Source: Dehalococcoidia bacterium
Lineage (GTDB): Bacteria > Chloroflexota > Dehalococcoidia > UBA2979
NCBI GenBank assembly: GCA_050248355.1
Contig: JBFWSN010000004.1
Span: 13,530-77,529 of the forward strand
Direction of reading: 5' to 3'
DNA: 64,000 bases
Part shown: in pieces, positions 1-64,000 of the stretch
How positions within the stretch are numbered: the stretch's first letter is position 1
How the letters are laid out: each line of letters starts with the position of its first letter
Position numbers and translations under genes: made by a program
Notes under the pieces: model-generated
What the model was told of the DNA's origin: nothing
The model's database searches: none
Seen by the model: the letters and a program-made list of their open reading frames with translations, nothing else

Positions 1-361
1 CTACGAGGGCGCCGGCATCAGCGCCGCTGACCTGGACTTCGAGAACATGTACGACGGCTTCAGCCTCTTCCACGTCTTCCACCTCGAGGGGCTGGGCTTC
101 GCCGGCATCAAGCGCGGCGAGGCGCTGGACTACTTCGCCTCGCAGGACATCAGCATCAACGGCCCCGCACCCATCTCGCCCAGTGGCGGCAACGTAGGTA
201 GCGGGCGCACCCGTTACTGGATGCACACCGACAGCATCCAGCAGATCCAGGGCCGCGCCGGCGAGCGCCAGATCACCGGCAAGCACGATGTCGGTGTCTC
301 CGGCGGCCCGATGCCCGTAGCACTGGCCGATTTCCTGGTCTGGAGCGCCAACCCCGACTAG
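1..361 (+). CDS. Thiolase-like / SCP-x-type lipid-transfer protein, C-terminal fragment (5' end lies outside the window)
   Basis: Frame-3 ORF ends at 361. Its translation (…GFAGIKRGEALDYFASQDISINGPAPISPSGGNVGSG…GKHDVGVSGGPMP) looks like the C-terminal half of a thiolase-fold nonspecific lipid-transfer protein. Confidence 0.55.
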   Translation, partial: YEGAGISAADLDFENMYDGFSLFHVFHLEGLGFAGIKRGEALDYFASQDISINGPAPISPSGGNVGSGRTRYWMHTDSIQQIQGRAGERQITGKHDVGVSGGPMPVALADFLVWSANPD

Positions 362-451
362 CTTCGCCTGCTGGCGACCGCACGAACGCGGAGGAACGGA
401 CGTTCCTCCGCGTTCGCTTTCGTCGCTTTGGATGCGCCCGCGACGCCTCGG

Positions 452-1144
452 CTACCCGCGGACCAGGTCCGGTCTCAGCCGTCCGTCCTCCATCCAGTAC
501 GTCTCGTCCGCGAACTCCAGCACCCGCGTGTCGTGCGTTACCACTACCAGCGCCTGCGCCGCGCCGTCACGCACGAGCCTCGACAGCAGCTGCATCACCC
601 GCTGCCCCGTCCCGGAGTCGAGGTTGGCCGTCGGCTCGTCCGCCAGTACCAGCGCCGGCTCGTTCGCCAGCGCCCGCGCGATCGCGACGCGCTGGCGTTC
701 GCCCGCGCTCAGCTCGCCGGGCTTGCTGCGCAACCGGTGCTCCAGCCCGAGCTCGGAGAGCAATTCGTGCGCCCGCGCCCGCGCCGCCGCATCGCCGCGT
801 CCCGCGAGGTTCATCGGCATGAGCACGTTCTCGAGGGCCGTCAGCGGGTCGAGCAGGTTGAACGTCTGGAACACGAACCCGATGTGGTGCAGTCGCACGG
901 CCGGCAGCGCCCGCTCGGACATCGAGGTCACATCTTCGCCGACGATCCGCACCGTCCCTGCCGTCGGTCGCAGCAGGCATCCTGCGATCGACAGCAACGT
1001 CGTCTTCCCGCTCCCGGACGGGCCGAGCACGACGACTACCCGCCCCTCCGGGACGGTGAGTGTCACCTCGTCGACCGCGATGACCTCGGACGGGGCGCGC
1101 CCGTACACCTTCCGCACGCCGGTCAGCTCGAGTGGCGCTGTCAC
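452..1144 (-). CDS. ABC transporter ATP-binding protein (MacB/LolD/FtsE-like)
   Basis: Walker A GPSGSGKTT, ABC signature LSAGERQRVAIARAL and Walker B LVLADEPT are present. Its stop overlaps the start of the downstream permease gene. Confidence 0.9.
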   Translation of the reverse strand: MTAPLELTGVRKVYGRAPSEVIAVDEVTLTVPEGRVVVVLGPSGSGKTTLLSIAGCLLRPTAGTVRIVGEDVTSMSERALPAVRLHHIGFVFQTFNLLDPLTALENVLMPMNLAGRGDAAARARAHELLSELGLEHRLRSKPGELSAGERQRVAIARALANEPALVLADEPTANLDSGTGQRVMQLLSRLVRDGAAQALVVVTHDTRVLEFADETYWMEDGRLRPDLVRG

Positions 1145-2250
1145 GTCTTGAACACTTCCTTCGGGTCGACGCCAGCGATGCGGTACACCGGTAGCAGCGC
1201 CGCGAGCAGGCTCATCGCGGCCGCCATCCCGAAGACGGCCGCGATGAACGGCGGCCGGTAGGCGATCCCCAGGTCGGGCACGAAGTACTCCACCAGTGGC
1301 TTCACGAGATACCCTGCCCCCAGCCCCACAGCGAACCCGAACAAGGCCACAAGCAACCCCAGCCGCAGGATCACGAGGTACACGTACCGGTTCGATGCCC
1401 CGATCGCCTTCAGCACCCCGAAATCCCGCAAACGCTCCGAAGCCACCGTGTAGATCGTCAGCCCGACTACCATGATCCCCACGAGCACGCCGATGACCGC
1501 CATCACGTTCACCGGCGTGACGAACAGCGCGCTCAGCAGGTCGCGCTCGTTTCGCGAGAACTCTGCTCGCGTCATGACCGACGCGCCCGGTAACGCCGTC
1601 TGCAGCCGCTCCGCCACATCGGCAGCGTTCGCTCCCGCCCCGATCTGGACGAGCAGATAGCTGTAGGCCGCCTCGAGTCCCACGATGCGCGCCGCGGTGT
1701 CGCGAGTGATGAACACCACCTTTCCCGCGAGCGCGTTCGTCCCCGTCGACAGCCCCTCCACCACGAACTTCTGGCCCGCCAGCGTGATCGCATCCCCCGT
1801 GTCGATGCCCGAGCTTCGTGCCAGCGTGGAGTCGACGATGATCCCCTGCTCACCGATGGAGGACGTGCCGTCCGCCATCGCCCACGGCCCGCCCAGGCCG
1901 GCCTCCGGGTCGAACCCCACCAGGCGCACCGCCGACTCCTCGCCGCCGATCCGAGCGACAATGGGCACGCTCACGATGCCGTGCGCCGCCCGTACACCCG
2001 GCACGCCGCGTGCCGCGGTCTCTGCACTCGCCGGAATCACGGACGAGGACAGCGCGAAGTGCTGCACTCCTCCCTGGGCGACGAACACGTCCGCTCCCAC
2101 GCGGTCCACGTACGCTGTCGACTTCGCCACGGTTCCATCGAGGATCCCGCGCAGGACGAGCATGAGCAGGATGGCGAACGCGACCCCGCCCACGGCGATG
2201 AAAAACCGCAGCCGGTCGTAGAGCAACGTCCGCAACGCGAAGTGCACCAT
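1141..2250 (-). CDS. ABC transporter permease, FtsX/MacB-like
   Basis: 369 aa. An N-terminal transmembrane helix is followed by a large periplasmic domain and C-terminal transmembrane helices typical of the FtsX family. The gene is coupled to the upstream ATPase gene. Confidence 0.85.
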   Translation of the reverse strand: MVHFALRTLLYDRLRFFIAVGGVAFAILLMLVLRGILDGTVAKSTAYVDRVGADVFVAQGGVQHFALSSSVIPASAETAARGVPGVRAAHGIVSVPIVARIGGEESAVRLVGFDPEAGLGGPWAMADGTSSIGEQGIIVDSTLARSSGIDTGDAITLAGQKFVVEGLSTGTNALAGKVVFITRDTAARIVGLEAAYSYLLVQIGAGANAADVAERLQTALPGASVMTRAEFSRNERDLLSALFVTPVNVMAVIGVLVGIMVVGLTIYTVASERLRDFGVLKAIGASNRYVYLVILRLGLLVALFGFAVGLGAGYLVKPLVEYFVPDLGIAYRPPFIAAVFGMAAAMSLLAALLPVYRIAGVDPKEVFKT

Positions 2251-2395
2251 GCCCCGAGCCTACTCCGGAGCGGCGTCGTGCGGCGGGGTCTCACGGTCGT
2301 TCCTCCGGGACGAGGTGCCCCCCGCCGCCGGGACGTTCGGCCCTCCTCTCGTCTCCCCTCGGGGCGCACGCTGGGAGTGAATCGGAGGGATTCTC

Positions 2396-2926
2396 ATGCA
2401 CGTTCTCGTCGCCGTTGACGCAAGCGATCAGGCCGAGCGGGTGGTAGCCGCCGCAGCCGCGTTGCTGCGTTCGATCCAGGACCCGCAGATCAGGCTCCTC
2501 ACCGTCGTCGACGATGCCGATATCCACGAGTCGACGGCATCAACCCTGCCGCAGGGTACGCCGACGCCGCTGGGCTCCTGGAGCGGCAGCAGCTACAACA
2601 TCCCCACCCCAACCTCGCCTCAGCTCATGGAGGACCGCAGCCAGGCACTCGCGCGCGTGCACGGCGAACTCGAGGCGCGCGACGCCTCGCTCGCCAGCCA
2701 CCACTTGCCCGGTCTCGCCATCGAGTCGCGCGTCGTCTCCGGGGCCAAGCCGGCTGCCGCCATCCTCGAGGCCGCGAAGGACTACGGGGCGGAGCTCATC
2801 GTCATGGGCACGCGCGGCCGGCGCGGCATCACTCGTATCCTCATGGGCAGCACTGCCGAGGCCATCGTCCGCGAGTCGCCCGTGCCCGTGGTCGTCATCG
2901 GCGACGCCGTCAGGGCCAACGCGTAG
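2396..2926 (+). CDS. Universal stress protein (UspA family)
   Basis: The N-terminus (MHVLVAVDASDQAE) and C-terminus (ELIVMGTRGRRGITRILMGSTAEAIVRESPVPVVVI) carry the UspA ATP-binding motif. Confidence 0.85.
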   Translation: MHVLVAVDASDQAERVVAAAAALLRSIQDPQIRLLTVVDDADIHESTASTLPQGTPTPLGSWSGSSYNIPTPTSPQLMEDRSQALARVHGELEARDASLASHHLPGLAIESRVVSGAKPAAAILEAAKDYGAELIVMGTRGRRGITRILMGSTAEAIVRESPVPVVVIGDAVRANA

Positions 2927-2983
2927 CGCGCATCCGCCCGCGAGGCACGGGAGGGTCCCATCCCACGTCAGGCTGACCGTCCC

Positions 2984-4375
2984 GTGCTTCGCTTCCTGGG
3001 TGCGGCCGGAAACGTCACCGGCTCACGCTTCCTCCTCGAGTCCGGCGGTCGCCGTGTGCTCGTCGAGTGCGGGCTGAACCAGGAGCGCGAGTTCGCGGGC
3101 CGCAACTGGGACCCGTTCCCCGTCGACCCGCGGTCGATCGACGCGGTCATCCTCACCCACGCCCACCTCGATCATTCCGGCTACCTGCCGAGGCTTGTCC
3201 GTGACGGCTTCTCCGGACCCGCCTGGTGCACTCCCGCCACTGCCGACCTCGCTGCGATTGTCCTCGCCGATGCCGCCCGCATCGCCGTCGAAGACGCCGA
3301 CTTCAAGCGCCGCCGTCATCAGCGCGAGGGCCGCCGCGGACCGCATCCCGAAGTGCCTCTGTACACGCCTGTGGACGCCCGGCGCGCCGTGGCCCTCCTC
3401 CGTACCGCGGGGTATCACGCGCCGTGGGAGGTCGTCCCGGGCATCCGCGCCGAGTTCCGCGACGCCGGTCACATCCTCGGCTCAGCTGTGCTGACGCTGC
3501 ATGTCACCACGCCGGCCGGCGAGCGCGTCATCACGTTCTCCGGCGACCTCGGGCGTGGCGCGAACCCGATGCTTCGCGACCCCGAGCCGCCGCCGAGGTC
3601 CGACTACCTCGTCGTCGAGTCCACGTACGGCGACCGTGAGCACCCGGACGAGGATGTCGCCTCCCAGCTCGCCGATGTTATCAACGCCGCCGCCGAGGCG
3701 CGCGGGAACGTCGTCATCCCCGCCTTCGCCATCGGGCGGACCCAGGACGTGTTGTTTCACCTTCGCCATCTCCTGCGGGATCGCCGCATCCCGCGCCTGC
3801 TCGTCTTCGTCGACAGTCCCATGGCCACGTCTGTCACCCAGCTCCATCGCCGGCACCTGGAGGCGCTGGCACCCGCCTTCGCTCAGGAGTTCCGAGGCCG
3901 CAGCTCCCCGTTCGAATTTCCCGGCCTGACCTACATCCGCTCCGTCGAGGCGTCGAAGGCGATCAACCGCGTGGCGGGCACGGCCGTCATCATCGCGGGC
4001 GCCGGCATGTGTAACGGCGGCCGTGTCAAGCACCACCTCGCTGCGAACATCACAAGGCCCGAGAGCACCATCCTTTTCGTTGGCTACCAGGCCCACGGCA
4101 CGCTTGGCCGTCGCATCGTCGATGGCGACGACCCCGTCCGCATCCTGGGGCAGGAGTGGCCCGTCCGCGCGCGGGTCGCCAGCATCGAAGGCTTCTCCGC
4201 CCACGCCGGCAGGCGCGAGCTGCTGCGCTGGGTGCAGTCGGCCCCTGCGCCGGCGCCGCGCGTGCTGGTGGTCCATGGCGAGGACGCGGCATCCGCGGCG
4301 CTCGCGGCCGCGCTCCGAAGGCGGCGCGTCAAGGCGTCCGTCCCCGCGTACGGTGAGCGCGTCACGCTCGCCTGA
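2984..4375 (+). CDS. MBL-fold metallo-hydrolase, RNA-processing beta-CASP / RNase J-like
   Basis: The metallo-beta-lactamase motif HAHLDHSG is followed by a beta-CASP region and the C-terminal …GFSAHAGRREL motif. Confidence 0.8.
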   Translation: MLRFLGAAGNVTGSRFLLESGGRRVLVECGLNQEREFAGRNWDPFPVDPRSIDAVILTHAHLDHSGYLPRLVRDGFSGPAWCTPATADLAAIVLADAARIAVEDADFKRRRHQREGRRGPHPEVPLYTPVDARRAVALLRTAGYHAPWEVVPGIRAEFRDAGHILGSAVLTLHVTTPAGERVITFSGDLGRGANPMLRDPEPPPRSDYLVVESTYGDREHPDEDVASQLADVINAAAEARGNVVIPAFAIGRTQDVLFHLRHLLRDRRIPRLLVFVDSPMATSVTQLHRRHLEALAPAFAQEFRGRSSPFEFPGLTYIRSVEASKAINRVAGTAVIIAGAGMCNGGRVKHHLAANITRPESTILFVGYQAHGTLGRRIVDGDDPVRILGQEWPVRARVASIEGFSAHAGRRELLRWVQSAPAPAPRVLVVHGEDAASAALAAALRRRRVKASVPAYGERVTLA

Positions 4376-4853
4376 CCCACCCGTCCCCTGAGAGGCGCGG
4401 GCGGCCTCATTCGTCCCGGTGAGCCGTCCATCGTGTCGACGAGGTGTCGGCTGCTGCGCCGCGTTCGCGACTACCACGGCCGATCCTGGCACACGGATCG
4501 GGCCGCAGAGGCGAGCGGACGGATGTTCTCGCGCGTGTGGCCCTGACCGAGGCGGCTCCTCGCCAGTTGCGAGCGAGATGCAACGGACGCGACTCCTCCC
4601 TGACGGACATGCGAGTGCCCCGTTCGTAGTTTGGCACTCGGCGTCCGCCGTCGCGCCTCCGTCGCGCGGCGACGCCACAGCCGCCATCCGGCCTGCAAGG
4701 AGGAGCCGTGCACCGCCGCCCGCCAGTTCGCCATCGATGGGCGGGCCCCACCGAGGCCGCCCCGGTGGTCGCAGAGATGTTGCGGACGAGCAACGCTGCT
4801 TCTGCGACCTCCCCTTTGCGCGACCGGCGAGCGGTGCGCCGCGCGGCGCGTTC

Positions 4854-5913
4854 ATGACCTGGCGCGTCGATCTCGCCCGCATCCTGCTCGTCCGGCTGGA
4901 CAACCTGGGTGACGTGGTATTGCTCGCTCCGGCGGTCGCGGCCGTGCGCTCTCGCTATCCGCGCGCCCGGCTCACCCTGCTGGCCTCGCCCGGTGGGGCG
5001 GGTGCGGCGCCCCTGCTTCCCGGCATCGACGAGGTCATCGCGCACCGGCCGGTCTGGCAGGAGCTCACGCCGGGTCGCGAGTCCGCGCCGCCGGAGCACG
5101 CCTTGATCGAGGATCTCCGTGCCCGTCAGTTCGACGCAGCTGTCGTCTTCACCTCGTTCGCGCAGTCAGCGCTCCCCGCGGCGTTCGTGTGTTTTCTCGC
5201 AGGCATCCCGCTCCGCGCCGGGTACGGCGACCGCTTCGCCGGCCGCGTCCTGACAGACGAGGTCGTACCGCCGTCGGCCCCGTTGCACGAGGCCGCAGCT
5301 GGTTCAAGCCATTGGCATCAGTCCGTCCGAGCGCGCGCTGCGCATCGAAGTGCCCGATGCCGCACAGGCGGCGGCCGATGCCGCCCTGGCCTCGCTTTGC
5401 ATGAGTAGACCGTTCGTGCTGCTCGCGCCCGGCGCTTCAGCGCCTGCACGGCGGTACCCCGCCCGCCACTTCGCCGAGGTCGCCCGCGCCACCGCCGAGG
5501 CCGGCCTCAGCGTCCTCGTGACCGGGAGCCAGGGGGAGCGCGGCCTGCTGGAGTCCGTCGTCGACGGCGCCGGCCATCCCGACGCCTGCGGCATCGTCCC
5601 CGCCGACATCCCCATGCTCGCCGGGCTCGTCCGGCGGGCCGGCGCCATCATCGCGAACAACTCGCTCCCGATGCACCTCGCGGACGCCTTCCGGGTGCCG
5701 GCCGTCATCCTCTACGCCGGCACCGACCTCGAGGCGCACTGGCGTCCCCGCTTCGCCGCCGCCCGCCTCCTCTGCCGTCCTGTCGACTGTGCCCCCTGCC
5801 ACGGCATCGAGTGCGCCCACGCCCTCGAATGCCTGGATGTTCCGCCCGCCGGCGTCGTCGCGGCGCTCCACGAGCTGCTGCGCCAGGCGGCGACGCCAGC
5901 GGTGTCCGCATGA
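4854..5913 (+). pseudogene. GT9-family ADP-heptose:acceptor heptosyltransferase interrupted by a frameshift near 5295-5305
   Basis: The N-terminal part (ILLVRLDNLGDVVLLAPAV…) reads in frame 0 from the ATG at 4854. The C-terminal GT9 part (LVQAIGISPSERALRIEVPD…LLAPGASAPARRYP…NNSLPMHLADA) continues in frame +1 and ends at 5913. Comparison with the intact paralog at 10873 shows the junction lies within PLHEAAAG|LVQAIG. Confidence 0.7.
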
Positions 5914-6917
5914 TCGGAGTCGCGCGTCCCGGCAGCGGATCGATGCCCCGCGTGCTGACGTGGCACGTCCACGGCAGTTATCTGTACTACCTCTCCCGGG
6001 CCCGCTGCCAGTTCATCCTCCCGACCCGCCCCGGCCCCGCCGAGGGGTACGGCGGACGCAGCGGCGACTTCGACTGGCCCGACAACGTCATCGAGGTGCC
6101 CGCCGAAGCGGTCCGGGACATGGACTTCGACGTTGTTCTCACCCAGTCGCGTCGCAATTATCTCGAGGACCGCTTCGACCTGCTCACGGTCGACCAGCTC
6201 CGACGCCCGCTCGTGCACCTCGAGCACGACCCGCCCCGCGAGTCACCCGCCGAGACACGCCACTTCGTCGAGGACGAGCGCGCCCTCCTTGTCCACGTCA
6301 CGCCGTTCAACGCTCTGATGTGGGACAGCGGTGCCGTGCCCGCCCGTGTCATCGAGCACGGCGTGGAGGTCCCCGCCCACCTCGCCTTCCGAGGCGACCG
6401 ACCCCGCGCGATCACGGCCGTGAACAACCTCGCGCGGCGGGGACGCCGCCTCGGCCCGGACGTTTTCGACCGAGTCGCGTCCCGCGTCCCGGTCGATCTC
6501 GTGGGGATGAACGCGAAGGACCGCGACGGCATCGAGGGTCTCCGGCGGCGTGCCCTCTTCGCCCTCGAGGTGCGGTACCGCTGCTTCTTCTACCCGGTGC
6601 GCTACACGAGCCTCGGCCTCGCGGTGCTCGAGGCGATGATGCTCGGCCTGCCCGTCGTCGGCCTCGCGACCACCGAGCTGGCTACCGTCATCCAGAACGG
6701 GCGCTCGGGGTACATCGACACGGACATCGACCGCCTGACCGGGCACGTCCGTCGCCTCGTCCACAACCGCGAGGAGGCCGCGCGCCTCGGGGCGGGCGCC
6801 CGCGCCGCCGCGCTCAACCGCTTCTCCATCGAGCGGTTCGCCGACGAGTGGACGACCGTCCTGGAAGACGTCGCGAGTCGGCCGCAGCCAGGCTTGTCCA
6901 GCCGGCGCGTGGCCTGA
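5910..6917 (+). CDS. Glycosyltransferase family 1 (GT-B fold)
   Basis: The start ATG at 5910 overlaps the GT9 stop (ATGA). The C-terminal region carries the GT1 motif …YTSLGLAVLEAMMLGLPVVG…. Confidence 0.7.
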   Translation: MIGVARPGSGSMPRVLTWHVHGSYLYYLSRARCQFILPTRPGPAEGYGGRSGDFDWPDNVIEVPAEAVRDMDFDVVLTQSRRNYLEDRFDLLTVDQLRRPLVHLEHDPPRESPAETRHFVEDERALLVHVTPFNALMWDSGAVPARVIEHGVEVPAHLAFRGDRPRAITAVNNLARRGRRLGPDVFDRVASRVPVDLVGMNAKDRDGIEGLRRRALFALEVRYRCFFYPVRYTSLGLAVLEAMMLGLPVVGLATTELATVIQNGRSGYIDTDIDRLTGHVRRLVHNREEAARLGAGARAAALNRFSIERFADEWTTVLEDVASRPQPGLSSRRVA

Positions 6918-6942
6918 CGCCGCGACGGTAGGAGGAAGCCAG

Positions 6943-8823
6943 ATGTCCGTACGCACCGCGCCTCTCGCCATCGCCATCATCAGCGAACATGCGTCTCCGC
7001 TCGGCCTCGTCGGTGGCGTCGACGCTGGCGGGCAAAACGTCTACGTCGCGCGCATCGCCCGCGCGCTCGCGGCCCGCGGACACCGCGTCGATGTGTTCAC
7101 CCGCCGCGACGCGCCTGACCTGCCGCGCGTCGTCGAGGCCGACGGCTATCGCGTCTTCCACGTCGAGGCCGGTCCGGCCCGCTTCGTCCGCAAGGAGGAC
7201 TTCCTGGACCTGATGCCGGACTTCACCGAGGATGTGGCGCGGCTCGTGACCGAGCACGGCCCCTACGACCTCGTCCACGCGAACTTCTGGCTCTCTGGCG
7301 TGACGGCTGACGAGCTGAAGCGCCGCTTCGGCATCCCGTTCGCGATCACGTTCCACGCCCTGGGAAAAGTGCGGCGGCAGCACCAGGGCGCCGACGACCA
7401 GTTCCCCGACGCTCGCCTCGCGGTCGAGGCGGAACTCGTCCGCGCGGCCGACCGCATCATCGCCGAATGCCCCCAGGACGAGTTCGACCTCGTCACACTG
7501 TACGGCGCCGACCGCCGCCGGCTGATCTTGGTCCCCTGCGGCTACGACCCCGACGAGTGCGCGCCCGTCGACCGCGCCGAGGCGCGCGCGCGCCTCGGTC
7601 TCGATCCGGACGCGCCCATCGTCCTGCAGCTCGGCCGCCTAGTGCCGAGGAAGGGCGTCGATATCGTCGTCCGTGCGACCGCGATCGTCGCCGGCGAGCT
7701 GCCCGATACCCGCCTCGTGGTCGTTGGAGGCGACTCCGACGTCCCCGATCCGGAGGCGACTCCCGAGCTCGGACGCCTCTTCCAGCTTGCCCGCCAGCTC
7801 CGTATCGAGGACCGCTGCCAGTTCGTCGGGCGCCGCCCGCGGTCCGAGATCCGCCACTGGTACTCGGCCGCCGACGTCTTCGCCACGGCGCCCTGGTACG
7901 AGCCGTTCGGCATCACCCCCGTCGAGGCGATGGCATGCGGCACGCCCGTCGTCGGCACCCGTGTCGGCGGCATCCAGTACACCGTCGATCACGAGGGCAC
8001 CGGCCTGCTCGTCCCGCCGCACGACGAGTTCGCGTTCGCTCAGGCCCTGGGCCGCATCCTCGCCGACCGCGGGCTGCGCGACCGTCTCGCCGCGGGCGGG
8101 CGCGAGCGCGTCGCCCGGTTGTTCACGTGGGACCGCGTGGCCCGCGACCTCGAGTCGACGTTCCTCGCCATGGTGGCGCACCGTCCCGGCGCGCCGCCGG
8201 CGCGGCCCGCTGGTTCCCGCGCAGTCGACGCCGGCTTCGATGCCCTGATCGAGACACTGACCAGGGGCCGCCGCGAGCTCGCTCGTGAGGTCAGGGCCGC
8301 GGCGGATGTCGTCACCGCCGGCCTGGCCGAGGGCAGCAAGCTGCTGCTGTGCGGGAACGGAGGCAGCGCCTCGGACGCCGTCCACCTCGCGGGCGAGCTC
8401 GTCGGGCGCTACCGCTCCCCCGACCGCCCGGCCCTCCCTGCCGTCGTCCTGGGCGGCGACCTCGCCTCGCTTACGGCGTGGGCGAACGACGTCTCGTACG
8501 AGTCGGCCTTCGCCCGCCAGGTCGAGGCGTTCGGCCGTGACGGCGACGTGCTCATCGCCTTCAGCACGAGCGGCCGCTCGCCGAGCGTCGTCCAGGCATG
8601 CGAGGCCGCGCGTGCCGCCGGAATGCCGGTCGTCGCCTTTCTGGGCCGCGACGGAGGCCGCGTCGCCGCGCTCGCCGACGCCGCGGTCGTCGTGCGCTCG
8701 CACGACACGCAACGCATCCAGGAGGTGCACGGCCTCCTCCTTCACCTCCTGTGCGACCTCGTCGAGGAAGGTATGGGGTACGGCGTCGACCACGCCGAGG
8801 CTGCCGGGGCTGGCGCAGCATGA
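6943..8823 (+). CDS. gmhA: Fusion protein: N-terminal GT4 glycosyltransferase (MshA/sucrose-phosphate-synthase-like) plus C-terminal D-sedoheptulose-7-phosphate isomerase (GmhA, SIS domain)
   Basis: Residues 1-~420 form a GT4 domain (GGQNVYV…, EPFGITPVEAMACGTPVV). Residues ~430-626 carry the GmhA hallmarks LLCGNGGSASDA, ELVGRY, FSTSGRS and RIQEVH. It is a single uninterrupted ORF. Confidence 0.85.
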   Translation: MSVRTAPLAIAIISEHASPLGLVGGVDAGGQNVYVARIARALAARGHRVDVFTRRDAPDLPRVVEADGYRVFHVEAGPARFVRKEDFLDLMPDFTEDVARLVTEHGPYDLVHANFWLSGVTADELKRRFGIPFAITFHALGKVRRQHQGADDQFPDARLAVEAELVRAADRIIAECPQDEFDLVTLYGADRRRLILVPCGYDPDECAPVDRAEARARLGLDPDAPIVLQLGRLVPRKGVDIVVRATAIVAGELPDTRLVVVGGDSDVPDPEATPELGRLFQLARQLRIEDRCQFVGRRPRSEIRHWYSAADVFATAPWYEPFGITPVEAMACGTPVVGTRVGGIQYTVDHEGTGLLVPPHDEFAFAQALGRILADRGLRDRLAAGGRERVARLFTWDRVARDLESTFLAMVAHRPGAPPARPAGSRAVDAGFDALIETLTRGRRELAREVRAAADVVTAGLAEGSKLLLCGNGGSASDAVHLAGELVGRYRSPDRPALPAVVLGGDLASLTAWANDVSYESAFARQVEAFGRDGDVLIAFSTSGRSPSVVQACEAARAAGMPVVAFLGRDGGRVAALADAAVVVRSHDTQRIQEVHGLLLHLLCDLVEEGMGYGVDHAEAAGAGAA

Positions 8824-9413
8824 CCACGGCCTTCCTCGACAAGGACGGCACTCTTGTGGAGGACGTCCCGTACAACGTCGACCCCGCCCGCATCGAGCTC
8901 GTGGCAGCCGCTCCACGCGCCCTGCGTCTGCTCGGCGACGCAGGCTGCCGCATCGTCGTCGTCACCAACCAGTCTGGCGTCGCCCGCGGGCTCTTCCCCG
9001 AGTCCGCGCTCGAGGCAGTCCGGGAGCGCCTCTCATTGCTGCTCGCCTTACATGGCGCGCGCCTCGATGGCTTCTACTATTGCCCGCATCTCCCGCACGC
9101 CCCCGTCGCGAGGTACGCGCGTGTCTGCCCGTGCCGCAAGCCCGCCGATGGCATGCTCCGCGCCGCCGCCTCCGACCTCTCCATCGACCTGGCGGACGCA
9201 TGGCTCATCGGTGACATCCTCGACGACATCGAGGCCGGCCGCCGCGCAGGTTGCCGCACCGTGCTCGTCGACGCCGGCCACGAGACCGAATGGCACCTGA
9301 GCCCCCGCCGTGTGCCCGAGTTCACCGTCTCCGACCTCGAGCAGGCCGCCGAGACCGTACTCAGCGGGGCCCGCCGCGCTCCTGCAGCTCCCCCGCGGGG
9401 GCCTGCTCGATGA
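8820..9413 (+). CDS. gmhB: D-glycero-D-manno-heptose 1,7-bisphosphate phosphatase (GmhB, HAD family)
   Basis: The HAD motif FLDKDGTL and VVVTNQSGVARG are present, together with the Zn-binding C…CxC region (YYCPHLP…CPCRKP). The ATG at 8820 overlaps the upstream stop (ATGA). Confidence 0.85.
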   Translation: MTTAFLDKDGTLVEDVPYNVDPARIELVAAAPRALRLLGDAGCRIVVVTNQSGVARGLFPESALEAVRERLSLLLALHGARLDGFYYCPHLPHAPVARYARVCPCRKPADGMLRAAASDLSIDLADAWLIGDILDDIEAGRRAGCRTVLVDAGHETEWHLSPRRVPEFTVSDLEQAAETVLSGARRAPAAPPRGPAR

Positions 9414-10876
9414 CCGCCGACTTCACGGGCCTCCTCGATCGGATGTCGTCGCTGAGCGTCCTGGTGGTGGGTGACGCGATCCTCGACTCGTATCTCCATG
9501 GACGCAGCACACGGCTGTCCCGCGAGGCGCCGGCGCCCGTCGTCGACCTCGACGCACGCGTGGACGCCCCCGGCGGCGCCGCCAATGCTGCCGCCAGCGT
9601 GCGCGCCCTCGGCGCCCGCACCATATTGCTGTCCGCCTTTGGCTCCGACGACGGCGGCGATCGCCTCACCGCCGCCCTCGAGGGATGCGGCGTCGACGCC
9701 AACAACTCCCTGCGCATCTCGTCCCGCGCGACCCTCACCAAGCAGCGCGTCGTCGTGCCGCCGCAGGTGCTGGTGCGTCTCGATGCCGGCACGACCGCGC
9801 CCCTGGACGACCTCGCCGAGGCTGAGCTCGTCCGGCGCCTGGAGCGGCTCGTGCCGGCCGTCGATGCCATCGTCGTGTCCGACTATGGGTACGGCGTGCT
9901 CTCGGACCGCGTGATCGCCGCCCTTGCGGCGCTCCAGCGCGCCGCGCCCCGCACCCTCGTCGTCGATGCGAAGGAGCTGCCCCGCTACCGCGACGCGGGA
10001 GTCACGGCAGCGAAACCGAATTACGAGGAGGCGCGCGCGCTCCTTGGGGGCGGGCTCGATGCCGCCCTTCCGCGCATCGAGGCGGTCGTCGAGCGCCGCC
10101 TCGACCTGCTCGAACGTACGGGCGCCGAGCGCCTGGCGGTGACCGCCGATATCGACGGCGCCCTCCTCGTCGAGCGCGATGGCAGCTGGCACCGCACCTA
10201 CGCGCGCCCCGCGCCGAACAGCCGCGCCGCCGGCGCGGGCGATACCTTCGCCGCCGCGCTGACGCTCGGCCTCGCCGCGGGCGCGTCGCCGCCGGTGGCC
10301 ATGGAACTCGCCTCCGCCGCCGCTCAGGTCGTCGTCACGCGTGATGGCACGACGACGTGCTCCCTCGGTGAACTGCGCAGCGCCCTCCACGGCGGCCCCA
10401 AAGTCGTCGAGGGCGAGGACCTCGCTTCCGCCATCGCCGCTCATCGCGCCGCCGGCCGCCGCATCGTGTTCACCAACGGTTGCTTCGACATCGTCCATCG
10501 AGGCCACGTCACCTATCTCAGCCAGGCGAAGGCGGAGGGCGATGTTCTGGTCGTCGGTCTGAACTCAGACGCCAGCACCCGCCGGCTCAAGGGGCCGGGC
10601 CGCCCCGTGAACACGTTCGATGACCGCGCCCAGGTGGTCGCGGCTCTGAGCTGCGTCGACCACGTCGTGGGCTTTGAGGACGACACCCCCGAGCAGCTGC
10701 TCCGCCTGATCGCCCCCGACGTCGTGGTCAAGGGCGGCGACTATACTCGCGAGACGCTGCCGGAGGCCGCGCTCATCGAGTCGCTCGGCGGCGAGGTGCG
10801 CTTCATGCCGTACCTCGACGGTACATCGACCACGCGGCTCATCGAGCAGATCCGCGCCCACGCCGAGGCGTCGTGA
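9410..10876 (+). CDS. hldE: Bifunctional D-beta-D-heptose 7-phosphate kinase / D-beta-D-heptose 1-phosphate adenylyltransferase (HldE/RfaE)
   Basis: The N-terminal half is a pfkB-family sugar kinase. The C-terminal half is cytidylyltransferase-like (FTNGCFDIVHRGHVTYL). The ATG at 9410 overlaps the gmhB stop. Confidence 0.9.
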   Translation: MTADFTGLLDRMSSLSVLVVGDAILDSYLHGRSTRLSREAPAPVVDLDARVDAPGGAANAAASVRALGARTILLSAFGSDDGGDRLTAALEGCGVDANNSLRISSRATLTKQRVVVPPQVLVRLDAGTTAPLDDLAEAELVRRLERLVPAVDAIVVSDYGYGVLSDRVIAALAALQRAAPRTLVVDAKELPRYRDAGVTAAKPNYEEARALLGGGLDAALPRIEAVVERRLDLLERTGAERLAVTADIDGALLVERDGSWHRTYARPAPNSRAAGAGDTFAAALTLGLAAGASPPVAMELASAAAQVVVTRDGTTTCSLGELRSALHGGPKVVEGEDLASAIAAHRAAGRRIVFTNGCFDIVHRGHVTYLSQAKAEGDVLVVGLNSDASTRRLKGPGRPVNTFDDRAQVVAALSCVDHVVGFEDDTPEQLLRLIAPDVVVKGGDYTRETLPEAALIESLGGEVRFMPYLDGTSTTRLIEQIRAHAEAS

Positions 10877-11964
10877 CCCCCGCGGACTGGTCAGCGGCGC
10901 GACGGATCCTCGCCGTCCGCCTGGATGCGGCTGGCGATGTGCTGATGACCTCACCGGCGTTGCGCGCGCTCCACGACGGCGGGCCGCCAGGGACCGAGGT
11001 GACCCTGCTGACCTCGCGGGGCGGCGCGCACGCCGGCCGCCTCATCCCCGAGGTCGCCCGCGTCGTCACGTACGACGCCCCGTGGATGAAGCCGCCCGCT
11101 CCCCTCGACGCGGCGCCGCACCTCGATCTGGTCGAGCGCCTGCGCGCCGCCCGCTACGACGGCGCGGTGATCTTCACCGTGTACAGCCAGAGCACCCTCC
11201 CGGCGGCGCTGCTCTGTTTCCTCGCCGCCATTCCTCTCCGCCTCGCATACGTCCGCGAGAACCCGTACCACCTCCTTACCGACTGGGTGCCCGAGATCGA
11301 ACCCCACGAGGTCGTCCGCCACGAGGTCCGACGCCAGCTCGACCTCGTCGCCACGATCGGCCGCCGACCGCTCGACGAGCATCTCCGTCTGTCCGTCCCG
11401 GCGGAGGCGAGGCGGTGGGCAGACGCGTTCCTCGCGACGCACGGCCTCGGCACTGCGCCATGGTGTGTCCTCCACGTCGGCGCGAGCGCCCCTTCGCGGC
11501 GCTATCCACCCGAGCGCTTCGCCGCGGTGGCCCGTGCCCTGCATGGGCGCGGCTGGCGGCTCGTGTTCACGGGCGGCGAGGAGGAGCGCCCGCTCGTCGA
11601 TGCGGTGCGGGACTTCGCCGCGGTCGACTCGCTGTCGCTGTGCGGCATCCTCGACTTCCCGCGGCTGGCGGCCCTCATCGAGGCCGCCCCGTTATTGATC
11701 TCGAACAACACGGCCCCCGCGCACATCGCCGCGGCCGTCCAGACGCCCGTCGTCGACCTGTACGCGCTGACGAATCCGCAGCACACCCCGTGGCGGGTCC
11801 CCGCTCGCGTGTTGTCGCACGACGTCCCCTGTCGCAATTGCTACCGGAGCGTCTGCCCCCTCGGACACCACCTCTGCCTGGCCGGCGTGCCGCCCGAAGC
11901 GGTCGTCGACGCGGCGCTCGAGCTCGCGTCGGCTGCGGGTTCGGACGGCGCTCCCGCGTCCTAG
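10873..11964 (+). CDS. GT9-family heptosyltransferase (intact paralog)
   Basis: RILAVRLDAAGDVLMTSPALRAL…HVGASAPSRRYP…NNTAPAHIAAAV motifs are present. The GTG start overlaps the hldE stop (GTGA). Confidence 0.85.
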   Translation: MTPADWSAARRILAVRLDAAGDVLMTSPALRALHDGGPPGTEVTLLTSRGGAHAGRLIPEVARVVTYDAPWMKPPAPLDAAPHLDLVERLRAARYDGAVIFTVYSQSTLPAALLCFLAAIPLRLAYVRENPYHLLTDWVPEIEPHEVVRHEVRRQLDLVATIGRRPLDEHLRLSVPAEARRWADAFLATHGLGTAPWCVLHVGASAPSRRYPPERFAAVARALHGRGWRLVFTGGEEERPLVDAVRDFAAVDSLSLCGILDFPRLAALIEAAPLLISNNTAPAHIAAAVQTPVVDLYALTNPQHTPWRVPARVLSHDVPCRNCYRSVCPLGHHLCLAGVPPEAVVDAALELASAAGSDGAPAS

Positions 11965-11980
11965 GCGGCGCTCGCCTCGC

Positions 11981-12715
11981 TTACGGCCAGGACGTCTCGC
12001 CCATCGGCAGCACCGTCAGCTCAGGGATCACCGTGCCCGCAGGCTGCGCGAGCGCAAACGCAATCGTCCTCGCCACGCACTCGGGGTCCTGCAGCACGGC
12101 GGGGTCGAGGTCCGGGAACCGATCGAAGAGGAAGGGCGTGCGCATGCCGCCCGCGACGATCGCGGTTACCTTAACCCCGTACGCTCGCGCCTCGACGTGC
12201 AGCGCGTGGCTCAGCCCCAGCAGCCCCCACTTGCTCGCGTGGTAAGCCGCCGCGTTCGACCAGGCACGCTTCGCAGCCGTCGAGGCGACGTTGACGATGT
12301 GCCCCGAGCCTTGCTCGCGCATGACGGGCAGCACCGCTCGGCTCATCCAGAACGGTCCGTCGAGGTTCACGCCGAGGACCTGTCGCCACTCAGCCGCCGT
12401 CAGCGTCTCGGCCGCCTTCGTCACGTCGACCCCCGCGGCGTTCACGAGCGCGTCCAGACGTCCCTGCAACGCGACGGCGTCGCGCACCGCCTGCTCCGCA
12501 GCCGCCGCCGAGGACACGTCCACCTGGCTCGCCCACGCCTCCCCGCCCGCGCCCCGCACCTCCTGCGCCACCGTCTCCGCTGCGGCCTGCCGCACGTCCG
12601 CCACGATGACGCGCCAACCCTCGCTCGCCAGGAGGCGGCAGGTGGCCGCCCCGAGGCCGCTCGCGCCGCCGGTCACGAGCGCGACCCGGCGCTTCTCGCT
12701 GCTGTCAGCCTGCAT
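11981..12715 (-). CDS. SDR-family oxidoreductase
   Basis: Rossmann motif VALVTGGASGLG and the catalytic YxxxK (AAYHASKWG) are present. The start is placed at the internal ATG (MQADSSEK); an upstream alternative lies at 12796. Confidence 0.8.
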   Translation of the reverse strand: MQADSSEKRRVALVTGGASGLGAATCRLLASEGWRVIVADVRQAAAETVAQEVRGAGGEAWASQVDVSSAAAAEQAVRDAVALQGRLDALVNAAGVDVTKAAETLTAAEWRQVLGVNLDGPFWMSRAVLPVMREQGSGHIVNVASTAAKRAWSNAAAYHASKWGLLGLSHALHVEARAYGVKVTAIVAGGMRTPFLFDRFPDLDPAVLQDPECVARTIAFALAQPAGTVIPELTVLPMGETSWP

Positions 12716-12992
12716 AGCATCGCCTTCCTGAACTTGGCGGCCATCGTGGCGCGCGTATGCCAGCATCGGGGCCGATACATGGAGTCCGCGCATCACCTCG
12801 CGGCCGGGCGCTGCCGATTGGCTTCCATCTCGCCGGCTCCGCTCGACGCGGCTGAGCGTCGGCCGCCCCGAGGCGCCGGTGGCCGCGCCGTCAACCCGAA
12901 CGCCGCCCGATCACGCCTCACGAGAACAGCGTGCTCGAAACCTAACATTCGCAGCACCGCGGGAGATAGAGACATAACTGCGGGGCGGCGGG

Positions 12993-13496
12993 CTAGCTCG
13001 TCGCTGGCCGAGTGAACCCGGGGCTCACGTCCCGCAGGCTCACGAGCGCGCCGAGCGATCCGCCCCAGACGACGTGCGCGCCAATCATCAGCGCGTTCCG
13101 CCGCCACGGATGCAGGTTCGCCGGTGCAAGCAGCTCGAGGGCGGGCAGCAGTCCGAGGTAGCTCACATCCCACACCACAAGGCCGAACAGGGCGCCGTCC
13201 GCGGCCGCGATCGGCGTCCTCTTCGGCAGCGCCGCTGGCGGGCGTATCCCGTAGAGGGCGCCCGTCGCCGCCCCGTACGCGAAGTGGGCCAGGAGCGTCA
13301 CCGCCAGCGTGCGCCCCTCAGAACGGGGCAGTTCCACCCCGCTGCGCTCGCTCGCCCGCTCAGTCACCTGGCGGGGCGGCAGGGGGTACCGGTCCGCCGA
13401 CGGCAACGCCCGGTGCGCAAGCGCCATGAACAGCGTCATGGGCACGGTGGCCGCCGCCCCCGCCGCCGCTCCCCGCACCATGCCTCGTATGTTCAT
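12993..13496 (-). CDS. Hypothetical membrane protein
   Basis: 167-aa ORF with several hydrophobic segments. No recognisable motif. Confidence 0.4.
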   Translation of the reverse strand: MNIRGMVRGAAAGAAATVPMTLFMALAHRALPSADRYPLPPRQVTERASERSGVELPRSEGRTLAVTLLAHFAYGAATGALYGIRPPAALPKRTPIAAADGALFGLVVWDVSYLGLLPALELLAPANLHPWRRNALMIGAHVVWGGSLGALVSLRDVSPGFTRPATS

Positions 13497-14710
13497 CGAG
13501 CTGCCTGCGGTCGGAGGACGACCTTCAGGACGTCCCCCTCCTTCTTCTGGAACGCTTCGTATGCCCGAGGCGCTTGCTCGAGCGGCAGGTGGTGCGTCGC
13601 GAACGTGTCGAGGCCGAGCGGGTCATCGTCAGCGTTCACGTACGGCATGAGATCGTCGATCCAGCGCCGCACGTGCGCCTGTCCCATCCGGACCTGCACA
13701 CCCTTGTCGAAGAGCTGCAGCATCGCCAGCGGGTCGAGCATCCCGCCATACACCCCGATGATCGAGACCGTACCGCCCCGCCGCACCGCATCGAAGCACT
13801 GGCTGAGCACGGACAGGCGGTCGACCCCCAGCCGTCGCATCGCCGGCGCCGCCACGAAGCTCGGCAGCGAGCCCAGGAGGCGCTGCGCGGTCTCGACGAC
13901 CGGCGCGCCATGCGCTTCCATCCCTACCGCATCGATCACCGAGTCCGCACCTCGGCCGGCCGTCGCCTCGCGGATCGCCTCGACCGGGTCCGTCGAGGTG
14001 GCGTCGACCACCTCCATGCCGGCTACCCGCGCCGCTTCGAGGCGCGCGCGTACGCGGTCGACGCCGATCACCCGCGCCCCTCGCTGCAGCGCGATGCGCC
14101 CGCTCATCTGCCCGATCGGCCCGAGCCCGAAGACAGCGAGCATCCCGTCCGCCGGTATGTCGGCGTACTCCACGGCCTGCCACGCCGTCGGCAGCACGTC
14201 CGAGAGGTACAGGTAGCGGTCGTCTGGCAGGCCGTCCGGCACCGGAATCGGTCCGAACTGGGCCTGGGGCACGCGAAGATACTCCGCTTGCCCGCCCGGC
14301 ACTGATCCGTACAGTCGCGTATAACCGAAGAGCGCCGCGCCCGATTGCTGCTCGCGCACCTAGGTCGTCTCGCACTGCGCGTACAGCTCGCGCTCGCACA
14401 TGAAACAGTGCCCGCACGAGATGTTGAACGGCACCACCACCCGGTCGCCTGGGCGGATGTGCGTCACCTCGCTGCCCACCTCTTCGACGATCCCCATCGG
14501 CTCGTGACCGAGGATGTCCCCTGCGTCGAGGAACGGCCCGAGCAGTTCGTACAGGTGCAGGTCCGAACCGCAGATCGCCGTCGACGTGACCCGCACGATC
14601 GCGTCCGTCGCCGCTTCGATTTGCGGGTCAGGTACTTCCTCCACACGCACATCTCGGCGCCCATGCCACACGACAGCCTTCACCGGACACCTCCGCGGTC
14701 GCCCGGCCAC
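13493..14710 (-). pseudogene. Zn-dependent alcohol/formaldehyde dehydrogenase (glutathione-independent FDH-like), interrupted by an in-frame TAG
   Basis: The N-terminal 116 aa (…[12 protein letters not shown]…[18 protein letters not shown]) end at a TAG at 14360-14362 on the minus strand. The same frame then continues (VREQQSGAALFGYTRLYGSVPGGQAEY…) to 13493. Both halves align collinearly to one FDH-type MDR. Confidence 0.75.
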
Positions 14711-14982
14711 GGTGCCACCCGCCCGGTTGCCGCCACCTCAATCCGCCGCGTCGCCCGTTACGGTTCGCGCACGGTCTGCGGCTGCTCCTCCGTGCCCGCG
14801 CGCAGCGGGGACTGCCCCACTCCCGCGCGGCTCACCGCCCGAGGGCCGTCAGGAACGACCGGGTGACCGCGGTCTCGCTCTGCCAGCCGCGCGCCCGCCG
14901 CCTGTTGGCGGTCGCCCCTGTCCCGCGCTACCGTCCCTCCGATCGCCACCCAGGGCCGTCTACCGCGCGAAGGAGTCGAGGC

Positions 14983-16197
14983 ATGGTCGCTCCGCTCGAG
15001 GGCATCCGCGTGATCGAGGTCGCCAACTGGCTCGCCGCCCCCAGTGCCGCCGCGCTCATGGCCGACCTCGGCGCGGACGTGGTCAAGGTCGAGCCCCCCG
15101 GCGGCGATGCCTATCGCGCGTTCAACCTCGGCGCGGACGCGATCGGTACGGGCGGCCCCGCCGTCAACCACGCGTTCGAACTCGACAACCGCGGCAAGCG
15201 CTCCATCACGGTCGCGCTGGGACAGCCCGGCGCGTCCGACCTCGTCCGCCGTCTCGCCGCGACCGCGGACGTCTTCATCACGAACCTGCTCCAGCCTCGG
15301 CGTGAACGCTACGGCCTGACCATCGAGGAGGTGCGCGCCGCCAGCCCGCGCATCGTCTACGTCTCGTTCAGCGGCTACGGCACCGAGGGCCCCGACGCCG
15401 CCCGCGCCGGCTTCGACTACGCTGCCTTCTGGGCCCGCTCGGGCGTCATGAACCTCCTCGGCGAGCCGGACGAGCCGCCGGTCCTCTGCCGGCCCGGACA
15501 GGGCGATCACACCGCCGCCCTCAACCTCCTCGCCTCGACCCTCGCCGCCCTGCGACTCCGCGACCTCACCGGCGAAGGACAGGTCGTCGATGTCACCCTC
15601 GTGGGCACCGGCCTCTGGACCGTGGGCACTGACTTCTCCGGCGCCCTCGCCTCGAGGCGTCAGCCGCCCCGGCACAGCCGCGCCCACCCCCGCAACCCGC
15701 TCTGGAACGCCTACCGCTGCGCGGACGGCCGCTGGCTCCTCCTCGTCATGGTGCAGCCGGACGCCTACTGGCCCGGCTTCTGTGCTGCCCTCGGCCACCC
15801 CGAATGGGAGCGTGACCCCCGCTTCGACACCCTCCAGCATCGCGCCGAGCACACCCAGGACCTCACCGCCCGCATTGCCGCCGCCTTCGCCTCTCGCCCC
15901 TCCGTCGAGTGGCCCGCGGTCCTGGACGCGCACGGTCTGATCTGGGCGCCGGTCGCCGAACTCCCGGAGGTCGCAGCCGACGAGACGGTGCGCGGCCTCG
16001 GGAGCTTCGAGGCGGTGGCGTCGGTTGAGGGCGAAGGCTACGAGACCCTTGCTGCCCCCTTCACCATCCGCGGCGCTGACGTCGCCGTCCGAGGGCCGGC
16101 GCCCGCCCCCGGCGCCGATACCCAGCGTGTCCTCGAGGAGTCGGGGCTCACCTCCGAGGAGATCGCGGGCCTCGCGGCCGGCGGGGTCTTCGGCTGA
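14983..16197 (+). CDS. CoA-transferase family III (CaiB/BaiF) protein
   Basis: N-terminal motif GIRVIEVANWLAAPSAAALMADLGADVVKVEPPGGD. Confidence 0.85.
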   Translation: MVAPLEGIRVIEVANWLAAPSAAALMADLGADVVKVEPPGGDAYRAFNLGADAIGTGGPAVNHAFELDNRGKRSITVALGQPGASDLVRRLAATADVFITNLLQPRRERYGLTIEEVRAASPRIVYVSFSGYGTEGPDAARAGFDYAAFWARSGVMNLLGEPDEPPVLCRPGQGDHTAALNLLASTLAALRLRDLTGEGQVVDVTLVGTGLWTVGTDFSGALASRRQPPRHSRAHPRNPLWNAYRCADGRWLLLVMVQPDAYWPGFCAALGHPEWERDPRFDTLQHRAEHTQDLTARIAAAFASRPSVEWPAVLDAHGLIWAPVAELPEVAADETVRGLGSFEAVASVEGEGYETLAAPFTIRGADVAVRGPAPAPGADTQRVLEESGLTSEEIAGLAAGGVFG

Positions 16198-16209
16198 GGG
16201 TCGTCCGCT

Positions 16210-17111
16210 TCAGTCGACGTCGAGGACGATCTTCCCCTGCACTTGCCGCGCGAACAGCGCGTCGCTCGCCTCGGTGATGCGCATCCACGATCCGCGCCAG
16301 CCGACCTCGATGCGCAGCTCGCCACGCTGCAGCAACCGGAGCAGGTAGTCGAGGTCCGCGCCCGAGCTGCCGCCCTTGGTGAACGCCTCGAGCCGCCGGT
16401 ACATCCCGATCAGCGACGGGAACGACGCGTTCTCCCGCGAAGCGTTGCCGATGCACTGCACGACGCCGCCTTCGCCGAGTAGAGGCCAGATCGCCGCCAG
16501 CTGCGACCCGCCCACGTTGTCGATCACGACGTGGACCGGCCGCTCCACTCCTTCGAGGCCCACTACGACCTCGTCGGCGCCGAGTTCGCGCAGCCCCTCG
16601 CCGCGCGCCTCGGACCCCACGCTCGCGATGACGTGCGCCCCCGCCAGCGCCGCCAACTGCACCGCGAAGTGACCGACACCACCCGACGCCCGGTCACGAG
16701 CACGCGCCGCCCGAGCAGCGCGCCCGAGCGCCGCAACGCCCGCAGCGCGGTCACCCCCGCCACGGGCAGCGTCGCCGCCTCCCCCAGGTCGATGTCGTCC
16801 GGCACCACGGCCAGCTCATCGAAGTCCACGGCGCGCCGCTCCGCCCAGCCGCCCTGCGACAGCATCGTCGTTACGACTCGCGCGCCCGCGGGCGGCGACC
16901 CCTCCACCTCGGCTGCCCGCAGCACGATGCCGGACGCGTCCCAGCCCGGGATGAACCTGTCGGGCCGCGTCCGAGCCCCGTTCAGGTCACCGAAGTTCAG
17001 GCTGAGGTGTCGCACTTCGACCAGCGCCTGGTTCGGCGCGGGGGCAGGTTCCGCCGCCTCGCCGATCCGAAGGCCTCCCGCCGCGTTCGAGTCCACCAGT
17101 ACCGCACGCAC
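16210..17111 (-). pseudogene. Quinone-oxidoreductase-like MDR (zinc-independent) with a 1-nt frameshift near 16680
   Basis: The upstream ORF (16563..17111) ends out of frame at …RVLVTG|RRVVSVTS. The downstream ORF (16210..16662) starts at QLAALAGAHV. Adding one G in the run at ~16684 restores VLVTGASGGVGHFAVQLAALAG. Confidence 0.7.
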
Positions 17112-17247
17112 GGCCCCGCTCCTTCCCGCGCCGTCCCCCGGCGATGCCCGATCCTACGGACGCGCCAACGAGTCGCTCAATCCCCCGTTTGACCAGGCCG
17201 CGTCGCTTCGACTCGCACCATCGTGTGCCATTCGTTCTAATGACCGC

Positions 17248-18324
17248 GTGGACGACCACCTCCCGCTGAACCTGTACGAGTACGAGGACCGCGCCCGCCG
17301 ACGCCTCTCGCCGATGGCCTGGGACTACTACTCCTCGGGCGCCCTCGACGAGATCACGCTCCGCGCCAACCGCGAGGCCTTCGACCGTCTCGAGCTCCGC
17401 TACCGTGTCCTCCGGGGAGCGGCGGGACTCGACGCGTCGACGACGCTCCTCGGCCGCAACCACGAGTGGCCGCTGCTCATCGCACCGATGGCATTCGCCC
17501 GCCTCGCGGACCCGGAGGGCGAACTCGCCGTCGCGCGCGCGGCCGAGGCGAACGGCGTGGCGATGACGCTCTCCACCCTCTCCACCACCGCCCTCGAGGA
17601 GGTCGCCGCCGCCTCGGCTCATCCGAAGTGGTTCCAGCTCTACGTCTTCCGCGACCGCGATCTCACCGCCGAGCTCGTCCGCCGCGCCGAGGCCGCCGGC
17701 TACGAGGCGCTCGTCCTCACGGTCGACGCCCCCCAGCTCGGCCGGCGCGAGCGTGACGCCCGCAACCGCTTCGCCCTCCCGCCCGGCCTCGATGCCGCGA
17801 ATATCGCCGCGCACCTCCCGCCGGTAGACGCCGGCGACGAGGGCTCGGGGCTCGCTCACTTCTTCGCCACGCAGATCGACCCCACGCTCACGTGGTCCGA
17901 TGTCGACTGGCTCCGCTCACTCACCCGGCTCCCGGTGCTTCTGAAGGGTGTCGTCCACCCCGAGGACGCCCGGCTGGCCGTCGCGCATGGCGCCGCCGGC
18001 GTGATCGTCTCGAACCACGGCGGACGCCAGCTTGACACCGCTGTCGCCGCCGTGCGCGCGTTGCCCGATGTCGCCGCCGCCATCGAGGGCCGCGCCGCCG
18101 TTCTGCTCGATGGTGGCGTCCGCCGCGGTACCGACATCGTGAAGGCGCTCGCCCTCGGTGCGGACGCCGTCCTCCTCGGACGCCCCGTCCTCTGGGGCCT
18201 CGCCGTCGAGGGCGAAGCGGGGGTGGATCACGTCCTTCGCCTCCTCCGCGCCGAGTTCGAGCACGCGATGCTCCTGTGCGGCGCAAGCTCGCGCGCCGGC
18301 CTGGATGTCGACCTGCTCCTTTAG
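17248..18324 (+). CDS. FMN-dependent alpha-hydroxy-acid oxidase / L-lactate dehydrogenase (LldD family)
   Basis: Begins …LNLYEYEDRARRRLSPMAWDYY and carries VSNHGGRQLD and the LldD C-terminal region. The likely start is the GTG at 17248. The long upstream extension of the ORF is a shadow of the minus-strand gene. Confidence 0.85.
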   Translation: MDDHLPLNLYEYEDRARRRLSPMAWDYYSSGALDEITLRANREAFDRLELRYRVLRGAAGLDASTTLLGRNHEWPLLIAPMAFARLADPEGELAVARAAEANGVAMTLSTLSTTALEEVAAASAHPKWFQLYVFRDRDLTAELVRRAEAAGYEALVLTVDAPQLGRRERDARNRFALPPGLDAANIAAHLPPVDAGDEGSGLAHFFATQIDPTLTWSDVDWLRSLTRLPVLLKGVVHPEDARLAVAHGAAGVIVSNHGGRQLDTAVAAVRALPDVAAAIEGRAAVLLDGGVRRGTDIVKALALGADAVLLGRPVLWGLAVEGEAGVDHVLRLLRAEFEHAMLLCGASSRAGLDVDLLL

Positions 18325-18390
18325 CCGACGGACTTCCCGCGTCTCACCGGATCTGGCACACTCGCCCGCAATTGCCCTCGAGGAGTGCCT

Positions 18391-19488
18391 GTGCAGTGGG
18401 TCGTACTGATCGCGGTGGTGCTGCTCGCGGCTCTCACGGTGGTGGCGCTCCTCAACATTTACAACCTCATCCTCCAGAACGGTCGCCTGCTCATCCGACT
18501 CGACAACATGGAGGAGGCCCTGTTCCCGCCCCCGGGCCCCGAAGCCCTCGTCGAGGAGTATCTGGCCACGATGCCCCCGGGGCGCGAAGCGCCGCCCTTC
18601 GCGTTGCCCGACCTCAACGGTGTGGTCCGTCGCATCGACGAATGGCGCGGGCAGCGGGTCCTGCTGGTGTTCGTCGACCCTGAGTGCGCCTTCTCCCGGC
18701 GCCTTGTGCCCTGGCTGGTCGGCGCGACGCGCGATGTCGTGCCCGGCCGTCCCCTCCCCGTCATCGTGTCGACCGGAAGCGTCGAGGCCAACCGCGCCCT
18801 GTTCGATGAAGCCGGCTTTACCGGGGCGGTGCTTCTGCAACGCGACACCGAAATCGCCGCCGCCTACCGCGTCGATGGCACGCCGATGAGCTACCTGATC
18901 GAGGCGGATGGGGTCGTTGCCGCAGACGCCGCCATCGGAGTGCAGTCGATCCTGCTTCAGGCCGGCGAGATCGCCGTGGTCGAGGACGCGCTGCCGGGCG
19001 AGCCGGTCGGGCTCCGCGATGACGGATTCGGCGCCCGCCTCGATGCGCCCGCCGCGAGGCAGGACGGCCTCCGGCGCGGTGAGACCGCCCCGCTGTTTCG
19101 TCTCCCGGGTGTCAATGTGCAGGAGGTGTCGCTCCTCGACTTTCGGGGACGCCCCACGGTCGTCGTCTTCACGGACCCGGAGTGTGACGCCTGCGAGCAG
19201 GTTGGCCCCACCCTCGAGGCAGCCCATCGATCACACCCCGAACTGGGCATCGTTCTCGTGAGTCGGGGCGACCCGGTCCTCACGAGAGACCAGGTCGCTG
19301 CTCAGGGCCTGACGTTCCCTGTTGCGGTCCAGCGACACTGGGAAGTCTCGCGCCGCTATGGTATGTTCGCCGCGCCTGTCGCGTTCTTGCTCGACGAATG
19401 GGGCGTCGTGAGCTTGGACATGGCGGTGGGCGCGGCCGGTATCGCCCAGCTCTTGGAGGCGGGAGCTGACCCGGCCGTGAACAACTGA
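18391..19488 (+). CDS. Membrane-anchored protein with two tandem thioredoxin-fold (TlpA/redoxin-like) domains
   Basis: An N-terminal transmembrane helix is followed by two redoxin-like domains. The first has DPECAFS (single Cys); the second has a CxxC motif (DPECDACEQ). GAGGAG lies 7 nt upstream of the GTG at 18391. Confidence 0.7.
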   Translation: MQWVVLIAVVLLAALTVVALLNIYNLILQNGRLLIRLDNMEEALFPPPGPEALVEEYLATMPPGREAPPFALPDLNGVVRRIDEWRGQRVLLVFVDPECAFSRRLVPWLVGATRDVVPGRPLPVIVSTGSVEANRALFDEAGFTGAVLLQRDTEIAAAYRVDGTPMSYLIEADGVVAADAAIGVQSILLQAGEIAVVEDALPGEPVGLRDDGFGARLDAPAARQDGLRRGETAPLFRLPGVNVQEVSLLDFRGRPTVVVFTDPECDACEQVGPTLEAAHRSHPELGIVLVSRGDPVLTRDQVAAQGLTFPVAVQRHWEVSRRYGMFAAPVAFLLDEWGVVSLDMAVGAAGIAQLLEAGADPAVNN

Positions 19489-19535
19489 GAGCAGCGGGGC
19501 ACAGTGCCTCGCTCTCACGCGGAAGGGAGTGACCA

Positions 19536-19763
19536 ATGACTGGGCGCACACGGACGATGGGCAAGGCCCGCAGGAACGTACGCCGCGGGCGGACGCGTCT
19601 CATCGGTGCAGGCGTATTCGGCGTGGTCGCCGCTGCCCTGCCGACCTTCGCGAGTGCCACGGAGTTGTGGGGCCGCGAGAGCTCGCTGTGGTTCGTCAAC
19701 ATCAACGGGCAGAACTTCAACGTCATCCAGCCGCTCTGGCACCTGATCTGTCGCGGCAGCTAG
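19536..19763 (+). CDS. Small secreted peptide precursor, paralog 1 (Tat-like signal plus 34-aa Trp-rich core)
   Basis: RBS AAGGGAG. Leader …RRGRTRLIGAGVFGVVAAALPTFASA, then TELWGRESSLWFVNINGQNFNVIQPLWHLICRGS. Confidence 0.6.
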   Translation: MTGRTRTMGKARRNVRRGRTRLIGAGVFGVVAAALPTFASATELWGRESSLWFVNINGQNFNVIQPLWHLICRGS

Positions 19764-19905
19764 CAGCGCGCGTTCCAGCCCCTCACGAGGGGTGACATCG
19801 GGGCCCGCTGGCCCGGCGCCGCAGGCCCGGGCCGCGAGCAAAGAACAGCAGGGAGCAACGGGGCCGATGGTGCCTCGCGCTCATGCAGAAAGGGAGTTAC
19901 GAAGG

Positions 19906-20112
19906 ATGCAAATGGACAAGGCCCGTAAGCACGTACGCCGCGGGCGGACCCGCCTCGTCGGTGCGGGCGTATTCGGCGTTCTCGCCGCTGCACTGCCGAG
20001 CTTCGCGGGTGCCACGGAGTTGTGGGGTCGCGAAAGCTCGACGTGGTTCGTCCACATCAACGGGCAGGCCTTCAACGTGATCCAGGTGCTCTACCACCGC
20101 TGCGGCGGCTAG
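19906..20112 (+). CDS. Small secreted peptide precursor, paralog 2
   Basis: RBS AAAGGGAG. Leader MQMDKARKHVRRGRTRLVGAGVFGVLAAALPSFAGA, then TELWGRESSTWFVHINGQAFNVIQVLYHRCGG. The upstream region is also duplicated from paralog 1. Confidence 0.6.
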   Translation: MQMDKARKHVRRGRTRLVGAGVFGVLAAALPSFAGATELWGRESSTWFVHINGQAFNVIQVLYHRCGG

Positions 20113-20396
20113 CACGCGCGTCCCACCCCTTACGGTGGGCGAATCAGGGCTCGCGGTCCCGGCGAACCACGCCGGCTCCGCGGGCCTTGAGCTTCCTCGC
20201 TGACCGCGAGCAGCGGGTCGTGCTCGTCGACCCGGTTCCCTCGACTTCATTCACGCAACGGGTGCCCCCGCACGTGGCCCGCAGAACCGGACGTGGGTGC
20301 GCGCACGATTACGATCTTGTGCTATGTTCCTACCGCGTGATGGGTTCGGCAGCGGATCGCGTCGGCAGTCCGATACGAGTCACAGGAGGAGCAGAG

Positions 20397-20669
20397 GTGA
20401 CCGAGAAGTTCGACGACATGAGCAAGCACATGGCCCGCAAGCATTCCCGTCGGGGGCTGATCCGAGCCCTCGGGGCGGGCGTCCTCGGCGCCACCGCGGC
20501 AGCCGCGCTGCCGACCGTGGCGAGCGCGGACTGGGGTGCGTTCCGCCGAGGATCGTACCTCCGCAACACGTACGGTCCGCAGTGGTACACCGTGGACAAT
20601 GGGCAGAACCAGAACGTCATCGGGCAGATCCGGTGGAACCAGTCGCTGCCCAACCCCGGGGCCGACTAG
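20397..20669 (+). CDS. Small secreted peptide precursor, paralog 3
   Basis: RBS AGGAGG before the GTG. Leader …SRRGLIRALGAGVLGATAAAALPTVASA, then DWGAFRRGSYLRNTYGPQWYTVDNGQNQNVIGQIRWNQSLPNPGAD. Confidence 0.6.
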   Translation: MTEKFDDMSKHMARKHSRRGLIRALGAGVLGATAAAALPTVASADWGAFRRGSYLRNTYGPQWYTVDNGQNQNVIGQIRWNQSLPNPGAD

Positions 20670-20757
20670 CATCGTAGGGTGCTGAACCGCGGCCGTCGTC
20701 ATCGTCGGTAGCACGGGCGATCGTCGACGGATGTGTCAGCCTCAGTGAGGAGCGAAA

Positions 20758-21021
20758 GTGACCGAGAAGTTCGACGACATGAGCAAGCACATGGCCCGCA
20801 AGCACTCGCGTCGAGGGCTCATCCGCGCCCTCGGGGCGGGCGTCCTCGGCGCCACCGCGGCAGCCGTGCTGCCGACCGTCGCGAGCGCGGACTGGGGTGC
20901 GTTCCGCCGGGGATCGCAGCTCCGCGACACGTACGGTCCGCAGTGGTACACCGTGGACAATGGCCAGAATCAGAACGTCCTCGGACCGATCCGCTGGAAC
21001 CAGATGCGTACGGAACCGTAG
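20758..21021 (+). CDS. Small secreted peptide precursor, paralog 4
   Basis: Near-identical to paralog 3 (DWGAFRRGSQLRDTYGPQWYTVDNGQNQNVLGPIRWNQMRTEP) and carries the same leader. Confidence 0.6.
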   Translation: MTEKFDDMSKHMARKHSRRGLIRALGAGVLGATAAAVLPTVASADWGAFRRGSQLRDTYGPQWYTVDNGQNQNVLGPIRWNQMRTEP

Positions 21022-21088
21022 TTCGTCAGTGACCGACCAGGGCGGGCCCGAGACTGGCTTTCAGGGCCAGGGCGTCTCGGGCCCGCTC

Positions 21089-21877
21089 GTGTCCGTCGTC
21101 CTCACCACCCGCGATCGCCCTCATCTCTTGCCGATCGCGTTCCGCTGCTTCGAGCTCCAGAGCTACCCCAACCGCGAACTGATCGTCGTGGACGATGGTC
21201 TCGAATATCCAGCTGACGTCTCGTCACTCCCGGCCGACGCCGTCCGCGTCGTCCGCGTCCCGCCCGGAACCCCCCTCGGTGTCAAGCTGAACCACGGCGT
21301 CGATGCTGCCCGTGGCCGCCTCTGCATGAAGATGGACGACGACGACTGGTACGCCCCGGAGTACCTCGCGACATCCGTCGATGCACTCATCGAGAGCGAG
21401 CGCCGGTTCTGCCGTCCGACCCTCGTCTTCCACCTGGGCTTTCTGTTCTTCGAACTGAGGACGTGGCGCATCCACCTGTCCGTGCAGGACAACGCCCCCG
21501 GCGCGACGCTTCTCTTCGCGAAGAGCGACTGGCGCCGCCGCCCCTTCCGTCCGGTCCCCACCGACGAGGACGCCTGGTTCTACCGCGACCAGGTCCTCGC
21601 CGGCGCCCTGCCCCTCCCCATCGACTCGATCGACACGTTCGTCGCCATTCGCCATCGGGGCCATCGAGGGACGTTCGGCCACACGTGGACCTACCAGCTC
21701 GACGGCAGATCGCTGGAGGACTATCTCGCCAGGCGCCCCGTCTACACCCGCACCCCCGAGCAGATGTTCCCCGACTGGGCCCTGCGGACCTACCGCCGCA
21801 TCCACGAAGACCTCGTCGCCCAGGAGCGCGAGGAGGAGCCCGCGGCTCCGATCGATGCGACTCCGGCTCCCGCGTAG
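21089..21877 (+). CDS. Glycosyltransferase family 2 (GT-A fold)
   Basis: N-terminal VSVVLTTRDRPHLL, DxD motif (VVDDG) and acidic MDDDDWY are present. The start is taken as the GTG at 21089; the ORF is open further upstream but would then overlap peptide paralog 4. Confidence 0.65.
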   Translation: MSVVLTTRDRPHLLPIAFRCFELQSYPNRELIVVDDGLEYPADVSSLPADAVRVVRVPPGTPLGVKLNHGVDAARGRLCMKMDDDDWYAPEYLATSVDALIESERRFCRPTLVFHLGFLFFELRTWRIHLSVQDNAPGATLLFAKSDWRRRPFRPVPTDEDAWFYRDQVLAGALPLPIDSIDTFVAIRHRGHRGTFGHTWTYQLDGRSLEDYLARRPVYTRTPEQMFPDWALRTYRRIHEDLVAQEREEEPAAPIDATPAPA

Positions 21878-22649
21878 CCGGCGGCGCTACCCCGAGGAGA
21901 ACGCGCCGCCTCCGCCCCGAGTCCTCATCCTCACCCCGATGAAGGACGCGCGTCGCACGTTGCCCGTCTACTGGTCGCTCCTCCGACGCGTGACGTACCC
22001 GCGCGGCCGCATCTCGCTGGGCTTCCTCGAGAGCGACAGCTCAGACGGCACCTGGGACGAGGTGCAGGCCTGCCTTCCGGTGCTGCAGCGTGAGTTCCGG
22101 CGCGCCCTCGCCTGGAAGCGTGACTTCGGCTACCGCATCCCCCCCGGCCTCCCCCGCTGGGAGGACTCCATCCAGCTCGCCCGCCGCGCCGTCCTCGCGC
22201 GCAGCCGCAACCACCTCCTCTTCCATGCCCTCGACGACGAGGACTGGGTGCTCTGGATGGACGCCGACCTCCTCGACTACCCGCCGGACGTCATCGAGCG
22301 CCTACTCGCTGTCGGTCGCGACGTCGTCCAGCCCCACTGCGTTCTCCAGTACGGCGGGCCGACGTACGACCGGAACGCATGGGTCGATCAGGGACGCTCG
22401 CACATGGACCGTCTCCGCGATCACGACCTCGTGCGGCTCGACTCGGTCGGCGGCACCATGCTCCTCGTGAAGGCCGACCTCCACCGCGACGGGCTCATCT
22501 TCCCGCCCTTCCTCTACGGCCTCGACAACCCCCTCGTGCGACGCGGCCGAGGCGAGATCGAGACGGAGGGCCTCGGCTCGCTCGCCCACGACATGGGCAT
22601 CGAATGCTGGGGCCTCCCGAACCTGGAGGTCCTTCATCACCCCTTCTAG
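21855..22649 (+). CDS. Putative GT-A-like glycosyltransferase (Anp1/Mnn9-like domain?)
   Basis: VLILTPMKDA…ISLGFLESDSSDGT…LWMDADL gives a GT-A-like DxD/acidic pattern. The assignment is tentative. Confidence 0.45.
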   Translation: MRLRLPRSRRRYPEENAPPPPRVLILTPMKDARRTLPVYWSLLRRVTYPRGRISLGFLESDSSDGTWDEVQACLPVLQREFRRALAWKRDFGYRIPPGLPRWEDSIQLARRAVLARSRNHLLFHALDDEDWVLWMDADLLDYPPDVIERLLAVGRDVVQPHCVLQYGGPTYDRNAWVDQGRSHMDRLRDHDLVRLDSVGGTMLLVKADLHRDGLIFPPFLYGLDNPLVRRGRGEIETEGLGSLAHDMGIECWGLPNLEVLHHPF

Positions 22650-22677
22650 TTCACCGCGGGGCACGGCCCCGAGGCTG

Positions 22678-23871
22678 TTGTTCATCACCCCTGCATCCCC
22701 CGCGGCGGGGGGGAACGGCCTCGCGATGCGTGCCGGTATGTGGCTGGAGGCGCTCGCGCAGCGCTACGAGGTCGACCTGCTCGTCGTCCCGGTCTACGGT
22801 GCGGGTCGCCCGGACGCCGACGCGTTCGCGCGCCAGTACTGCCGCTCCGTTACCGTCGTGCCGCGCGAGGCGCTCACACGCGCCCTGGCTGCCGGGATGG
22901 CCGAAGCGGGCGGGCCGCTCGACGTCCTGCGCGCGTTCGAGGCGTCCATTCCCGCCTGCCTCGAGGCCGTGGACACCCTCGATCTCGACATCGACGTCAT
23001 CCACGCCTTTCGGCTCTACACCACCCCCGTCGCCCTCGCGCTCGCAGCGCGCGCCCCGCAAGCGCGCCTCCACGTCGATCTCGACGACATCGAGTCGGTC
23101 ACGCGCTCACGCATCGCTGCCATGCACCGCCTCAACGGCCGGCTCGACCCCGCTCGCGCAGAGGACGCCGAGGCGGGCCGCTTCGCCGAGGCCGAGCGCG
23201 ACCTGCTCCCTCGCTTCCAGCGCCTGTACGTCTGCTCCGACCTCGACGCCGCCCGCCTGCGCGAGCTGCTTCCCGGCCTCACTGCTGAGGTACGCGTCGT
23301 CCCGAACGCCGTCCGGCTTCCCGTGCCGCCCCCCTCCCCGCGCACGACGCACCCCTTCACGTTCCTCTTTGTCGGCACGATGGGCTACGCCCCTAACCTC
23401 GATGCCGTCCGTTGGTTCACGCGCCGCATCTGGCCGCGCGTCCACGCTCGCGCCGGTCGTCCGGTCCTGTTTCGCGTCGTCGGTCCCCCTCCCGAGACGG
23501 ACCTCTCAGCCGTCGCGCGCCTCCCCGGCGTCCGAGTGGCCGGTCCGGTGCCCGACGTAACTCCCGAGTACGGCGACGCTGACGCGGTGGTCGTCCCGCT
23601 GCGCGCCGGCGGCGGCACCCGCATCAAGGCACTCGAGGCGTTCGCGCACGGCCGCCCGGTCGTGAGCACCACTATCGGCGTCGAGGGCATCGAGGCGACT
23701 CCGGGCCGCGATCTCCTCGTCGCCGATGACCCCGATGCCTTCGCTGACGCCTGCCTCCGTCTCATCGACGACCCGGCGCTTGGCGCGGCCATCGCGACGA
23801 GCGCCGCGCGGCTCGTCACCTTGAGGTATTCACAGGACATCGTCGCCCCGCTCATCGGCGGACCGGCATGA
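22678..23871 (+). CDS. Glycosyltransferase family 4 (GT-B)
   Basis: The C-terminal region carries …PLRAGGGTRIKALEAFAHGRPVVST…. Confidence 0.75.
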   Translation: MFITPASPAAGGNGLAMRAGMWLEALAQRYEVDLLVVPVYGAGRPDADAFARQYCRSVTVVPREALTRALAAGMAEAGGPLDVLRAFEASIPACLEAVDTLDLDIDVIHAFRLYTTPVALALAARAPQARLHVDLDDIESVTRSRIAAMHRLNGRLDPARAEDAEAGRFAEAERDLLPRFQRLYVCSDLDAARLRELLPGLTAEVRVVPNAVRLPVPPPSPRTTHPFTFLFVGTMGYAPNLDAVRWFTRRIWPRVHARAGRPVLFRVVGPPPETDLSAVARLPGVRVAGPVPDVTPEYGDADAVVVPLRAGGGTRIKALEAFAHGRPVVSTTIGVEGIEATPGRDLLVADDPDAFADACLRLIDDPALGAAIATSAARLVTLRYSQDIVAPLIGGPA

Positions 23872-24996
23872 CCTCGCACTCCTCGATGATCGCGAGGAGC
23901 CGTCGCGCCGCGTGGTCCCATGTGAACCGCTCGACCATGCGCGCCCGCGCAGAGGCTGCCGGGGCGTCCTCGCCCGCAATCGCCCGCCGCACGTACTCGA
24001 CCGCCTGATCCTCGTCCGGCGCCCACCAGCGCGCGCCGTCGAACAGCTCCGCCGACCACGCGTCCGAGGTCGACACGGCGGCCACCTCGCGTGATTCGAT
24101 CATCGACGCGACCGAGTCGTCCAGGTAGTCGAGGTACGCGCTGTGCCGTGGGGCAATCAGCCGCAGCCCGGACGCCGCCGCCTGCGACATCGGCAGGTCC
24201 CACCCCTCCCCGAACGACAGGCTGATGTAGTGCGTGCCGGCGGCGAACAGCCGCGGCAGGTCGGCGTCCGGCAGCACCAGGTCGACGAACGCGACCGGCG
24301 CCGCCTCACGCAGTCGCTTCCCGACTGCGTCCTCCGCGTCGCGCACCGTCCGCCCGAAGTGCGCGAGCGCGCCGGTCATCGTCGTGCCGCGTTTCACGAC
24401 CAGCACCGCGTCGTCGTCGGCGCGCGTCGCCCGCAGCCAGACTCGCAGCAACCCCTCGAGGTTCTTGCGCCCACTGACCGCCGACACGTTGAGAAACCGC
24501 GTCGCATACGAGCCGATCGGCCGGTCGCTGGCGTCTGCGAGGTCGAGGGAGGGCACGCCTGGTCGGAACAGGTCCGTCCGCACGCCGAGCGGGCACAGCC
24601 GCAGCTTCTCCTCGGGCACGCCGCTATTGATCCACGCGCGACGTGAGTGCTCCGTCGGCAGCACGATGAGGTCCGCCCGCGAGTGCGCGCGCGCCCACGA
24701 TTCGGGGATGCGCGTCGCCTCGAACATCGTGTAGTTGAGGTGGGGCGTCCACGGCGCCGGCCGCACCTGCGTCGGAAACGCGATGTGGAGGTTCGCCCGC
24801 ACCGAGGCCGGACGCCGCAGGCGTTCGAACCACGGCTCTCGCAACTCGTACGGCAGCCCCGCCGGGCCCCACTCCCCGAGCTGTTCCAGCGCGACCTCGA
24901 TGCCCCGCCGGACGAGCGCGCGCGCAAGCTCACGCGTGTGGTAGTCGTACCCCGTCTGCCCGAGATACGGCCCGCGGATGCGCACCCCGGCTGCCA
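23852..24996 (-). CDS. Glycosyltransferase family 4 (GT-B), convergent with the previous gene
   Basis: Begins MAAGVRIRGPYLGQTGYDYHTRELARALVRRGIEV and carries …GEGWDLPMSQAAASGLRLIAP. The longer ORF continuing to 25489 is a shadow of the acdh gene. The start coordinate is uncertain by a few nt. Confidence 0.7.
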
Positions 24997-25126
24997 TCTG
25001 CCGAGTATCGTCGCCCGCGTCGTTCGAGGCCACGCGGCCTTCCGTGCGCTGCCCCCGGTGATACAGTACGTCCGCGCGTACGCACGTAATCGCTCGTGAC
25101 GCGACCACCGACGAGAGGACTTCGAC

Positions 25127-26344
25127 ATGGACTGGAATGACAGCCCCGAGCAGGCCGCCTTCCGCGAAGAGGTGCGGGCGTTTGTCAGGGACCGCCTTCC
25201 CGAGTACTACGACCGCACCCGCATCGAGCGCGGGTTCGTCGAGGAGGCCGAGCGCGACTGGCAGTGGGACATGTTCCACGGCGACGACGAGCGGCGCGGC
25301 GCCGCCGAGGAGTGGGCCGCAGCCCTCGCTGAGCGCGGCTGGGGCGCGCCGCACTGGCCCACCGAGTACGGCGGCGCTGGCCTCTCCAGCATCGAGCAGT
25401 TCATCCTCCGGTGGGAGTTCGCTCTCCTCGACGCGCCGATCATCGGCGGCGGCGGCATTTCCCTCCTCGGTCCCACCCTCCTCGTCCACGGTACCGAGGA
25501 GCAGAAGCAGCGCTTCCTGGAGCCCACCCTTCGAGGCGAGATCCTCTGGGCGCAGGGCTACTCGGAGCCAGGCGCGGGCTCGGACCTCGCCTCCCTTCAG
25601 ACCCGCGCCGTCCGCGACGGTGACGAGTGGGTCATCAACGGCCAGAAGCTATGGACTTCCGCGGGCCACAAGGCCAATTGGGTCTTCATGCTCGTCCGCA
25701 CCGATCCCGACGCGCCCAAGCATCGAGGCATCAGCTTCATGCTCGTCGACATGCGCACGCCTGGCGTCAGCGTCCGCCCCATCATCTCCATGAGCTGGCG
25801 GCACGCCACCAACGAAACCTTCTACGAGGACGTCCGCGTCCCCGCGAACCAGGTCGTCGGCGAGGTCAACCGCGGCTGGTACGTCGGCATGACCCTCCTC
25901 GACTACGAGCGCTCGTCCATCGCCAGCGCCGTCGCGCAGCGCCAGCAGCTCGATGACCTCCTCGAGCACGTCGCCGCGGACCGCAGCCCGCACCGCGCCG
26001 ACCTCATCCGCGGCGAGATGGCCGACCGCCGCATCGAGGCCGAGGTGCTTTTCAACCTCTCCCTCCGCATCGCCTCGATGCAGGCCGCGGGTGTCCTCCC
26101 GAACTACGAGGCCTCTATGGGCAAAGTCTTTTCTACTGAGCTCACCCAGCGCATCGCCCGTACCGGCACCAAGGTCTTCGGCCTCTACGCGAACCTTTGG
26201 TCCACCAGCGAGCCGCTCTCGCCGATGCACGCGCAGTGCACGCAGACCTACGTCGACCGCACGGTCGGCACCGTCACGGGCGGAGCCAGCGAGATCCAGC
26301 GCAACATCATCGCCACGCGCGGCCTCGGACTCCCCCGCGGCTAG
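25127..26344 (+). CDS. Acyl-CoA dehydrogenase family protein
   Basis: The sequence is collinear with ACAD N-terminal, middle and C-terminal domains, e.g. the …QNIIATRGLGLPRG C-terminus. Confidence 0.9.
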   Translation: MDWNDSPEQAAFREEVRAFVRDRLPEYYDRTRIERGFVEEAERDWQWDMFHGDDERRGAAEEWAAALAERGWGAPHWPTEYGGAGLSSIEQFILRWEFALLDAPIIGGGGISLLGPTLLVHGTEEQKQRFLEPTLRGEILWAQGYSEPGAGSDLASLQTRAVRDGDEWVINGQKLWTSAGHKANWVFMLVRTDPDAPKHRGISFMLVDMRTPGVSVRPIISMSWRHATNETFYEDVRVPANQVVGEVNRGWYVGMTLLDYERSSIASAVAQRQQLDDLLEHVAADRSPHRADLIRGEMADRRIEAEVLFNLSLRIASMQAAGVLPNYEASMGKVFSTELTQRIARTGTKVFGLYANLWSTSEPLSPMHAQCTQTYVDRTVGTVTGGASEIQRNIIATRGLGLPRG

Positions 26345-26536
26345 GGTGAACCGACTGCCGGTCGTGCTCCCACGAAGGGAGCACCGACCGGCAATGAGCC
26401 GTCCGTAGCCCGCGCGCCTCCACGCGGCGATCCACTCGTCCGAGCCCGGCTTGGGCTCGCTGCCGTTCGGCCGTGCTCGTGCGTGACGCAGCGCGTCATG
26501 CCCCTCGCATTCCCCGGTAGACCGTTCATCCACACT

Positions 26537-26548
26537 TCACGATCGTGA
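26537..26548. promoter_or_regulatory. Perfect 12-bp palindrome TCACGATCGTGA, with a further GTGAT repeat ~20 bp downstream, in an AT-richer stretch upstream of the SBP gene. Candidate operator.
   Basis: Read directly from the sequence. It lies ~70 bp upstream of the ATG at 26619. Confidence 0.35.
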
Positions 26549-26618
26549 TGTATCATTAACGTGATATGAGGCGCGTCAGCTGCGGCTCGTACGGGGCAGC
26601 GCTCAGAGGGAGTTCGCC

Positions 26619-28415
26619 ATGTCCGCGGAAACCGAGCAACGGAACGCACACCTGGTCTTGGATCGCCGTCTCTTCTTGCGAGGCGGGTCGTTCGCCCTTG
26701 GAGGCATCGCCGCCGCGGCGCTGGTCGGCTGCGGGGGCGACGATGACGACACCGGTGCGCCTGCCGCTACCTCGACCGGAACAGCCACCACCGTCATTCC
26801 CAAGAACCAGAACCCGGCGCAGGTGAAGACGGACCCAAATCTGCCGTTCCCCCTTGGCATCGCTGAACCGGATCGGCCCGCGAAGGATGGCGGAACGCTG
26901 AACGTCGCCGTCAGCTGGGACGTCTCGACGATGGACCCGAGCAAGTCCGCCGCGGGTGGCACCATTACTGTGCCCAACGTTGGCTACGACCGGCTCATTG
27001 GCTTCGTCAGCGGCATTCATTACGACCCGTTGAAGCTCGAACTCAAGCCGGAGCTGGCGACCTCATGGGAACGAAGCCCTGACGGCCTCGTCTATACCTT
27101 CAAGATCCGCTCTGGCACGAAGTGGCAGAACCTCCCGCCCCTGAATGGCCGTGCCTTCGTCGCTGACGACGCCGCATTCGCGCTTGGTCGCTACAAGACC
27201 GAGGGCGTCCATCAATCCATTCACAGCGAGGTCGACCGATTCGAGGCTCCCGACCCCGCCACCCTCAAGATCACGATGAAGAAGCCGCTCGCGGACTACA
27301 TCAACAACCTCGGTGGGCGCTATCAGACGATCTTCCCGAAGGAGCTCGTGGACGATGGCTCTATCGACAGGACCGTCGTCGGCACCGGCCCGATGATCCT
27401 CCGCGAGGCGAAGGCACAGCAGCAGGTCACGTTCGAGAAGAACCCTGATTACTGGCAGGGAAAGATCCACCTCGATGGTCTGATCTTCAAGATCATGCCC
27501 GATAACACCGCACGCACGGCCGCGTTTCGTGCCGGTCAGATCGAGTACGCGTACGCACTTGCCGCCAAGCTCAGCGACGTGAAAAACATCCAGCGGACGA
27601 ACCCGGACGTTCAGGTGTTCATGGCCGGCGGCACCGCCGGCGGCTACGGCTTTGGGATGAACCTTCAGCATTCGAAGTTCCGTGACGAACGCGTACGACG
27701 CGCCATCTCCCTGTCCAACGACCACGAACAGACCGTGGCGCTGCTCTTCGAGAATTACGGCGTGGCCGCTCCCGACCAGCCCTGGTCATTCGTGCTCGAC
27801 CGTCTGCCGGACTACAAGACCGGCGACCAGGGGCAGTGGGTGCAGCCCAATGGCGACCCCACTCAGGCGAAGCAACTCCTCGACGCCGCCGGCGCAGCGA
27901 ACCTCACGATCAACGCCGTCTATTACACGTACGGTCAGTACGATGCTGACCGCCCGCAGGTCCTCACGGACCAGTTCCGCAAGTCCGGCATTACGCTCAA
28001 CGCCCGTCGCGTCGAGTACACCGAGTTCAACTCCCAGTGGGTGCCCGGGAAACTCGAAGAAGCGACGACAAGTGGTTGGTCCGCCGGCGGGTTCGACGCT
28101 GACAACTACTTCTACAATCAGATCTACTCGAAGTCGCCCGGCAACCGTCACCACCTCGAAGACCCACAGGTGGACCAGTGGGCCGATCAGCAGCGCACTG
28201 AACTTGATCCGGCGAAACGCAAGGAAATCCACAGAAAGATCTGGGACCGCATCTGGGTCGATCAGATGTATCGCATTCCGCAGGCGGGCTTCTACGGCTA
28301 CGAGGTCATGCAGCCCTGGCTGAGAGGATGGCGCGGCGCTGGCGGCCCGCTCGGCTCCAGCAGTTACTTCTACGACTGGGGCGAGCAACTCATCGACATC
28401 TGGCTCGACAAGTAG
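26619..28415 (+). CDS. ABC transporter substrate-binding protein, family 5 (peptide/nickel/opine type), Tat-lipoprotein
   Basis: The Tat/lipobox region LDRRLFLRGGSFALGGIAAAALVGCGG is followed by an SBP_bac_5-like body. Confidence 0.85.
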   Translation: MSAETEQRNAHLVLDRRLFLRGGSFALGGIAAAALVGCGGDDDDTGAPAATSTGTATTVIPKNQNPAQVKTDPNLPFPLGIAEPDRPAKDGGTLNVAVSWDVSTMDPSKSAAGGTITVPNVGYDRLIGFVSGIHYDPLKLELKPELATSWERSPDGLVYTFKIRSGTKWQNLPPLNGRAFVADDAAFALGRYKTEGVHQSIHSEVDRFEAPDPATLKITMKKPLADYINNLGGRYQTIFPKELVDDGSIDRTVVGTGPMILREAKAQQQVTFEKNPDYWQGKIHLDGLIFKIMPDNTARTAAFRAGQIEYAYALAAKLSDVKNIQRTNPDVQVFMAGGTAGGYGFGMNLQHSKFRDERVRRAISLSNDHEQTVALLFENYGVAAPDQPWSFVLDRLPDYKTGDQGQWVQPNGDPTQAKQLLDAAGAANLTINAVYYTYGQYDADRPQVLTDQFRKSGITLNARRVEYTEFNSQWVPGKLEEATTSGWSAGGFDADNYFYNQIYSKSPGNRHHLEDPQVDQWADQQRTELDPAKRKEIHRKIWDRIWVDQMYRIPQAGFYGYEVMQPWLRGWRGAGGPLGSSSYFYDWGEQLIDIWLDK

Positions 28416-28440
28416 CGCTCCCCGCCACGGCTCCCTTCCC

Positions 28441-28476
28441 GAATGGCCCTCGGATCCCCCCTTCCGAGGGCCATTC
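28441..28476 (+). terminator. GC-rich hairpin (GAATGGCCCTCGGA…TCCGAGGGCCATTC) immediately after the SBP stop
   Basis: A 14-bp inverted repeat is visible in the sequence. Confidence 0.5.
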
Positions 28477-28593
28477 GTCACCCGGGCTCGCGTCGCTCGC
28501 GCCTTGCCGCATCCGGCCCATCGTGCAGAATGGGGCCACTCGGCTCGCTCCCAGTCCCGAGAACGCACCACCGCTCACCCGTCAGGAGGCTCG

Positions 28594-29232
28594 ATGACCG
28601 CGCACAGAACCACGATCGGACTCGCCCTCGCCGGCGTCCTCATGCTTGCTCTCGGGGTCTTCAATCCCACCGGCGCACTCGCCCAGAACCCGCCCGCCGT
28701 CCTCTATGGCAAGGGCCTCACGCCCGGCCAGACCGTCTCCGCCTGGATCGGCGGCAAGCTCTGCGCCTCGACCGTCGTCGACGGCGCCGGGGAGTGGGCG
28801 ATGCAGATCAGCGACACCAACGCCTGCGGTCCGACCGGCGGCGCGGCCATCGCCTTCCAGCTCGACGGCACGGACGTGACCGCCACGCCGTCCGCCACCT
28901 TCGCCATCGGCGGCGTGCCGTCCAACATCGCGAACGGCTACACCTTCTCGGCCGCTGAGCCGACCGCTACTGCGACGGCGACCGCTACGGCAACCACGAC
29001 CGCGACGGCCACCGCAACGGCGGCCGCGGCCACGCCGACGCCTGCCGGCACCAGCCTGGCGACGACCGCCACGCCGAAGCCCACCGTCGTCCCGTTGCCC
29101 CCGAAGACCGGCGGCGCCGGTCTCCTCGAAGGCTCGCCCGACCGAGGCGCGACCTGGCTGCTGCTGACCGGCGCCCTCGTCGCCGTCGCCGGCGTCGCCG
29201 CCCGCGCTACGTACGCGCGCCGCGCTCCGTAA
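28594..29232 (+). CDS. Secreted protein: signal peptide, ~95-aa domain, Thr/Ala-repeat linker, and a C-terminal LPPKTGG motif followed by a hydrophobic helix and an RR tail
   Basis: AGGAGG lies 5 nt upstream of the ATG at 28594. The signal peptide ends …GALAQNPP. The linker is TATATATATATTTATATATAAAATPTP. The C-terminus reads VVPLPPKTGGAGLLEGSPDRGATWLLLTGALVAVAGVAARATYARRAP. Confidence 0.6.
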   Translation: MTAHRTTIGLALAGVLMLALGVFNPTGALAQNPPAVLYGKGLTPGQTVSAWIGGKLCASTVVDGAGEWAMQISDTNACGPTGGAAIAFQLDGTDVTATPSATFAIGGVPSNIANGYTFSAAEPTATATATATATTTATATATAAAATPTPAGTSLATTATPKPTVVPLPPKTGGAGLLEGSPDRGATWLLLTGALVAVAGVAARATYARRAP

Positions 29233-29255
29233 CGGCGGCACCAGGCTCAAACAAC

Positions 29256-29284
29256 CATCGAGGCGGCCCACGGCCGCCTCGATG
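29256..29284. terminator. Hairpin CATCGAGGCGGCC…GGCCGCCTCGATG between convergent genes
   Basis: Inverted repeat visible in the sequence. Confidence 0.45.
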
Positions 29285-29308
29285 CATCTCTCCCCAGGAG
29301 GATGGACG

Positions 29309-29620
29309 TTACCCGGCTGCTTCCTGCTCCAGCACCGCGTCATACAGGCCGATGACCGGGGGCCCCGCGAGGATCCCCATCAGCGACCCCTGCGCGTGTC
29401 CGCGCCGGAACGCCTCGCTGTTCGTCCAGTCCACGAACGCATCCCGCGACGCCCACGTTGAGTGCGACACGTACTCACCGCCGTCGCCGCGCAGCAGAGC
29501 GAACCGCACGAACCCGGGCACGCCGTCGAGGTACGTCTCGCGCTCTCGCCAGATTCGCTCGAACTCGTCGCCCTGGCCCGGCACGACCTGGAACCGGTTC
29601 ATCGCGATGAACATCGACAT
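29309..29620 (-). CDS. Antibiotic-biosynthesis-monooxygenase (ABM) domain protein
   Basis: MSMFIAMNRFQVVPGQGDEFERIWRERE…FVRFALLRG is typical of the ABM/ActVA-Orf6 fold. Confidence 0.65.
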   Translation of the reverse strand: MSMFIAMNRFQVVPGQGDEFERIWRERETYLDGVPGFVRFALLRGDGGEYVSHSTWASRDAFVDWTNSEAFRRGHAQGSLMGILAGPPVIGLYDAVLEQEAAG

Positions 29621-29650
29621 CCCTCTCCACCGCATCGAGGCGGCTGTCCG

Positions 29651-30559
29651 CTAGTTGCCCTCGCGCTCGTGCGCCGTACGGTAGTCCCCGAACTGCGCGT
29701 CGCGCTGCTGCAGCGCCTCGGTCAGCCGCGCGCCGCCCGCCGTCCGCCCGATGAACTCAGCCATCGTCGCCGTGTGGATCCCGAGGGTGCACAGCTCAGT
29801 CCCCGCCCGGATCCCGTTGCGGAACCCCATGATCTCCATCTGCCGGTGGACGGTTCGTTTGTTCAGCTGCAGCACGTCCTGGGGCATCTTCGCGATTCGC
29901 TCCGCGATCTCGAGGACGCTCGCTTCGAGATCCGCTGCCGGGAACGCCCGCGTCGCCCAGCCGCGCTTCTCCGCCTCGATCCCGTCGATCGAGTCGCCGG
30001 TGAGCATCATCTCCATGCCCTTGCGCATACCCACGAGCCACGCGTGGAAGTGCATGTCCGGTACTCCGAAGCGCACCGCCGGATAGCCCATCTGCGCGTC
30101 CTCGGCCATGTACACGAGGTCGCAGCCCGTCGCGAGCTCGCTCCCGCCCGCGAGGCAGTACCCGTGCACCTGCGCGATCACCGGCTTCGCGAGGTCCCAG
30201 ATGCTCATCCAGCTCTCGGTTACATGCCGCGGCCACTGCCCGTCGCCCGCGGCAGTGAAGAACGGGTAGTCCAGCCCCTCGTTCCCCCCGCCGAGGTCAT
30301 ACCCCGCCGAGAACGAGGTGCCCGCGCCGCGCAGGATCTGCACGTGCACGTCCGGGTCCATGTCCCCCGTCCGCAACGCGTGCAGTACCTCGCCGCGCAG
30401 CGCGTGGTTGAGTGCGTTTCGCTTTTCCGGCCGGTTCATCGTCACCCGCCGCACGTGCGGCGCCGGCATGTCCACCAGCACCACCGTGTACCCCGTGTCG
30501 CCCCGTAGGTAGTCCGGCCGAGGCGCCCCGTTGGCCTGCATCTCGCGTCCCGTCGTCAT
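29651..30559 (-). CDS. Enoyl-CoA hydratase/isomerase (crotonase) family protein
   Basis: Crotonase fold (…FSAGYDLGG…). The oxyanion-hole region GYCLAGGSELATGCDL is present. Confidence 0.85.
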   Translation of the reverse strand: MTTGREMQANGAPRPDYLRGDTGYTVVLVDMPAPHVRRVTMNRPEKRNALNHALRGEVLHALRTGDMDPDVHVQILRGAGTSFSAGYDLGGGNEGLDYPFFTAAGDGQWPRHVTESWMSIWDLAKPVIAQVHGYCLAGGSELATGCDLVYMAEDAQMGYPAVRFGVPDMHFHAWLVGMRKGMEMMLTGDSIDGIEAEKRGWATRAFPAADLEASVLEIAERIAKMPQDVLQLNKRTVHRQMEIMGFRNGIRAGTELCTLGIHTATMAEFIGRTAGGARLTEALQQRDAQFGDYRTAHEREGN

Positions 30560-30783
30560 CTCGTGGGTCCCCTTCCTGCTCGGTCTTGGCTTCCGGAGTA
30601 TGAGGCTGTGGACGCCGGTCGTCCCGAGCGCGCCAGCTCCATCCGCTCCTGCAGCGAGAACCTCCCAATTCTATGAACGTCCGATCTGTGAGCCCGCTGC
30701 AAGAAGGAGCACCGGGGACGCCGTCGCGCCTGTGTGCCCCGAACCGATTCCCTCGATGAGGGATACGAAAGCAGGGGTACACC

Positions 30784-32589
30784 ATGTCTGACTTCAACAT
30801 CGACCGCTTCCGCGAGTTCCGCCTCGGACGCCGGGCCGCGCTGCGAGGCGGCGCACTGGCCCTCGGTGGCGTCTCGCTTGCCGCCCTCGTGGGCTGCGGC
30901 GGCGACGAGGACGGCGGCGACGACCCCGTCCCCGGCGTCCGAGGTGAGACGACGGCCGTCGCGACGGTCGCGCCCGGCGTCGACCAGAACCCGGCTCAGC
31001 TCGTACAGCAGGAGGGGCTGCCGTACCCGTTCGGCTACCCCGAGCCATCGACGACGCCGAAGGACGGCGGCACCGCCACCGTCGCCGTGAGCTGGGACAT
31101 CTCCACGATGGACCCGACACGGTCCGCCGCCGGTGGCACGATCACCGTGCCCAATACCTCGTACGACCGCCTCATCGGCTTTGTGAGCGGCATCCACTAC
31201 CACCCCTTGAACCTCGAGCTGAAGCCCGAGCTGGCCGAGTCGTGGGAGCGCAGCCCGGACGGCCTCATGCTCACCTTCAAGCTGCGTCCCGGCGTCCAGT
31301 GGCACAACGTGGCTCCGCTCAACGGCCGCCCCTTCGTTGCCGAGGACGTCGTATCGGCCTACCGGCGCTACCAGTCGGAAGGCGTGCACCAGTCGATCTG
31401 GATCGAGGTCGACAACATCGAGGCGCCGGACGACGCCACCGTCCGCATCACGCTGAAGACGCCGCTCGCCGACTTCATCAACAACCTGGCCGGCCGTTAC
31501 CAGACCATCTTCCCCAGGGAGCTGGTCGACGACGGCTCGATTGAACGCACGGTCGTCGGCACCGGGCCGCTCATCTTCCGTGACGCACAGCAGACGCAGG
31601 CGGTGAACTTCGACCGCAACCCCGACTACTGGGGCGGCCCGATCCACGTCGACAGCTTCGTGTACCGCATCATCCCGGACCTCAACGCCCGCACGGCCGC
31701 GTTCCGCGCCGGCCAGGTCGAGTACGCCTATGCCATCGCCGGCCGCGCCAGTGAGGTCGAGGTGATTCGAGGCACGAACCCGGACGTGAACGTGCACATG
31801 ACCGGCGGCACCGCCGGCGGCTACGGCTTCGGCATGAACCTGCAGAACCCGAAGTTCGCGGACGAGCGCGTCCGCCGCGCCATCTCCCTGGCGAACGACC
31901 ATCGCACGACCATCGCGCTCCTCTACGAGAACTACGGCCTTGCCGCGCCGGACATGCCTTGGCCCTTCCTCTACCAGGACGCTCCAGACCTGCAGAGCGG
32001 CGTGCTCGGCGAATGGGTCAGGCCCTCCGGCGACCCCGAGCAGGCGCGCCAGCTCCTCGAGGCTGCCGGCGCTGGCGGCCTCACGATCAATGCCTCCTAC
32101 TACACGTACGGCCCCTACGACGCGACGCGTCCCGAGCTGCTGGCCGACCAGTTCCGGCGGGCGGGGATCACGCTCAACGCCCGCCGCGCGGACTACACCG
32201 AGTTCAACTCGCAGTGGGTGCCCGGCAACCTCGAGGAGGCCACCACCAGCGGCTGGGCAGCCCCCGGCTTCGACGCCGATAGCTACTTCTACAACCAGGT
32301 GCACTCCGCCTCGCCGGGGAACCGCCACAAGCTCCAGGACTCGCAGATCGACGCCTGGGCCGAACGGCAGCGCGTCCAGCTCGATCCCGCCGCGAGGGCC
32401 GAGCTCCAGCAACAGATCTGGGATCGCATCTGGCTCGACCAGATGTACCGCATCCCCCAGGCCGGCGGGTACTCCTACGAGATCCACCAGCCATGGTTCC
32501 GGGGCTTCCGCAGCGGCGGCCCGCTCGGCACCAGCAGCTACTTCTACGACTGGGGCGAGCAGATTCCGGACATTTGGCTGGACCGCTGA
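30784..32589 (+). CDS. ABC transporter substrate-binding protein, family 5 (paralog of 26619..28415), Tat-lipoprotein
   Basis: The LGRRAALRGGALALGGVSLAALVGCGG leader is present. The mature sequence is collinear with the first SBP at roughly 60-70% identity. Confidence 0.85.
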   Translation: MSDFNIDRFREFRLGRRAALRGGALALGGVSLAALVGCGGDEDGGDDPVPGVRGETTAVATVAPGVDQNPAQLVQQEGLPYPFGYPEPSTTPKDGGTATVAVSWDISTMDPTRSAAGGTITVPNTSYDRLIGFVSGIHYHPLNLELKPELAESWERSPDGLMLTFKLRPGVQWHNVAPLNGRPFVAEDVVSAYRRYQSEGVHQSIWIEVDNIEAPDDATVRITLKTPLADFINNLAGRYQTIFPRELVDDGSIERTVVGTGPLIFRDAQQTQAVNFDRNPDYWGGPIHVDSFVYRIIPDLNARTAAFRAGQVEYAYAIAGRASEVEVIRGTNPDVNVHMTGGTAGGYGFGMNLQNPKFADERVRRAISLANDHRTTIALLYENYGLAAPDMPWPFLYQDAPDLQSGVLGEWVRPSGDPEQARQLLEAAGAGGLTINASYYTYGPYDATRPELLADQFRRAGITLNARRADYTEFNSQWVPGNLEEATTSGWAAPGFDADSYFYNQVHSASPGNRHKLQDSQIDAWAERQRVQLDPAARAELQQQIWDRIWLDQMYRIPQAGGYSYEIHQPWFRGFRSGGPLGTSSYFYDWGEQIPDIWLDR

Positions 32590-32611
32590 CGACCGTCCGT
32601 GCCCTCCGAAC

Positions 32612-32637
32612 GGGGACGGCCCACGCGGGCCGTCCCC
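32612..32637 (+). terminator. Hairpin GGGGACGGCC…GGCCGTCCCC after the SBP stop
   Basis: Inverted repeat visible in the sequence. Confidence 0.45.
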
Positions 32638-32715
32638 GCTTCGTGCCCACCTGAGGTGCGCGCCACAAGCCGTCCCGGCGTGGCTGGCTCCTCGGCGCCG
32701 GGCTCGCGCGACCGG

Positions 32716-33618
32716 CTACTCGCGTTCGCGCGCTGTGCGGGATGTCAAGCGCGCCGTCGGCTCAGGACCGTTGAGCAACTCCCAGGCCGATCGCAGGTCG
32801 TCGCCCGGCGGCGGCTTGGCGCGACGATCGGGTGTACGCAGCGTGAGTGCCCACGCCTCGAAGTCCGAGCGTGGATCGTGAAGCCCCTCGAGCGCGCGCA
32901 CGAGCGACATTAGCTCGGCATCCTCGACGGGGAGGATCATCGCGCCGGCGCCGGCCGCCGCGGCCAGAGCGACATACACCATGCGCAGCGGCCGGCGCCG
33001 CTCACGGGCGGCCCCATGCCCCAGATTGCCGACCGCCACGAGCGGCTCGATCCTCGCCGGCCCCGATTCCCGCAGCGCGGCCACCCACCGTAAGGAACGG
33101 CGACAGCGTTCGAGGTTCGTCGCTGGCGGATAGGTGAGGCAGTCGAGGTAGGCCGGGCCGGTCCCGTCAGAGCCAGCCATCATGTCCGCCGCCGTCTGCG
33201 CCGCCTCGAGAATCGCCCCGTCGTCGTCGCTTCGGTCGGCACGCCGAGGAGAGAACACCACGCCCGCCCCGGCGCTGGCCGACGCCTCGATCAACGCTGG
33301 GTCCGCCGCGGGGACGGGAATGGCGTTGACGACGATCGGCCCGTGGATCGAAGGCGCCGCCTCGACAAGTGCGTCGTGGTCACTGCAGTCGAGAAAGAGC
33401 GTCACCTCCGGCAGTACGGCCCGCAGCGCGCTCGCCGCCCACACGAGGTCTGCAACAAGCCCGGGACGCCCTATCGCCCCAAAGTTCACGTCGAGGGCCG
33501 CGGCACCTGCATCCACCTGCTTCCTGCCGCGCGCGACCAGCGGCGCCGCGTCGCGTCGGGCGACGGCATCCGCGAGTGGCGGGCGCCAGCACTCGATCGA
33601 CTGTCCGATGACGAGCAT
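32716..33618 (-). CDS. Pterin-binding / dihydropteroate-synthase-like domain protein (MtrH/AcsE-like methyltransferase fold), tentative
   Basis: MLVIGQSIE…LDVNFG…VVNAI motifs recall the pterin-binding TIM barrel. The longer ORF to 34035 is a shadow of the ABC exporter gene. Confidence 0.45.
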   Translation of the reverse strand: MLVIGQSIECWRPPLADAVARRDAAPLVARGRKQVDAGAAALDVNFGAIGRPGLVADLVWAASALRAVLPEVTLFLDCSDHDALVEAAPSIHGPIVVNAIPVPAADPALIEASASAGAGVVFSPRRADRSDDDGAILEAAQTAADMMAGSDGTGPAYLDCLTYPPATNLERCRRSLRWVAALRESGPARIEPLVAVGNLGHGAARERRRPLRMVYVALAAAAGAGAMILPVEDAELMSLVRALEGLHDPRSDFEAWALTLRTPDRRAKPPPGDDLRSAWELLNGPEPTARLTSRTARERE

Positions 33619-33699
33619 CCCGGCCCCCACATCCGTCGCCTGCGAAGCGTAGCATCGAGGTATGACCACACCTGTTCCGAGGGGTGCCCGCCCGTGACC

Positions 33700-35508
33700 A
33701 TGGGCCGCCCGATGCGCCACCAGCGCCCCCAGACCTCCTCGCGCGTTCTTGCGAGGCGCGCCGTCGGCCTCTTCCGCCCCTACCGCGCCGCCTTCGCGCT
33801 GCTCTTCACCCTCCTCGTCGCCAGCACCGCGCTCGACCTCATTGGCGTCCGCCTGCTTGGCGCGATGGTCGACGAGATGACGGCAGACGGCGACCGAAGC
33901 GTCCTCAACCGTCTGCTCGCAATCTTCGTGGTCCTCGTGCTCACCTCGGCCTTGCTCGGCGTCGGCCAGTCCTACGTGAACCAGGTCATCGGCCAGGGCG
34001 TCATGCTCCGCCTGCGCACCGCGCTGCACGACCACCTACAGCGCCTCTCCCTCCGCTTCTACACGCAGACCCGCACCGGCGAGATCCTTTCGAGGATCTC
34101 CACCGACGTGAACGCCGTGCAGCAGGCCGTCACCGGCACCTTCACCGAGTTTCTGCAGAACGTCCTCACGCTCGCCATCGCCTTCGGCATCATGTTCACG
34201 ATCGAGTGGCGGCTCGCCCTCGCGACGCTCCTTGTGCTGCCGCTCTGGGTCTACCCGACGATGCGCGTCGGCCGCCACATGCGAGACCTCATGCGCGCCT
34301 GGCACCAGGAAACCGCCTCGATGTCCTCGCACCTCGAGGAGACGCTGTCCGTCTCCGGCTCCATGGTCGTCCGCTCCTTTGGCCGCGAGTCCCTCGAACG
34401 CGACCGCTTCGAGGCGTCCAACCAGGAGCTCTACCGCCTCTCGATCCGGCGCATGATGGCCGGCCGCTGGTTCAACATGGGCACCGGCCTCTTTGGCGCC
34501 CTCATTCCCGGCCTCGTCTACTGGTATGGCGGGCGGGCCGTCATCGGCCAGTCGCTCTCGCCCGGCGACGTGGTCGCCTTCGCAATGCTGGTGCAGCGCG
34601 TCTTCGGCCCCTTCGCCTCCATCGCCCGCATCAACACCACGCTGCTCTCCTCACTCGCCGTCTTCGAGCGCATCTTCGAGTACCTCGACATGCCCGTGGA
34701 GGTCGAGGAACGCCTCGGCGCCCGCCGCCTCGAGCGCGTCCGCGGCGCCATCGAGTTCGACCATGTCTCCTTCGGCTACGCCGGCCCTGACCGCCTCGCC
34801 CTAAACCATGTCACCTTCGAGGCGGCCCCCGGCACGATGGTCGCGCTCGTCGGCCCCTCGGGCGCCGGCAAGACGACGATGACCTACCTCCTCCAGCGCT
34901 TCTACGACCCGCTCGCCGGCGCAGTCCGCATCGACGGTCACGACCTGCGCGACCTCACGCTCGACTCCATCAGCGACGCCGTCGGCGCCGTCATGCAGAG
35001 CACGCACCTGTTCCACGCATCGCTCGCCGATAACATTCGCTACGGGCGCCTCGCCGCCACCGACGCCGAGGTGCGCGCCGCCGCGGCCGCCGCCGGCCTC
35101 GACGAGATGATCGCCCGCCTCCCCGAGGGCCTCGACACCCTCGTCGGCGAGCGCGGCTATCGCCTCTCCGGCGGCGAGCAGCAGCGCGTCGCCATCGCCC
35201 GCGCCGTGCTGAAGGACGCCCCCATCCTCGTCCTCGACGAGGCTACCGCCTCCCTCGACTCCCGACTCGAGCGCGAGATCCGCGAGGCCACCGCCCGCCT
35301 CTCCGAGGGCCGCACCACCGTCGTCATCGCCCACCGCCTCTCCACCGTCGTCGCAGCCGACCTCATCCTCGTCTTTGACCACGGCCGCGTGGTCGAGCGC
35401 GGCCGCCACGAGGACCTGCTCCGCCACGAAGGCCTCTACGCCCTCCTCTACCGTGAGCAGTTCCGTGAGGGGGCTCACGCGGATGACGCCCGCGTCTCGC
35501 TCGCGTGA
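33700..35508 (+). CDS. ABC exporter, fused transmembrane domain and ATPase (MsbA/multidrug-type)
   Basis: Six transmembrane helices are followed by Walker A GPSGAGKTT, signature LSGGEQQRVAIARA and Walker B ILVLDEATASLD. Confidence 0.85.
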   Translation: MGRPMRHQRPQTSSRVLARRAVGLFRPYRAAFALLFTLLVASTALDLIGVRLLGAMVDEMTADGDRSVLNRLLAIFVVLVLTSALLGVGQSYVNQVIGQGVMLRLRTALHDHLQRLSLRFYTQTRTGEILSRISTDVNAVQQAVTGTFTEFLQNVLTLAIAFGIMFTIEWRLALATLLVLPLWVYPTMRVGRHMRDLMRAWHQETASMSSHLEETLSVSGSMVVRSFGRESLERDRFEASNQELYRLSIRRMMAGRWFNMGTGLFGALIPGLVYWYGGRAVIGQSLSPGDVVAFAMLVQRVFGPFASIARINTTLLSSLAVFERIFEYLDMPVEVEERLGARRLERVRGAIEFDHVSFGYAGPDRLALNHVTFEAAPGTMVALVGPSGAGKTTMTYLLQRFYDPLAGAVRIDGHDLRDLTLDSISDAVGAVMQSTHLFHASLADNIRYGRLAATDAEVRAAAAAAGLDEMIARLPEGLDTLVGERGYRLSGGEQQRVAIARAVLKDAPILVLDEATASLDSRLEREIREATARLSEGRTTVVIAHRLSTVVAADLILVFDHGRVVERGRHEDLLRHEGLYALLYREQFREGAHADDARVSLA

Positions 35509-35535
35509 CTGCCGGAGATCGAGGAGAGAACGCAC

Positions 35536-36228
35536 ATGGCTGACCCGCGCACCGTGATCGTCACCGGGGCGGCCGGCGCGCTCGGAGGCGCCGTCCTTGC
35601 CGCCCTCCAGGGCGCCGGCTGGAGCGTCGTCGCCTTCGCCCGCGAAGGGTCACTGGGCGGCCTCGCTCCCGCCACGCACGTCGTCGCGCTCCCCGTCGAT
35701 CTCCTCGACGCCGAAGCCGTCCGGGCCGCCACCGCCGAGGCAGCCTCCGGCACGGGCCGCATCGATGCCCTTGTCTGCCTCACCGGTGGCTACTTCGGCG
35801 GAGTGCCTCTCGCCGAAACGCCCCCCGAGCGTCTGCAGCAGCAGCTCTCGCTCAACCTCGTGACGGCCTTCAACGCCGTGCGCGCCGCCCTCCCGCACCT
35901 CGTCGCGGGCGGAGGCGGCTCCATCGTCGGCGTCAGCTCCCGCCCCGCCCTCGAGGCCGGCGCCGGCGCCGCCGCATACGCGATCGCCAAGCTCGGCGTG
36001 GTCAAGCTGATGCAGGAAGTCGCCGCGGAGTATCGCGACGAAGGCGTCCGCGCCAACGTCGTCGTCCCCTCGACCATCGATACGCCCGCGAACCGCGCCG
36101 GCATGCCCGCCGCGCGCACCGACCGCTGGGTGCGCCCGGAAGCGATCGCAGCCGTCGTCCGCTTCCTCGTGAGCGACGACGCCTCCGTCATCTCTGGCGC
36201 TACGATTCCGGTCTACGGGCGGGCGTGA
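35536..36228 (+). CDS. SDR-family oxidoreductase
   Basis: Rossmann motif VIVTGAAGALGGAV and catalytic YAIAK are present. Confidence 0.8.
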   Translation: MADPRTVIVTGAAGALGGAVLAALQGAGWSVVAFAREGSLGGLAPATHVVALPVDLLDAEAVRAATAEAASGTGRIDALVCLTGGYFGGVPLAETPPERLQQQLSLNLVTAFNAVRAALPHLVAGGGGSIVGVSSRPALEAGAGAAAYAIAKLGVVKLMQEVAAEYRDEGVRANVVVPSTIDTPANRAGMPAARTDRWVRPEAIAAVVRFLVSDDASVISGATIPVYGRA

Positions 36229-36261
36229 GCGCCGGCCGCTCCCAGCCCAGCCCGTCGAGGT

Positions 36262-37347
36262 CTACCGCGGGCCCGCCTCGACTTCCCCCTCCGCATGGTC
36301 CTCGACCTGCGCCTGCCGCGCCGGCACGAGCGCTTCCATGAGCAGCGTGTGCAGGATCACGGCCAGCGGCAGCGCCACCAGCGCCCCGAGCACGCCCATC
36401 AGCGCTCCTCCCGTGAGGACTGCGATCAGGATGAGCAGCTCCGGCATCCCCGTGCCCTGCCGGTGGAACACCGGCACGACCACGTAGCTCTCGACCTGCT
36501 GCACGCCCAGGTACAGCACCGACACCAGCAGCGCCGTCTGCCACCCTTCCGTCAGGGCGATCGCCAGTGCCGGGATGAAGGCGAGCCACGGCCCGAGGAT
36601 CGGCAGGATCTCGAGGGCGAACGCGATCGCTGCCAGCACGAACGCGTACGGCACCCCGATGATGCTCAGCCCGATGTACGTGATCACCCCGATCGCCACC
36701 ATCCCCGCGAGTTCCGCCAGCAGGTAGTGCCGCAGCCGCCGCCCGAGCAGCTCGAGGATCTGATGGGTCTGCGCGTGGTAGCGGACATCGACGAGCGAGA
36801 GGAACAACGCGCTCGCCGGGCCTCGCGAGACCGTCCAGAACAGCCCCACGACGAACACCGTGAGCGTGTACACGATGCTCGTCGCGACGGTCCCCGCCTG
36901 CGCCGCGAGCGCCGCCGCCACCGAGTCCAGCCGTCCTTCGATCCACGGCTGGATCTCGTCCCACTCCGGGAGCAACGCTCTGTCGCCGATCTCCTCGTAG
37001 TCCGCACGAAACTCGTCCATGCGGTCGCCCAGCTCCGACACCTCGTTCGCCAGTTGTGGAATGGCATAGGCGAGAAAGGCCGCGATGGTCCCCGCCACCA
37101 CGAGGTACACCGCCAGCCCTGACAGGATGCGAGGCACGTGATATCGAGCGAGCGCGTCCACCTGCGGCCCGAGCGTCGTCCCCACTACGATTCCCAGTAG
37201 CACCACCGCGATCAGCTGCCGCAGCAGGAAGGCGAGCCACAGCAGCGCGACCGCCCCGACCAGTGTCAGCGCGCCGATTACCGCCGCACGCGCGAGGTCC
37301 GTGCCGGTCGGCGGTGGAGGCTGTGGTGCTCGCACTGCGGTCATCGG
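36262..37347 (-). CDS. AI-2E family transporter (PerM/YdiK-like)
   Basis: Eight predicted transmembrane helices with the typical AI-2E layout. Confidence 0.8.
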   Translation of the reverse strand, partial: PMTAVRAPQPPPPTGTDLARAAVIGALTLVGAVALLWLAFLLRQLIAVVLLGIVVGTTLGPQVDALARYHVPRILSGLAVYLVVAGTIAAFLAYAIPQLANEVSELGDRMDEFRADYEEIGDRALLPEWDEIQPWIEGRLDSVAAALAAQAGTVATSIVYTLTVFVVGLFWTVSRGPASALFLSLVDVRYHAQTHQILELLGRRLRHYLLAELAGMVAIGVITYIGLSIIGVPYAFVLAAIAFALEILPILGPWLAFIPALAIALTEGWQTALLVSVLYLGVQQVESYVVVPVFHRQGTGMPELLILIAVLTGGALMGVLGALVALPLAVILHTLLMEALVPARQAQVEDHAEGEVEAGPR

Positions 37348-37526
37348 CATCCGCTCGTCGCAGTTGGAGCGTATCACCGCCTCCTCGCGCCACCGGCCCG
37401 AAGTCCGCGTGTCTCTGTAACCGCGCTGCGAGGTGAGGTGCTCCCTCGTAACCGTCCCGGATGGTGTCCATCACTAGCGTGGATGACAGGCATAGGACAC
37501 AGGACGTGTCAGAAGGGCGGCCAACG

Positions 37527-38858
37527 ATGGATGACGCCAGGCACGACGCCGCGGAGGCGGGAGCTGGAGCGGGCCGCCCTGCCCTCCCGCGCCTGAGCCG
37601 GCGACGGCTGATGACCTCGGCCGCCACGCTGGCCGGGCTCTACGCCTTCCAGCGCACCGTGGGCACCACCTTCGCGCAGAGTGACACCGGCAGTCCCGGC
37701 TGCCCGCTCCCCGGCCTCGAGGTGAACGTCCCCGACGACCCCACGAAGGAGCAGGGCCTCCGCTTCACGGAGGTCGGGATCCGCTCTCCCTTTGTGAACG
37801 ACCTCCAGCGCCGTTGGAGCGACGGCGGTCCGAATACCGCAGGCTCCAGCTGGACGCCCCACCAGGATCTCGACGGCATCATCACCCCCGCCGACCTGCA
37901 CTTTCAGCGCAATCACGCGGGCACTGCCATCATCGACCCCAGCAGGCACCGGCTGGTCATCCATGGCATGGTCGACCGTCCCAAGGTCTATACGGTCGAA
38001 GACATTCAGCGCTTCCCACGCGAGAGCCACATCTATTTCGTCGAGTGCTCGGGCAACAGCGGCAGCGGCTACGGCGGCGCCGCCGATGACGCCACCGCGC
38101 AGTCCATCCACGGCCTCACCAGCACGAGCGAATGGGTGGGCGTCCCCGTGCGCACCCTCCTGGAGGACGTCGGGGCCCAGTCCGACGCCTCATGGGCCCT
38201 CTTCGAGGGCTCGGACGCCGCCGTCATGGACCGCAGCGTCCCGGTCGAGAAGCTGATGGACGACGCGCTCATCGCCTACATGCAGAACGGCGAGCCGATC
38301 CGGCCGGAGCAGGGCTACCCCATGCGCCTCGTCCTCCCCGGCTGGGAGGGCAACGCCCAGATCAAATGGCTCCGCCGCATCGAGCTGGGCTCCGCCCCAT
38401 TCCAGACCAAGGAGGAGACGAGGCACTACACCGACTCGATGCCGGATGGGACTTCCCGTCAGTTCACCTTCGTCATGGAGGCGAAGTCGATCATCACCTG
38501 GCCCTCCGGCGGCCAGCGCATCGCCGGCCCCGGCTTCTGGGAAATCAAGGGCATCGCGTGGAGCGGCCGCGGCCGCATCCGCGCCGTCGAGGTCAGCACC
38601 GACAACGGCTCCACCTGGAACGAGGCGCGCCTCGACACCGTCTTCCCGATCGCCCACACCCGGTTCCGCTATCCCTGGCAATGGGACGGCGAGCGGACCA
38701 CCATCATGAGCCGCGCCATCGATGAGACCGGGTACGTACAGCCGACCCGCGAGGAACTCGTCAACGTCCGCGGCACCGACTACGTCTATCACTTCAACGG
38801 GATCCAACCATGGGTCGTCGCGAACGATGGGAGCGTGACCAATGGCCTCACTGCGTGA
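37527..38858 (+). CDS. Molybdopterin-dependent oxidoreductase of the sulfite-oxidase family (SorA-like sulfite dehydrogenase catalytic subunit), Tat-exported
   Basis: Tat signal LSRRRLMTSAATLAGL, Mo-ligating cysteine motif FVECSGNSGSG and a C-terminal dimerisation domain are present. Confidence 0.8.
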   Translation: MDDARHDAAEAGAGAGRPALPRLSRRRLMTSAATLAGLYAFQRTVGTTFAQSDTGSPGCPLPGLEVNVPDDPTKEQGLRFTEVGIRSPFVNDLQRRWSDGGPNTAGSSWTPHQDLDGIITPADLHFQRNHAGTAIIDPSRHRLVIHGMVDRPKVYTVEDIQRFPRESHIYFVECSGNSGSGYGGAADDATAQSIHGLTSTSEWVGVPVRTLLEDVGAQSDASWALFEGSDAAVMDRSVPVEKLMDDALIAYMQNGEPIRPEQGYPMRLVLPGWEGNAQIKWLRRIELGSAPFQTKEETRHYTDSMPDGTSRQFTFVMEAKSIITWPSGGQRIAGPGFWEIKGIAWSGRGRIRAVEVSTDNGSTWNEARLDTVFPIAHTRFRYPWQWDGERTTIMSRAIDETGYVQPTREELVNVRGTDYVYHFNGIQPWVVANDGSVTNGLTA

Positions 38859-39528
38859 CGTTCCCTGGTACTGGCTCTCGGTCGGGGTCCTCGCGGCGCT
38901 CGTCCTCACCGCCGCCTGCTCCGACGATGACGGCGACTCCTCCACCTCAACCAGTACCCCGACGACTTCGAGGACTGCGACGTCTGGTGACGGTGGATCT
39001 GGTGGCGACTCCCCGGGCGGAGGCACGCCGAGCGCCGCTGTCCGCATGGCGCTCGATCAGGACATTGGCAGCGAGGCCGCCGAGAGTGACATCCAGCCGA
39101 TCGACATCGACGTGCACCCCGACGGTGAAGGGCTCCCGGATGGCAGTGGTACCGTCTCCCGCGGCGCCGATGTGTATGCCGCTCGCTGCGCGGCCTGTCA
39201 CGGCCAGGACGGCCGCAACCCCACCGTCGGGCCGCAGCTCGTGAGCGAACCCGGCCCCTGGCAGCCCGGCATGCCGAAAACCATCGGCTCCTACTGGCCC
39301 TACGCCACCACCCTGTATGACTACATCCACCGCGCGATGCCGTTCAACGAACCGGGCTCCCTCTCCGCGGACGAGGTCTACGCGGTCGTCGCCTGGCTCC
39401 TGAACCAGAACCAGATCGTCCCCGACGACGCCGAGATGAACCGCGACACGCTGCCCGCCGTTGAGATGCCCAACCGCGACAACTTCGAAGCCTGCTGGCC
39501 CGACGCCTGTCGCCCAGACGTCGAGTAG
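38842..39528 (+). CDS. Monoheme cytochrome c (SorB-like partner of the Mo-enzyme)
   Basis: CAACHG heme-binding motif. A signal/anchor helix is followed by a Ser/Thr-rich linker. The start overlaps the end of the sorA-like gene. Confidence 0.75.
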   Translation: MASLRDVPWYWLSVGVLAALVLTAACSDDDGDSSTSTSTPTTSRTATSGDGGSGGDSPGGGTPSAAVRMALDQDIGSEAAESDIQPIDIDVHPDGEGLPDGSGTVSRGADVYAARCAACHGQDGRNPTVGPQLVSEPGPWQPGMPKTIGSYWPYATTLYDYIHRAMPFNEPGSLSADEVYAVVAWLLNQNQIVPDDAEMNRDTLPAVEMPNRDNFEACWPDACRPDVE

Positions 39529-39544
39529 CCCGAAAGGCCCCTTC

Positions 39545-40078
39545 ATGAAGTCCCTGTTGCTTGCGCTCGTTCTGCTCCTGCCGCTCGCAGTGGTCGCCTG
39601 TGGCGATGACGACGATGGCGATACGAACGGTGGTGGCGATGCGACGTCGACCGTTACGCGCGTCGTGACTCAGACCGCGACCCCCACTCGCACCGCTACC
39701 GCGACGGCCACCGCGACACGCACCGCCACCGCCGCCCCCGGCGGGGCGGGCGACATCGATGTCACCGAAGACGAGTTCACGATCGACCTGAGTGACGACA
39801 CCGCCGACGCTGGCGAGGTGACCTTCTCCATCGAGAACGAAGGCGCCATCGTCCACAACTTCGTCATCATCGACACCGACGAGGCGGCTGACGCCCTGCC
39901 GCTCGATGGAGCCCAGGTGAACCTCGACGACCTGACGGTCGTCGAGCGTACCGAGGACATCCCCGCTGGCGAGTCCGCCGACCTCACCGCCGACCTCTCG
40001 CCCGGACGCTACGTCCTGATCTGCAATGTCATCGGCCACTACCAGGCCGGCATGCACACAGAGTTCGAGGTCGAGTAG
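39545..40078 (+). CDS. Cupredoxin-like (type-1 copper) lipoprotein
   Basis: Lipobox LAVVAC, a Thr/Ala-repeat linker and the copper ligands H…C…H…M in HNFV…CNVIGHYQAGMH. Confidence 0.7.
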   Translation: MKSLLLALVLLLPLAVVACGDDDDGDTNGGGDATSTVTRVVTQTATPTRTATATATATRTATAAPGGAGDIDVTEDEFTIDLSDDTADAGEVTFSIENEGAIVHNFVIIDTDEAADALPLDGAQVNLDDLTVVERTEDIPAGESADLTADLSPGRYVLICNVIGHYQAGMHTEFEVE

Positions 40079-40120
40079 CGGCCGATCCTCGGGTTCGGCG
40101 AGCACCAGGACGCGCGACGG

Positions 40121-41056
40121 CTACTGCACCGTCGCGCGTTCGCGTCCCCGCAGCAGCACCGTCCACGCCTCCTGCACGATTAGGATCCCCACGCTGACGA
40201 GGACGACGCCCGCGATCACCTCGGAGTGCAGCTCCTCCCCCAGCACCACCCAGCTGCTGAGGATGCCGAACAGCGGCTGGCTGCTGTACACCACCGAGAT
40301 GCGCGACGGCGGGTACGTCTTCAACAGCCACGCGTTCGCGATGAACGCGAAGCCGCCGATGAGCACACCCTGGTACAGCAACGACCATAGCAACGGCCAC
40401 GCCAGCTCGTAGTCCGTCCCCTCGATGGGCACGCTCACGAGGAAGAGCAGGACGCCCGCGGTGAACGCCTGCGTCAGCACGATCTTCGCCAGCTCGATCC
40501 GCTGCGAGAGGATCGAGATCAACACCTGGCTCCCGCCGAGCAGGAACGAGGACACGAAGATGAGCGCATCCCCTTGCAACATGCTCCCGCCCGCGCTGAG
40601 CCCCGGTCCGAACGTCACCACCACGCCCGCGTAGCTCACCACGATCCCCGCCACCTGCGCCCGTCCGATGCGGTCGCCGCTCACGAACAGGTGCGACAGG
40701 ATCGCCGTCCAGATCGGGAAGGTCGTCAGGATGACCACCGTGTGCGCGACGCTCGTGCGCTCCTGACCGAGGTTGGTCGTGGCGATCGTCGCCACGAACA
40801 GGACCGCGAGCATCCCGAGTGGCGCGAGCTCACTGCGGACGGGCAAGATGCGCCGCTTCGACAACAGCGCCCACGCCAGCAGCGCGCACCCCGCGAGGAG
40901 GAAACGCGCCGAACCGATCTGCAACGGCTCCAGATAGCGCAGCCCGAACTTGATCGCCGTCGGGTTCGCCCCGAAGAGCACTGACAGCCCGAGCGTGAAC
41001 AGCGCGGCGCCCGCCGTCACCGGCCGCCGCTCGAGGGGTGCTGGTCGAGAGGTCAT
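40121..41056 (-). CDS. EamA/DMT-family transporter
   Basis: Ten transmembrane helices with a duplicated EamA domain architecture. Confidence 0.85.
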   Translation of the reverse strand: MTSRPAPLERRPVTAGAALFTLGLSVLFGANPTAIKFGLRYLEPLQIGSARFLLAGCALLAWALLSKRRILPVRSELAPLGMLAVLFVATIATTNLGQERTSVAHTVVILTTFPIWTAILSHLFVSGDRIGRAQVAGIVVSYAGVVVTFGPGLSAGGSMLQGDALIFVSSFLLGGSQVLISILSQRIELAKIVLTQAFTAGVLLFLVSVPIEGTDYELAWPLLWSLLYQGVLIGGFAFIANAWLLKTYPPSRISVVYSSQPLFGILSSWVVLGEELHSEVIAGVVLVSVGILIVQEAWTVLLRGRERATVQ

Positions 41057-41065
41057 CCGAGGAGT

Positions 41066-42064
41066 CTATGCGCTCGCTGCCGCCAGATCTGTCGCTCCCG
41101 TGCTCGCCCCCGCCTCGAACGTCTCGAAGATCGCCCGCGCCTCGCCAATCGACGTGGCCCCGAAGATCCGCCCTCGGATTGGCCCCGCCCCCACACGCCC
41201 CGTCGTATAGAGCGACAGCTGCCGCCGCGTGTGCACCAGCGCCTCGCGAGGCGGCAGGCTCGCTTCGATCAGTTCGAGGTGGGTCGCGATCACTCGCGCC
41301 TCGTGCGCCCGCCGCGCCTCGTGCGTCCGCCGCTCATGCTCCGCGTCGAACATCCACGGCCGCCCGAGCGCTCCGCGCCCTACCATCACCCCGAGGCAGC
41401 CCGTGGCGTCCATCATTCGGCGCGCCTCCGCGAGCGAACGCACGTCGCCGTTCCCCGTCACCGGGATGTCCACCGCCTGCACGACGTCCGCGATGACGTC
41501 CCATGGCGCACGCCCCGCGTACTGCTGCGACCGCGTCCGAGGGTGTACCGTGATCGCGTCGACGCCCACGTCCTGCGCCATCCGCGCCACCTCGACCGCG
41601 TTGATGCAGGTGTCGTCCCACCCACCGCGGATCTTGATCGTCAGCGGCACGTCGACCGCCGTCAGCTCCCGCCGCAATGCTTCGAGGATGCGCGCCGTCC
41701 GCGGGATGTCTCGCATCAGCGCCGCGCCCTTCCCCTTCGTCACGGCCTTCTTCGCCGGGCACCCCATGTTGAGGTCGATCACGCTCGCCCCCGCCTCGAC
41801 CAGGCGCCCCGCCGCCGGCACCAGCGTCTCTTCCGAGGCGCCCAGCAGCTGCATCGCAACCGGCCCCTCGCGCTGGTCGACCGCCGTCCATACCGCGGCC
41901 TTGCGCGGCCCCATCCCGAGCAGCGCCGCCGCGTCGATCTCCTCGTTCGTCGAGAACCCCGCCCCGCACTCCCGCGCCACCAGCCGGTACGGCGCGTTCG
42001 TGTAACTCGCCATCGGCGCCAGCCGCACCGGCCCCGCCGCAATCAACTCGCGCATTGACAGCAT
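41066..42064 (-). CDS. tRNA-dihydrouridine synthase (Dus family)
   Basis: APMASYTNAPYRLVARECGAG…DLNMGCP…TVHPRTR. The catalytic Cys and the FMN-binding barrel are recognisable. The 1368-aa ORF on this strand beyond 42064 is a shadow of gdh. Confidence 0.85.
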   Translation of the reverse strand: MLSMRELIAAGPVRLAPMASYTNAPYRLVARECGAGFSTNEEIDAAALLGMGPRKAAVWTAVDQREGPVAMQLLGASEETLVPAAGRLVEAGASVIDLNMGCPAKKAVTKGKGAALMRDIPRTARILEALRRELTAVDVPLTIKIRGGWDDTCINAVEVARMAQDVGVDAITVHPRTRSQQYAGRAPWDVIADVVQAVDIPVTGNGDVRSLAEARRMMDATGCLGVMVGRGALGRPWMFDAEHERRTHEARRAHEARVIATHLELIEASLPPREALVHTRRQLSLYTTGRVGAGPIRGRIFGATSIGEARAIFETFEAGASTGATDLAAASA

Positions 42065-42199
42065 CGGACGAGTATCGGCGCTGTGCTGGCGCCGCACGAG
42101 TGGTCTCGCTCGCCTCGTTTCGTTGCCCGGCTCGTTAACACGCACTGAACAACTGAGAGGCAACGTTCGCCGTGCGAAACCTGAAGGGAGCCTGCCGGC

Positions 42200-45100
42200 A
42201 TGGTCTCGTCCACGCCCACCGTTACGCCTGAGTCCACGGAGCAGCATCGCCGCCGCGTCATTCTCGATCGGCTGGCGGACCACATCGCCACGCGGCTCCC
42301 CCAGTCGGAGGCCGAGCTGTTGCAGCGCTTCGCGCGCGTCTACTACGCGCGCGTCCCTATCGAGGACCTCGAGGGCACCGACATCGTGGATCAGTTCGGT
42401 GCGGCTCTCTCGCACTGGACGTTCGGGCAGCGCCGCGAACCCGGGGCCGCTCGCGTCCGCGCGTTCACGCCCGACCCCGAGCGGTCTGGCTGGCGCAGCC
42501 ACCACGATGTCGTCGAGATCGTGGTCGACGACATGCCGTTCATCATCGATTCGGTCACGGGCGTGCTGCAACGGCGGGGGCTCGATGTTCACCTCGTGAT
42601 CTCCCCGACGCTCGCCGTGGTCCGCGACGCCGACGGGATCGCCACCGCCGTGACCGACGACCGCGCCGACGAAGCCGGCCACCGCGAGACCTTCATCCAC
42701 GTCGAGTTGGATCGCGTTCCCCTTCCCGAGGCGCTCCGCGAGATCGAGCAGGACCTGACGGCGGCGATTGAGGATGTGGCCGCCGCGGTCGGCGACTGGG
42801 CGGCGATGCGCGCGCGTGTCGGCGACATCGCGGCAAGCCTCGAAGGAGAGGCGCTCGCCTTCGTCGAATGGCTCCTTGGCGACCACTTCACCCTGCTCGG
42901 ATGCGCCCGCTTCGACACACCGGCGGCCGAGGAGCCCGCGCAGCCCGTCGCCGGCACCGCGCTTGGCATCCTCCGCCGTCCCGGCCGGCTGGACCGCATC
43001 GAGCCCCCGGCTGATACCGCTGAGGAACTCCACGTCTCCAAGGGCCGCGAACGGTCGTCCGTCTCGCGGCCCGTCCACCTCGATGAAATATGGGTGCCCC
43101 GCCGTGACGCGCCGTCCGGCGCCCAGGGGTGGGATCTGGTCACCGGTCTCTTCGGCGCGGCGGCCTACACCGGCAGCGTCACTGCCGTGCCACTCCTCCG
43201 CCAGAAGGTAGCCGCCGTCCTCGATCGCTCGGGCGCCGCTCCAGGCGGGCACGCGTACAACCGGCTGCAGACCGCGCTCGAGCAGTACCCCCGCGACGAG
43301 GTATTCCAGTCTTCCGTCGACCTCCTCGAGGTGCACGCCGCCGCCATCACCGAGCTCCGCGACGCAAGCCGCGTGCGAGTCCTGGTCAGACAGGACGGGC
43401 GCGGACGCTACTACTCGTGCCTCGTGTTCCTCCCGCGCGACCAGTACACCACCGAGCTCAGGTTGCGCGTCCAGGCCATCCTTGCCGAGGAGTTCGGCAC
43501 CGACGACTTCGAGTACACCGCGCTGGTATCTGAGTCGCCGCACGCCCGGCTCCACTACGTACTCCACGGTCCCGATCCCGCCCTGACGCCGACGCGCGCC
43601 GTGCTCGAGGAGCGCATCCGCCTGGTCGCCCGCGACTGGTCGGTCGCCCTTCGTGGCGAGCTGATCGAGGTCGATGGTGAAGCTCGCGGCATCGAGGAGT
43701 TCGCCGTCTTCGCGCGCGCGTTCTCCCGCGGCTACCGCGAGCAGTACTCCGCGCGCACCGCCGTCGTCGACATCAAGCGCGTGCTCGCCCTCCCTGCCGA
43801 CGACGGGATGGCCGTCCAGTTGCGGCAGCGCCCCGAGGATCCGCCGGACCTGCGCCGCTTCAAGCTCTACGCCACCGGCGCCGAGATCTCGCTCTCGCGG
43901 GTCATGCCAATCCTGCAGAACCTGGGTGTCGACGTCCTCGACGAGCGTCCCCATCGCGTCGAGCCTGCGGACCGCGCGCCCGTGTGGATCTACGACTTCA
44001 CGTTGCGGCTCCCCGCCCTCGCGCTGGCGAGGGAGGACGACACCGCGCACGATCGGTTCGAGGAGGCCTTCTCCGCGGTCTGGCGAGGCGAGGCCGACGA
44101 CGACCCGCTCAACCGGCTCATCGTCGTCGCGGGCTTCCGCAACCGCGAGGTCGTCCTGATGCGCGCGTTCGTGCATTACCTCCGCCAGATCGGCCTCCGC
44201 TTCAGCGACGATTACATCGCCGAGATGCTGGTCGAGCACGTCCCGGTCACGGCCGCGCTCATCCGCCTGTTCGAGCGCAGGCACCACCCCGAGCACGGCG
44301 ACGCATCGCTCGACCTCGCCGCCGACATCCTCGCCCACATCGCCGAGGTCGAGAGCCTCGAGCACGACCGCCTGCTGCGCGCCCTCCTCTCCGTCATCAT
44401 GGCGTCCGTCCGCACGAACTACTTTCAACGCGGTTCGGACGGCAGCGCGCGCGAGGTCATCGCTTTCAAGCTCGCGTCGCGCTCCATTCCGGAAGCGCCC
44501 GAGCCCCGCCCGCTCTTCGAGGTGTTCGTCTTCGCCAGCCGTGTCGAGGGCGTCCACCTGCGCTCCGGACCGGTCAGCCGGGGTGGCATCCGCTGGTCGG
44601 ATCGCCGCGAGGACTTCCGTACCGAGATCCTCGGGCTCATGCATACGCAGACGGCGAAGAACGCCTTCATTGTCCCCACCGGCGCCAAGGGCGGCTTCAT
44701 CGTGCGTCGCCCGCCCGCAGACCGCCCCGCCTTCCTGCAGGAGGGCGGGGCCTGCTACCGCATGCTCATCAACGCGCTGCTCGACATAACCGACAACATC
44801 GTGGCGGGAAAGGTGATCGCGCCGCCCCACACCATCCGCTACGACGGCGACGACCCGTACCTCGTGGTCGCAGCCGACAAGGGGACGGCCTCCTTCTCCG
44901 ATATCGCCGATGAGATCAGCGTCCAGCGCGGATTCTGGCTGGGTGACGCCTTCGCCTCCGGTGGCTCCGTCGGATACGACCACAAGGCGATGGGCATCAC
45001 TGCTCGCGGCGCCTGGGAATCGGTCCAGCGCCACTTCCGCGAGCTCGGCGTCGACGTGCAGACCGAGCCGATCACCGCCGTCGGCGTTGGCGACATGTCC

Positions 45101-46996
45101 GGCGACGTCTTCGGCAACGGGATGCTCCTCTCGCGCAGCCTGAAGCTCATCGCCGCGTTCGACCACCGCCACATCTTCGTGGACCCCGACCCGGATGCCG
45201 CTGTGTCATTCGAGGAGCGGACTCGACTCTTCGCGCTGCCCGCTTCGTCGTGGGCGGACTACAACGCCGCTCTCATTTCGCCCGGGGGCCTCGTGGTTCC
45301 GCGCAACGCGAAGTCCGTGATCCTGTCGCCCGAGGCCCGGCGGGCGCTCGACGTCGCCGGCGAGGAGGTCACGCCGGACGAACTCATCACGGCGATCCTC
45401 AAGGCGCCCGTCGACCTGCTCTGGAACGGCGGCATCGGCACCTTCGTCAAGTCGAGGTTCGAGGCGCATGCGGACACCGGAGACCGCTCCAACGATGCCA
45501 TTCGCGTCGACGCCGATGCGCTCCGCTGCCGGGTCGTCGGGGAAGGCGGCAACCTCGGCTTCACCCAGGCCGCTCGCATCGAGTACGCCCTTGCGGGCGG
45601 GCGCATCTACACGGACTTCATCGACAACTCCGGTGGTGTCGACACCTCGGACCGTGAGGTCAACATCAAGATCGTTCTCGACCGCGCCGTCGCCGAGGGC
45701 GACCTCACCGAGAAGCAGCGTGTCGACCTCCTGCGCGCCATGACCGATGAGATCGCGGCAGCCGTCGTCCTCGACAACTACGCCCAGACCGGAGCGCTCA
45801 CGAACGCGTTCTCGCAGGCGCACCTGATGGTCGATGTACACGCGCGGCAGCTCGCTCGCCTCGAGTCGCAGATCGGCCTCAACCGCGCCCTCGAGGGTCT
45901 CCCCCCGGACGATGTCCTCGCCGACCGCCGCGCTGCCGGGAAGGGACTCCAGCTCCCTGAGCTCTCCGTGTTGCTCGCCTACACCAAGCTATTCGTTCGC
46001 GGTGCGCTCATCGACTCCGAACTCACGGACGACCCCTGGTTCGCCGAGGAGATCGCAGGTTACTTCCCCTCGCTGCTCCGCGAGCGCTTCCCGCGCCAGA
46101 TCGCCGACCACCCGCTGCGCCGAGAACTGGTCGCCGCGCAGGCCGCCAACCACGTCGTGAACTACGCGGGCATCTCGATGGTGCACCGCATGATCGATGA
46201 GACATCGGCCACGGTCGCCGACATCGTGCGCGCGCACTACGCCGCATGGCACCTCTTCGACATGGCGCCGCTGTGGGACGAGATCGCTGCGCTCGACCTC
46301 CGTGTGCCCGCGCGCGTCCAGACCGAGATGTTCCTCGAATGCCGCCGCCTCGCCGAGCGGAGCACGCGCTGGCTTCTCCGGCACCGCCGTTCGCCGCTCG
46401 AGGTAGCGCCGACCATCGAGACCTTTCGCCCGACGGCCCGCGCCGTCCGGGAGGCGCTCCCCACGCTGCTTCAAGGCTCTGCCGCCGAGAAGCGCGTCGG
46501 CCTGATCGCCTCGCTCGTCGCCGAAGGGGTTCCCGAAGCCACCGCGACGCGAGTCGGCGACCTGGGCGAGATCGTCGCGGTGCTCGACATCGTTGATCAG
46601 GCACTCCGCACCGACACGCCTCCCGAGCGGGTCGCCGAGGTGTACTTCGTGCTCGAAACCCGCCTCGGGTTCGCATGGCTCGTCGAGCGGATCAACGCGC
46701 TTCCGCGGGACGACCGCTGGCAGTCGCTCGCCCGCTCGGCGCTGCGCGACGACCTGCTCGCCGAGCTCGCGCGTGTCACCGGCGATGTAGCGACCGCGCG
46801 GTCATCCGAGGAGTCGGCGGAGATGGTCTACGAGCGCTGGGCGACGCACAACGCGGAACCCAGGGCGCGCGCGCAGCTGGTGCTCGACGCCGTTCGCGGC
46901 CTCGGCCATGCCGGGCTCGCCCCGCTCAACGTCGCTCTGCTCGAAGTGCGAAACCTCCTCCACCAGTCGTCCCTGCCAGCTGCGGGCGGCTCCTGA
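42200..46996 (+). CDS. gdh: NAD-specific glutamate dehydrogenase, large (~180 kDa) class
   Basis: 1598 aa, with the Bac_GDH-type catalytic core (…GPVSRGGIRWSDRREDFRTEILGLMHTQTAKNAFIVPTGAKGGF…) embedded in long N- and C-terminal regions. Confidence 0.9.
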   Translation: MVSSTPTVTPESTEQHRRRVILDRLADHIATRLPQSEAELLQRFARVYYARVPIEDLEGTDIVDQFGAALSHWTFGQRREPGAARVRAFTPDPERSGWRSHHDVVEIVVDDMPFIIDSVTGVLQRRGLDVHLVISPTLAVVRDADGIATAVTDDRADEAGHRETFIHVELDRVPLPEALREIEQDLTAAIEDVAAAVGDWAAMRARVGDIAASLEGEALAFVEWLLGDHFTLLGCARFDTPAAEEPAQPVAGTALGILRRPGRLDRIEPPADTAEELHVSKGRERSSVSRPVHLDEIWVPRRDAPSGAQGWDLVTGLFGAAAYTGSVTAVPLLRQKVAAVLDRSGAAPGGHAYNRLQTALEQYPRDEVFQSSVDLLEVHAAAITELRDASRVRVLVRQDGRGRYYSCLVFLPRDQYTTELRLRVQAILAEEFGTDDFEYTALVSESPHARLHYVLHGPDPALTPTRAVLEERIRLVARDWSVALRGELIEVDGEARGIEEFAVFARAFSRGYREQYSARTAVVDIKRVLALPADDGMAVQLRQRPEDPPDLRRFKLYATGAEISLSRVMPILQNLGVDVLDERPHRVEPADRAPVWIYDFTLRLPALALAREDDTAHDRFEEAFSAVWRGEADDDPLNRLIVVAGFRNREVVLMRAFVHYLRQIGLRFSDDYIAEMLVEHVPVTAALIRLFERRHHPEHGDASLDLAADILAHIAEVESLEHDRLLRALLSVIMASVRTNYFQRGSDGSAREVIAFKLASRSIPEAPEPRPLFEVFVFASRVEGVHLRSGPVSRGGIRWSDRREDFRTEILGLMHTQTAKNAFIVPTGAKGGFIVRRPPADRPAFLQEGGACYRMLINALLDITDNIVAGKVIAPPHTIRYDGDDPYLVVAADKGTASFSDIADEISVQRGFWLGDAFASGGSVGYDHKAMGITARGAWESVQRHFRELGVDVQTEPITAVGVGDMSGDVFGNGMLLSRSLKLIAAFDHRHIFVDPDPDAAVSFEERTRLFALPASSWADYNAALISPGGLVVPRNAKSVILSPEARRALDVAGEEVTPDELITAILKAPVDLLWNGGIGTFVKSRFEAHADTGDRSNDAIRVDADALRCRVVGEGGNLGFTQAARIEYALAGGRIYTDFIDNSGGVDTSDREVNIKIVLDRAVAEGDLTEKQRVDLLRAMTDEIAAAVVLDNYAQTGALTNAFSQAHLMVDVHARQLARLESQIGLNRALEGLPPDDVLADRRAAGKGLQLPELSVLLAYTKLFVRGALIDSELTDDPWFAEEIAGYFPSLLRERFPRQIADHPLRRELVAAQAANHVVNYAGISMVHRMIDETSATVADIVRAHYAAWHLFDMAPLWDEIAALDLRVPARVQTEMFLECRRLAERSTRWLLRHRRSPLEVAPTIETFRPTARAVREALPTLLQGSAAEKRVGLIASLVAEGVPEATATRVGDLGEIVAVLDIVDQALRTDTPPERVAEVYFVLETRLGFAWLVERINALPRDDRWQSLARSALRDDLLAELARVTGDVATARSSEESAEMVYERWATHNAEPRARAQLVLDAVRGLGHAGLAPLNVALLEVRNLLHQSSLPAAGGS

Positions 46997-47000
46997 GGCT

Positions 47001-47035
47001 CACAGGGGGCACCGTCGCGCGACGGTGCCCCTGTG
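47001..47035 (+). terminator. Strong GC hairpin (CACAGGGGGCACCGTCG-CG-CGACGGTGCCCCTGTG) 5 nt after the gdh stop
   Basis: A ~16-bp inverted repeat read from the sequence. Confidence 0.55.
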
Positions 47036-47051
47036 AAACACCCCGCGTAGA

Positions 47052-47432
47052 ATGACGGACGTGTTCGTCGACAGGGAGGAGTGGGGCATGACGCTGTACA
47101 TCGGCTTCTACACGATCGACCCGCATTTCCAGCGGGAGTCCGGCGAGCGCGCTCGGTCGGGCGATAACACGATGGATGAGCGGTTCGGGCGCAAGGTCGT
47201 CGAGCTTCGCGATCGGCTGCCTGCCTCGCTGAAGCTCCTCGGCTCCTACGCCACCCAGAGCGCAGAGCGCCCGAACATCTGGCTCTGCGAGACGGACAAC
47301 CAGGCCGACCTGCAGTTCGTGAGTAACTACTACGAGGGCTACCTGCGCTTCGACTGGGTCCCGGCGACTGTCATTGGCGCTAACGCCGCCGAGACCGAAG
47401 CGCGTCGACAGGCCTCTGCCGCCAACCGCTGA
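47052..47432 (+). CDS. Hypothetical protein
   Basis: 126-aa ORF with no recognisable motif. The internal start MTLYIGFY (47091) is also possible. Confidence 0.35.
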   Translation: MTDVFVDREEWGMTLYIGFYTIDPHFQRESGERARSGDNTMDERFGRKVVELRDRLPASLKLLGSYATQSAERPNIWLCETDNQADLQFVSNYYEGYLRFDWVPATVIGANAAETEARRQASAANR

Positions 47433-47524
47433 GGCGGCCGGCCCGGCTCGAGACGCGCAACAACGAGGCGGCCGGTGACAGCCGGCCGCCTCTTCCGAGC
47501 ATCGATATCGCGGCGCTCGAGACG

Positions 47525-48232
47525 CTACTCGGTCAGCGCCTGTCGCGCCCGCAGGATCGAGTCGCGCTCCTCCAGCAGCAGCGCGCGCTGCCGCAGGTCC
47601 CACAGCGTCGTCCACTTCGCCTGCTCGTGCGACGGGTGCGAGGTGTTCACCACCTGGTCGCTCAGCACCGGCGCCCGCGCGTCCAGCCGCGAGATCTCTG
47701 AGTCCACGTCCGCGAGCCGCTCGAGGAGCCATCGCTCCTCTGCCGACTCGGGTTCGGCCTCGGCCTCGGTCGTGATCTCGCCCTCCGGCGTGATCTCCCA
47801 CGCCTCCTGGATGCGGATCATGAACACCGGGCATGGCGCCGTCATCAGCACCTTCAGCGCCACGCTCCCGAGGGCGTACCGCCCGCTCGCACCCAGACCG
47901 TGCGTGCTCATCACGATCACATCGCTGTTCTGCTCGGTCGCCCGCTCGACGACACGTTCCGCAGTGTCCCCGCTCTCGATGACCTCCGCCTCGACGTTGA
48001 CGCCCTTCGCGCGCAACGCCTCGACTTCCTTCTCCAGGTACTCCCGCGCCCGCTGCGGGCGCTGCGCCTGCAGCCGGCCGATCGCGTCGGTCGCCTCGCC
48101 GGGCGGCGGCGCATGCACCACCGTCAGCAGCGTCAGCACCCCCCCGTCGGGGTCCAGCACGCTCTGGGCGTACGAAAGCGCACGCTCCGAGTAGGACGAT
48201 TCATCGAGCGGCACCAGGACACGCTTGAACAT
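47525..48232 (-). CDS. Universal stress protein (UspA domain) with an acidic/coiled C-terminal extension
   Basis: MFKRVLVPLDESSYSERAL…VIVMSTHGLGASGRYALGSVALKVLMTAPCPVFMIR. Confidence 0.75.
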   Translation of the reverse strand: MFKRVLVPLDESSYSERALSYAQSVLDPDGGVLTLLTVVHAPPPGEATDAIGRLQAQRPQRAREYLEKEVEALRAKGVNVEAEVIESGDTAERVVERATEQNSDVIVMSTHGLGASGRYALGSVALKVLMTAPCPVFMIRIQEAWEITPEGEITTEAEAEPESAEERWLLERLADVDSEISRLDARAPVLSDQVVNTSHPSHEQAKWTTLWDLRQRALLLEERDSILRARQALTE

Positions 48233-48374
48233 GGCAACTCCTCAATTCGTCAGTGGTCGGCGCCCGCAGTCTGCCAGACCCACCCTGCCGCTTCAATGAC
48301 CAATGGCCCTCGCCGCAAGGGCCCTTCGGCCACCGTAGTCCCCATCCGCGCCCCGCACCCGCCTCCCGAGGCGA

Positions 48375-49790
48375 TCACTCGCCGAGCGCATCCCGAAACT
48401 CGTAGTAGCTCAGCACCTTCCGCATCGCCGTCGCCGCCCGCTCGTACGTCGGGTAGGCCGCCACGCCGATCTCACGCAGCCGCGCGTCGAGGTCCGCGAC
48501 CGCCGGCCCGTCCTCGAGCGGCGTCGAGGAGGAGACGAGCGCCGCCACTGGCTTCCCGCTCCGCTCGCGCAGCCGCGCGAGCGCCGCCAGCTGCCCGTCG
48601 AGCCGCTCCTGGTCCGCCGCGTCCCCCGACCACGGCCGCACCTGCATCACCAGTGAGTCGATCGCCGGGTCCTCCGCCAGCACGTCGAGGATCGTGTCCA
48701 TCTCGCTCCGGTTCGACCCCATGTCCACCGGGTTGTTGAAGCTCGCCCCCACGAGGCTGAACCAGCTCGCGAGGCGCTCCCGCGACGCCTCCGACAGCGC
48801 CGGCACCCGCATCCCCGCCCGCGAGAACACGTCCGCCATCGCCACAGACTGCCCGCCCGAGCCGCCCGTCAGCCCCACCCCGTTGCCGCTGAAGCGCGGC
48901 CACAACCGCAGCCCCTTCAGCACGTCCACCATCTCCAGCACCGAGGTCACCGGGATCGCCCCCGTCTGCCGGAACACCGCGTCCCACACCTCGGCCGCCC
49001 CCGCCAGCGACGCCGTGTGTGACGAGGTGGCCCGCCCGCCCGCGTCCGTCAGCCCGCCCTTCCACAGCACCACCGGCTTCCGCCGCGCCGCCTCCCGCAG
49101 CGCCGCGAAGAACCGAGGCCCGTCGCGCAGCCCCTCCACGTACATCGCGATGTACCGCGTCGCCTCGTCCGCCCCGAAGTACTCGAGGTAGTCCGCGTTC
49201 TCGAGGATGACCCCGTTCCCGAAGCTGATCGCCATTCGCACCGGCACCCCTGAGGCGTGCGCCGCCATCGAGAAGTCCACTGCGTGCCCGCCGCTCTGCG
49301 AGAGGAACGTGACGTCCCCCTCGAACCCCGCCGGCTGGTTCTCCATGAACCGCACTCCGAGGCCGGGGTGGTACAGCCCCATGCAGTTCGGCCCGATCAG
49401 CGGCAGCCGCGCCTCGCGCGCCATCTCCGTGATCCGCTGCTGCTGCGCCCGCCCCTCATCGGTGTCCGTCTCCGCGAACCCCGAGGTGAACATCCCCACC
49501 CCGCCCACGCCCTTGGCGATGCAGTCGCGCAGCACCACCGCCGCCGCAACCCGCGGCACCGCCACCAGCGCGTAGTCGATCTCGTCCGGCACATCGAGGA
49601 GGCTCGTGTAGTTCGGCACCCCCAGCTCCTCGATCCCCGGAATCTCCTTCGGATCGATCTGCACCGAATACACCTTGCCCGTGAACGTGCTCAACGACCG
49701 GATCCACCGGTAGTTCCGCACCTTCGCATCCCCGATCACCGCCACCGTCCGAGGATGCAGCATCCGCTCGAGGTCATACCCCACCGCCAT
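48375..49790 (-). CDS. CoA-binding-domain protein of the NDP-forming acyl-CoA synthetase / succinyl-CoA synthetase-alpha family
   Basis: VAVIGDAKV…GPNCMGL… CoA-binding motifs plus the ligase-CoA domain. Confidence 0.75.
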   Translation of the reverse strand: MAVGYDLERMLHPRTVAVIGDAKVRNYRWIRSLSTFTGKVYSVQIDPKEIPGIEELGVPNYTSLLDVPDEIDYALVAVPRVAAAVVLRDCIAKGVGGVGMFTSGFAETDTDEGRAQQQRITEMAREARLPLIGPNCMGLYHPGLGVRFMENQPAGFEGDVTFLSQSGGHAVDFSMAAHASGVPVRMAISFGNGVILENADYLEYFGADEATRYIAMYVEGLRDGPRFFAALREAARRKPVVLWKGGLTDAGGRATSSHTASLAGAAEVWDAVFRQTGAIPVTSVLEMVDVLKGLRLWPRFSGNGVGLTGGSGGQSVAMADVFSRAGMRVPALSEASRERLASWFSLVGASFNNPVDMGSNRSEMDTILDVLAEDPAIDSLVMQVRPWSGDAADQERLDGQLAALARLRERSGKPVAALVSSSTPLEDGPAVADLDARLREIGVAAYPTYERAATAMRKVLSYYEFRDALGE

Positions 49791-49856
49791 CGCACCCCTC
49801 CCTCACGCCTTCGCACGCGGCTCGCGAGCGGATGATACGTCGAGGTATCACGATTG
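49719..49856. repeat. Direct repeat copy A (~140 bp) spanning the 5' end of the CoA-binding gene; its partner is at 50863..51005
   Basis: About 85 bp have only 3 mismatches (CACCTTCGC[AG]TCCCCGATCACCGCCACCGTCCGAGGATGCA…CATCGCACCCCTCC). A second shared block is GCGGATGATACGTC. Confidence 0.7.
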
Positions 49857-49969
49857 GCCTAGAGAAGACGGAAGCCGATCGATTCACCTCCGGCGTCTTC
49901 CGATCCCTCCCCCGTTCCGGGCGGAGGGTGAGGGTGGGGGTTCCCTCCGGCGTCCGTCCGTGCGCCTTC

Positions 49970-50851
49970 TCAGCCCCCGGCGGCGACCACCAGCGCCGCC
50001 CGCCGCTCCGCCGCCAGCTGCCGCGAGTCATACACCGAGGTCGCCCGCGTCACCATCCCGTCCGCGTCGAGCTCCAGCGCCGTGATCCCGACGAGCCCGT
50101 CCGCGGCCGTCCACTCGAACCCGCCGCCCGAGGCGCCCCCCACCACGTGCCGCAGCCGGCTGCCCGCGCCGTACGGCGCACCGCCCAGCACCCGCCCGAG
50201 GTATCGCGTTGCCTCCGCGCGCCCGACCAGCTGCGCCCGCAACGCCATGTCCTCGAACAGCACATCCGGATGCAGCAACGCCGCCACCGCCGCCGCGTCC
50301 CCCGCTGCGAGGCCCCGCTGCATCGTCGTCGCGATCTCGACCAGCTCCGCCGCAGCCTGCGAGGGCACCCGCGACTCCTTCAGGTCGCGCGGGAACGACT
50401 CCTCAGGCGTCCGCATCGACTCGTACGCCGCCGTGTCGAAGAAGAAGCTGTCCCAGTAGTCCACCCACCGCACGATCTTCCCGTCGACGAAGTCGACCGC
50501 GCCGAGGATGCGCAGCTCCCCGCCGAACAGCTCCGGCGTGTCCACCATCCGCACCAGCGCGCTCGACTCCCCCGCGAGCACCCCCGTCTGATACGACCGC
50601 GCCGTCGGCGGCCACGTCGGCATGTACTGCGCGAACAACCCCCGCAACGCCTCGAACCCATCGAGGCCCCACCCCAGCGTCGCGTCCGTATACGTCACCA
50701 GCCCCGAGGAGAAGAACCCCATCGTCCCCTCAACATCCGCCGCGCTCTTGACGCGAAAGAACCGCTCAAACGTCTCGATCAGCGGTGATGACGCGGCTTC
50801 CGAGTCCGAAGTCATCGAGCCGTTGCACAATCCCGCGCCGTCGCCCGCCAC
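49970..50851 (-). CDS. Tandem NTF2-like / SnoaL-like domain protein
   Basis: Two repeats of an NTF2-like fold (…IVRWVDYWD… / …LLHPDVLFED…). The start may be the internal MTSDSE at 50815. Confidence 0.5.
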   Translation of the reverse strand: MAGDGAGLCNGSMTSDSEAASSPLIETFERFFRVKSAADVEGTMGFFSSGLVTYTDATLGWGLDGFEALRGLFAQYMPTWPPTARSYQTGVLAGESSALVRMVDTPELFGGELRILGAVDFVDGKIVRWVDYWDSFFFDTAAYESMRTPEESFPRDLKESRVPSQAAAELVEIATTMQRGLAAGDAAAVAALLHPDVLFEDMALRAQLVGRAEATRYLGRVLGGAPYGAGSRLRHVVGGASGGGFEWTAADGLVGITALELDADGMVTRATSVYDSRQLAAERRAALVVAAGG

Positions 50852-50862
50852 GCCGTATCAAC

Positions 50863-51005
50863 CACCTTCGCGTCCCCGATCACCGCCACCGTCCGAGGAT
50901 GCACCATCCACTCGAGGTCATACCCCACCGCCATCGCACCCCTCCATCCCACCCACGACGCCACGCCACCCGCGCGGATGATACGTCTCCGCCCCATCAC
51001 AATCG
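50863..51005. repeat. Direct repeat copy B. It contains a decayed copy of the CoA-binding gene start (MAVGYDLEWMVHPRTVAVIGDAKV) and borders the low-GC island.
   Basis: See copy A. The 62-aa ORF 50812..51000 is this duplicated pseudo-5' end. Confidence 0.7.
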
Positions 51006-51030
51006 CGTGGAGAGGCCGAGGTTCGGATCG

Positions 51031-52773
51031 CTAGTCGAACCGGAAACCAAACAATCCCCCCTCCTCCGTCTCGTCCGTCAGGACGACCGGCAGACGGTAA
51101 TCATCTATGGAGAAGCTCCGGCTGAAATCCGCAATGGGAACGTCGTCGGAGTTCATCGTGACGATGTACTGGAAATCGAATTCCTCCGCACGCGCCGCAG
51201 CCAACTCCAGAGCAGTCGCGACTTGCCGGTCGTCAACACCATCAAACAAGTGTGAGTCATGAATCAAGAACCCCGGCCCTAAGTTGCGTCGAGCGAGGAG
51301 AACTGCGATCATCATATCGAACGTAAAGATTTGCATGTTGTTGATCCCGCGACTCTGACTTCCAGGGGCCTCAACCCGCACCTCGAGACCGTTCGCCGTC
51401 GCGTCGATAGTGAGGTTCCCCGAACGCTCTGAGAGTGCCGAGGAGATTTCTTCGAACGTAACAATTGCCTCGTTCACTACACCGCGACGTTCCTCTATGT
51501 CCTGCTGTTGTCTGAGTTGTAGCCTGGCTCGATCCACGCCTAGCTCGACTCGGTTGTTGTCCAGCTGCTGGACTGACGCTAACCGTTGCCGTAAACTCTC
51601 CGCTTGCGCCTCGAGCCGTGATATCTCCTGCTGCAACATAAGGAATTGGTCAAGAGCGCCACGTGAGCGCAAGATTGACCAGAGTTCTCGACGTCGTCGA
51701 TCCAGCTCGGCCATCCGCATCTCTCTTGCTGCGATGCGTCGGAGTGCTGCCTGCTCCTCGGCCGCGAGATATGATCTCCTGTTCTGAAGAATCGCACTAT
51801 GAAATTCGGCTGCCTCTTCAAAACGACGACGCACACTCCCGGGCAGGGAAATGCCTACTTCACCGTATAGTTCGGTTAGACGATCAACTCCCGGTGCCTG
51901 CTCTCCTTCTGATCCAAGATCGCCCGCGAGATCGGAGAGCAACTGCCTGTCGATTGTGTTTTCATCCGATAGGAAGGCGATTTCGCGTGTGACAAAGGAC
52001 GCCTCTTCCTCCCGTTCCCGGTACTCTGGAAGAACCTCAAAAGCCGCAGCGCGTCCATGTGCTAAGCGCACGCGTTCCTCCGCAAGCGCTAGCTGCGAAC
52101 GCAGTTCAGCAGCACTGCCTAGAGCATCGCCGATTACGCCACGGGAGGTCGCACGGCGAAGAGCGGCGAGTTCCTTCTCCTTGTCCCGGATCGAATCAAG
52201 CTCGGCTGGAATAGTCCAATCGAGACCGAGCAAGAATGCCAGCGCGACCTGCTGGTCACCAGTAGATTGCTGTGAGTTCTGCTTCACTGGGGTGGCGAAT
52301 GCGCCCGATTGAACGCGACGCGCCGCGTACGAAAAGAGCTGCCTAAACGTAGGTGCATGGGGAACCTGGTCATCCGGATTGACTCCGTAGAACTGAGTCC
52401 CTAGCAACGTCCGCCATCGGGGAATTGAGTACCGCTCCTCGGTGTGGCGTTGCGCATCGATGAAAGAATCCCGGCTTACAATGACGGTCCCGAAGTCCGT
52501 CCCAGACCTGCTGGCCACCAGTGACCCGTCGGGCAGGTCGAAGTCAGCGGAGAACGTGTACGGTGCCAGAACGGGATTTCGTAGAAAGTGATCTGTCCGT
52601 GCGTCCGCGCCGAAGAGAAAGTGAATGACCTCGACAAGACTCGATTTTCCAGCGGCGTTGCGGGTTTGCCGATCCGACGACTCCGGGAGACGTTCTGCTG
52701 TAAGGAGGTTCAGCCCTGCATGCAACTCGATGGTCTTGAATGACGAAAGAGAGCTGTAGATTCGACGAATCAT
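51031..52773 (-). CDS. SMC/RecF-like ABC ATPase with a long coiled-coil insert; candidate ATPase of an ABC-three-component (ABC-3C)-type system, DUF2326-like
   Basis: N-terminal ABC head: ELHAGLNLLTAERLPESSDRQTRNAAGKSSLVEVIHFLFG (Walker A). The central ~250 aa are Arg/Glu/Leu/Gln-rich coiled coil. The C-terminal head has GSQSRGINNMQIF (signature-like) and GFLIHDSHLFDGVDDRQV (Walker B / D-loop). GC is lower than the flanks. Confidence 0.65.
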   Translation of the reverse strand: MIRRIYSSLSSFKTIELHAGLNLLTAERLPESSDRQTRNAAGKSSLVEVIHFLFGADARTDHFLRNPVLAPYTFSADFDLPDGSLVASRSGTDFGTVIVSRDSFIDAQRHTEERYSIPRWRTLLGTQFYGVNPDDQVPHAPTFRQLFSYAARRVQSGAFATPVKQNSQQSTGDQQVALAFLLGLDWTIPAELDSIRDKEKELAALRRATSRGVIGDALGSAAELRSQLALAEERVRLAHGRAAAFEVLPEYREREEEASFVTREIAFLSDENTIDRQLLSDLAGDLGSEGEQAPGVDRLTELYGEVGISLPGSVRRRFEEAAEFHSAILQNRRSYLAAEEQAALRRIAAREMRMAELDRRRRELWSILRSRGALDQFLMLQQEISRLEAQAESLRQRLASVQQLDNNRVELGVDRARLQLRQQQDIEERRGVVNEAIVTFEEISSALSERSGNLTIDATANGLEVRVEAPGSQSRGINNMQIFTFDMMIAVLLARRNLGPGFLIHDSHLFDGVDDRQVATALELAAARAEEFDFQYIVTMNSDDVPIADFSRSFSIDDYRLPVVLTDETEEGGLFGFRFD

Positions 52774-53042
52774 GGTGACGTACGTGCCAACAGTCCGTCT
52801 GTCAGGATGACGGAGCCGATGATAAAGAGGAAGTCGAGGGCCAGGATAAACCAGTCATAACTGATTCGCCGGGTGGCATCTTCCCCCATTCGGAGACGGG
52901 TGTCCTCCCACAACCGAGAAACGGTCTTAGGAACGTCAAGGTGGGACAGCAGTTCTCCACCCACGAAGATCAGCGATCGATTCGCCGGGAGATGTTTAGT
53001 TGGCAGCAACACCGCTTGCCGCCTCGGACTCGAATATGTCAC
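52770..53042 (-). CDS. Small ORF (90 aa from a GTG start, or shorter) with a C-terminal hydrophobic helix; candidate middle component. Translationally coupled to the ATPase.
   Basis: Its TGA overlaps the ATPase ATG (ATGA at 52770-52773). Its 5' end overlaps the 3' end of the upstream 309-aa gene. No motif match. Confidence 0.3.
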   Translation of the reverse strand: MTYSSPRRQAVLLPTKHLPANRSLIFVGGELLSHLDVPKTVSRLWEDTRLRMGEDATRRISYDWFILALDFLFIIGSVILTDGLLARTSP

Positions 53043-53925
53043 ACCGTTCGAACAGGTAGGCCACGATGGCTAGCGCGGCGTGTAGGTCGGCGGGTTTTGC
53101 CGAGCTTCCCCCAGCAAATTCGACCAGGGATCCAAAAATACTGTCAGGGCTTTGGCGTTCACTGCGGAGCGCGCGATATTGGTCTGTGAATGAGCGCGCG
53201 ACATCGTCGCCGTAGGTGGGATCGGCGACGCGGCCGAGGTAGTGAGCGACGACATCGGACTTCTGCATCCCCATTCGAAGGAATTCGCTCACCGCGTCGG
53301 AAAGCTGGTTAATGGCGATCTTGTCCGCTGGCGGCGGTCGCAGCTGACTGGCGACGGTGCCCGCACTCGAACGCAATACCTCGAGGAGCGGCGCGATTTC
53401 ACTGGCGGAAACGGTACGCATCCCCGACGGCGTCGGCGGCAGCCCAAAGATCGCCTCTAGATCGCCCGCAGACAACTCCAGAGTAACGGTTAGCAGCTCC
53501 TCAAAGCCCCAGGACCGGACGAGTAGCGGCGGATTCTGCTTCTCGAGTCGGAGGAGCCGGTCGACGACTTGATACGATAAGCCAGTGCGGTCGTTGTGCA
53601 CAAAAACCCAAGTGTCGAAGTACTCGCTCCAGTAGGGCAAGCACCCGGCGAAGTCTTTATTGATCTTCCCCACCGCGGCGGCGGCACGCATCTCCCGGGG
53701 AGCATACACTTGGAAGAGGCGACGTTCGGATCGCAAATACCCGTCGCTCTTGCGGTCGCCGATGGCTCCCCAGGGGCGCATGCGGATGAAGTCCTCCCGG
53801 TGGCGTCGCGACATCAGATCCGCGAAGAGATCTTGAAAGGCCTCGCCGTGTCTTCGGGCGAAAGCGACCTCGAGTTTCATTTCGTACCACGACCGCGTTG
53901 GCTCGGGGTGTTGCGGACTAGCCAT
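52996..53925 (-). CDS. Hypothetical 309-aa protein, first gene of the island operon (candidate effector/partner component)
   Basis: MASPQHPEPTRSWYEMKLEVAFARRHGEAFQDLFADLM…PWGAIGDRKSDGYL… No confident domain call. It is co-oriented and overlapping with the next two genes. Confidence 0.5.
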   Translation of the reverse strand: MASPQHPEPTRSWYEMKLEVAFARRHGEAFQDLFADLMSRRHREDFIRMRPWGAIGDRKSDGYLRSERRLFQVYAPREMRAAAAVGKINKDFAGCLPYWSEYFDTWVFVHNDRTGLSYQVVDRLLRLEKQNPPLLVRSWGFEELLTVTLELSAGDLEAIFGLPPTPSGMRTVSASEIAPLLEVLRSSAGTVASQLRPPPADKIAINQLSDAVSEFLRMGMQKSDVVAHYLGRVADPTYGDDVARSFTDQYRALRSERQSPDSIFGSLVEFAGGSSAKPADLHAALAIVAYLFERCDIFESEAASGVAAN

Positions 53926-54088
53926 ATCTCGCCGATCAATCGCGGAGACAGCCTAACAGAATACAATTGGAGTAGGTAGGCACCAATCGGCTCGGAGGTC
54001 GGGCGTTCGGCACATCGGGCGTTGGCGAGCAGTGCGCAGCGTGAGGCCACCCGCGCGCGCTATGCAGGCCGCTGAGGGTGTAAGGGGT

Positions 54089-54163
54089 TGGTAGCAGGGG
54101 GCGGATTTGAACCGCCGACCAAGGGCTTATGAGTCCCCTGCTCTACCACTGAGCTACCCTGCC
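54089..54163 (-). tRNA. tRNA-Met (anticodon CAT; could alternatively be tRNA-Ile2/lysidine type), CCA encoded
   Basis: Reverse complement: GGCAGGGTAGCTCAGTGGTAGAGCAGGGGACTCATAAGCCCTTGGTCGGCGGTTCAAATCCGCCCCCTGCTACCA. The acceptor, D, anticodon (loop CTCATAA) and T (GGCGG/TTCAAAT/CCGCC) arms fold correctly. Confidence 0.85.
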
Positions 54164-54258
54164 ACGTCCTCCGATTCTACCGCCGCCCCACTTCCCGGGC
54201 GAGTCCGCCGAGGCCTCCCCACCCCATGGAGGCCGCCCCGCTGTGCTACCGTAACCCC

Positions 54259-54480
54259 ATGTGCCGCAGCATCCAGACCCTCAGACGACCCGACGCCCCC
54301 GCCACCGACGACGAAGTCCGCGCCGCTGCCCTCCAGTACGTCCGCAAGCTCAGCGGCTACCGCGCCCCCTCGCGCGCCAACGCCGAGGCCTTCGAGGCCG
54401 CCGTCGACGAAGTCGCCGCCGCCACCCGCCGCATGCTCGACTCGCTCGCGCCCGCCGGGACACGCAAAGCCGCCGGCTAG
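54259..54480 (+). CDS. DUF2277-like small conserved protein
   Basis: MCRSIQTLRRPDAPATDDEVRAAALQYVRKLSGY. The MCR(S/N)I(K/Q)TL start is characteristic of DUF2277. Confidence 0.5.
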   Translation: MCRSIQTLRRPDAPATDDEVRAAALQYVRKLSGYRAPSRANAEAFEAAVDEVAAATRRMLDSLAPAGTRKAAG

Positions 54481-54488
54481 CCCCGGAC

Positions 54489-55601
54489 CTACCGAGGCGT
54501 CAGCCCCACCTCGAACCCCGCCGCGCCCAGCGGAGTGACCAGCGCGCTCAGCGCCTCCGCATCCGAGGCCCGCACCGTCACGTGCCCCAGCTTCCGCCCC
54601 TCGCGTGGCGTCTTCCCGTACAGGTGCGCGTGCGCGTCCGGCATCCGGTACACCGCGTCGAGGTCGGGGAGCGACCCGATCAGGTTCAGCATCGCGGAGC
54701 ACCCCACCGCCGCCGTCGATCCGAGCGGCATCCCGAGGACCGCGCGCAGGTGGTTCTCGAACTGGCTCGTCGCCGCCCCCTCGATCGTCCAGTGCCCCGA
54801 GTTGTGCACCCGCGGCGCCATCTCGTTCGCCAGCAGCCGCCCGCCCTCCACGAAGAACTCGATCGCCAGCACCCCCACGTACTCCAGCGCCTCCAGCACC
54901 GCCCGCGCGTGCCCCTCCGCCTCCGCCTGCAAGCCCGCATCGAGGTGCGGGCCGGGCGCCACCGACAGCCGCAGGATGCCCTCGCGGTGCCGGTTCTCCA
55001 CCAGTGGGTAGCACGCCACGTCCCCGTCGCGTCCCCGCACCGCGAGGATCGATGCCTCCCGCTCGAATGGCACGAACCGCTCGAGGATCGACGGCGCGCC
55101 GCCGACCGCCTCCCACGCCCCCTCGAGGTCTCCCGCCGCGCGCAGCACCACCTGCCCCTTGCCGTCGTACCCGAAGCGCCGCGTCTTCAGCACCGCCGGC
55201 ACCCCGAGGCGTGCCGCCGCCTCGCGCAGCTCCGCCTCCGAGCTCACCGCCGCGGACGGCGGGCACGGTACCCCCTGCGCCTCGAGGAACGTCTTCTCCT
55301 GCAGCCGGTCCTGCGCCACCGCGAGCGCCCCTACCGGCGGATACACGTGCGGCACGAGCGTCCCGAGGAACTCGACCGCCGCCACCGGCACGTTCTCGAA
55401 CTCGTACGTCACCACGTCGAGCCCGTCGGCGAACCGCGCCAGCGCAACGAGGTCGTCGTACTCCGCCCGCACCCGCTCGCCGATGCCGTCGACGCAGGAG
55501 TCCTCGGCCGGCTCGAAGAAGCGGAACCGCAGCCCGAGCGGGATGCCCGCCAGCGCGAGCATCTGCCCCAGCTGCCCCCCACCGAGGACGCCGACGATCA
55601 T
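54489..55601 (-). CDS. purK: N5-carboxyaminoimidazole ribonucleotide synthase (PurK)
   Basis: [16 protein letters not shown]… ATP-grasp fold. It is collinear with PurK and follows purE with an overlap. Confidence 0.9.
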
Positions 55602-56095
55602 CCCTCGACCCGCGGGTCCGGCTGCTCCAGCACGCTCTGCGTCTGCTGCGCCCGGTACTTGTGCAGCGCCAGCTTGATATCCGGATACGAGTTCCCGAGG
55701 ATCGCGGCCGCCAGCAGGGCCGCGTTCACCGCCCCCGCCCGCCCGATCGCCAGCGTCGCCACCGGGATCCCCGCCGGCATCTGCACGATCGAAAGCAGCG
55801 AGTCCATCCCCTTGAGCGCGCGCGACTCCACCGGCACGCCGAGGACCGGCAGCGTCGTCTTGGCCGCCGTCATCCCCGGCAGGTGCGCCGCGCCTCCCGC
55901 CCCCGCGATGATCACCCGCAGCCCCCGCCCCTCCGCCGAGGCCGCGTACTCGAACAGCAGGTCCGGAGTGCGGTGCGCCGACACCACGCGCACCTCGTAC
56001 GGCACGGCGAGGGTGTCCAGCGTCTCCGCCGCGTGCGACATCGTCTCCCAGTCCGACTTCGACCCCATGATGATGCCGGCCAGGGGTTGCTCCAT
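55598..56095 (-). CDS. purE: N5-CAIR mutase (PurE)
   Basis: [20 protein letters not shown]…[29 protein letters not shown] is diagnostic of PurE. Confidence 0.9.
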
Positions 56096-56256
56096 GCCGC
56101 CTCCACGCCTCGATCCACCGTCCGCGCCGAGGCCCCATCTTACCGAGGCGCGCCCCTCCGTGCCCCCGTCCGCCACCCGTCCCGCCCCATTGACGCGCCC
56201 GCGCTCCGCCGGGTGAAATGCCGGGGTAACAACGTTTCGAGGGGAGAGAGATACAT

Positions 56257-57396
56257 ATGCCCGATACCGCATACGCATGGCAGGACGGCTGGGAGTCCGC
56301 CTGGCAGCCGCTCATGGATCTCGTCGGCGAGGACTTCTCCGAGGGCGAGACCCAGCCCGCCATCGATGTCGTCGAGAAGACCTCCATCCGCCGCTACCTC
56401 GAGCCGCTCGAGTTCGGCTGCCCGCTCCACTTCGATGAGGCTGCCGCGAAGGCGAACGGCTACAGGAACATCCTCGCGCCCTACAGCGGCATCTCGCAGA
56501 CCTGGACCGACCAGGGCCAGTGGAACCCCGGCGACCCCACCAACTACCCGAACGCCGACCCGAACTTCAACAGCGTCCGCCGTCAGGCCGCCTCCGCCGG
56601 CCGTCCCGTCCCCCAGCCCGACACCACCGCGGGCTTCGCCACCGACATCGAGATCGAGTACTTCGAGCCCGTTTGCGTCGGCGACCACCTCACCTACAGC
56701 GGCCGCAAGCTCATCTCCGTCGTCCCGCGCGAGACGAGCGTCGGCCGCGGCGCCTTCACCGTCTGGCAGCGCGAGGTCCACAACCAGCGAGGCGAACTCG
56801 TGGCCCAGCTCCGCAACGGCGGCTACGGCTACGTCCCGAAGCCCCGTGACGGCAGCGCGGCCGCCTCGACGAGCGCGCCGGCCGCCGCCGGCCCCTCCGG
56901 CCCGATCATGGATCCAGCCCCGGCCCCGCACGCCGCCGGCATCGCCAGCCGCGAGGTCGACTGGAGCCAGCAGCGCTACTGGGAGGACGTCAATGAGGGC
57001 GACGAGGTGCCCCCCGTCGTCTTCACGATGACCGTCTTCCGCCTCGTCGTGGAGGCCGGCGCCAACCGCGACTTCAACCAGATCCACCACAACACGCCGG
57101 TCACCCAGGCCCAGGGCGCACCGGACATGTACGCCAACAACGTCTTCATCCAGGGCATGTGGGAGCGCACCGTCCGCGAGTACATCGGACTCCAGGGCCG
57201 CTTCAAGAAGACCGGCCCCTTCCGCATGAAGATCTTCAACAACGTCGGCGAGACCGTCGTCACGAAGGGCACCGTGAAGCGCAAGTGGGTCGAGGGCGGC
57301 GAGCACCTCGTCGAGCTCGAGATCATCTCCGAGCACTCGCGCGGCATCTCCGTCGGCCCCGGCCCCGTCGTCGTGACCCTGCCGTCGCGCGGCTGA
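56257..57396 (+). CDS. Double hot-dog fold protein (N-terminal FAS1-like dehydratase domain plus C-terminal MaoC-like (R)-hydratase domain)
   Basis: Two hot-dog halves are separated by an Ala/Pro-rich linker. The C-terminal MaoC motif is …[14 protein letters not shown]…. Confidence 0.7.
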
Positions 57397-57614
57397 TTCC
57401 GCGCACGCGCCGCCAGCCATAGGGAGAGGCGGGCCGTCAGGCCCGCCTCTCCTCATTCCCCCCGCCCTCGACTCCTCTCGGCCTCGACTCGTCCGGCATC
57501 GAGGTGGTTCGCCACACCTCGCCCGTTACACCGTGCTGAATAGTTCAGTGAGGCGTATATTCTACGTACGCCGTGCGCGGATGCTCGCGCGCAAGTCGGC
57601 CATATCGAGGCAGC

Positions 57615-59048
57615 ATGAGCACCAACCGCTACATCCTCTTCGGCGTCGTCAGCCTCGGGATGCTCCTTGCCTCTATGCAGGGCTCGATGATCGGCGTCGC
57701 CTTCGCCGATATCGGCGAGGGCCTCAACGCCCCGGACCGCTGGGTCGGCTGGGTGATCGCCATTTTCACGCTCGCCCAGGCCGTCTCGATGCCCACCGCC
57801 GGCAAGCTCAGCGACGAGCTCGGGCGCCGCACCGTCTTCGTCGGGGGCGTCTGCATCTTCCTCGCCGCCTCCGTCGTCTGCGCAGCCGCCCCGAACGTCT
57901 ACGTCCTCATCGCCGCGAGGGCGGTGCAGGGCCTCGCCGGCGGCAGCCTCCTCCCCTCCGCCTACGGCGTCCTCGGCGATGCGTTCGACGCGGAGAGCCG
58001 CGCCCGCGCCATCGGCATGCTTTCCTCGGTCTTCCCCATCGGCGGCATCCTCGGCCCCAACGTGGGCGGCTTCATCGTCGAGCACCTCGGGTGGCGCTGG
58101 ACGTTCCTCGTCAACCTGCCGCTCGGCATCGTCGTCGTCGTGGCGGCGCTCGTGCTCATGCCCGCCGCCACGAACCGCCAGCGCCGCCCGATCGACTTCA
58201 TGGGCGTCGCATTCCTTTCCCTCGCGGTCACCGGCGTGGTGTACGCCCTCACCGAGCTCTCGCAGCCCAGCGGCGGCGCTCACCCCGTCGTCGTGATCTC
58301 CGCGTTCGCCGTCGCCCTCCTGGCAGGCGTGCTGTTCCTCCGCCATGAGTCGAGGACACCCGAGCCGATCCTCGAGCTGCAACTTCTGCGCCGCCGTGAG
58401 TTCGCCTTCATGAACGCGCTCAACTTCTTCTACGGCTTCGTCATCTTCGGCCTCTTCTCGTTCATCCCCCTCTACGCCCAGACCGCCTACGAGATGTCGA
58501 GGAGTACGAGCGGCGTCCTCCTCACCCCCCGCGCCATCGCGATGATCGTCGCGTCCTCCCTGGGCGCTTTCCTGCTGCCGAAGACCGGCTATCGCAAGCC
58601 GATCATGGTCGGCATGGTCGGCATGGGCGCGACCCTCATCGTCATGTCCCGCGGCATCCACGATCCCGTGATCGCCGGCGTCGAGGTCTCCAACTTCACC
58701 TACCTCGGCACGCTCGCCGCCCTCTCAGGCTTCTTCTTCGGCGTCTCCGGCCCCGCCGCCAACAACGCCGCCATCGAACTCGCACCGGACCGCATCGCCG
58801 CCATCACAGGCCTCCGAGGCATGTTCCGCTCCGTTGGCGGCTCCATCGGCACGTCGCTCGTCGTCCTCGTCATGAGCCATGCCGCCACCCGCGAAGAGGG
58901 ACTCGAGCAGGCGTTCCTCGGTCTCGCCGTCGCAGCGGTGCTCGTCTCGTTCCTCGTCCTCGGTATCCCAGACCGCGCTGTACAGCGCTCCTCCGCCCGC
59001 GCCCCGTCTGCCGGCGCCGCTTCCCCCGGCGCCGCCGGCGACGGCTGA
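57615..59048 (+). CDS. MFS transporter, DHA2-like (14 transmembrane helices) drug/proton antiporter
   Basis: MFS motif GKLSDELGRR and 14 hydrophobic segments. Confidence 0.85.
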   Translation: MSTNRYILFGVVSLGMLLASMQGSMIGVAFADIGEGLNAPDRWVGWVIAIFTLAQAVSMPTAGKLSDELGRRTVFVGGVCIFLAASVVCAAAPNVYVLIAARAVQGLAGGSLLPSAYGVLGDAFDAESRARAIGMLSSVFPIGGILGPNVGGFIVEHLGWRWTFLVNLPLGIVVVVAALVLMPAATNRQRRPIDFMGVAFLSLAVTGVVYALTELSQPSGGAHPVVVISAFAVALLAGVLFLRHESRTPEPILELQLLRRREFAFMNALNFFYGFVIFGLFSFIPLYAQTAYEMSRSTSGVLLTPRAIAMIVASSLGAFLLPKTGYRKPIMVGMVGMGATLIVMSRGIHDPVIAGVEVSNFTYLGTLAALSGFFFGVSGPAANNAAIELAPDRIAAITGLRGMFRSVGGSIGTSLVVLVMSHAATREEGLEQAFLGLAVAAVLVSFLVLGIPDRAVQRSSARAPSAGAASPGAAGDG

Positions 59049-59152
59049 CCCCGACCGCTCCCCCGGGGTTACGAGGGGTCGCGGGCACAACGAAGGAGGG
59101 GGGCCACTGGCCCCCCTCCTTCGTTTGCTCGAGCAGTATGCGGGTCGCGGGC

Positions 59153-59680
59153 TTACTTGCCCGGGACCTGCCACTCCGGACCCTCGGACGGCTCGTCCGA
59201 GAGCTCCCACTCAGGGAAGCCGTAGCCGTCCCCGAGGTCCATCATGTGCAGCTTCACGCGCTTGTTGATCGCCACCTTGTCGGGGTCCTCGAACGAGCCG
59301 TCTGCCTTCACGATGTTGCCGACTAGGCGCAGCGCGCGCAGCTCCTGCGGCTGGATGCTGTCGAAGGCCATGCCCTCGCCACGCTGCTCGTCCAGCTCGA
59401 TCAGTGCGATCGCCGTGTCCGGGTGCGGGTGGAACGCCGGGTGGATCGGCTCGGACAGGATGAAGTACGAGTAGATGCGGCCCTTGCCGGATACCGTCTT
59501 GTACTCGATGTTCGTGCTCCGGCACTCCGGGCACATCGTCCGGATCGGGTAGTGCATCAGGTTGCAGTCCTGGCAGTGCGGCAGCCGCAGCCCCTCACCC
59601 TTGCCCTGCTCCTCGAAGTACCGCCGGTTCTGGTGGTCGTTCTCGGGAATCACCACCTGGGCGTTCAGCCAGCTTGGCAT
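59153..59680 (-). CDS. Zn-ribbon-containing OB-fold protein (DUF35 family), partner of the thiolase-like protein
   Basis: CxxC…CxxC ribbon (CQDCNLMHYPIRTMCPEC) followed by an OB fold. It lies directly downstream of the thiolase-like gene. Confidence 0.8.
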   Translation of the reverse strand: MPSWLNAQVVIPENDHQNRRYFEEQGKGEGLRLPHCQDCNLMHYPIRTMCPECRSTNIEYKTVSGKGRIYSYFILSEPIHPAFHPHPDTAIALIELDEQRGEGMAFDSIQPQELRALRLVGNIVKADGSFEDPDKVAINKRVKLHMMDLGDGYGFPEWELSDEPSEGPEWQVPGK

Positions 59681-59711
59681 CGAACTTCCTTTCCTTCTCG
59701 TTCCGGCGCCG

Positions 59712-60971
59712 CTAGATGTCGTTCGTCAGAATCATGGCGGAAGCGGTCGCAGGCTGCGCCCAGCCCATGTTCATCGTGTGCACGGGGTTCTTCAGCGCCC
59801 GGCACTTGCCCTCCGAGTAGTCGTGGCTGTGCTCCCCGTTCTGCCAGCCGGGGCAGTAGTCGTCCACCTCGCCGCGCAGCTGGCGCACGTTCTCCGTGAC
59901 CATGTTCATCCCGTGCGTGTACGTCTCGCACAGGTGCCCGCCCGACGTGTTGTTCGGCCGCTTACCGCCGAGGAAGATCGTGCCGTCGGAGATGTAGTCC
60001 CCGCCCTCGCCGAACTTGCAGAACCCGAAGCCCTCGAGCTGCAGCATCGCCGTGAACGTGAACGCGTCGTACGAACCCGTCGCGTCGATGTCCTCCGGGC
60101 CGATGCCCGCGTTCGCGAACACAATCGGGCCTGCGTAGATGCCGCCCGACCGCGGCACGGGGCCGTGGTTCCAGTGGTAGTCAGGCGCCCAGCGGTGCGA
60201 GCGGCCGGCGTTCCCCTTGATCGCCACCGGCTTGTGCTTTAGCGACTTCGCCCGCTCGGTGTCGGTGATGACCACCGCCACGGCGTTGTCGGTCTCTACG
60301 CAGCAGTCGAGGAGGTGGAACGGCCGCGCGATGTACCGGCTGTTCATCACGTCGTCCACGGTCAGACGCTGCTTGTAGTACGCCTTCGGGTTGTTCGACG
60401 CGTGGTAGCTGTGCGCCACTTTCACGTGCGCCAGCTGCTCGCTCGTGGTCCCGTACTCGTGCATGTGCCGCACCGCCGCCAGCGAGAACATGTTCAGCGG
60501 GCTCGCGATGCCGTACATCTGCATCGAGTTGACGTTGCCGCCCTGCATCGCCACCCACGGCGCCAGCTCGCGCACACCGGTCGGCGGGTTGCCGCCCATG
60601 CGCAGACCGGTCCGGCCGTTCATCGTCCGGTACAGGATCATCGCGTCGACCGCGCCGCTCTCGAGGACGCCCAGCGCGACCGCGATCAGCGTCTCCGTGG
60701 ACGAACCGCCGCCCATGGTGTCCGCCTGCCAGTCGAGCCGGATCCCGACGTCAGCGGCAATCGTCTCCGAACCCGCCGCGTCGCCACCAGCCGCGTAGCA
60801 GGTGATGCCCCAGCTCGTGTTCGCGTAGTCGAGGCCCGAGTCGTCGATCGCCTTCTTGATCGCCTCGCTGCCCATCGCACGCGTCGTGCGTCCCGAGTTC
60901 CGCGAGAACTCGGTCTCGCCGATCCCGACGATCGAGTACTTGTTGCGGAGCAGTCCAGAACCTTTGGTCAT
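59712..60971 (-). CDS. Thiolase-like / SCP-x-type lipid-transfer protein (thiolase fold, non-canonical)
   Basis: Thiolase N- and C-domains (…GGGSSTETLIAVALGVLESGAVDAMIL… / …GGHLCETYTHGMN…). Confidence 0.8.
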   Translation of the reverse strand: MTKGSGLLRNKYSIVGIGETEFSRNSGRTTRAMGSEAIKKAIDDSGLDYANTSWGITCYAAGGDAAGSETIAADVGIRLDWQADTMGGGSSTETLIAVALGVLESGAVDAMILYRTMNGRTGLRMGGNPPTGVRELAPWVAMQGGNVNSMQMYGIASPLNMFSLAAVRHMHEYGTTSEQLAHVKVAHSYHASNNPKAYYKQRLTVDDVMNSRYIARPFHLLDCCVETDNAVAVVITDTERAKSLKHKPVAIKGNAGRSHRWAPDYHWNHGPVPRSGGIYAGPIVFANAGIGPEDIDATGSYDAFTFTAMLQLEGFGFCKFGEGGDYISDGTIFLGGKRPNNTSGGHLCETYTHGMNMVTENVRQLRGEVDDYCPGWQNGEHSHDYSEGKCRALKNPVHTMNMGWAQPATASAMILTNDI

Positions 60972-61182
60972 GATCCACCCTTCTACTGGCTCAACCCACG
61001 AGCCCTGCCATCAGACCGTCTTTGGCTGCGCCGCATCATACCCACCGCTCAGGTGCTGATGTCTAGGGGCGAGCGGCTACAACGATCGTGGACGCATCGG
61101 CTGCTCCCGCACCTGGCTGCAGGCATGAAGAAGAGCCGGCCCGCAGGCCGGCTCTCCGGGATACCTCATCCCAGGGACGCGA

Positions 61183-61338
61183 TCAGTACCAGCCGCGTCC
61201 GCGTCCGCCGTACACACCTCCACCCAGCGCCAGCACCAGCACCACCACCAGCAGGATGAAGAACAGCGGGCTCACCGAGACCCCGAGCACCCCGAACAGC
61301 AGCAGCAACAGCACCGCGAGTAGCAACAGACCCAGCAT
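61183..61338 (-). CDS. Small (51-aa) highly hydrophobic membrane peptide with a Gly/Arg C-terminal tail
   Basis: GGAGAGGAG RBS, then ATG: MLGLLLLAVLLLLLFGVLGVSVSPLFFILLVVVLVLALGGGVYGGRGRGWY. It may be a low-complexity chance ORF. Confidence 0.3.
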   Translation of the reverse strand: MLGLLLLAVLLLLLFGVLGVSVSPLFFILLVVVLVLALGGGVYGGRGRGWY

Positions 61339-61628
61339 CCTCGATCTCCTCTCCCGGCCACCCTCCCTCGGCGGCTTCCACGCACCATCCCACGTCGGAG
61401 GCCCCGCGCCGCTAACGCCCACGCCGTCGGTATCACGCCAGGCTTGCGACTTGCTCGCCGGCCGCGAGGTGTAACGAATCCGCGATGAGAGGTCTTCTGT
61501 GTAGAACGGGCCGCGACGCGGTAGGAACCGCGGCCACGACCGCGGAGTTGGGCGCCAGGTCTCCGAGGCGCACGAAACGGGCCCCCGGCACTGCCGGGGG
61601 CCCGTTCCTGGGTGCCGTTTCAGCCCTC

Positions 61629-62378
61629 TTAGCCGATGAACATGCCGCCGTTCACGTCGATCACTGCGCCCGTCATGTACGTCCCCTCGCACACGATGAA
61701 CCGCACGACCGCCGCGATCTCCTGCGCGTTCCCGAGCCGCCCGATCAGCGTCTCACCCTCGAGGCGCTTCCGCGCCTCCTCGTCGAGGCTGCTGATCATG
61801 TCCGTGTCGATGAAGCCCGGTGCGATCGCGTTGACCTGGATCTTCGTCCGCGCGCCTTCGCGTGCCGCCGCCCGGGTGAACCCGATCGCCGCCGCCTTCG
61901 ACGTACCGTAGTTCACCAGCCCGACGCGGCCCGTCTGACCGACGATCGAGGACAGGTTCACCACGTGACCGCCGCCCGCCTCGCCCATCGAGCGCCACAC
62001 GCTGCTCGTCATGTTGTAGAGGCTGTCCACGTTCGTCGCGATCGGCTTCCGCCACTCTTCGGGCGTCATCCGCGCGAGCGTCCGGTCGGCCGTCGCGCCG
62101 GCGTTGTTGACCAGGATCCGCACCGGCCCGAGGTCAGCGATGATCTGCTCGACCATCGCCTTCGACTGGTCGTAGTCGGAGACGTCCGCCTGGTACGCCT
62201 TCGCCTTCCCCCCGGCCGCCTCGATCTCGCTCACCACCGCGTTCGCGGCGTCCGCGTTCGAGTGGTAGTTCACGGCCACCGTCGCGCCCTGCTTCGCCAG
62301 CTCGATCGAAATCGCCCGGCCGATGCCGCGCGACCCGCCGGTCACAATCGCCACCGGCCCGTCCAGCACCCCGGCCAC
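61629..62378 (-). CDS. 3-oxoacyl-ACP reductase-like SDR (FabG family)
   Basis: GGAGGGAGG RBS then GTG. VAIVTGGSRGIGRAI…NAG…YGTSKAA. Upstream ORF sequence beyond 62378 is shadow. Confidence 0.85.
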   Translation of the reverse strand: MAGVLDGPVAIVTGGSRGIGRAISIELAKQGATVAVNYHSNADAANAVVSEIEAAGGKAKAYQADVSDYDQSKAMVEQIIADLGPVRILVNNAGATADRTLARMTPEEWRKPIATNVDSLYNMTSSVWRSMGEAGGGHVVNLSSIVGQTGRVGLVNYGTSKAAAIGFTRAAAREGARTKIQVNAIAPGFIDTDMISSLDEEARKRLEGETLIGRLGNAQEIAAVVRFIVCEGTYMTGAVIDVNGGMFIG

Positions 62379-62506
62379 TCTTGTCCTCCCTCCGTGCGTT
62401 TCGACTGTCCGCTCGCCCGGTACACGCGGGCGACGGCATACACGGCGCTTACGGTACCGTCGGCGCGCTCCTCTGTACCGGAGCGCGCCGGCGCCGTTCG
62501 AGGCGA

Positions 62507-63313
62507 TTATCGGCCCTTGAAGTTCGGCTTCCGTTTCTCCATGAACGCCTTGGGTCCCTCGACCGCGTCCTCGCTCCCGAAGGCGCGCGTCGCGAGGACG
62601 GACTCCAGCGCGAAGCCCTGCTCCCACGACATCCCCATCGAGGCGCGCACCGCGATCTCCTTCGCCGTGCGGACCGCGAGCGGCCCGTTGTCGCAGATCA
62701 TGTCCGCAAACCGCTCCGTCTCCGCCATCAGCTGGTCTGGCGCCACCACTCGGTTCACCAGCCCGCAGTTGTACGCCTGCTGCGCCGTGATTCGCTGCCC
62801 CGTCATCAGCAGCTCCATCGCCCACGCCCACGGGATCTGCCGCGGCAGCCGCACGTGCGACCCGCCCGAGGGCACGATGCCCCAGCGCACCTCGCCGAGG
62901 CCGAACGTCGCGTTCTCCGAAGCAATGCGGATGTCCATCCCCTGCATCATCTCGAGCCCGCCCGCGATGCAGAACCCGTTCACCGCCGCCAGGATCGGCT
63001 TGAACACCCGGTCGAACGACCGGTGCTCGTTCACCTGCAGCGGCTCCGACCGCGCATTGGCCGTCGCGTTCGGGATCGTGCTGCCGAGGTCCGCGCCCGC
63101 ACAGAACGCGCGCTCCCCTGCGCCCGTGAAGATGACGATCCACATCTCCGGGTCGTTGTTGAAGTCCTCCATGGCCTCGCTGATGCCACGGTTCATTTCC
63201 ATGCTGATCGCGTTCATCCGCTCCGGCCGGTTGAACGTGATGTACGCTCGCTTCTTCTCCGCGTCCTTCTCATAGATCAGGTGGTCCGTCGACAGCGTGA
63301 CCTGCGTCCGCAC
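62507..63313 (-). CDS. Enoyl-CoA hydratase/isomerase (crotonase) family protein
   Basis: …FCAGADLG…GFCIAGGLEMMQGMDIRIAS…. Confidence 0.85.
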   Translation of the reverse strand: MRTQVTLSTDHLIYEKDAEKKRAYITFNRPERMNAISMEMNRGISEAMEDFNNDPEMWIVIFTGAGERAFCAGADLGSTIPNATANARSEPLQVNEHRSFDRVFKPILAAVNGFCIAGGLEMMQGMDIRIASENATFGLGEVRWGIVPSGGSHVRLPRQIPWAWAMELLMTGQRITAQQAYNCGLVNRVVAPDQLMAETERFADMICDNGPLAVRTAKEIAVRASMGMSWEQGFALESVLATRAFGSEDAVEGPKAFMEKRKPNFKGR

Positions 63314-63457
63314 GTGCTCGCTCCTTCTATGCCCCGTCGAGGTGAGTTGCGCGGGAGTATGCCACGTCCCAACGCCGTCGCGGCGCTCACGCGCGTACGA
63401 GGCAAACGACGAGGGCGGCCCCGGGCCGCCCTCGCGCCGGTCACACCCGTCCGGGCG

Positions 63458-64000
63458 CTACGCGACCGCCCCCACAGCCCGCAGCGACGCCACCTGCTCC
63501 GCCCCCAGCCCGAGTTCGCCGAGGACCTCGTCGCTGTGCCGCCCCAGCACCGGCGCCGGCAGCGGCGACCCCGTCGGGTTGTTGCGAGCCAGCACCACGG
63601 GCCCGACGTTCAGCTCCGGCCCTGTGGCCTCGTGCTCCAGCTCGAACATGTACCCCATCGCCTGCACCTGCGGGTCGTCCGGCAGGTCCTCCGGCAGGCT
63701 GACCTTCGAGATCGGCGCGCCTTCCTGATCGAACAGCGCCACCCACTCGTCCATCGTCTTCGTCAGCATGATCTGCCGAATTCGCTCGCCCATCGCCTCC
63801 ACCTGCCGGATGGACTCCGGGTCGAGGGCGTTGAAGTTCGGGTCGGCGCTCGGGTCGTCCGTGATCCCCATCGCCCGCCGCATCTGTTCCTGGTTCGCCG
63901 GCGTCAGCGCGCCGAGGATCACCGCGCCGTCCTTGACCCGGTACCCGTTGTAGTAGAGCCGGAACGCCTGCCCCGTTGCCGAGTTGCTCCCGTTCCGGAT
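63458..64000 (-). CDS. CoA-transferase family III (CaiB/BaiF) protein, C-terminal part (the start lies beyond the window end)
   Basis: The ORF is open to the window edge. Its C-terminal region is collinear with family-III CoA transferases (compare the paralog at 14983). Confidence 0.7.
   Translation of the reverse strand: MRNGSNSATGQAFRLYYNGYRVKDGAVILGALTPANQEQMRRAMGITDDPSADPNFNALDPESIRQVEAMGERIRQIMLTKTMDEWVALFDQEGAPISKVSLPEDLPDDPQVQAMGYMFELEHEATGPELNVGPVVLARNNPTGSPLPAPVLGRHSDEVLGELGLGAEQVASLRAVGAVA

Follow-up and report, generated by a model that had tools for sequence, protein, structure and literature searches.

Why does the beginning of a ligase gene occur a second time, on the far side of a neighboring gene and at the edge of a low-GC island? 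The locus lies in a 64,000-nucleotide stretch of a Dehalococcoidia genome (contig JBFWSN010000004.1), to which we refer as the window. An initial annotation had described a direct repeat of ~140 bp on either side of an NTF2-like gene, had taken it for the scar of an insertion or segmental duplication at a recombination hotspot, and had proposed comparing the window with itself and with related loci. We followed up both comparisons, and the features on which our analysis draws are collected in Table 1.

Table 1. Features of the repeat locus and the adjoining slot, in window coordinates
Feature	Position	Strand	Basis
CoA-binding / succinyl-CoA-ligase-like gene, 471 aa	48375..49790	-	Pfam PF13607, PF13380; named homologues
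Repeat copy A: ligase upstream region, SD and codons 1-24	49719..49868	-	Repeat search, alignment
NTF2-like gene, 281 aa from ATG 50815, two SnoaL_2-type halves	49970..50815	-	PF12680 in two stretches
40-codon upstream ORF made by copy B, MAVGYDLEWMVHPRTVAVIGDAKVVDTAWRATARDCATAR	50812..50934	-	ORF call
Joint between copy B end and NTF2 start, 47 nt	50816..50862	-	Alignment, L066 comparison
Repeat copy B: truncated pseudo-copy of ligase upstream region, SD and codons 1-24	50863..51014	-	Repeat search, blastn
Low-GC cargo, three-gene ABC-3C system, PADLOC candidate PDC-M68	51031..53925	-	Pfam, PADLOC
DUF2326 ATPase (PF10088 with PF20275)	51031-52773	-	Pfam
MC6 (PF20293)	52770-53042	-	Pfam
CTD10-containing protein (PF20275)	52996-53925	-	Pfam
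tRNA-Met (CAT), outer conserved flank of the slot	54089..54163	-	ARAGORN

Two copies of a ligase gene start

Both a repeat search and blastn recovered the direct repeat at the positions first reported for it. When the window is compared with itself, the pair comprises 126 aligned columns at 87.3% identity and 150 bits, the top off-diagonal score in 20 block shuffles being 42 bits, and there are two copies only. Its core, as delimited by the repeat search, is 91 nt long (49719-49809 versus 50863-50953) and 93% identical. Beyond the core there is a 2-nt indel with ~20 diverged nucleotides, followed by a 14-nt block, GCGGATGATACGTC, which is identical in copy A (49828-49841) and copy B (50974-50987). 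Fainter similarity reaches ~49868 and ~51014, respectively; the full extent is 125-150 nt, for which ~140 bp was a fair figure. A pattern of 36 nt from the core has exactly two matches in the window, against a chance expectation of 0, and Tandem Repeats Finder reported nothing in 19000-21500.

Copy A holds the true start of the ligase gene, which reads MAVGYDLERMLHPRTVAVIGDAKV. Codons 1-24 (49719-49790) are preceded by the SD sequence GGAGGGG (49795-49801), a 5' leader and the 14-nt block, which contains the motif TATCAT. Judged from its domains, the product is the alpha-type part of an NDP-forming acyl-CoA synthetase, and the gene a functional one: a PF13380 match (3.1e-11, residues 14-141) is followed by PF13607 (5.6e-43, residues 158-292), and the order CoA_binding_2 then Succ_CoA_lig flavodoxin-like is that of the alpha part of these enzymes. 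The ATP-grasp part is absent from this ORF. Full-length homologues carry the JGI label 'acyl-CoA synthetase (NDP forming)', and an exact look-up of the protein returned no record.

The same arrangement recurs in copy B in slightly decayed form, with codons 1-24 at 50863-50934, the SD at 50939-50945 and the TATCAT block upstream. Copy B reads MAVGYDLEWMVHPRTVAVIGDAKV and then passes into unrelated sequence, as the initial annotation had recognized. It keeps 24 of the 471 ligase codons up to a sharp junction and encodes no functional domain; it is a partial gene duplication, or pseudogene fragment. Since it holds 72 nt coding for part of the conserved CoA-binding N-terminus, the direction was from the ligase to copy B. 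Immediately past copy B the GC content falls from ~0.66-0.70 to ~0.55-0.60, which bears out its position at the edge of the low-GC island.

Could the similarity instead reflect a cis-regulatory RNA or DNA element (riboswitch, operator or leader) shared by two genes, or an assembly artefact? Both copies hold the TATCAT-containing block, and the block TAGGCCA..TCGTGAT..CGTATCATCCGC is kept in 5 of 5 ligase orthologue loci, the remaining intergenic region being only ~50% identical between two allele types. The similarity between copies A and B, however, peaks over the 72 nt of protein-coding sequence, and no Rfam element is involved, there being no match at E ≤ 1 in 49500-51300. A separate Logan assembly, made from SRR27751815 (L073), matches window positions 54118-50720 with 100% identity. 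It runs through the tRNA, the island and copy B into the 5' end of NTF2, and the junctions are thus not due to mis-assembly. The structure recurs moreover in a different organism (L066), and together the two loci refute an artefact. We regard this pair of explanations as highly improbable.

The NTF2-like gene and the ancestral gene order

Which of the two neighbors occupied this place first? NTF2 orthologues in L001, L002, L066, L067, L068, L069 and L070 all begin at an equivalent ATGAC. Two of these loci belong to more distant relatives: in L068, the tRNA-Met 3' end is located 127 nt upstream of NTF2, and in L069 NTF2 is followed directly by Usp, with no ligase between them. To judge from these two adjacencies, the NTF2-like gene is a resident core gene and the ligase the later arrival. 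The initial annotation had suggested that the repeats could mediate excision or loss of the NTF2-like gene; an NTF2-less variant was not found among seven close-relative loci (window, L066, L001, L002, L070, L071 and L073, the first six of which include the ligase; L073 ends at the NTF2 5' end). In L067, a Logan contig of 1.1 kb, a thioredoxin-like ORF with an apparent frameshift comes after NTF2. Scanning JGI metagenomes with NTF2 returned relatives of ≤62% identity only, which are of no use for synteny.

This gene order bears on a possible insertion of the NTF2-like gene, by itself or together with the island, into the ligase 5' end, which would have left the repeats as a target duplication or insertion scar. 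The repeats do bracket exactly one gene, and copy B adjoins the low-GC island beside the tRNA. Such an insertion is nevertheless hard to reconcile with an NTF2-like gene that adjoins tRNA-Met in one relative and Usp in another, and that has a host-like GC content of 0.67-0.76. The ligase, by contrast, is found in other contexts outside the clade, its nearest outside relatives (84-87% identity) occurring in unrelated surroundings. More distant ligase loci (≤60% identity; L003-L048) lack NTF2, Usp and tRNA-Met up to 10 kb away and are uninformative on the ancestral state. Transposon and IS insertions generate target duplications of about 2-15 bp and come with terminal inverted repeats and a transposase. 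The 125-150 bp duplicated here far exceed that range, the segment between the repeats contains the NTF2-like gene as its sole content and no transposase, and no significant inverted repeats bound this 1.1 kb. We therefore consider the insertion very unlikely. Of the scar originally proposed, the segmental duplication survives, as a partial duplication of the ligase 5' end; the insertion of NTF2 does not.

A variable defence slot beside tRNA-Met

The low-GC island (GC 0.55-0.62 versus ~0.70 in the flanks) consists of three adjacent same-strand genes for an ABC-type ATPase, a middle component and a CTD10 protein, which is the make-up of an ABC-3C system. PADLOC matched both PDC-M68A and PDC-M68B, the latter at 5.8e-151. 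We compared this interval with the corresponding one in related loci. The window (with L073), L001, L002, L066 and L070/L071 have their flanks in common, purK/DUF2277 and tRNA-Met at one end and NTF2 and the ligase at the opposite end, and the interval is unrelated in each. The tRNA-Met is identical in L001 and L002, and every locus diverges right after its CCA end. In place of the ABC-3C/PDC-M68 genes, L002 carries Rosmer RmrA (14 RmrA models match, up to 1.2e-57) and L070/L071 carry Shedu SduA (SduA_C); for the cargos of L001 and L066, neither Pfam nor PADLOC returned a family, and in L068 the slot is empty. The exchange can be seen between loci that are otherwise close, as the ligase genes of L002 and L066 are 99.2% identical in nucleotides and their cargos unrelated. 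The locus is a variable defence hot spot between conserved flanks, and the recombination hotspot suspected beside the tRNA is thus real.

Defence-island hot spots lie between conserved core genes, often beside tRNA genes. Our locus resembles them in its conserved flanks around differing defence systems (ABC-3C/PDC-M68, Shedu, Rosmer) and in its one empty site. It differs in having neither an integrase nor att repeats, in its hosts, which are uncultured high-GC Dehalococcoidia, and in a direct repeat that is not visibly part of the exchange machinery.

A further possibility is that the repeats serve as att sites or another functional recombination site of a mobile island, from which a segment between or beside them would be excised site-specifically. 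They are indeed near a tRNA gene and the low-GC island, but what they bracket is NTF2 and not the island. The 25-nt tRNA-Met 3' end occurs only once in the window, even with ≤3 mismatches allowed, and because it is not repeated we reject the att-site idea. The three ABC-3C genes are the only genes of the island, which has neither an integrase nor a recombinase, and no integrase domain was found in the scanned cargo ORFs of L001, L002 and L066 (Pfam) or among the precomputed Pfam hits of L070/L071. We attach almost no credence to site-specific excision through these repeats.

Age and origin of the duplication

We searched the related loci for traces of copy B. In L066, an orthologous copy B is found at ~2914-3059 (local alignment score 270, null maximum 31), with an identical junction and joint, behind a different cargo. 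Colinear remnants are located 60-110 nt upstream of NTF2 in three further loci. The remnant in L001 scores 37 against a null maximum of 26; those in L067 (29 versus 28) and L002 (33, equalled or beaten in 2 of 300 shuffles) are marginal. A remnant in L070/L071 is below significance when taken alone (22 versus a null maximum of 29). The orthologous copy behind other cargo and the decayed remnants speak against a recent event. The sequence comparison shows that the duplication arose in an ancestor of this small Dehalococcoidia clade, once the ligase sat between NTF2 and Usp, and that copy B outlasted several cargo replacements in the slot. By the same comparison, copy B has stayed intact in the lineages of the window and of L066 and has been eroded in L001, L002 and L067, and probably in L070 as well.

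We thus favor, with a probability of about 0.7, the reading that copy B goes back to an old duplication of part of the ligase gene, comprising its promoter-proximal region, its ribosome-binding site and codons 1-24, and that it is located upstream of the resident NTF2 at the slot border. It may have originated in a tandem duplication of a unit of ~1144 bp, made up of 47 nt upstream of NTF2, NTF2 itself and the ligase 5' end, and the first NTF2 copy would then have been lost during cargo turnover. Alternatively, a one-step template switch or illegitimate copy could have produced the same arrangement. Same-orientation repeats of ~150 bp around 1.1 kb, one of them truncated sharply at codon 24, are what tandem duplication with partial deletion or a Campbell-type single crossover leaves behind. 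Unlike in such cases, neither intermediate nor circular form is observed here, and the mechanism therefore remains inferential; the postulated intermediate (NTF2, ligase 5' end, NTF2) is found in none of the genomes examined.

By a different route, copy B would have been brought in together with an earlier cargo, the donor being a relative whose cargo adjoined the ligase directly. Integration would have relied on homology at the tRNA-Met/purK end and on illegitimate joining at the end upstream of NTF2. This would be homology-facilitated illegitimate recombination, which has been put forward for displaced gene fragments in the T6SS arrays of Vibrio (PMC5361080). The slot does swap cargo by recombination, as seen for L002 and L066. 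The leader of copy B differs from that of window copy A, its first ~12 nt resembling the L002/L066 allele type, and the identity between the copies drops from coding to upstream sequence, as expected for an orthologous allele and not for uniform decay. In its SD and coding part, on the other hand, copy B is of the window/L001 allele type, the donor order of cargo then ligase was not found, and homology-facilitated illegitimate recombination is experimentally rare (PMC5361080 and references therein). Assignment of the whole copy B leader to the L002 allele type was tried and given up, the site count being ambiguous (~24 of 36 for type I versus 18 of 36 for type II). We consider an import quite unlikely.

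Copy B and translation of the NTF2-like gene

Between copy B and the NTF2 start lies the 47-nt joint, whose 3' part shares homology with the native sequence upstream of NTF2 but has lost the SD. The TGA stop (50814-50812) of the 40-codon upstream ORF that copy B generates overlaps the NTF2 ATG (50815-50813) as ATGA. A matching 40-aa upstream ORF in L066 (2988-3110) also has the ATGA overlap, and only two ORFs of this kind are present in the protein database, an identical one encoded on L073 and the one from L066. The window (-4.1 kcal/mol) and L066 (-4.0 kcal/mol) have the weakest predicted anti-SD pairing before the NTF2 ATG, compared with -5.1 to -10.3 kcal/mol in six relatives without an intact copy B. 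For the copy B upstream ORF the predicted energy is -9.8, and for an alternative GTG at 50851 it is -8.5. The NTF2 SD is missing exactly in the genomes that carry an intact copy B. Since the window and L066 versions of copy B belong to one lineage, this correlation amounts in essence to a single evolutionary event.

A strong upstream SD, an ATGA overlap and a missing downstream SD are the sequence hallmarks of a coupled pair, and the upstream ORF and NTF2 display all three; an in-frame TGA overlapping the start has by itself a chance of ~1 in 3. This arrangement suggests that the translation signals of copy B have been captured by NTF2, and copy B now probably helps the NTF2-like gene to be translated. 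It would act as a translation-initiation region in which the upstream ORF, with its strong SD and ATGA overlap, brings about translational coupling. Alternatively, AAGGTGG in the last codons of copy B might serve as SD for the in-frame GTG at 50851. The arrangement is like other ATGA couplings in its strong-SD upstream ORF, its stop overlapping the start and its absent downstream SD. It is unlike them in that the upstream ORF is the remnant of another gene's start and not a gene, and in that coupling is deduced from sequence.

Copy B may provide a promoter, too. However, the -10-like TATCAT has become TGTCAC in L066 copy B, and a scan for consensus sigma-70 promoters and terminators found nothing in 49600-51200; together these observations indicate that a promoter role is not conserved. 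Given the empty scan, conservation is the one basis for a promoter role of the TATCAT block. The upstream ORF of the window differs from that of L066 in 5 of 40 residues and by ~3 silent differences (a hand count), which would fit neutral evolution of the peptide, though on too few sites. In nucleotides, the copy B core is ~93% identical between the two, compared with 0.80-0.84 at four-fold sites of the flanking genes. The excess identity could stem from constraint or from recent exchange. A stronger reading would have copy B as a domesticated, selectively kept expression cassette that buffers NTF2 against cargo turnover and acts as a variant reservoir for the ligase through gene conversion; we consider it unlikely. 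The components of such a cassette would be a promoter remnant, the strong SD and the coupled upstream ORF.

Probable exchange between the copies

We compared codon 12 in all copies of the repeat. Window copy A alone encodes His at this position, with Asn or Asp in all other ligases examined, and copy B has CAY (His) in every version, remnants included. At synonymous position 54, window copy A again agrees with copy B, where the four copy A sequences nearest to it differ; the outgroup L072 likewise has G there. These two sites are the basis for proposing that the working ligase probably acquired Asn12His through a short tract of gene conversion running from B to A. By virtue of this probable tract the two copies would still interact, and the tract is the sole trace of repeat-repeat interaction.

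Comparison with displaced gene fragments elsewhere

Displaced fragments have been described in the T6SS arrays of Vibrio cholerae, as effector 3' ends and orphan immunity genes, and likewise as orphan modules of Rhs/CDI systems (PMC5361080). As in those systems, a fragment of a neighboring gene persists here at the edge of a slot replaced by recombination and is kept or eroded by lineage. Unlike those fragments, copy B is a 5' end with expression signals and not a 3' end, its parent is a housekeeping-type ligase and not cargo, and it is located upstream of a core gene, for whose translation it has apparently been recruited. Copy B itself is a fairly ordinary duplication remnant, and it leaves general concepts unchanged. 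The locus provides a clean, datable case of evolution at the border of a defence hot spot in an uncultured lineage of Chloroflexota: a duplicated fragment of a neighboring gene has outlived cargo swaps, was apparently put to use in core-gene translation and may have converted the working gene. The tRNA-Met slot itself holds at least five different cargos, two of them without a known family. Because copy B is intact, eroded or absent depending on the lineage, it can be used as a strain-typing marker.

A partial copy of the ligase gene start precedes the NTF2-like gene

All genes of the region are read from the minus strand of this high-GC Dehalococcoidia member (see the table). A repeat search of the window returned a core of 91 nt with 93% identity, its copies A and B being spaced 1144 nt apart. 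Beyond the core, the alignment continues through a 2-nt indel, a diverged stretch, an identical 14-nt block and ~25 nt of weaker similarity. In a self-blastn of the window the match scores 150 bits (126 columns, 87.3% identity), against at most 42 bits in 20 composition-preserving block shuffles, which confirms the direct repeat that had been described from sequence. The window holds exactly two copies. The stretch that leads from the tRNA across the island and copy B to the 5' end of NTF2 recurs with 100% identity in a separate Logan assembly of SRR27751815 (L073), and this structure is therefore not a mis-join.

Features of the region in the window, and cargo of the slot between tRNA-Met and NTF2 in the window and in related loci
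Locus	Feature	Coordinates	Strand	Remarks
Window	tRNA-Met	54163-54089	-	first in transcription order
Window	low-GC segment, three genes	53925-51031	-	follows tRNA-Met
Window	repeat copy B	about 51014-50863	-	between low-GC segment and joint
Window	joint, 47 nt		-	between copy B and NTF2-like gene
Window	NTF2-like gene, 281 aa	50815-49970	-	after joint
Window	spacer, 126 nt		-	between NTF2-like gene and copy A
Window	repeat copy A	about 49868-49719	-	continues into ligase-type gene
Window	CoA-binding ligase-type gene, 471 aa	49790-48375	-	5' end within copy A
Window	Usp gene		-	after ligase gene in transcription order
Window	cargo	51031-54088		ABC-3C / PADLOC PDC-M68
L001	cargo	7287-8968	opposite	389-aa ORF; no Pfam or PADLOC match
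L002	cargo	519-2650		Rosmer-type RmrA and 235-aa partner ORF
L066	cargo	1-2900		two ORFs, 436 and 437 aa; no Pfam or PADLOC match
L070/L071	cargo	L070 5400-7039		Shedu SduA

Copy A carries ligase codons 1-24, encoding the N-terminal end of the CoA_binding_2 domain. It further includes the leader, a strong Shine-Dalgarno (SD) sequence (GGAGGGG) and the block TAGGCCA..TCGTGAT..CGTATCATCCGC, which is kept in 5/5 orthologous ligase loci; when the two allele types are compared, the remaining NTF2-ligase spacer has only ~50% identity. A role as promoter or operator is plausible for the block; a consensus scan made no promoter call there. As the initial annotation had correctly described, copy A has the true ligase start and copy B a slightly decayed one. 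SD, start codon and 24 codons survive in copy B, which breaks sharply into unrelated sequence after codon 24. Since the shared part includes the conserved domain start, copying went from the ligase gene to copy B.

A variable defence slot lies beside tRNA-Met

We compared the window to related loci. The close relatives L001 (ligase identity 97%), L002 (96%) and L070/L071 (97%) share the gene order purE, purK, DUF2277, tRNA-Met, cargo, NTF2, ligase, Usp; for L002, the contig begins inside purK. Each close relative has a different cargo, and similarity among the loci ends directly past the CCA end of the tRNA. In L068 (NTF2 83% identical), only 127 nt separate the tRNA 3' end from NTF2, and this locus thus represents an empty site. 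No integrase is encoded in the island of the window or in the relatives' cargo examined, and the window has no tRNA-derived repeat. The interval is a recombination-driven variable defence slot, and the synteny comparison bears out the recombination hot spot proposed next to the tRNA-linked island. The match-less cargos of L001 and L066 are candidates for new defence genes.

The ligase genes of L002 and L066 have 99.2% nucleotide identity (four-fold sites 0.988), but their NTF2 genes are 93% identical and their upstream cargos unrelated. This places a recombination breakpoint in or close to NTF2 and shows that the slot turns over at strain level, taking its flank with it. Across the window, L066, L002 and L001, NTF2 identity is 95-98% in the 5' half and 76-98% in the 3' half.

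Copies A and B lack the properties of att sites (no tRNA-derived repeat, no integrase), of a transposon target duplication and of an RNA element. Copy B has the features of a partial gene duplication remnant bordering a variable defence hot spot. It adds an example of known processes, from an uncultured lineage, and does not represent a new kind of element.

NTF2 is the resident gene and the ligase the newcomer

In L068, tRNA-Met is followed by NTF2, and in L069 Usp directly follows NTF2 with a recognisably homologous spacer; together these loci indicate the ancestral order tRNA-Met, NTF2, Usp. Outside the clade, the most similar ligases (84-87% identity) occur in unrelated gene contexts, one between Rce1-like and RES genes and another between luciferase-like and YHS genes. 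For ligases of ≤60% identity, we found no NTF2, Usp or tRNA-Met nearby in forty-odd loci. NTF2 therefore did not enter between the repeats, which the initial annotation had read as the scar of an insertion or segmental duplication; the ligase arrived downstream of an already resident NTF2 gene.

In L067 (943-1116), a 1.1-kb Logan contig, a thioredoxin-like ORF and not the ligase follows NTF2 (88% identical). This ORF has an apparent frameshift, and an upstream CCTCGGTATCATCG motif resembles the ligase upstream block; either a rearrangement or a chimeric assembly could account for this.

Copy B predates the present cargo

L066, an ENA assembly from a different organism (NTF2 91% identical), contains copy B (local alignment score 270, null maximum 31). 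Its junction, between …GCGAAGGTG and GTTGATAC…, the 47-nt joint and the 40-codon ORF that starts in copy B all match those of the window. The cargo of L066 is unlike that of the window, and its own copy A is of the other allele type. L001 retains a colinear 50-nt remnant upstream of NTF2 (score 37, null maximum 26), remnants in L067 and L002, located where expected, are shorter and marginal, and L070/L071 show a non-significant trace only. The shared junction and the remnants date copy B to before these lineages split. Copy B is intact in L066 and reduced to ~30 nt in L002, despite the near-identical ligases of these loci; erosion proceeds from the cargo side, at rates differing by lineage.

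We infer that the simplest route to copy B has two steps. A 1144-bp unit that begins 47 nt before NTF2 and ends with ligase codon 24 would have been duplicated in tandem, and the first NTF2 copy would then have been lost in one of many cargo replacements. No intermediate was found among the loci compared. Alternatively, copy B may have arisen by template-switch copying in one step, or may have come in alongside an earlier cargo through homology-facilitated illegitimate recombination, which has been proposed to explain displaced fragments in T6SS arrays of Vibrio (PMC5361080).

Copy B may now provide the translation signals of NTF2

In the window and in L066, the TGA of the 40-codon ORF overlaps the NTF2 ATG as ATGA, a frame expected by chance in 1/3 of cases. 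The sequence preceding this ORF has a predicted anti-SD pairing energy of -9.8 kcal/mol. For the NTF2 ATG the values are only -4.1 and -4.0 kcal/mol in the window and L066, versus -5.1 to -10.3 kcal/mol in six relatives without an intact copy B, a comparison that amounts to effectively one evolutionary event. The 3' end of the joint is homologous to the native NTF2 upstream region (GGAGCAGGAGCCTCG in L068, TGTGCAACGGCTCG in the window), and the NTF2 SD was thus lost. A second possible NTF2 start is the in-frame GTG at position 50851, which follows AAGGTGG in the last copy B codons (pairing -8.5). With either start, the current initiation signals of NTF2 would derive from copy B, whose sequence has the hallmarks expected of translational coupling. 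Further caveats to this role are that the 40-codon peptide evolves about neutrally and that the -10-like hexamer is mutated in L066.

Ligase codon 12 encodes Asn, rarely Asp, in all other ligases examined, and His only in copy A of the window; in copy B it is CAY (His) in every version, remnants included. Synonymous position 54 follows the same pattern among close relatives, the outgroup L072 having G there too. The window copies are identical from position 32 to 62. A short B-to-A gene-conversion tract is the most economical reading of this pattern, and it is the sole evidence of recombination between the repeats. None of the seven close-relative loci that include NTF2 represents an NTF2-less deletion variant. 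On a further, less likely reading, selection would maintain copy B as an expression cassette, which would also convert its parent gene.

Other features of the window and its relatives

In the window, ligase and Usp are separated by only 142 nt (48233-48374). L001 has ~556 additional nt in this position (11425-11980), and in L070/L071 a gene of cyclic-di-AMP receptor type (106 aa, PF06153) lies there in opposite orientation (L070 9478-9798). A ~5.4-kb segment of normal GC (42078-47460) is missing from L001 and L002, and L070/L071 have a Dus gene directly after Usp; the difference is either an insertion in the window or a deletion in the relatives. The segment holds a 126-aa ORF without a Pfam hit and a 1598-aa ORF (42200-46996, +), whose length alone is reminiscent of an NAD-specific glutamate dehydrogenase.

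Diverged ~350-nt repeats occupy 19479-21003 (19479-19839 and 19843-20185, 77% identity; 20386-20642 and 20747-21003, 92%). Their products appear to be small paralogous proteins whose N-termini resemble signal peptides, and the arrangement may be a peptide-precursor array. Adjoining them are a 367-aa ORF (18385-19488) and a 326-aa ORF (20897-21877), from their sequences tentatively read as redoxin-like and glycosyltransferase-like, respectively. Two 1.5-kb stretches (26881-28409 and 31058-32583) are 73% identical, which suggests paralogous genes ~4 kb apart.

Follow-up and report, generated by a model that had tools for sequence, protein, structure and literature searches.

The window analysed here, a 64,000-nucleotide stretch of DNA from a Dehalococcoidia bacterium, very likely carries a horizontally acquired ABC-3C conflict system of the Lamassu superfamily, seated in an exchangeable, integrase-less hotspot at the 3' end of a tRNA-Met gene and presumably operating by a Lamassu-like mechanism. 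Systems of this kind (ABC-3C, Lamassu-type) are already known. The subtype is without a solved structure or published test in the literature that we searched, where we found no experimental test of a CTD10, MC6, DUF2326 or PDC-M68 system.

An exchangeable island at the 3' end of tRNA-Met

An earlier note on this DNA had pointed, by eye, to a stretch of ~3 kb with lower GC. The computed values bore it out: positions 50986–54088 had a GC content of 0.584 versus 0.699 elsewhere in the window (z = -6.2), and 545 equal-sized windows outside those positions all fell between 0.646 and 0.731. The tetranucleotide distance between the island and the rest of the window was 0.455 (maximum 0.26 for other windows), and GC3 was 0.60–0.71 in the three cassette genes versus 0.91–0.95 in five flanking genes. 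The island thus departs from its flanks in GC, tetranucleotide frequencies and codon usage, the three profiles that had been proposed for comparison, and a composition so far from that of the flanks points to a foreign origin.

A tRNA-Met gene with anticodon CAT and an encoded CCA occupies positions 54089–54163 on the minus strand (ARAGORN; Rfam tRNA, 67.6 bits), so that the cassette adjoins the tRNA 3' end, as had been proposed; the border of the island is the exact 3' end of this gene. The opposite border had to be moved from the original position 51006. In two relatives (L004 and L005, ~92% identical in the flanks) homology ends at 50815 and picks up again at 54089/54088, so that the variable lower-GC region is 50816–54088 (no strand assigned), from the start of a SnoaL-like gene to the tRNA-Met 3' end, and takes in the second copy of a direct repeat. 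With these borders the island measures ~3.3 kb, with a GC content of 0.58–0.59 versus 0.70 in the remainder of the window. The repeat copy inside it (copy B, 50863–50985, no strand assigned) is a host-like duplicate of copy A (49719–49841); the source of both is the 5' end and upstream region of a 471-aa CoA-ligase-like gene, and they are 93% identical over 91 nt and 87% over 126 nt. No second repeat copy was found in L004 or L005.

Both relatives have the same tRNA-Met at the same junction, followed by other low-GC cargo, which in one of them is a RosmerTA-like (RosmerTA-type) defence pair. Three related genomes accordingly present three differing foreign cargoes beside tRNA-Met. The locus is not core, since these two close relatives hold different genes at the site; uniform composition combined with a core locus, the outcome that the earlier note had set against its own proposal, is not what we observed.

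The island holds the three cassette genes only, with no ORF for a tyrosine or serine integrase, and no att repeat was found in 50700–54088 on either strand when searching for copies of 12–30 nt of the tRNA 3' end with at most 20% mismatch. When metagenomes were scanned with the SnoaL-like protein for an empty site or further variants, only relatives of at most 62% identity came up, with no tRNA nearby, and the tRNA was likewise missing from the more distant genomic relatives of the CoA-ligase-like gene. The locus resembles tRNA-linked islands and defence hotspots in starting at a tRNA 3' end, in its atypical composition and in its varying, defence-type cargo. However, it differs from integrase-mediated tRNA islands in having neither an integrase nor a duplicated tRNA 3' segment at the distal border, the far end carrying instead 123 nt duplicated from the start of a neighbouring host gene.

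Organization and family of the cassette

The cassette is a single minus-strand operon of three ORFs, at 52996–53925 (309 aa), 52770–53042 (90 aa from GTG) and 51031–52773 (580 aa), with the sizes originally reported. The ATGA overlap described between the stop of the small ORF and the ATPase start is present, and the three genes are translationally coupled. The same gene order (effector, MC6, ATPase) was seen on Myxococcota chromosomes, from Nannocystaceae and from Myxococcus virescens, and on an IncF plasmid of Enterobacter kobei. A 163-nt leader (53926–54088, minus strand), which we infer only presumptively to be the promoter region, separates the effector start codon from the end of the tRNA gene. 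It contained no ORF and no match to the sigma-70 consensus, in a scan that does not cover Chloroflexota-specific promoters, and promoter, terminator and Rfam scans of the region recognised nothing besides the tRNA.

The proposal of an ABC-3C-like conflict cassette was upheld by matches to CTD10, MC6 and DUF2326, all above Pfam gathering thresholds and in conserved order. The computational definition of ABC-3C systems is reportedly due to Krishnan, Burroughs, Iyer and Aravind (2020, NAR) and is applied here through Pfam models and NCBI product names; the architectural hallmarks of such systems are all present: an effector ending in a CTD and having a variable N-terminal domain, an MC between effector and ATPase, and an ATPase in which a coiled-coil insert parts Walker A from Walker B. 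Close homologues on chromosomes and plasmids already bear the public names "ABC-three component system protein" and "middle component 6". The cassette agrees with the CTD10/MC6/DUF2326 (YydD-like) subtype in all three proteins and in their order, with no architectural difference, but the N-terminal head of its effector is without a curated model. PADLOC, another of the suggested checks, matched the ATPase to PDC-M68B over its full length (1–581/581, 5.8e-151) and only the tail of the effector to PDC-M68A (9.5e-24, profile positions 141–252 of 253). As only the C-terminal half of the latter models aligns, the effector head here differs from the head of those models. PDC-M68 is itself a candidate system in PADLOC, not a validated one.

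According to reviews, ABC-3C belongs to the Lamassu superfamily (PMC10586767). The best PADLOC LmuB model matched the ATPase marginally (4.8e-07, 27.3 bits, residues 13–411; other LmuB models had E ≥ 0.007), and the LmuA and LmuC models matched neither the effector nor the middle protein. The cassette shares with short Lamassu (type II/DdmABC/LmuACB) an effector whose variable head is joined to a helical CTD, a small HTH-like middle protein, and a ~600-aa SMC-like ATPase with an hhhhD[S] Walker B and no zinc hook. With its 580 aa and Walker B FLIHDS, the ATPase shows the features of short LmuB (~600 aa), for which a Walker B of the form hhhhD[Q/S/T/E] has been described (10.1101/2025.04.02.646746). 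It departs from Lamassu in an effector head with a FokI-like REase fold, not Cap4/DUF4297, in CTD10 instead of CTD7 or CTD12, and in MC6 instead of MC3. Lamassu LmuACB itself is experimentally validated and structurally solved.

An effector with a restriction-endonuclease-fold head

The effector gene (52996–53925, minus strand; ABC-3C component 1, LmuA-like) has more than 300 full-length homologues with 42–49% identity. We favour the ATG at 53925 as its start over the 294-aa NCBI call because residues 8–15 align with a stretch conserved in the homologues. This 309-aa protein had at first seemed unrecognisable, but both of its halves can be assigned. The C-terminal, all-helical part (residues 176–299; 53029–53400, minus strand) is a CTD10 domain (Pfam PF20275; 2e-18, 67.7 bits, cut-off 28.1 bits), also matched by 30/30 aligned effector homologues. 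It forms a helical bundle in the AF2 model and is presumed to be a docking and oligomerisation module.

The N-terminal domain (residues 8–165; 53431–53904, minus strand) has, by its structural neighbours, a restriction-endonuclease (PD-(D/E)xK) fold with the alpha-beta-beta-beta-alpha-beta core present, and its top neighbours include the nickase N.BspD6I. At the sequence level, no curated model covers this head, which matched neither Pfam Mrr_cat nor other REase models, and searching the effector family profile against solved structures gave chance hits only. The hhalign comparison with the FokI cleavage domain was not significant (E = 0.12); it sets D61 on FokI D450 (RKSDG versus RKPDG), a hint only.

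The invariant residues of the head are D57, K59, D61, G62, Y74, P76, K87, D91, H110 and N111, with D57, K59, D61, K87 and D91 unchanged in 148–149 of 149 cluster representatives. The canonical D...(D/E)xK motif of strands 2 and 3 is absent: D61 precedes strand 2, strand 3 reads Q72-V-Y74 (with A or G in place of Q72 in 20/149 representatives, ~13%), and K87 and D91, both invariant, are on the following helix. In this the head differs from FokI/Mrr-type nucleases, which have D-x-K on strand 3. Its modular use, N-terminal in NACHT and NB-ARC proteins, is that of FokI/Mrr-type PD-(D/E)xK domains, which include those heading Avs/NLR-like STAND proteins. It tops STAND proteins with NACHT, NB-ARC, TPR or HEAT regions as well as a P2-like prophage protein, and fusion to STAND proteins is what one usually sees with portable effector domains of immunity. 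We conclude that the effector head, with its restriction-endonuclease fold, recurs in NLR-like STAND proteins; nuclease chemistry is plausible.

A more far-reaching reading, which we consider rather unlikely and offer tentatively, is that the head belongs to a catalytically rearranged branch of the REase fold that is as yet undescribed and is portable over at least three immune chassis; separately, the tRNA-Met 3' flank of this Dehalococcoidia lineage would act as an integrase-less site for the swapping of defence cargo. The signature of the head may be G-D-x-K-x-D-G...Y-x-P...K-x3-D...H-N, the three chassis may be CTD10-type ABC-3C, NACHT/NB-ARC STAND proteins (NLR/Avs-like) and the stand-alone P2-like prophage protein, and its substrate or chemistry might depart from generic dsDNA cleavage.

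The middle component and the ABC ATPase

The small gene in the LmuC-like position (52770–53012, minus strand) scored 66.5 bits with the MC6 model (Pfam PF20293; cut-off 27.2 bits). It had been described as a 90-aa ORF with a C-terminal hydrophobic helix. The helix is there, but the 90-aa reading from 53042 is less likely than one of 80 aa from GTG 53012, given a GAGG located 9 nt upstream and homologues of 75–94 aa; this start implies a 17-nt overlap with the effector gene. The AF2 model of the protein, which we take to be soluble, is a winged helix, of which the hydrophobic segment is, according to that model, the core helix. A membrane anchor (Kyte-Doolittle maximum of 2.07 over 19 residues) was ruled out by this fold and by homologues with D/E/R in the segment. 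A winged helix agrees with short LmuC, whose models match HTH-type factors and contact DNA (10.1101/2025.04.02.646746).

The third gene (51031–52773, minus strand) encodes a LmuB-like ABC ATPase of the DUF2326/YydD clade with a coiled-coil insert (Pfam DUF2326, 5.5e-39, 133.5 bits, cut-off 28.7 bits). We found 444 homologues, under source names including YydD or ABC-three component system protein. The Walker A head, coiled coil and Walker B/D-loop tail originally read from its sequence were all recovered. Walker A is QTRNAAGKSS (52639–52668, minus strand), with N39, A41, G42, K43 and S45 unchanged in 25 homologues; Walker B and D-loop are FLIHDSHLFDGVD (51232–51270, minus strand), of the hhhhDS form with no catalytic Glu and invariant in 25 homologues; R/E/A/L/Q make up 61% of residues 190–440. 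The protein has no cysteine and, therefore, no zinc hook. The CTD10 and ATPase families aligned by hhalign with E = 0.39 and a Pfam CTD10 match inside the ATPase was not reproduced, so that homotypic CTD10-CTD10 docking is unsupported.

A proposed Lamassu-like mechanism

For Lamassu, sequestration in an LmuA1B2C1 complex, sensing of DNA ends and an LmuA tetramer as the active site have been described (10.1101/2025.04.02.646746; 10.1101/2025.03.14.643221). By analogy with LmuACB, a dimer of the ATPase and the winged-helix protein would bind the CTD10 tail and keep the nuclease head monomeric and inactive. Once this complex met foreign DNA of an abnormal form, for example DNA ends or intermediates of phage or plasmid replication, an ATP-dependent rearrangement would free the effector, which could then oligomerise via CTD10 so that its FokI-like heads pair and form an active site for DNA cleavage. 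Cleavage would destroy both invader and host DNA, leading to abortive infection or plasmid loss. We infer this whole scheme from Lamassu, and the transfer is a long-distance analogy, given the marginal LmuB match, the lack of matches to LmuA and LmuC, and the fact that the family profile of the ATPase found no solved LmuB.

Alternative interpretations

The foreign composition of the island, the RosmerTA pair of the relative and the carriage of homologues on plasmids suggest a role in biological conflict, but not necessarily against phages. Among PLSDB plasmids, 50 encode the ATPase; 28 of these are conjugative or mobilizable, and one is an IncF plasmid on which it has RelB/DinJ, JAB, RES and ICE genes as neighbours. 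The ATPase was absent from 50,697 phage records and present on 8 IMG/VR contigs only. The natural role might thus be anti-plasmid defence or competition between elements, the cassette excluding rival plasmids or helping to keep its carrier element. We regard this as possible but somewhat unlikely as a replacement for an anti-phage role: the two functions are compatible, validated Lamassu systems doing both, and the cassette is here chromosomal, at a spot where a relative has a phage-defence pair of RosmerTA type. Regarding the effector, the Q-x-Y found where (D/E)xK normally stands, the insignificant FokI alignment, the nickase N.BspD6I as a neighbour and the lack of a curated model would also fit a head that is not a DNA-cutting toxin but an RNA/tRNA nuclease, a nickase or a non-catalytic DNA-binding module, with an output unlike that of Lamassu-Cap4. 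Such a head is unlikely, since the near-complete conservation of D57, K59, D61, K87 and D91, together with that of H110 and N111, argues for catalysis.

Still less probable is a cassette that was acquired recently and is carried along inertly, unexpressed or non-functional in its host. Its codon usage is strongly foreign (GC3 of 0.60–0.71 versus 0.93 in the flanks), no promoter or terminator was recognisable, and a decayed copy exists in Reticulibacter (effector plus a 48-aa stub, with no ATPase). However, the three ORFs are intact and keep every family-invariant residue, the coupling overlaps are preserved, and two further metagenome assemblies contain an identical sequence. Finally, the ATPase has the general Rad50/SMC architecture, and the best PDB hit of its family profile was Rad50, although only with E = 0.17; the protein alone gave nothing better. 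That it is a housekeeping RecF/RecN/SbcC/SMC-type repair protein in a core chromosome-maintenance operon, a possibility raised in the earlier note, is nevertheless refuted to the point of having almost no probability left: it matched no RecF, RecN, SbcC or SMC equivalog in NCBIfam but aligned along its whole length with a defence-candidate model, its composition is foreign, and unrelated genes replace the locus in relatives ~92% identical in the flanks.

Significance

The very likely reading thus remains that of a foreign ABC-3C system in a tRNA-Met hotspot. It adds an ABC-3C system of the CTD10/MC6/DUF2326 type (Lamassu superfamily), clean and intact, from an uncultured, high-GC (~70%) Dehalococcoidia lineage, and an orthologue with 41% identity on the Enterobacter kobei IncF plasmid makes the subtype directly testable. 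The effector head, earlier unmodelled, is now tied to the restriction-endonuclease fold and to NLR-like STAND proteins, and a tRNA-adjacent spot of this type is useful for finding more defence genes in uncultured Chloroflexota.

A lower-GC cassette of the ABC-three-component kind next to tRNA-Met

The DNA facing the 3' end of tRNA-Met(CAT), a single tRNA gene on the minus strand (54089-54163), differs strongly in composition from the rest of the window. GC content is 0.584 between 50986 and 54088 versus 0.699 elsewhere (z = -6.2), with none of 545 other windows of equal length falling below 0.646, and the tetranucleotide distance of this segment from the rest is 0.455, the highest value for any other window being 0.26. 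Codon usage follows the same pattern, with a third-codon-position GC of 0.60-0.71 in the three cassette genes versus 0.91-0.95 in five flanking genes. These values bear out the lower GC and the tRNA-proximal position proposed in an earlier note, and the three-gene minus-strand operon described there was recovered in full: an effector gene (309 aa, 52996-53925), a small middle gene (90 aa when read from its GTG, 52770-53042) and an ABC ATPase gene (580 aa, 51031-52773), whose start shares an ATGA overlap with the stop of the small gene. The Walker A (QTRNAAGKSS) and Walker B/D-loop (FLIHDSHLFDGVD) motifs likewise lie where they had been placed.

All three products exceeded curated Pfam thresholds, the effector as CTD10 (residues 176-299, 67.7 bits), the small protein as MC6 (66.5 bits) and the ATPase C-terminus as DUF2326 (133.5 bits). 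With PADLOC, the ATPase matched the candidate defence protein PDC-M68B end to end (5.8e-151) and the effector tail matched PDC-M68A, while the models of LmuB, the Lamassu ATPase, gave the cassette ATPase a weak 27 bits. The possibility that the latter is a housekeeping RecF, RecN or SbcC protein finds no backing in NCBIfam, which makes no RecF, RecN, SbcC or SMC assignment for it. The cassette is real and its interpretation as an ABC-three-component (ABC-3C) system is correct; it belongs to a known, computationally defined ABC-3C kind already annotated by NCBI, and in the literature searched we found no experimental test of the CTD10/MC6/DUF2326 subtype. The 309-aa protein had been said to match nothing recognisable, which does not hold for its CTD10 tail but does for its first 165 residues, where we found no Pfam, PADLOC or NCBIfam match across 30 homologues, even at permissive thresholds.

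Full-length homologues at 42-50% identity (>300 for the effector, 444 for the ATPase) are spread over Chloroflexota, Myxococcota, Planctomycetota, Pseudomonadota and archaea, and for some the source gives the name "ABC-three component system protein" or "YydD (DUF2326 family)". The effector-MC6-ATPase order is kept on the chromosomes of a Nannocystaceae bacterium and Myxococcus virescens, on PLSDB plasmids and on an Enterobacter kobei plasmid. The ATPase is carried by 50 PLSDB plasmids and 8 IMG/VR contigs and by none of the INPHARED phages. The E. kobei orthologue (pSG.H2a_1, NZ_CP104725.1 27271-30157) is a complete three-gene system carried by a conjugative IncFIB/IncFII plasmid, and its effector shares 41% identity with ours over the full length. 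The system is a convenient surrogate for experiments; it adjoins RelB/DinJ, JAB-domain, RES NAD+ phosphorylase and ICE genes. A decayed copy in Reticulibacter mediterranei (8001-9058 of our locus L053, from BNJK01000001.1) retains an intact effector gene followed by a 48-aa stub, and no ATPase gene is present there.

A variable site without an integrase

The exact ATPase sequence also occurs in the Dehalococcoidia MAG GCA_050181055.1, where the contig matches 21.6 kb of the window at 99.96% identity, and in two short Logan contigs made of the island alone. The latter (from SRR27751815 and SRR27751816) are independent and 100% identical to the window from 50720 or 50916 to 54118, both stopping 30 nt within the tRNA gene. 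Such ends are expected where a k-mer graph branches at this junction, reflecting either strain heterogeneity at a hotspot or shared conserved tRNA sequence.

Screening species-representative genomes with the 471-aa CoA-ligase-like protein encoded next to the island yielded two close relatives, L004 and L005, whose identity to the window is 96-97% for protein and 86-93% for DNA in the adjoining flanks. In both, homology spans the CoA-ligase-like and SnoaL-like genes, breaks off at the start codon of the SnoaL-like gene (window 50815) and restarts exactly at the tRNA-Met 3' end (54089/54088). Between these boundaries, L004 holds 1.7 kb of 52-60% GC (JAWKPL010000001.1, 7287-8968) encoding a 389-aa protein of the phage-associated family phrog_27609 (1.3e-61); RDMRNHVSAAH, spotted by eye in this protein, might be a HEPN-like Rx4-6H motif. 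L005 holds 2.1 kb (JAIBBD010000011.1, 519-2651) with a 235-aa ORF and an overlapping gene for an HTH and Peptidase_M78 protein that matches the RosmerTA antitoxin RmrA (PADLOC, 1.2e-57), a different defence-type cargo at the same junction. Since both relatives hold other DNA between the same boundaries, the tRNA-Met site is a variable hotspot and not a core locus. Neither uniform composition nor a fixed place in relatives, which would have spoken against the reading of the earlier note, was thus observed.

We found neither an integrase among the ORFs of the region nor a second copy of the tRNA 3' end between 50700 and 54088; the simplest inference is that cargo is exchanged by homologous recombination via the conserved flanks. 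A 123-nt direct repeat lies at 49719-49841 and 50863-50985 (93% identical over the first 91 nt, 87% over 126 nt). Its first copy covers the beginning of the CoA-ligase-like gene and the sequence upstream of it. The second, a host-like duplicate, falls in the variable region, with the ATPase stop on one side and the SnoaL-like gene on the other, and leaves behind a 62-aa ORF that begins MAVGYDLEWMVHPRTVAVIGDAKV. This second copy, absent from L004 and L005, may be a recombination footprint.

The small protein and the ATPase

Translation of the small gene likely starts at GTG 53012, giving 80 aa, as suggested by a GAGG 9 nt upstream, homologues of 75-94 aa and a Pfam match from residue 3. Public annotation of the near-identical MAG gives a 64-aa product (start difference at 52964-53012), and the extent of the MC6 match favours the 80-aa form. 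The C-terminal hydrophobic helix reported earlier does exist as the stretch WFILALDFLF, and could be taken for a membrane helix (Kyte-Doolittle maximum 2.07). We rejected that reading because the stretch is the invariant third helix of a winged-helix fold and the following segment has D, E or R in homologues; MC6 is, as modelled, a winged helix.

Walker A residues N39, A41, G42, K43 and S45 of the ATPase do not vary among 25 homologues, and neither does its Walker B, which has the pattern hhhhDS; the protein contains no cysteine and hence no zinc hook. It resembles short Lamassu LmuB in Walker B form, lack of a zinc hook and length (10.1101/2025.04.02.646746). No solved structure was detectable for it by sequence. 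The Pfam CTD10 model also gives 37 bits on its coiled coil (residues 279-404, window 51562-51939), an annotation precomputed for all its homologues; when the effector and ATPase families were compared directly, profile against profile, no relation appeared (E = 0.39). This match could reflect helical composition or a real, very distant homology.

A portable nuclease-like head

The structural neighbours of the effector head are the FokI cleavage domain (score 10.2), N.BspD6I (9.8), the R.BspD6I small subunit (9.6), EcoT38I (9.2), LlaBIII (9.1), AF1548 (9.1), Avs4 (7.7) and the Lamassu effector LmuA (7.0), and Foldseek agreed weakly. In 149 representatives, D57, D61, G62, P76, K87 and D91 are invariant and K59, Y74, H110 and N111 are 95-99% conserved; the strand-3 (D/E)xK position is occupied by Q72-V-Y74, of which Q72 is dispensable. 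Here the lysine and acid come from the helix that follows strand 3, as in the Cfr10I/NgoMIV type. From the invariant residues and the replaced (D/E)xK, we read the head as having a restriction endonuclease (REase) fold whose active site is rearranged, its catalysis being presumed. The near-identical MAG is annotated with a 294-aa effector (start difference at 53880-53925); conservation of residues 8-15 favours 309 aa.

A profile of the head retrieved 1,695 cluster representatives among 1.84 billion proteins. Most are ~300 aa long, the architecture of the cassette effector, and 24 of the top 149 are longer (450-1,655 aa) with the head at the N-terminus. Pfam scans of ten of these showed NACHT or NB-ARC domains in five, accompanied by TPR or HEAT repeats in two of the five, and TPR-type repeats in most of the others. 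By domain content these long proteins are STAND/NLR-like. The NACHT/NB-ARC members (including P0248, P0254, P0269, P0277 and P0351) measure 690-1,040 aa in those scanned. Because PADLOC gave the ten only marginal matches and no confident family, the head-bearing STAND proteins could represent NLR/Avs-like immune proteins not yet described. A more distant version of the head (hhalign probability 98.5%) also starts the 347-aa hypothetical protein gp20 of Klebsiella phage ST147-VIM1phi7.1 (NC_049451.1 12668-13711; 3450-4493 of our locus L056), reading GDRGNDGW where the effector has GDRKxDGY. The gp20 gene occupies a moron position in a P2-like prophage, between virion-morphogenesis and baseplate genes, and its product recurs in six other Klebsiella phage records.

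A possible mechanism and its significance

The FokI cleavage domain must dimerise to cut both strands, and a FokI-like head would thus fit activation by oligomerisation. The present analysis shows what the components are, how their genes are coupled, which three folds they have, that the head is portable and that the cassette is foreign; the steps connecting the components are borrowed from solved Lamassu systems (10.1101/2025.04.02.646746, 10.1101/2025.03.14.643221; review PMC10586767). By this analogy, two ATPase protomers and the winged-helix protein would hold the effector's helical tail sequestered until abnormal DNA (DNA ends or phage or plasmid replication intermediates) is sensed; ATP-dependent rearrangement would then free the effector, which would oligomerise via its tail and pair its nuclease heads into an active site, ending in abortive infection or plasmid loss. 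The analogy is weakest in the sequence similarity to LmuA, LmuB and the small component LmuC, which is marginal or absent, in the non-canonical catalytic motif and in the unreproduced CTD10 match within the ATPase.

To this already annotated kind of system, the analysis adds a fold for the effector head, the connection between that head and STAND proteins, the assignment of MC6 as a winged helix, and an integrase-less defence hotspot at tRNA-Met.
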